Origin: Picochlorum sp. SENEW3
Lineage: Eukaryota
DNA length: 20,000 bases
Direction: 5' to 3'
Assembly: GCA_034226945.1 (NCBI GenBank)
Contig: CP120458.1
Coordinates: 1,109,627-1,129,626 of the forward strand
In this document: piece by piece, positions 1 to 20,000 of the stretch
How the letters are laid out: every line of letters begins with the position of its first letter
How positions within the stretch are numbered: the stretch's first letter is position 1
Translations under genes and position numbers: made by a program
The notes under the pieces: generated by a model
Databases searched by the model: none
The model's input: only the letters and a program-made list of their open reading frames with translations
What the model was told of the DNA's origin: nothing

Positions 1-1249
1 CAAGCATTTCGATATCTGCTTCATCAACGGTTCTGCCACGGCGGCAAACTCCTCATCCCTCGTGAGCTCCAAAACTTCCTCCAGCTCCCCCAGAAAGAGC
101 ACCTCTTTGTGGCTGTTGGTCACGGGCCAGAACTTCAAAAGGCCTCTGATGACCACTTCTGCTAACGAATGATCCTTTTCTACAAACTGTGTCACGCAGT
201 ACGACAGCTGTTGATGATATAGTGGAAGATTTTTTGGTTTGTGCAATGGCAGGAGGGCCCTCTGCAAGAATGTCTTGTGCTCCTCCTTGAGCGGCAATGC
301 AAATCCGTTGATGATCGACCCTAAAATTTCCAATAATTCAGCTATTCCGTTGTGCCTATCTGTTTCGTAGACAAATCGATAAAATACATGATTGATAGAC
401 TTTCGAATAAAGGGCCGATGTGCCATGAATTTCCCATAAATCCTGTGAAGAATGGTCTTCAGGTAATCTCTCTCCCGAGGATCTTCGCTATCAAACAAAT
501 CCAGAAGCTTCAAAATAAAATGATGGTTAATATATTGCTTGGCTACCTTGGCATCGGTGTCGCTCGACACGACATACCGGAGCAATAATTCGTATACTAT
601 AGAGAGGTGCGACCACGCAGGCTCCAACAGCGGTTCCTCCTCGTCCAACTCATAACTCTCCCCGGTGGTTGAATGCTTGCTGGGTGGAAGCTCTCTAAAT
701 AAATTGGCAGCAATCATATGGACAACATGGGGAGATACATCTTCTGTAAACTTGCCTCCTCCAGAGTTGATGTAATCAATCAAATCCTGCAGAGCCTCCC
801 GCTTCATCTCCTTCTCCCTCACATCTACAGCCGGGCTGGTGAAATCAAAGGTGTACGAGCACATTTCCAACTTTCTCACGAAAACTTCCTGTCGGTGATG
901 GACGTCAACATTTCTCAGATGAGGAAGCGACTCTGCAGATGGCAGACAAGAGCAAAAACCTGTGAGTAGACCAACCCAACAGACTTGCACAACACAAAAC
1001 CCCGCTCGTACCTCTATATGCATTCAACATAGACTCCCTAGATTTCGTCCTTTTAATTTTAGTATTCACATGAGCTGGTTCAGAGTGCCCTCGCCTGAGC
1101 GGGTGCTGCATTTTGGCCGATGACCCTGACTGGTCCACGTCGCAGCTCCCTTGCCTCCTGTGACCTTGCTGCTGCGCCTTCCCCTTGACACTCGTCATAC
1201 CCAGCTTTGCCTTCATGGACTTGAACAGGCTCGGCGTGTTGTCCCCCAT
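1..1249 (-). CDS. PPP2R5: Serine/threonine protein phosphatase 2A regulatory subunit B' (B56 family); exon 1 1249-1012, exon 2 from 932 past the left edge (3'-truncated in window)
   Basis: Manual translation of the minus strand gives the B56 hallmarks ...[23 protein letters not shown]...[28 protein letters not shown]...[27 protein letters not shown]...[22 protein letters not shown]. Exon 1 ([13 protein letters not shown]...NAYR) joins in frame via a GTACGA donor at 1011. Confidence 0.96.
933..1011 (-). other. Spliceosomal intron (79 nt) of the B56 gene; alternative in-frame acceptor at 960
   Basis: Minus strand G|GTACGA...TTTTTGCTCTTGTCTGCCATCTGCAG|AG gives [13 protein letters not shown], similar to the plant B' start 'YEALPSFRDV'. 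Confidence 0.8.
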
Positions 1250-1560
1250 CGTTCACCCCAACAAACAAGCGACCCGTGTTGATTGGTGAATGATTCTTTG
1301 TTTGGAACATACGTACACACCGAGGTGTGTCTCTTGTCCGAATATGTCTCCTGTTACTTTGCAATCGGTAGTTTTCAATATGTTTATAGATCAACCCCAG
1401 GCATGACATGGGTCTATCCTGTGCAAACTGGAGACCCAGATCTCCGCATAAGATCTCACCCTGCCAATATGTGCCTTTTGGGCCATGATGACACTGTAGC
1501 ACTGGGCAGAAAATTCCACTTTCATCTATTTATAATCATTGCATAGTCCATTGATTCGTT
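1250..1560. promoter_or_regulatory. Divergent (bidirectional) promoter/5'-UTR region shared by B56 and eIF2B gamma
   Basis: 311 bp between head-to-head ATGs at 1249 (-) and 1561 (+); position only, no specific element identified. Confidence 0.55.
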
Positions 1561-2987
1561 ATGGTGGCGACAGTGCACGCCATTGTCCTCGTGGACGCTG
1601 CACGGGAACTGGGTGCGCTCACTGCGGACAACAAGGGGTGTCCAGTCGGCGTTCTTTTACCCATAGCAAATAAACCAATGATAAACTATGTTTTAGAGAC
1701 ATTGAGCAGGTCCGGAATCGTCAATGTGACTCTGGTGCGTGCCAATTTTATATTTTTTTTTGTCCTGCTGCATTCTTGGGTGCTCTCCTGTTCAATCCTC
1801 ATGCGACCTCGGTGCCTGTCATCGTGTAGGCTGGAAGTAATGAGGATTCCATGCGTTTGTTGTCGGAATGGTGTCGTTCCGGGTATTCAGGTCCTTGCGT
1901 CGTAGACACCTTGTGTGACGGGAACTGCGGGAAGGCCCCCGTGAGCCTCATTCGCCAACTCCTTCCCAAACTGACAGGATGCGAGAATATAGTCATTATG
2001 GAGGGCAATGTAGTCACCGATCTGGCGCTTAGGGCGCAGATGCTGGCCCACGATATGAAGGAGGCGCTTCTGACCATGGTTGTGGGGAAGGCACCTGTGG
2101 AGACAGGAGATTCCGGAAAGAGTGTCGCTCCGACCGACTACTTTAGCATACAGCCAGATGGGGTGATATCTGTATATTGCCATGCCCAAGAAAAATTGCG
2201 GGACGTTAGGATTGCGGAAGCGTGTCTGTCAAAGCATGTCCACCTGACCATTCGAAAGGACTGCAGGGATATGAAGACGTATATTTTCCGCAGGAACAAG
2301 CTATCTTCTATTTTAGAAGAGAATCCTGGATTAACGGATATCCAGAAGCACCTGATTCCGTACCTAGTCAGGTATCAACTGGTGAGTAGCAACAAGGTGG
2401 GCAACTCCATGGCGACCCTCGATAGAACCAGCAGTACAAACCTGACAGCTTGCTCTGGCAGCGAGTCTCACCTCCACTTACAGTCGATGAAACACGATTC
2501 TCAGCAACAGGCTCACGCTGTGATCGCGTACAGGGTTCCGCAAGACGTGTATTGTGAGCTGATTGATTCTCTGGCCTCGTATTCCAGTGCCAATAGGGAC
2601 GTGTTAGCACCTCACATCGCCAGCAAATTTATCGATTTGAAGCCGAATGCTCGATCTGATGCCTTTATAGATAGTCCAGTAGAGTTTGGAAATAAAGTCA
2701 CGGTTGGTAACGGAAGTATTGTGGGCCGAGGTAGTACCTTGGCAGACAGATGCAGCATCAAGCGCTCGGTCATTGGACCATCCTGTCACATTGGAGCGAG
2801 CTCCAAAATCATCAATTGCGTTATACATGATGGAGTCAATATAGGAGACGGTTGTCACATCCAAAACTCCATCATCTGTTGCAATGCGGTCATTGCCAGC
2901 AAGATTTCCATGAAGGACTGCCAAGTCGGTGCTGAGGTGACTTTAGCCGATCCAGGCAATTACAAATCCGAGGAATTTTTCGATTGA
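1561..2987 (+). CDS. EIF2B3: Translation initiation factor eIF2B subunit gamma; exons 1561-1734 and 1830-2987, ~443 aa
   Basis: N-terminal degenerate nucleotidyltransferase-like domain (AIVLVD...LLPIANKPMINYVLETL) and C-terminal hexapeptide left-handed beta-helix (VGNGSIVGRGSTLADRCSIKRSVIGPSCHIGASSKIINCVI). It lacks the GGxGTRL motif of GDP-mannose pyrophosphorylase and the C-terminal W2 domain of eIF2B epsilon. Confidence 0.88.
1735..1829 (+). other. Spliceosomal intron (95 nt, phase 0) of eIF2B gamma
   Basis: CTG|GTGCGT...T-tract...GTGTAG|GCT joins ORF 1561 to ORF 1851-2987 in frame. Confidence 0.88.
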
Positions 2988-3009
2988 TTGATCCTTTTAT
3001 GATGTGGTG

Positions 3010-3014
3010 TGTAA
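3010..3014 (+). terminator. TGTAA green-algal polyadenylation signal of eIF2B gamma
   Basis: TGTAA ~23 nt after the stop codon; UGUAA is the established chlorophyte near-upstream poly(A) element. Confidence 0.65.
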
Positions 3015-3030
3015 ATAAATAAATAAATAT

Positions 3031-3858
3031 TCATGGCATGATGCGAATCATGGCGAAGAACAGCGGCCTAGGAAACAGCCGAGAAAGACCTGTTGCTGCG
3101 GGGGTCTCCTCTTGGTACCCGAGCCCAACCAATACCCCGGGACCCACGACGCGCACATAATCAGTAAAGTCTCCATCGAAAGGAGGAGGGTTCTTTCTGG
3201 GTCCGACCCATCCAAACTCTGATGCAAGTGCTGCAAGTTCCCCTTCCTCCTCCTCCGGGAGGGCATAGGACAATACCATATCACATGTGTCTGACAACAT
3301 GGGCACCAGAGAACCGCCGACGGCAGCCTTGAAGTACAGAGGGCCTGGGTACCCTCTGTTCTTCAGAACATTTCCATGGAAAACCCTGCCATAGATATTA
3401 GGGTGGGGAGTCTCCTTGTCCTCGCCAGGCATGGAGAAGAAGGCCTTTTCAAAATACTCTTGCCCCAACAGCCTGATGGGCAACGCTGCCCTGCCACGGT
3501 ATCGAACGAGGCTAGAGTCTTCGCCGGGTAGATCATTCCAAATGCTGTAGGATGGGACTTTGGACGAAGAAATATCCGCGATGGAAGCCTCGTGCCGTTG
3601 TCCCGCCAACCGCCACAGTCGTAAAATATCTGCGTTCGTCAACTCATCCAGCATTTTCACTCTATCTTCCTCTGGTATCTCATCAATCTTATTCCATAAC
3701 AGAAGCCCGAGGTTCACACTGTCTTTGCTGTAAGGCACGAGAGTCTCAGCAGTTTTCACCAGATTGACGACACTCTTGACCGCGCTGGACCGCGCAATCC
3801 CCAGATGCCTCGTTTGACCGTCCAGACGGGTATATTTCCATTGCATGCCGACCACCAT
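3031..3858 (-). CDS. Hypothetical protein, 275 aa
   Basis: Long uninterrupted ORF with globular-protein composition filling the space between two real genes; no upstream in-frame ATG; family not recognised. Confidence 0.8.
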   Translation of the reverse strand: MVVGMQWKYTRLDGQTRHLGIARSSAVKSVVNLVKTAETLVPYSKDSVNLGLLLWNKIDEIPEEDRVKMLDELTNADILRLWRLAGQRHEASIADISSSKVPSYSIWNDLPGEDSSLVRYRGRAALPIRLLGQEYFEKAFFSMPGEDKETPHPNIYGRVFHGNVLKNRGYPGPLYFKAAVGGSLVPMLSDTCDMVLSYALPEEEEGELAALASEFGWVGPRKNPPPFDGDFTDYVRVVGPGVLVGLGYQEETPAATGLSRLFPRPLFFAMIRIMP

Positions 3859-3949
3859 CTCGTTCGAGGGCCCTCTGCGCCGACAGACTTCTGTTCGGTG
3901 GAACCGCGAGGGGCTTGTACATGGACGGTCTTTCCCAGATGAACAATTC

Positions 3950-3966
3950 TTACAATATCAATTACA
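3950..3966 (-). terminator. Two TGTAA polyadenylation signals of the sulfotransferase-like gene
   Basis: TTACA at 3950-3954 and 3962-3966 on the + strand, ~17-33 nt past the stop at 3983. Confidence 0.6.
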
Positions 3967-3982
3967 ATGTCATGTATATTCA

Positions 3983-5146
3983 TCAATAGATGACGTCATA
4001 TCCGAGCAGCTTTTCGAAGGTGGGATTCATCCTCGCATTGACCGCTTCTACGAGGTGCGATGTCTCTGTGTCTCTTTCCCGAGGATCCTCCGTTTCCTTC
4101 TCTAGTAGGGTATGGGCCCGAAAGTACACACTCCTTTCAAAGTAGTCCTTCGGAGCCATACTAGTACCAGATTGCGCCCTTCCATGATACCCGGTCAACA
4201 CGGTTGGCATCTCTCCTTTCATGGTCCACCCAGTCAAATTCTGCACGGCCCGAACAAAAGCCTCCTGCTGCATGGGCAACACATTCTCCTCCGCTCGAAC
4301 GACCATCACACAGTTGCTAGATGTGATTGCTGACTTTAAATGGTTGCAAAACTTTTTTATTCGTAGGTCGAAAATGTCCTCAAATGACTCGCCCGGAGTG
4401 ATGTGTGCACCTCTCTGCCAGGGAGTCGAGACAAACTCCAGAGGGCCCTTCCTACTCGCTCGGATCTGCGCTGAGTCGCAGAAGTAGCAGTCTCGCATCA
4501 TCGACCTGACCCAGTCGTATGCATTGCGAATGGAAATGACCGTTAGCCCGGGATAGAAACGCCCATCGTCCTGCTGTGAATTGTGTTTATGATTGTTCAG
4601 ACCAAATTCGCGCTGGAATTCCGCAACTTTCACCCACGGAAATCGCTTTCGGATTTTTTCTTTCGATTCCAATATGACGTCGAAATTCGCATGGACGAGG
4701 TCTGCAGCGGCATTCGAGCCACAATGCCTCTCCCCAAGAATGTGAAAGTGTCTTGACACCTGTCCTGTGCATTTCTCATTCACCGAGACGCCCTCCGGGA
4801 CTCTGCAAACAGAGATCAAAGCATCCATATCAACAGCTTTCATGTATTGATGCACCAGGCCAGCGTATCTCCTCTGCTCTTCAGGCTTTGTGGACCCAGC
4901 ACCGTCCTGCAGCTTGTTGTCACCAGGACGCACTTTGCGGCCCTGTAGACCCGAATTCTCAGCTGCCAAGTTGCTTGCGGAGAGACCATACAGCCCCTTC
5001 CACAGGAGAATAACAATCACGAGGACGGTCGCGAGCGCCTGTGCTACCTGCCACAACCCCGCTGAGACGTTCTTCTTCTTCTTCCTCTTGTTCTTCGCTT
5101 GCACGGAAAACAGCCCATGGCCCGATTTCCTCTCGCTCCTTTGCAT
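3983..5146 (-). CDS. Type II membrane (probably Golgi) sulfotransferase-like protein, 387 aa
   Basis: Basic cytosolic tail (KNKRKKKKN), one TM helix (ALATVLVIVILLW), stem, then a 5'-PSB-like motif (FHILGERHCGSN) and a 3'-PB-like motif (VISIRNAYDWVRSM) of PAPS-dependent sulfotransferases. Confidence 0.72.
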   Translation of the reverse strand: MQRSERKSGHGLFSVQAKNKRKKKKNVSAGLWQVAQALATVLVIVILLWKGLYGLSASNLAAENSGLQGRKVRPGDNKLQDGAGSTKPEEQRRYAGLVHQYMKAVDMDALISVCRVPEGVSVNEKCTGQVSRHFHILGERHCGSNAAADLVHANFDVILESKEKIRKRFPWVKVAEFQREFGLNNHKHNSQQDDGRFYPGLTVISIRNAYDWVRSMMRDCYFCDSAQIRASRKGPLEFVSTPWQRGAHITPGESFEDIFDLRIKKFCNHLKSAITSSNCVMVVRAEENVLPMQQEAFVRAVQNLTGWTMKGEMPTVLTGYHGRAQSGTSMAPKDYFERSVYFRAHTLLEKETEDPRERDTETSHLVEAVNARMNPTFEKLLGYDVIY

Positions 5147-5609
5147 CTATCTGTCCTATTGATATTGATACTACATGATATTAGAACAATTATGTTCCAG
5201 CCTCGTGCTCAAGCTTCACCTAGGGCTTCTCATCGTTGGCCATGGCCAGCTCAGAGTTCCCAGTGGGAATCAACGATCTGTTGGCGGTTTTGTCAACGAG
5301 CACCAGAGATACCACGATGTCCTCCAATTGGTGGAATGCACGGCTACAACCTCGAGAATGAATACATAAAGTAGAAATTTTGTGAATTGGTCGACTGATT
5401 CTCGCAGAAGGTATAATTGTCTACCACAAGTCACCCAAACTCCTTTGGACCACACACTGCCAAGTGGTGAGAGGGTTGGGACTTTGGGAACACAGTTGGA
5501 TGCGAATGATATTATATTTGAGCATTTACTATCTTAATTATAACTGACTCTGGAGCGATCGTTACGTGCGTTGATCGGGTACGGTCGAGATACTTGAGTC
5601 GAAGAAGAT

Positions 5610-7634
5610 ATGGAGGGAACTACCACGCTCTCTGCGGAGGAGGGAAGCCTTCTTTGCCAGGGAGGGTACGCAGAGAAAGGTGAGGAAGGAAGAATGCCAT
5701 TGTCCAAGGATGAGGTGGCACCCGCGTTGACGCCTGGGAGCGTACCAGAAGTTCAACAAGGGACGTTTGGTGAGGATGCTCTTCCTTCCAATCTGCACCA
5801 GATACATGCTGGTAAGAGCGACCACATGAGCAATGAACCATTGATCGCATCATCAGAGGTACGTGTCGAGAAGTTTCTCCAGGGTGGGGTTGTGTTCCTG
5901 CTACAGAGGGCAACTGGGACAACTTTTTTTTTGTGTGTGATAGGATTCCAGGAGTATCTCGAGCACGCTCCTGACATGGATATGATACGATGTGTGCAGG
6001 AAAATTTGAGTGACGGAATGAATCTGTTAAACATGACCAATCGCACTGGAATGGATGGAGGATCTCCGAACAGGGTTGGCATGGCCAAATCCTCCAACGA
6101 TGGCACAGGCACGTCTGCTGATGAGTTTTCGGGAGCACATGAAACAGAAGGTGGAGGGATTGGATCCAATAGGATGGTACCGCAATTTTCAAGGTCATTG
6201 CCAACCGTGGGATGCCAGGGCATTATCTCCAGTGAGGCCAGCATGTTCTCCTCATCACAGAGCGACTCTCCTACTCGATTTCTGTGGATTGGAAACCTCA
6301 CACCCATGGCGACTCGGCCAGTACTGTGCACTATTTTTGAAAGGTTTGGCCCACTGGAGGATTTGATAGCGTTTCCCTCCAGAATGTATGCATTCGTGAC
6401 GTACCAGCACACTGAGAGTGCGGTGAAGGCCTTGCAGTCCATCCAGGGCGTGGTAATCAAAGATATCACGGGCGAGAAAGGCATGATCATCAAGTATAGA
6501 CCGGAGAGAAAGGCTGCTACCCAGTCGATGGACGAATCCAGCGGCAGATCGCATGCTGGAGCTGACGTGGATGTTGAGCCATCTCCGAGAATCTGGTTGG
6601 GAAATATAGCTCCAACAGCAACAGCAGCGAATCTTCAGAGTGTGCTGGGTCGGTTTGGCCCGCTAGTAGATGCAGCTGTATTTCCAGCGCGTATTGGTCC
6701 CCTGGGATATGCGTTTGTGAAATTTGAGAGACTCGAAGATGCCATTAATGCATACACCACGTTGAACAATGCAGTTGTACCAGCTTTGTCAGGCTCCAAA
6801 CAGGTTAAAATGAGGTATAAACCAGTCACAGAAGGTGTTCCAGCACGAGATACTGCTCTTGATGCCTTGCAAGCATCCATTCCATCAAGGCACATTTGGA
6901 TTGGGAACGTCACGCAGAAACCCTCAGAGGAGGTGTTGATGAGGATTTTCTCTCGTTTTGGAACCATCGAGTCAGCCAGAGTGTTTTCAGCAAAGTCATA
7001 CGCGTTCGTGAATTTCTACGAGATCTCCTCGGCGATTGAAGCTATCACCAAGTTGGATGGAGTTGCAGTGCCTGTCCTGACAGGCCTGAAGCCTCTGGTC
7101 ATGAGATATCAGCATGACGCCAATGCCCCAAGCAATGCTGCAAACATAAATCAGCAGCTCAATAACAAGATGTTGGAAATCCTATCGCGGTCCAGAATGG
7201 TCCCTGATTCTCAGCAGAGTCACTTGAGAAGCCAAGTCTCTCTTCCCCAGCAGATGTTGGCTCAGTCTTTTTCCATGCACGTTGATAATGCTGCGCAGGC
7301 TGCTAGCACACAACACCAAGATCAGCTCAGGTTTTTGGGTCAGCCTTTGCCCGCACATGCGGGAGATTCGTCTGCAATATCCACAGTCTTGCAAAATCTA
7401 GCAGCCCTTGCACCAGCAGCAAACCCTGCTCCTCCGATGTTTTCCCAAGGATATCAGAGTGCACACACGCAGGTCAATACTGCAGAGCAGACTTTGCTCC
7501 ACGAAAATGTGTGGCGCCAGGAAGATCAGTGGATCCCAAGAGCCAGCAGCATGCCATCCATGGCACAGGCAGATAATGTATCTCTCCATCTTCCAGACAC
7601 CGGTTTCCACAAGCCTTGGGATGGCAAATTCTAG
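5610..7634 (+). CDS. RNA-binding protein with three RRM domains and a Q/S/A-rich C-terminus (674 aa unspliced, ~627 aa if 5859-5999 is spliced)
   Basis: Three RNP2/RNP1 pairs: FLWIGNL/MYAFVTY, IWLGNI/GYAFVKF, IWIGNV/SYAFVNF, each followed by a similar G-x-K-x(3)-[MI][RK]Y beta4 segment. Confidence 0.93.
   Translation: MEGTTTLSAEEGSLLCQGGYAEKGEEGRMPLSKDEVAPALTPGSVPEVQQGTFGEDALPSNLHQIHAGKSDHMSNEPLIASSEVRVEKFLQGGVVFLLQRATGTTFFLCVIGFQEYLEHAPDMDMIRCVQENLSDGMNLLNMTNRTGMDGGSPNRVGMAKSSNDGTGTSADEFSGAHETEGGGIGSNRMVPQFSRSLPTVGCQGIISSEASMFSSSQSDSPTRFLWIGNLTPMATRPVLCTIFERFGPLEDLIAFPSRMYAFVTYQHTESAVKALQSIQGVVIKDITGEKGMIIKYRPERKAATQSMDESSGRSHAGADVDVEPSPRIWLGNIAPTATAANLQSVLGRFGPLVDAAVFPARIGPLGYAFVKFERLEDAINAYTTLNNAVVPALSGSKQVKMRYKPVTEGVPARDTALDALQASIPSRHIWIGNVTQKPSEEVLMRIFSRFGTIESARVFSAKSYAFVNFYEISSAIEAITKLDGVAVPVLTGLKPLVMRYQHDANAPSNAANINQQLNNKMLEILSRSRMVPDSQQSHLRSQVSLPQQMLAQSFSMHVDNAAQAASTQHQDQLRFLGQPLPAHAGDSSAISTVLQNLAALAPAANPAPPMFSQGYQSAHTQVNTAEQTLLHENVWRQEDQWIPRASSMPSMAQADNVSLHLPDTGFHKPWDGKF
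5859..5999 (+). other. Probable in-frame, stop-free intron (141 nt) in the RRM gene
   Basis: GAG|GTACGT donor, T-run at ~5923-5932, CTGAC branch-like site at 5971, TGTGCAG|GAA acceptor; length divisible by 3. Confidence 0.65.
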
Positions 7635-7783
7635 AGCTTCTAATAGAAGTTCCCGTCAGTACAGTGGACAGGTGTTTTTGATAAAATGACACATGAACAT
7701 GAATACAGAATTTTTTCTCGCAGAATGAATACCGATTCACCGGAGGTGGTATTTTATTTTGTACAAATATACAATTACACATT

Positions 7784-7903
7784 TTAACACTGCATGGATA
7801 CTCCATCGATGGATCTGCTCCATTGAATGATCTTGTCCCATGACAGGAAGCTGCTCCAAGATGGCCTGATGATCTTACCATCACTTCGTCCCACCACGCT
7901 CAT
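7784..7903 (-). CDS. Candidate small protein or terminal exon, 39 aa (MSVVGRSDGKIIRPSWSSFLSWDKIIQWSRSIDGVSMQC)
   Basis: ATG-TAA ORF below the ORF-track cutoff, followed within ~5 nt by TGTAA (7779-7775); no homology recognised. Confidence 0.3.
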   Translation of the reverse strand: MSVVGRSDGKIIRPSWSSFLSWDKIIQWSRSIDGVSMQC

Positions 7904-8099
7904 ATCTGGCACGTCTTCTCTCAGTCAGCAGAATCCTGTCAAATTTTTAATAATATCGGTGATTGGTGGCATTATTGCAACGACGAGGAGCATAGACTCT
8001 ATTTGTTGTCGCAGTCAACGTGATTCAAACGCGGGAACGTCATTGCAAACGTGATTACTCATTTAGATTTGGTCATCAATTCATTTCTTTTCCATAGAA

Positions 8100-9219
8100 A
8101 TGAGTTACAGCATGCTGGATGATGACCCTCGGGGTTTCAGGTGAGCAAACGCGTGCTTTTTGCGTGATGGCCAAAATTGTCGCCAGACAAGCAGACGCTA
8201 TCGCAGCGATTCTTGTACCGCGCGTTTTAATCGATATTTCTTTTCGTATATAGGAAGAAGAAGAGCTTCGCTTCTCGTTTGCTGAGACTTCACAGCCTGC
8301 TCGCTTGGCTGTTGGTGTTTGTTCTGGTCGTGTTGTTTTGGAAGACCAGGACATCCCTGATGAAACAGGTTGCAGAGCTAAAAGATTTTTCTGATTCCAC
8401 TCAAAGCGAAACGTTCGAGAAAATATCAAAGATGAACGAGAATATAGGAGCCAAGAACCGTGAAATTGCCGAGTTGAGCAGAGCACAGAGAGCTGATAAA
8501 AAGACCATCTCACAGGCACGTGCACATTTGTATTGCGACGATGTATGGCATAACGCTAACCTCTATTATTGTATACATTGCAGTGTGAGGTTGAGAAATC
8601 CAACCTGATGAGCGAGAGAGACCAATTATCCACCAAATACGATGGCTGCACAAAGGAAACACAATCTTTGAAGCAGCAGTTGGAATCTCTTCGTGTGGAG
8701 GCAGAGCAGAATCACCAGGTGCATACCGATACCCATCAGATGAAAGATACTAGGATTCAAGATCTGGAGAATCAGGTCAAGAACCTCGCAGACCAACTGA
8801 ATGCACAGAGGAATGTCAATACGCAGCAGCAGCAGCAGGCCAACAGGGAGACACAAACTGTGGATTCCAACAATGTGCGTCGAGAACCACGACGACAGAA
8901 TAACAATGTTGAGGCCGGCAATTCGAACAACAATGTGCAGCAAAATAGCCCTGTCAAAAGAGCAGAAAATGAAAATTCCAACAGTGTGCAACAAGAGCAG
9001 CAGCAGCAGGGCATTCCTAGTAAACGAAGAGGGCAGCGAAGTCCCGACGAACAAAGTAATGGCAACATCCGAATCACAGATTTGCCTGATGAGCAGAAAG
9101 ATGTTGGATCTGGCCGTGAAAACAGGCCGCTACCCAAGCCTACTCGTGGAAGAAAGAAAAAGTCCATGGGCATGCTGAAGGAGCACATGGGCATCCACGT
9201 GGGGGATGAAGAATATTAA
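8100..9219 (+). CDS. Type II membrane coiled-coil protein with N/Q-rich disordered tail (GOLM1/CASC4-like architecture); exons 8100-8140, 8254-8515, 8584-9219, ~312 aa
   Basis: Spliced product MSYSMLDDDPRGFR-KKKSFASRLLRLHSLLAWLLVFVLVVLFWK (TM), then a heptad-rich E/Q/K/L region and a Q/N-rich tail; both introns restore frame. Confidence 0.8.
8141..8253 (+). other. Intron 1 (113 nt, phase 2)
   Basis: CAG|GTGAGC...TTTCTTTTCGTATATAG|G, in frame with ORF 8279-8608. Confidence 0.8.
8516..8583 (+). other. Intron 2, non-canonical GC-AG (68 nt, phase 0)
   Basis: CAG|GCACGT donor, GCTAAC branch site at 8555-8560, TTGCAG|TGT acceptor; joins ORF 8279 to ORF 8569 in frame. Confidence 0.72.
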
Positions 9220-9965
9220 AGTACATTTAAAATTTAATTCTCACGAGAAAATCGAGCGCCCAGTCAAAACCCATTCAGACTGTGGTGCTGATCGCGATGA
9301 CGTCCTTGGTCCTCGATCAGGTAACCCATTTCCCCGTGGCCAATTTAGAGAGTGTAATGGCATTTCAGGCTATTGGATTTAGTTCCAGTGGTTGAGTTCC
9401 ACTGCACCCTGCGGTCAGGAAAGAACAAAAAAAGTCAATGGGAGGCCTCATTCTCCATGGTGACAGAGAATCGTCCTCCGACGAGAATCCGAGAGTGGAG
9501 ATTTCTTGCTTTTGCAACAGACATTGGGGGAGATTCGACGCAGCATTCCAGTTTGGCGGACCATCAGTTGAAAAGTGCCGCGATGAGGTCTTGCTGTGTG
9601 ACCCTGCCCATCAAGAAACGATATTCAGATGGAACTGTTTGCTGTTTGTTGCTGTAGAAAATGCTGTTTTCGTCTTCTTGCTGTGTGTAAAAAAGCGTGC
9701 AGTAGACGTCACTCCCGTTATCGGAAATGAACGCAATGAAATTTTGTCGACCCACGTCTCTCCCTTCTATAACAGTCGTGATAATGGCAGTCTAACTGGT
9801 CACCTTTTTTTACTGTCTCTTTTTACGAACGAAGAGAGCAACCAACGTGGCTTCTTCTTCCGGTCCAGTAGTTCGATGGACCGGACCGTCGAGCGTCTCC
9901 GTGGTTCGCGTCAGAAAGTATCTTCTTCGACGCCAATGTCAACCAACTGTTCCAGTTTTGGCCCG

Positions 9966-10780
9966 TGGTCGTCCTTTTTTATTGTGTCTTTTTACAGACG
10001 GAAACACGACGAGCGTTTTGTTGAAATTGTGTCTCCCGTCGAATCGATGCCAGGAGCGGACATCTCTCAAAGAAGACAAAAGAGACCCTGTGGCTACCCT
10101 CCGCTCTCAATACCCAATCAAAGTCTCCTTTCCCTATAATGCTGGGCAAAAACACGCTTCCTTCTACCCGTATTACTATGAACCTATAGCATGGTGTACT
10201 TCCAGCAATCGAGCCGACCACAGATACTCTCAACAAGCAAGCGTGGCATTCGTGCTCTTGGCGCAACACACTCACTGCCACCCGTCTGCTTGAGCTTGGT
10301 TGTGTTCTTCTGCCGCCTCGTTGACTTGATTCAACAGTATTGCAATTTTAATCAACGATTCATGCACAAACCCATCAGGAGAGAGAGGTCCTGGACGTCG
10401 TGGCTCTGTCCAGTGTGATTGCCAAGGCATTGCCGTGGAACGGTGCGGGACCCTTCTCTGTGAATGTGGCCATACGTGGGTCGTATGATGGACTTATTAT
10501 GAACCTATGAATCATATTAATGACCCTTCCTGCCCATGGGTGACAGCTCTGCAGGCCCCTCCTCCTCGTCCCAACTAATGTGACGCGAACGGAATTGACG
10601 ACGACCAGCTGTGTTTTGAATGGAGACTTTCATTCGTCGTGGTGTCGGCAGGACGTTTTTGCAAGTATAATAATCCCATATTCAATGTAATTGAACACTA
10701 GAGCGATCGATACACACTCCCAAGTACCCAAGTGTTTTTTTTTCTCCTGCTGTAATTGAACACAATAAAAAATCGTGACC
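9966..10780 (+). mobile_element. ~815-bp TIR-bounded module, copy 1 (MITE/Pack-MULE-like)
   Basis: Left GGTCGTCCTTTTTTATTGTGTCTTTTTACAG vs right (rev-comp) GGTCACGATTTTTTATTGTGTTCAATTACAG; flanks TTTGGCCCGT / CATGGCCGGT (7/10); homologous along its length to 10803-11600. Confidence 0.6.
10047..10578 (+). pseudogene. Frameshifted cargo ORF of module 1 (unknown family)
   Basis: MPGAD... NTLTATRLLELG... AKALPWNGAG... MNHINDPSCPWVTALQAPPPRPN*, spread over different frames and conserved with modules 2 and 3. Confidence 0.45.
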
Positions 10781-10802
10781 CATGGCCGGTGTGCCGGTGT
10801 GG

Positions 10803-11600
10803 TGGTCGCCTGTTTTTATTGTGTCTGTTTACGGACGGAGAGACGACGAGAAGTAGTATGCGTGATGTCTCTCGTCGAATGGATGCCAGGAGCGGACACT
10901 GTCAGTGAGACCAACACACAGACTCTCTACTCCGCTCCCATCAAGTACCCAAGTACTCCTACTCCCAGAGGTAATAAACACCATTATTAACCTGTTACAT
11001 GGTTTACGTGTCCACAATTTTGCGAGCCGACCACAGATACTCCTCTCAACAAGCAAGCTTGGCATTAGTTGTTGGCATTCGTGCCAACACACACACAACC
11101 ATTCGCTTCCTTGAGCTTTGGAGTAGTCTGGCGTCTCCTTGATTTGATTCAGAGGGGTTGGAATGAAAATCAATGAGCGATTCGTACAGAAACCCACCAT
11201 AAGAAGGTCCTGGACGTCGGGGCATGTTGCGAAGGTAATGCCGTGGAACGGTCAAGGACACCACTCTCTCGCTCTCGCTCGCTCTCTGGAAGTAGCCATA
11301 CATGGGTGGTATAATTGGTTTAGTATGAGTCATATTAATGGCCCTTCCTGCCCATGGGTGACAGCTCTGCAGGCCCCTCCTCCTCTTCCCAACCAATGTG
11401 AACGGAATTGACGACGACCACCCACACAGGCTGTGTTTTTAATAGGGACTTTCATTCGTCGCGGTGTCAGCAGGGATTATACGTTTTTGCAAGTATAATT
11501 CCATGTTCAATGCAATTGGACACTCTAGACTGATCGATACACACTCCCAAGTACCCAAGTGTTTTTCTGCTGTAATTGAACACAATAAAAAATCGTGACC
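10803..11600 (+). mobile_element. ~800-bp TIR-bounded module, copy 2
   Basis: Same termini; shares long identical blocks with copy 1 (e.g. CCCTTCCTGCCCATGGGTGACAGCTCTGCAGGCCCCTCCTCCTC; ATCGATACACACTCCCAAGTACCCAAGTGTTTTT). Confidence 0.6.
10883..11411 (+). pseudogene. Frameshifted cargo ORF of module 2
   Basis: MPGAD... NTHTTIRFLELW... HVAKVMPWNGQG... MSHINGPSCPWVTALQAPPPLPN. Confidence 0.45.
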
Positions 11601-12049
11601 TTTCAGATTTAACGACAATTTTAACGATTTCACCCCAGTGTTTTGTGCTGTAATTGGGGATCTCTTATACCGCACATTTTGCCACCCTAGAGATTGTCGA
11701 TAAGACAATAGCAGTCGCATCAGACCACAATTATTTCCCTTTCCAAGCCAAACAGAAGGATATGAATCCGATGGAGATTTTGATCCCAAACAAGATTGGA
11801 TCTGGGACAAAGACGTCCAGTTATCGCATTTTCGTCATTTTTTGAAACGGGACCGTCAGAGCCTTTTGGCCTGAAAGTGACATATATTGTAGAAAATAGT
11901 ATAAATAAGCCAAAATTTTGTTTATGGGGCCTATAGCCCATCCTATTCGGTGCAGTTGCGAATCGAAGATTGCGCCATTTTGCCTATCTCGCGATTGCGG
12001 GCCCCGATTGCCCCGATGGAACGTCAAAACGAAAGAATAAACATATAGT

Positions 12050-12950
12050 ATGGTGAATCGAGAGTGAGATGAGAAGAAGAAGGCGATCAGGAGAAGCCAG
12101 AGCGCTTTGAAAATTTGCTAAATTTGATGATTGCATAGTTTGTGCGCTTTATCGCTCAAGACTAGAATAAGTGGAAACATTTTTTCTCAAATATTAACGA
12201 GATTTAAATCTTTTTTCATATGGTGGTTTGAGGAGAGAGAAAAAGGGAACCAAAGGTCCGTTAGTCAGAGGTGACCAGACCTCACCTCTGTCCCACGAAT
12301 CCATGGTGAGCGAAGAGAGGCAGTCGAGAGCATCTAGGTGTGCGATTCGTGACCTCATACGACACTCTTGTCCTCTTACTCCAGACTATATTGCTATATT
12401 TGCTTGTATTATGCGCAAATGGGAAAAAGAAAGCTTTAGGGAGTGAGAAACAGTGGGTACCAAACGCATATGCTCTCGTAGCTGAAGAACCAAGATACCA
12501 CTCAGTAAGGAGCTGGGTTGGTTGTGTATGGCTGTGATTGTGACACATGAAGATGCTTTGCATTCACCGAGTGTTTAGATAGACCATGAATATGACAGAA
12601 AGTATCAGGTATGGATACAGGAGGTATTGTGAATGATTCTCAGAGTCCAAGTGCCCATACCCAACGACTACGCAGGTTCCAGCCCTTGACTCATAGGCCA
12701 TGAGCACACCATTACAATGGATAAAGCCCAATTGGGGCCACAGAATGGCATCGCGGCAGAAGACAGCGTCAAGTTGGTGTTTTCAAGCGAAGCTGAAGAT
12801 GCCCGTGCAAAGCAGTTGATTACGATTCCTGGTGTAAATTGTCCTTCAAATGGCCAATATTGGCGAATAATTGCCCATAAGTTGATTTAAATTGCATTTT
12901 ACCCGATATCATCGCAAGCCACGCCTTTGATGAAGAGATCCCCCCGGCCC
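12050..12950 (+). pseudogene. Possible decayed coding sequence, family unknown
   Basis: Complex, non-repetitive sequence with protein-like stretches interrupted by stops; includes EDARAKQLITIPGV at ~12795-12837. Confidence 0.2.
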
Positions 12951-13003
12951 TTGTTGAACACAATAAAAATCGTGACCTTGCCAAACTTGTCAAACTTGTC
13001 GCG

Positions 13004-15048
13004 TGGTCGTCTTTTTTATTGTGTCTTTTTACGGACTAATATCACGACGAGCGTTTTGCTTCTGAAATTGTGTCTCCGGTCGAATGGATGACAGGAGCGC
13101 ACCACAGTTCAGTGAGAGAGCCACAGGGTTGAACAAGCTAGCGTGCTCTTGGCGCAACACACTCACTGCCACCCGCCTGCTTGAGCTTGGTTTGCTTTCT
13201 TCTGTCGTCTCCTTGACTTCATTCGATACTATTTTAGATGGTGGAGTGACAATCAACGATAAATACAAAAATCCACGAGGAGAAGAGGCTCCTCGACGTC
13301 GCAGCATGTTGCCATGGCTTTGTCGTGAACGGTTGGGGACAGTTTTCTCCCTCTGTAGCCATGCGCTGGTGCTATACTATCAAAATTGATTTATTATTAT
13401 TATGAATACATGAATCGTCTTCATGGCTCTTCTTTTTCTTACCCCCCTTGGGGAGCGACTCCTATCTGCTGCGATGCTAGTGGAATTGACGACGATATAC
13501 AGGATATTCTATAGTAGTAGAAACATAGAACATTAGCTCATGTCGCAATGCCAAATTTTTGATGCGTCGAATGTTGCGGTCCCTTGCGTGATGAGGTCCC
13601 AGATACAGTGGTGGCAATAACGCATGTGTGACGCATGCTTGTTCCAAATTCACAGACTGATTTCGCATCACGAGGTATGATGACGCATCCTGTGAGGTAT
13701 GCTGTGCCCATGCCCAGTTGGGGGCAGTGACGGCAATATTGAGGGGCATTGAATTATATTTATTCCTTCTATGACGGTACATAGATCTTATCAGGCGATA
13801 GTCTGCCCCCAGTATGGACAGTGCATGTTGTAGGCCTGTGGGATGCATCCTCTAGGCCTCTTGTGGTGAACCTACCCCTATTGTTTGTCGTCGAACGTTG
13901 CTCTTTCGCTCTGTGCTTTCCGCTCTTTCTTTTGTTTTTCCTTTTTCGAACAGATGGATCGATTTGTCCTGCGAGCCTGGCGCGTGGCTTCTTCTTTTTT
14001 CTTCTCTTGCCTCGGTTTGGGGCTTTGCCTGCTGTTGCAATCATCTTTTCAACTCCTTTTCTTCGTTCTTGGCGGTCATTTGAATCTCGACTATTCGACA
14101 CGGTGTCAAATACTAGTGGAGCCCCATTCAACAACCAACCTATTGGTGAGGGTGAGCTCACCTCCTTTCTTGTCACAGGCTCTCTTTGTATTGTTGTTCC
14201 AATCAATGTTGATTGGTAAAGAAACGCATGGGAATACATTCTGTTTGTTCTTTGTTTTCGTTTTGTTTGTTGTTGTGTAGCAGAGAAGCCTTTCTTTTTT
14301 TCTTCTGTAGTTGTAGCTCCTACATTCATTCATCCAGGTCAGAGCAGCTCTTGTGATGGCCACATTCCCTAGTCTATTGGTGGACAGGCAGCACCTATCA
14401 TTTCAATCAAAACCAGATTGATTCTGCTATACATCTTTTGTTCTGTTCATTTTGTACAAGGATACGACATACTACTAGAAATACTGCTCAAAAAGCAGTC
14501 GCGTGTCAGGACAGCAGGGTGTCTTTGCATGATTCCCCCAACAGATCTCTGTGTGAATGTCCACATCCATCCTGTATTCACACGTTGTTCTGCTTACCAT
14601 ACGATAGAATAGATCGATTAGAACATATTTTTTGATTATTCGTGTTATTGTTGTGTTTTCTGAATCCACGAATCAGTGTGTGTATGGAGCTGTTTTGCTG
14701 TTTTGTTGGTTGAGTCTGTGGACGGTGGGTGAGCACACATTGTGTGCTATTGCTATTGCTACTACCCCTCTCTTCGTTGTTTCTACCTCTCGGGTAGCAA
14801 TGGCACTGATTATTGTTGTTATTTAGTAGTCGTAGTAGTCGTAGTAAACCAACAGTAATAGTTGTAGAGAAGAAGAAGAACAAAAGGTGTAGTAGTAGAG
14901 CTTTTCTTTCTTCCAAGGTCTCCCTCTCATAGGGTAGATAGACTGAAGGCATCGGTCCGACGTGGTATTGGACCGATCGATAAGGTCGGACTTCTAATTT
15001 TTTTCAGGCGTGTCCATCGTAAATGAGGACAATAAAAAAGGACGACCA
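13004..15048. mobile_element. ~2.05-kb TIR-bounded module; left arm is a third, internally deleted copy of the 800-bp unit (13004-~13497), right arm reads inward on the minus strand
   Basis: TGGTCGTCTTTTTTATTGTGTCTTTTTACGG at 13004 and rev-comp TGGTCGTCCTTTTTTATTGTCCTCATTTACG ending 15048; both followed inward by GTCG(A/G)A..GATG; no TSD found. Confidence 0.45.
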
Positions 15049-16443
15049 TCAAAACCACACGCTTTAACCGCTCGGCCACACTCAGCGTGCTTTTTGTGGC
15101 TTTTTTCATCTCCCATCACAATGGAGTTTTGACCGGTGGTGGTAGTTTCTTTTCGATGTTGGTTTCCTTTGTCCGATGGAAGACCCCTTCTGATGGGAGC
15201 GCCTGGATATGTGGAGCACACAGCAGTCAGGAGGAGAGCTGATGAGCAGTCTTTCTTTGCTGTAAAAACACGACGAGATCTTCCCCATTCAAAGACGCTG
15301 CGCAGTTATATACTACTATTACTATACTCATTGCAACTCATGAAGTCTATGTAAGTAAGTAAGTACGCGTGCCTCGCATGATGATGATATTGAGAGATGC
15401 TCCAGCATTGCAGCTGCTGCAATGTTCCTCTGGTGCTTATCTCAGCTTGCTTGTTGTTGTTGTTGTGAAGACGACGATTTCTTTTCATTTTATTCTTGTT
15501 TCATGTCTTCTATTTATTCTTTTTATATATACTACTACTATTATACCTCTCTCTATCTCATATGTTGTCTGTGTAGGGTAGCTCCTTGTTGTTCTTCTTG
15601 TGTGCATGAGACTTGTGTGCTTTGTTCTGTTCTGTTATTATTGGTTGGTATTATTGCTCGTGTCGATTGTTGTGCATGTTATTATCATTATTACTACTAC
15701 TACTATTATGAGATATCTACTTTCTCCTTTTGATTGCTTTGCTTCTTTGTTGGTGTGTTGTCTCATGTTCTGTAGCAGCAGCAGCAGTAGTAGTAGTAGT
15801 GGTGGTGGTGTGAATGCTAGATGGTTGTTGATTTATTGTATTCTTATTGTTGTTGTTATGTAGGGTGGCTGTTTTCTACACCCTTGCTTGGTTTGGTTGG
15901 TATGTTTTTGGTGGTGGTCCCAGTCAAGTCCTTTAAGAAGTCAAGGGGTGATGGGAAGATCGCCATTCTTCCTGTTCCGAGATGCTCCCTCTTCTTCAGA
16001 CATGTTTGTTGTTTTGCCCTGGTTATGCGACGTTTTTTTTACTGATGGGTGTTTATTATTATTATTATTATTATTGGTATTCTTCTTACTTACTTACTTA
16101 CTTAATATTGTGTCCTTCTGTTGATGTTGCTGTTGTTGTTGTGAAAAAGGACAGAGATTCTTTTCATTCATGCATAGCATAGTATAGTATAGATTGTTGA
16201 TGTGTCATTCTGATTATTATGAGATTTTTATCTTTTGATTTTGCTTTGCTTTGCTTTGCTTTTGTGTTGGTTGCTGTTGTTGTTGTCTTCTCTTGTTGTT
16301 GTAGTAGTAGTAGTAGTAGTAGTAGGAGCAGTAGTAGTAGCAGAGCTTGTGGTGTGCCGTGTCTTTTGTTGTTGTTGTTGTCGTTGTATATATATATAGT
16401 ATAGGTGGTTATTATACTACTTATTCTTCTTCTTGATATTGTA
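14988..16443 (+). repeat. ~1.46-kb diverged direct repeat, copy A (microsatellite-rich)
   Basis: Colinear with 18219-19695: shared CCGATGGAAGACCCCTTCTGATGGGAGCGCCTGGATATGTGGAGCACACAGCAGTCAGGAGGAG, GTGATGGGAAGATCGCCATTCTTC and GTGAAAAAGGACAGAGATTCTTTTCATTCATGCATAG, ending CTTCTTGATATTGTA. Confidence 0.93.
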
Positions 16444-17300
16444 AAGGGGTGTTCAGAACCTCAAACTTTTGGCTTGGGGTCCCTTTTCTGGTCGCGTGAG
16501 AGGCGTTTCGCTGGGTCTGTCGCTTTCAGCAGGCTTGTATATCTAATATCTCAAATGCCCTCTCCCAGATTTGCCATACTCGCGACGACCGACCAGATAG
16601 CGAGGGGTGGTTGAGAAGACCAGTGCAACAGCCTTGGGGTCACTTTTCTGGTCGCGTGAGACATCTTCCTCGGGGTCTGTTACTTTCAGCAGGCTTGTAT
16701 ATATAATATCTCAAATGCCCTCTCCCAGATTTGCCATACTCGCGACGACCGACCAGATAGCGAGGGGTGGTTGAGAAGGCAGCTGCAACACCCTTGGGGT
16801 CACTTTTCTGGCCGCATGAGACATCTTCCTCTGGGTCTGTCACATTCAGCAGGCTTGTATATATAATATCTCAAATGCCCTCTCCCGGATTTGCCATACT
16901 CGCGACGACCGACCAGATAGCGAGGGGTGGTTGGGAAGGCAGCTGCAACACCATTGGGGTCACTTTTCTGGCCGCATGAGACATCTTCCTCTGGGTCTGT
17001 CGCATTCAGCAGGCTTGTATATATAATATCTCAAATGCCCTCTCCCGGATTTGCCATACTCGCGACGACCGACCAGATAGCGAGGGGTGGTTGGGAAGGC
17101 AGCTGCAACACCATTGGGGTCACTTTTCTGGCCGCATGAGACATCTTCCTCTGGGTCTGTCGCATTCAGCAGGCTTGTATATATAATATCTCAAATGCCC
17201 TCTCCCGGATTTGCCATACTCGCGACGACCGACCAGATAGCAAGGGGTGTGTTTGGGAGTCACTTCCCAACGCTTGGGATACGATTGTGGGCACGTGAGC
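16444..17300. repeat. Tandem array of a 160-bp unit, five full copies (starting 16473, 16633, 16793, 16953, 17113) plus degenerate ends
   Basis: Exact 160-nt periodicity of TTGGGGTCACTTTTCTGG...CAGCAGGCTTGTATATATAATATCTCAAATGCCCTCTCCC...CTCGCGACGACCGACCAGATAGCGAGGGGTG. Confidence 0.97.
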
Positions 17301-17329
17301 ACTATATCGTAGCGTCCGTGGTGCTACTA

Positions 17330-17683
17330 AGCCTTGCATGTATCCGAAAAACCTATGCAAGGAGCCAGATGGCGCATTTACATGGCGAGGACCCACCTTG
17401 GCCACCGCATGTTTTTGCAATGGGCCAGGAATCAAAGCACAAGCAGTTGCCTCAGACTCGAAGGTTGAAAGCTCTCACCCGTGGTTTGCCGGCTTTAGGC
17501 ATTTCATATGGACTTGATGAGAAGGAACTAGCAGTGTAAAGAGATTTCTCACTATCCATTGCCGGCATTAAGGAGTAGTTCGCGTCGCATTCACCAGTGT
17601 TCCCAACAGAATTCACAACAACCTCTGGGCAAAGCAACCCGTATAAGTTTGATTGCTGGAGGGAGAAATATATATCAATATAA
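17330..17683 (+). pseudogene. Possible decayed coding fragment after the array
   Basis: One frame reads ...RRLKALTRGLPALGISYGLDEKELAV*RDFSLSIAGIKE*FASHSPVFPTEF...KFDCWREKYISI* with two internal stops (17537, 17576); family not recognised. Confidence 0.22.
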
Positions 17684-18218
17684 GATAGAGGGTGGGAACC
17701 AACTTGACAAGAGTCCGTGGCTGTTTGGCACTGTTGTGATTGTTGTTGTCGTGACATTCCCGTGGGGAGGGTTGTTGTTGGGACCCTGTTGTGCTCCGTG
17801 GCGGTCAGCCATTCGCTTTTTTGACTGATATATAATTTTAAAGCAAGAATGACGCTCCTTCATGTCCATGGAGGAATATTCCGGGCGTGTTCGTCCCAAC
17901 CGTCGCGACGCGATCGGAAACGACGACCATTCGGTTCGTGACATCCATTCGACTCGGCACCGAATGAAATGGCCCTTAATATTGTTATATTTGTCCAATC
18001 ATCCAATACCAACAACCAATACTGCTATACACTGCCGGTGAGTGGCAAGGGTGTGGGATCACCGAGGCCACATGAGGCGTTGTGTGCAAGAAGGTGGCTG
18101 AGTGCGTTTTCTGTTTCGGGTCACATCTGCAGTGTTACCACCAAGTGTTGAATGTATCCAAAGAAACTATGAAAGGTGCCAAATGGTCCATTTATACAGC
18201 AGGGACATTGATGACGCC

Positions 18219-19695
18219 GGCCTTCTTCCTCTCGGGAGTGTCCGTCCGTAAATGAAGACAATAAAAAAGCGCGACCATGGTATTAGAGCCGGCTCTAAGG
18301 CACCCGTTCGGCCACACTCAGCGTGCTTTTCTCATCTCCCATCACAAGGGAAATTTGACCGGAGATATGATGGTAGTTTCTTTTTTCGTTGTTGTTTTTC
18401 CTCCTACTCCGATGGAAGACCCCTTCTGATGGGAGCGCCTGGATATGTGGAGCACACAGCAGTCAGGAGGAGGAGGAGGAGAGCTGTGCTGTGAAAGCAG
18501 TCTTTCTTTGCTATGAAACACGACCAGATCTTCCCATTTTTTCAACGAAGCGTCGCATTTATATGCTACCCTTATTACAGCAACACATGAAATCAACTGA
18601 AGGAAGCATGCCATGCATGGTGATGAGATACTTGTTCCAGCAATGGTGCAATGCCACTCTAGTGAGCTTGCCACAGCCTGGTTCTTGGTTGTTGTTGTTG
18701 TGAAGGAGACGATCTTTTTCATTCTTTTTCTTGTTTCATGTCTTCTATTTATTCTTTTTATATATGCTACTATTATTATACCTCTCTCTATCTCATATGG
18801 TGTCTGTGTAGGGTAGCTCCTGGTTCTTCTTCTTGTGTGTATGAGACTTGTGTGTTTCGTTCTGTCCTAGTGTCGAGTGGTTGTTATTGTTGCTCGTGTC
18901 GATTGTTGTTGTGCATGTTAATTATCATTATTACTATTATTTCTGTAACTATCATGAGATATTCACTTTCTTTTGATTGCTTTGCTTTGTTGGTGTGTTG
19001 TCTTGTGTTACAGTAGTAACAGTAGCAGTAGCAGAGCTTGTGGTGTGTGGTGTCCAAGGAGTTGTTTCAGGTGGTGTGCGACGCTTTGATGACTGCTTTA
19101 TTTTACTATATACAACACCCTTTTCTTGCTTGGTTTGGTTGGTATTTTTGTGGTGGTTCCCAGTGAAGTCAGTCAAGTCCAGGGATGGTGATGGGAAGAT
19201 CGCCATTCTTCTTGTTCCGAGATGCTCCCTCTTTCTTCCGAGGGCACCATCATCATCACCTGTTTGTTCCGCGTGGGTGTGCGACGTTTTTTTACATGAT
19301 GGGTGTTTATTATTATTATTATTATTGGTATTCTTCTTACTTACTTACTTAATATTGTGTCCTTCTGTTGTTGTTGTTGCTGTTGTGAAAAAGGACAGAG
19401 ATTCTTTTCATTCATGCATAGTATAGCATAGTATAGCATAGTATAGATTGTTGTTGTGTCATTATGATTATTATGAGATTTGTATCTTTTGATTTTGGTT
19501 TTGTTTTGCTTTGCTTTTGTGTTGGTTGCTGTTGTTGTTGTCTTCTCTTGTTGTTGTAGTAGTAGGAGGAGGAGGAGGAGCAGTAATAGTAGCAGAGCTT
19601 GTGGTGTGCCGTGTCTTTTGTTGTTGTCGTTGTCGTTGTTGTATATATAGTAGTAGGTGCTTATTATACTACTTATTCTTCTTCTTGATATTGTA
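18219..19695 (+). repeat. ~1.47-kb diverged direct repeat, copy B
   Basis: See copy A; differs by many indels in (TTA)n, (TAG)n, (TTG)n, (GGA)n and (ATAGY)n tracts. Confidence 0.93.
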
Positions 19696-19910
19696 TTGTA
19701 TATTCTGGTTCTTTTGGTGGTGTTTTTGGATGTTTTTTTGGTTGGTGTGTTTTTTTGGTTAGGGTATTTTGGTCTTGTTGGTGGTGTTTTTTCTTGGCTT
19801 TATTTTTGATTTTTTGGATATTTTCTTATTTTTGGGTAGTTTTTTGTTTGTTTTATTTAGAAATTGTGTTTATTTTTGTTTGTGTGGTGGGAAGTGGGGT
19901 GAATATGGTG
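19696..19910 (+). repeat. Extreme T/G-rich low-complexity tract
   Basis: ~200 nt with very few C residues (TTTTTGGTGGTGTTTTTGGATGTTTTTTTGGTTGG...). Confidence 0.8.
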
Positions 19911-20000
19911 TAATATACCCTCATTACCCTCCTGCCAAGAACGACGGTATGCACAGGGTATAGGGTATAGGGAGCAATACGTAACTGAACGAAGTACTGA

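Follow-up and report, generated by a model that had tools for sequence, protein, structure and literature searches.

Non-coding, apparently many-copy DNA elements with inverted 40-base termini in a gene-free repeat island of Picochlorum

Introduction

What kind of DNA is bounded by a motif of about 40 bases that recurs in both orientations across a gene-free stretch of the Picochlorum sp. SENEW3 genome? The stretch lies in 20,000 nucleotides of contig CP120458.1, hereafter referred to as the window. A first-pass annotation described about 13 motif copies that bracket nested, back-to-back modules, and likened these to Mutator elements and Pack-MULEs, whose marks are GG...CC termini, long terminal inverted repeats (TIRs), target-site duplications (TSDs) of 9-11 bp and captured gene fragments. 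Here, we find that the motif is genuine and that it bounds, as inverted termini, a family of non-coding DNA elements with apparently many copies. The family is an undescribed yet fairly ordinary kind of repeat, and not a nested stack of Mutator-like transposons.

Results

A motif profile was built from 8 copies and applied to both strands of the window with nhmmer. It recovered nine solid copies (E 6e-9 to 3e-14), four on the forward strand, starting at 9797, 9962/9966, 10801/10803 and 12999/13004, and five on the reverse strand, with outer ends at 10780, 11600, 12977, 15048 and 18277; the last of these is the strongest match in the window. Nine of the 13 copies first described are thus solid, and one, with its outer end at 9752, is marginal, as its 17-nt match (E about 1) is not significant alone. 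The other three are unsupported. The degenerate forward copies at 15140 and 18371 are absent even at E<=5000 among the 29 matches listed, and the copy at 17929 is a 16-nt outer fragment (E 5.7) within an internal block where the terminal heptamer GACGACC recurs. The motif had not been noticed in the gene-dense part, 1-9219, and its absence there is confirmed, since positions 1-9700 hold no profile match better than E 8.6. A degenerate 29-nt pattern, GGTCRN{3,4}TTTTTATTGTSYYYNWTTAC, has 7 matches in the window against 0 in any of 200 shuffles, which excludes repetition by chance. The same pattern has 0 matches in a collection of prokaryote genomes, 0 in a viral collection and 9 in metagenome contigs, and all nine loci are related to the island of the window.

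The motif forms the 35-45-nt inverted termini of non-coding units of 815, 798 and 2045 bp, hereafter A1, A2 and E2 (Table 1), and all three of these proposed modules hold. A1 and A2 are homologous, with 71% identity over 882 columns, and the longer E2 belongs to their family as well. The termini of A1 lie at about 9966-10005 on the left and about 10744-10780 on the right (profile E 2e-13 and 2e-12). Compared as inverted repeats, the ends match at 28/41 positions in A1, 26/41 in A2 and 31/43 in E2. Left, middle and right-internal blocks are common to the units; A1, A2, E2 and the segment 17848-17957 agree in their left 115 nt and in the right-internal block. E2 can be described as an A-type left end, a middle and a right-internal block (E 4e-32, 2e-80 and 0.0014), which extend to about 13496, followed by about 1.5 kb of other repeated sequence and the right terminus, 15013-15048. 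Between the right-internal block and the right terminus lie anywhere from about 170 to about 1500 nt. A mini unit of 155 bp, on metagenome contig L007 (4102-4257), has both termini around an unrelated interior of 82 nt. The family keeps only its ends and a few subterminal blocks, while the interior spans 82 nt to about 2 kb. Similarity between unit ends stops after about 40-45 nt. All units of the window have one orientation, head to tail.

Table 1 Features of the repeat island.
Feature	Position	Strand	Basis
Marginal degenerate motif copy, right-end orientation	9725..9752	-	nhmmer 9741-9725
Solo left-end motif copy, without recognisable unit body	9797..9844	+	nhmmer E 6e-9 to 1e-8
Unit A1, 815 bp	9966..10780	+	self-BLAST, alignment, motif profile
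A1/A2 spacer, 22 nt	10781..10802	.	read from sequence
Unit A2, 798 bp	10803..11600	+	self-BLAST, alignment, block profiles
Segment unrelated to the family	11601..12935	.	without self-similarity (self-BLAST)
Solo right-end motif copy	12936..12977	-	nhmmer E 1e-9
26-nt spacer	12978..13003	.	read from sequence
Unit E2, 2045 bp	13004..15048	+	block profiles, inverted ends
B repeat, first copy	15004..16443	+	self-BLAST, 79% to 18232-19695
160-bp satellite	16473..17249	+	TRF: period 160, 4.9 copies, 95% matches
A-like right-internal block	17848..17957	+	right profile E 2e-7
Right-end motif copy	18240..18277	-	nhmmer E 3e-14
B repeat, second copy	18232..19695	+	self-BLAST
T/G-only tract, almost without C	19696..19900	+	read from sequence; TRF period 17

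The spacers between units are 22-26 nt long and each contains a tandem duplication of 8-10 nt. The duplication is exact in the A1/A2 spacer (8 nt, 10785-10792 = 10793-10800) and in the 26-nt spacer (9 nt, 12982-12990 = 12991-12999). Together with the adjoining termini, each of these spacers is predicted to form a DNA hairpin (z -5.0 and -2.5, respectively). The left spacers of A1, A2 and E2 can be aligned with one another. Of the two solo copies, the left-end profile covers just 9797-9837 and the right-end profile just 12944-12979. The unrelated segment between A2 and the second solo copy begins exactly at the A2 right terminus, and its summed contig depth in public run X4 is at or below that of the adjacent genes. 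Contigs of runs X4 and X11 link 11600 to 12996 via 32 other letters, a weak joint because one side spans only 22 letters; it is the sole joint across a module, and the public-run contigs contain no clean empty site.

The right part of the island is organised differently. Modules of 3138 and 3181 bp had also been proposed, the latter as an outer one, and neither stands: the first has no supported left end and its length is the period of a 3.2-kb direct repeat, while the ends of the second match at only 22/41 positions and nothing else backs the pair. Both are really a 3.2-kb tandem repeat, whose motif copy terminates an A-like segment on its right and is followed by a different, T/G-rich body. 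The motif marks the left edge of the first B copy; conserved blocks come next, and after them a T/G-rich low-complexity body, as seen from composition skews. Before the second B copy, the A-like segment is closed by the adjoining motif copy at 18277, and at 17933-17960 part of the left subterminal region of A recurs in inverted form (left profile, reverse strand, E 0.05). The first B copy matches nine metagenome loci at 72-87%. The T/G tract has a relative in locus L002, where 1805-1905 matches 19731-19830 at 84%.

Eleven B-type motif copies were aligned, of which 8 were compared after three near-duplicates (L004, L005 and L009) were left out. The termini are sharp at these copies: pairwise identity is 96% within the 31-nt motif, 43% in the 25 nt just outside it and 44-70% elsewhere in the flanks. 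The left flanks occur in four arrangements. In the B repeat, weak homology reaches past the motif on its left side by about 70-100 nt, so that the motif is no strict homology boundary there. RNAalifold gave no conserved RNA structure for the motif (-4.6 kcal/mol, 11 sequences).

The heptamer GACGACC, the outermost part of the motif, reappears within units and in the 160-bp satellite. It has 11 matches in the window, where 1.5 would be expected, and every one falls within the island: unit termini hold 3, internal blocks 3 and the satellite 5, one per unit (16584, 16744, 16904, 17064 and 17224). Such recurrence would fit the expectation for a protein-binding site.

None of the 143 reading frames of at least 50 aa in the window reached the Pfam cut-off, which agrees with the earlier statement that no transposase or recombinase is visible here; the longest ORF of the island has one partial relative only. 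Captured gene fragments, a mark of Pack-MULEs, were not found among these frames. TSDs of 9-11 bp are another such mark, and three of four units (A2, E2 and the L007 mini unit) have no flanking duplication. A1 is flanked by a 9-mer (8/9 match) that emerges only when the ends may slide as far as 3 nt (null 0.0065 for each unit), and duplicated or homologous spacers account for it equally well.

The gene-free island measures at least 10.8 kb and comprises the units, the 3.2-kb tandem repeat, the 160-bp satellite and T/G-rich tracts. In the DNA-type run X4, two contigs with a depth of 23-26 cover the genes at 7000-9417, while nearly all of the 1112 contigs placed lie on the island, one of them (13581-13760) with a depth of 133. 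Summed X4 depths, which are not copy numbers, are fairly even across the island, motif-free parts included. Contigs of at least 90% likeness accumulate on both A1 and A2 despite the 71% identity of these two units. These data suggest that the whole island is multi-copy in the genome. Run X1 is perhaps from the same sample as the window.

The chromosomal position of the island is unproven, because neither the window nor the nine metagenome loci contain a telomere repeat. By analogy with other green algae, there is about an even chance that it is subtelomeric; otherwise it may be centromere-linked or another repeat area. Green-algal subtelomeres are described as carrying species-specific tandem repeats, shared spacers, G-rich microsatellites and transposons; Chlamydomonas has Sultan, Spacer and a G-rich microsatellite, and the trebouxiophyte Coccomyxa a 166-nt repeat, Subrel-I (PMC8287924). 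The window resembles this description in its species-specific tandem repeats (about 160-850 nt), in segments that look like conserved spacers, in low-complexity tracts rich in G, in transposon-like units beside the last genes, and in a suggested sharing among several genomic places. It differs in the missing telomere repeat and, as far as can be discerned, in sequence; the parts of PMC8287924 used here state that Sultan is not a transposon and mention no inverted termini.

Discussion

We consider it an even call that the motif is the 35-45-nt TIR of a non-coding, non-autonomous family, amplified mainly by duplication within a repeat island that is probably subtelomeric. We infer the mobility of the family, its mode of amplification and its chromosomal position; most of the array may have arisen through tandem or segmental duplication, along with recombination between copies of the motif, rather than through nested transposition. 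Duplication is favoured over insertion because of the single orientation, the alignable left spacers and the contigs of 90% likeness on both A1 and A2. Independent insertions would not usually produce a uniform orientation together with short, regular spacers. Any transposase that mobilised the units in the past would be encoded elsewhere; neither an autonomous copy nor a transposase for the family was seen in the window. The family resembles non-autonomous TIR transposons and their MITE-like derivatives in its inverted termini of about 40 nt, the heptamer reiterated subterminally, kept ends around interiors that vary or have been deleted (units of 155 bp to 2 kb), and apparently many non-coding copies. 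It differs in having no consistent TSD and in that all copies seen lie head to tail, in one orientation, in repeat islands. Its superfamily is not assignable, since no autonomous partner is known.

The island could instead be a chromosomal repeat with a structural role only, either subtelomeric or linked to a centromere, that was never mobile; we regard this as unlikely. The motif and heptamer would then be binding boxes for a chromatin protein or a DNA-binding protein, and the inverted pairs would be palindromic unit junctions kept alike through gene conversion, in arrays that expand and contract by unequal exchange. The single orientation, the mutually alignable spacers, the fairly even X4 depth, the heptamer in each satellite unit and the conservation of the motif even where it bounds no strict homology all speak for this, as do the comparable species-specific, non-transposon arrays described for green-algal subtelomeres (PMC8287924) and a repeat area reported to split the chromosome assembly of Picochlorum sp. 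BPE23 (PMC9615354). However, the mini unit and the units with the same termini and unrelated interiors resemble transposon derivatives, the stretch directly beyond the termini is hypervariable, and the left flanks show four arrangements. Slightly less probable still is that the motif is mainly a transcript 3'-end (polyadenylation/termination) signal, with back-to-back pairs as convergent terminators between small non-coding transcription units. Toward its outer end the motif has TGTAA or CGTAA, then about 10 nt and AATAAAAAA. TGTAA, the presumed green-algal poly(A) signal, is present in both A1 termini and the A2 right terminus and 20-75 nt past the stop codon in 3/5 genes of the window; its overall counts on the two strands, 17 and 13, fall below the 24 expected for each. 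Run X13 is RNA-like, with one contig that skips 113 nt with GT..AG ends (8138/8252). Another of its contigs (1159 nt, over 13973-15095) crosses the motif at 15018-15048 and ends in a T-run 47 nt past it, and a third (12632-12943) ends just short of the solo motif at 12954-12977; a solo copy on L007 comes after two same-strand ORFs. Yet contigs do not reveal the strand or the true ends of a transcript, and the RNA status of X13, a single run, is a guess. Moreover, the conservation of the whole 31-nt block, its GC-rich outer part included, goes far beyond known poly(A) signal needs, ordinary genes in 1-9219 do without the motif, and a conserved RNA structure is missing.

A Mutator-like or Pack-MULE family that inserts into and beside its own members, as the first-pass annotation proposed, is very improbable. 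Termini that start with GG and end with CC, non-coding units and the 9-mer at A1 agree with it, whereas the short likeness of the ends, the three units without flanking repeats and the absence of captured gene fragments speak against it. Without a Pfam domain, transposase, gene fragment or consistent TSD, it is unsupported. Nested insertion is unsupported as well, as self-BLAST and profiles place the units side by side and none demonstrably within another; the part of that proposal that stands is an undescribed non-coding family with TIRs set back to back. We give hardly any credence to a cassette array made by a site-specific recombinase, in which the palindrome of right end, spacer and left end is the recombination site and modules enter or leave as circles. 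In bacterial integron attC arrays, modules of the same orientation are separated by imperfect palindromes whose arms are conserved and whose centres vary. The modules of the window are likewise in one orientation with precise ends and no TSDs, parted by imperfect palindromes with conserved arms, variable centres and predicted hairpins, and one right end marks the exact start of the module 11601-12977 and another closes it. Ordinary recombination between two direct motif copies accounts for that boundary equally well, however, and the window is eukaryotic, has no recombinase or integrase (Pfam), and its modules are non-coding and mutually homologous. We know of no such system in eukaryotes.

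As a TIR family amplified by duplication, the island can also be compared with transposon-derived tandem repeats and satellites, described for the Tetris foldback element of Drosophila virilis (PMC4079207) and in a review (PMC6947457). The array of the window differs in being short and heterogeneous, with units 71% alike and 8-10-nt tandem duplications in the spacers. As in those descriptions, units bounded by inverted repeats stand in tandem arrays and a part of the element has grown into a satellite, here the 160-bp array, linked to the element by the heptamer only.

Copies of the motif

The motif of about 40 bp recurs in the gene-free repeat island that begins near 9.7 kb. Its 27-nt core, allowing 3 mismatches at most, has 4 matches in the window and none in 200 shuffles, and a 29-nt degenerate pattern that describes both end types has 7 and 0 matches, respectively. 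This second pattern has no match in a prokaryote genome collection or in a viral collection, and each of its 9 matches in metagenome contigs is a relative of the island. Within the motif, TGTAA or CGTAA precedes an outward-pointing A-run of the AATAAA type. The first-pass annotation had counted about 13 copies. An nhmmer profile finds nine solid ones, listed in the table, so that 9 of the 13 are confirmed. The copy at 9752 is marginal, the one at 17929 is a fragment of 16 nt only, and those claimed at 15140 and 18371 are not found by the profile even at E≤5000. The motif had gone unnoticed in the gene-dense part, which agrees with the profile, whose best match in 1-9700 is no better than E 8.6.

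Positions of the motif copies, units and other repeated features in the window
Feature	Position	Strand	Remark
Solid motif copies	9797, 9966, 10803, 13004	+	nhmmer profile
Solid motif copies (outer ends)	10780, 11600, 12977, 15048, 18277	-	nhmmer profile
Unit A1	9966-10780		815 bp
Unit A2	10803-11600		798 bp
Unit E2	13004-15048		2045 bp
ORF	13769-14329		a single partial relative
Segment within the array	11601-12935		1.3 kb
A-type right-internal block	17848-17957		280 nt before motif copy 18277
B repeat, two copies	15004-16443, 18232-19695		79% identity, period ~3.23 kb
160-bp satellite	16473-17249		4.9 copies, 95% matches, GACGACC in every unit
Tract almost only of T and G, ~200 nt, C-free	19696-19900	+	84% conserved in metagenome locus L002, 1805-1905
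Blocks directly after B-type motif	15050-15232, 18278-18470
Tandem duplications at junctions	10785-10800, 12982-12999
Junction palindromes	10741-10845, 12940-13042		DNA hairpins, z -5.0 and z -2.5

Units bounded by inverted ends

A1 and A2 are neighbouring homologous units with 71% identity in a self-comparison. The left 115 nt of E2 are 85% identical to A1, and E2 further shares the middle and some of the right-internal region with the A units. E2 has about 1.5 kb of other repeated sequence between its right-internal block and its right terminus, and it ends at motif copy 15048, which gives the length assigned to it in the annotation. The units start with TGGTCG and end with GACC or GACCA. 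When the last 40 nt are reverse-complemented, they agree with the first 40 nt at 28/41 positions in A1, 26/41 in A2 and 31/43 in E2, and the profiles of the left and right ends have nothing in common past about 45 nt. With a mini unit in a metagenome contig (L007:4102-4257), there are four defined units bounded at both ends by inverted repeats. All units and fragments have one left-to-right orientation. Comparison of A1, A2 and E2 reveals conserved ends, interiors that are variable or deleted, and no coding capacity; the three units have no ORF in common, and the lengths of their indels do not fit multiples of three. GACGACC, the outermost heptamer, is found 11 times where 1.5 would be expected. 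All 11 occurrences lie inside the island, three at unit termini, three in internal blocks and one in each of five satellite units.

None of the 143 stop-to-stop frames of at least 50 aa in 8560-20000 reaches the Pfam cut-off, and one sub-threshold match is of low complexity, with 17.2 bits against a cut-off of 27.8. Captured gene fragments, a Pack-MULE feature named in the first-pass annotation, are not found in this region. Neither a recombinase domain nor a MURA-type transposase was detected in the window, which also has no tRNA and nothing in Rfam at gathering scores. The remark in the first-pass annotation that it sees neither a transposase nor a recombinase thus holds for the window. Three matches to CrcZ at E≤1 are at chance level, with scores of about 16-20 bits where gathering requires 95.

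The B repeat, the satellite and the larger modules

The B repeat recurs directly, and each repeat unit comprises, in order, the T/G-rich B body, the 160-bp satellite and an A-like segment closed by the motif. The 3138-bp module of the first-pass annotation corresponds to the period of this direct repeat, and its left end at 15140 is unsupported by the profile. The outer pair of 3181 bp is composed of a solo left end at 9797 and a solo right end at 12977, which match at 22/41 positions; nothing indicates that A1 and A2 were inserted within this pair. The T/G tract that follows the second B copy is not a canonical telomere repeat, with a period of 17 in TRF. Telomere-type heptamers form no runs in the window, which ends inside the island, or in nine related metagenome loci, where only isolated single matches were found.

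The similarity of these nine loci to the B repeat and to the 17.2-17.9-kb segment is 72-87%. Three of them (L002, L004 and L009) have the same order, in which the middle, the right-internal block and the right terminus precede the T/G-rich B body. The motif and its surroundings were aligned in 11 copies, with identities calculated from 8 non-duplicate sequences. The pairwise identity of the 31-nt motif is 96%, while those of the 25 nt beyond its outer end, the next 100 nt and the upstream 100 nt are 43%, 70% and 44%, respectively. The left flanks of the 11 B-type copies have four arrangements. In one of these, seen at L007 and L005, which are one locus, a 155-bp unit keeps both termini around an 82-nt interior that is unrelated to A. 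Of all features, the fall in identity outside the motif, the varied left flanks and this mini unit come closest to what transposon derivatives look like. The motif was seen in the context of other parts of the same repeat island, with the exception of L007, where it follows an ORF-bearing stretch. This stretch is richer in G+C and contains an ORF of 532 aa (L007 1120-2718), which lies about 1.3 kb upstream of a solo motif. Nothing marks the ORF as a transposase: it has no Pfam family, and the proteins searched gave itself and one relative at 59%.

Conserved blocks directly follow the B-type motif, both in the window and in the nine metagenome loci. They contain a 15-nt inverted repeat with one mismatch, whose arms are about 70-100 nt apart, and also a short hairpin followed by a T-run. 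A structured RNA at this position was rejected, with RNAalifold giving only -4.6 kcal/mol for 11 sequences and 3 pairs with double changes.

Junctions and target-site duplications

The spacers between units, of 22 nt and 26 nt, each contain an exact tandem duplication of 8 or 9 nt. In L002, L004 and L009 there is a variant right end, in which the last 10 nt of the element are tripled (L004 1210-1239). A tandem duplication or triplication of 8-10 nt, differing in sequence, is found at all unit junctions, and it could have arisen from templated end-joining or slippage at the element ends.

The first-pass annotation had also named target-site duplications of 9-11 bp as a Mutator/Pack-MULE feature. 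With ends free to slide by 3 nt, A1 is flanked by a 9-mer repeat that agrees at 8/9 positions (the null value for k≥9 is 0.0065 per unit), and no flanking repeat was found at A2, E2 or the L007 mini unit. Only one of the four units is thus positive, and this case is ambiguous: since the left spacers of A1, A2 and E2 align mutually, the 9-mer is also expected under tandem duplication of a spacer together with its unit.

Nature of the family

Inverted termini that are sharply bounded and highly conserved, together with the reiterated heptamer, variable interiors and the mini unit, suggest a family of non-autonomous elements with terminal inverted repeats (TIRs). The earlier description of the family as TIR-bounded, non-autonomous and arranged back-to-back is supported, while its nested arrangement and its MULE-like nature are not. 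The terminal inverted repeats of Mutator elements and Pack-MULEs are typically 100 bp or more. Here, the similarity of the ends is limited to about 40-45 nt, target-site duplications are not consistent and gene fragments are lacking. Helitrons and Helentrons have a 5' TC, a 3' CTRR and a subterminal 3' hairpin, and inverted termini are absent. Our units start with TGGTC, end with GACC or GACCA and have inverted termini, and this class was rejected. The family could best be likened to MITE-like non-autonomous TIR elements, with which it shares inverted repeats at both ends, kept ends and a variable, non-coding interior; it differs in its target-site duplications, seen ambiguously at one of four units. 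The family falls short of the features tested for Mutator and Pack-MULE, and it has no assignable superfamily.

Duplication, together with recombination between copies of the motif, would have built the array in the window, instead of nested or adjacent transposition. This reading is favored by the single orientation of the units, by the short, regular and mutually related spacers, by the lack of consistent target-site duplications, and by an excess of run contigs that is roughly even over the island. That inverted-repeat elements can give rise to tandem arrays and satellites is already known, as in the accessible text of PMC4079207 and PMC6947457. The array also resembles an integron-like array of cassettes, in which imperfect palindromic sites lie between modules of the same orientation; it differs in that no recombinase gene is linked to it within the window. 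If the palindromes formed by a right end, a spacer and a left end were the recombination sites of a eukaryotic cassette system, with the recombinase encoded elsewhere, modules would be inserted, excised and shuffled in one orientation without target-site duplications, and the heptamer would be the predicted binding box. Such a system would exchange modules among repeat islands at the ends or centromeres of Picochlorum chromosomes. We regard this as very improbable and prefer a TIR family amplified by duplication.

The motif termini possibly also serve as 3'-end signals of transcripts, a role that is not exclusive of the TIR reading, because the motif carries TGTAA or CGTAA with an A-run and because TGTAA lies 20-75 nt past the stop codon in 3 of the 5 genes of the window. 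In 1-9700, TGTAA is rarer than expected, with 17 occurrences on one strand and 13 on the other, where 24 would be expected on each. Gaps in the RNA-like run X13 were set aside as a sign that transcripts end at the two B-type motif copies, since these gaps come from contigs of one run and missing cover is no evidence.

Contigs of public sequencing runs

Parts of 9900-11700 are present in twenty runs of 12 studies. Contigs of four runs (X1, X4, X11 and X13) were placed on 7000-20000 at 90% likeness; their summed depth does not give a copy number, and X1 is possibly the sample of the window itself. In the DNA-type run X4, the genes at 7000-9417 are spanned by two contigs, with depths of 23-26. 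This run has 1112 placed contigs in total, nearly all within the island, where single contigs reach a depth of 133 and summed depths are 80-730. A second DNA-type run, X11, has depths of 3-11 over the genes at 7000-9169 versus 22-268 over most of the island. These values hint at many copies of the whole island, and not of the motif-bounded units alone. The segment 11774-12641 has no share in this excess; its depth in X11 is zero, although an uncovered part is not evidence by itself. Contigs of X4 and X11 link 11600 to 12996 via 32 other letters, with a thrice-repeated 8-mer inside, but one side of this joint has just 22 letters, so that the contig possibly comes from another junction copy. Joints in X1 skip 479-641 nt inside the satellite and 3239-3240 nt across the 3.2-kb repeat; they were rejected as a sign of copy-number variation, having short sides and being possible graph artefacts of repeats.

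Run X13 acts as RNA, with a GT..AG skip at 8138/8252. Its contigs over the island (11728-12360, 12632-12943, 13973-15095 and 17893-18109) indicate that parts of it are probably transcribed. X13 has next to no depth at 15246-17415 and 18284-20000, where X4 and X11 are covered, and this absent cover is not evidence. The 1.3-kb segment in the array takes no part in the excess of run contigs. It starts directly at the right terminus of A2, a solo right terminus closes it, and X13 contigs cover it; it may be a strain-variable transcribed insert.

Setting of the island

Picochlorum species have some of the most compact genomes among green algae and are under development for biotechnology. Their genome is about 14-15 Mb, with about 46% G+C, and repeats make up 9.72% in BPE23 (PMC12636532). 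In the accessible part of PMC11092101, transposable elements account for 4.99% of the nuclear genome, unclassified ones for 1.87% and DNA transposons for 0.35%; the repeat fraction is given there as percentages only and is largely 'unclassified', and centromeres are located only as 10-kb Hi-C bins. Picochlorum assemblies also have internal repeat areas, and such areas still break them (PMC9615354).

The components of the island, namely transposon-like units by the last genes, G/T-rich tracts, a 160-bp satellite and spacer-like segments that are probably transcribed, resemble those of green-algal subtelomeres (PMC8287924, accessible text). There, species-specific tandem repeats, a spacer, a G-rich tract and transposons are shared among chromosome ends; for the island, sharing between genomic places is only hinted at by the run contigs. 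The satellite unit is close in size to the 166-nt subtelomeric repeat of the trebouxiophyte Coccomyxa.

A TIR-bounded non-coding family in a repeat island is unsurprising in itself. Searches of the Picochlorum literature gave no description of this one. What is newly supplied is a defined motif with its profile, the unit structure and the satellite. The most useful outcome is a profile set able to place islands on complete Picochlorum chromosomes: mapped onto chromosome-level assemblies, the profiles could decide between subtelomere and centromere. The very strongly conserved 31-nt box could guide a search for the protein that recognises it. Uses include the design of artificial chromosomes and an understanding of how small genomes confine repeats.

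Gene-bearing part of the window

Positions 1-9219 carry eukaryotic genes on both strands, among them a PP2A B56 subunit, an eIF2B-epsilon-like protein and a three-RRM protein with 91% identity to a protein named as that of Picochlorum sp. BPE23, which places the window in a Picochlorum-like trebouxiophyte. Beyond about 9.7 kb no gene can be recognised up to the end of the window, and the + strand of the island becomes increasingly rich in T and G, with an AT skew down to -0.46 and a GC skew up to +0.35. In one X13 contig, the 113 nt skipped at 8138/8252 correspond to an intron of the gene that ends at 9219. A further 68 nt, with CA..TG ends, are skipped at 8512-8581 and may reflect an alignment shift or a strain deletion. 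A protein model of Prototheca wickerhamii has the RRM and B56 Pfam domains together, which suggests that the two genes adjoin there as in the window, or that the annotation merged them. The convergent genes at 2987 and 3031 are separated by a gap of only 43 nt.
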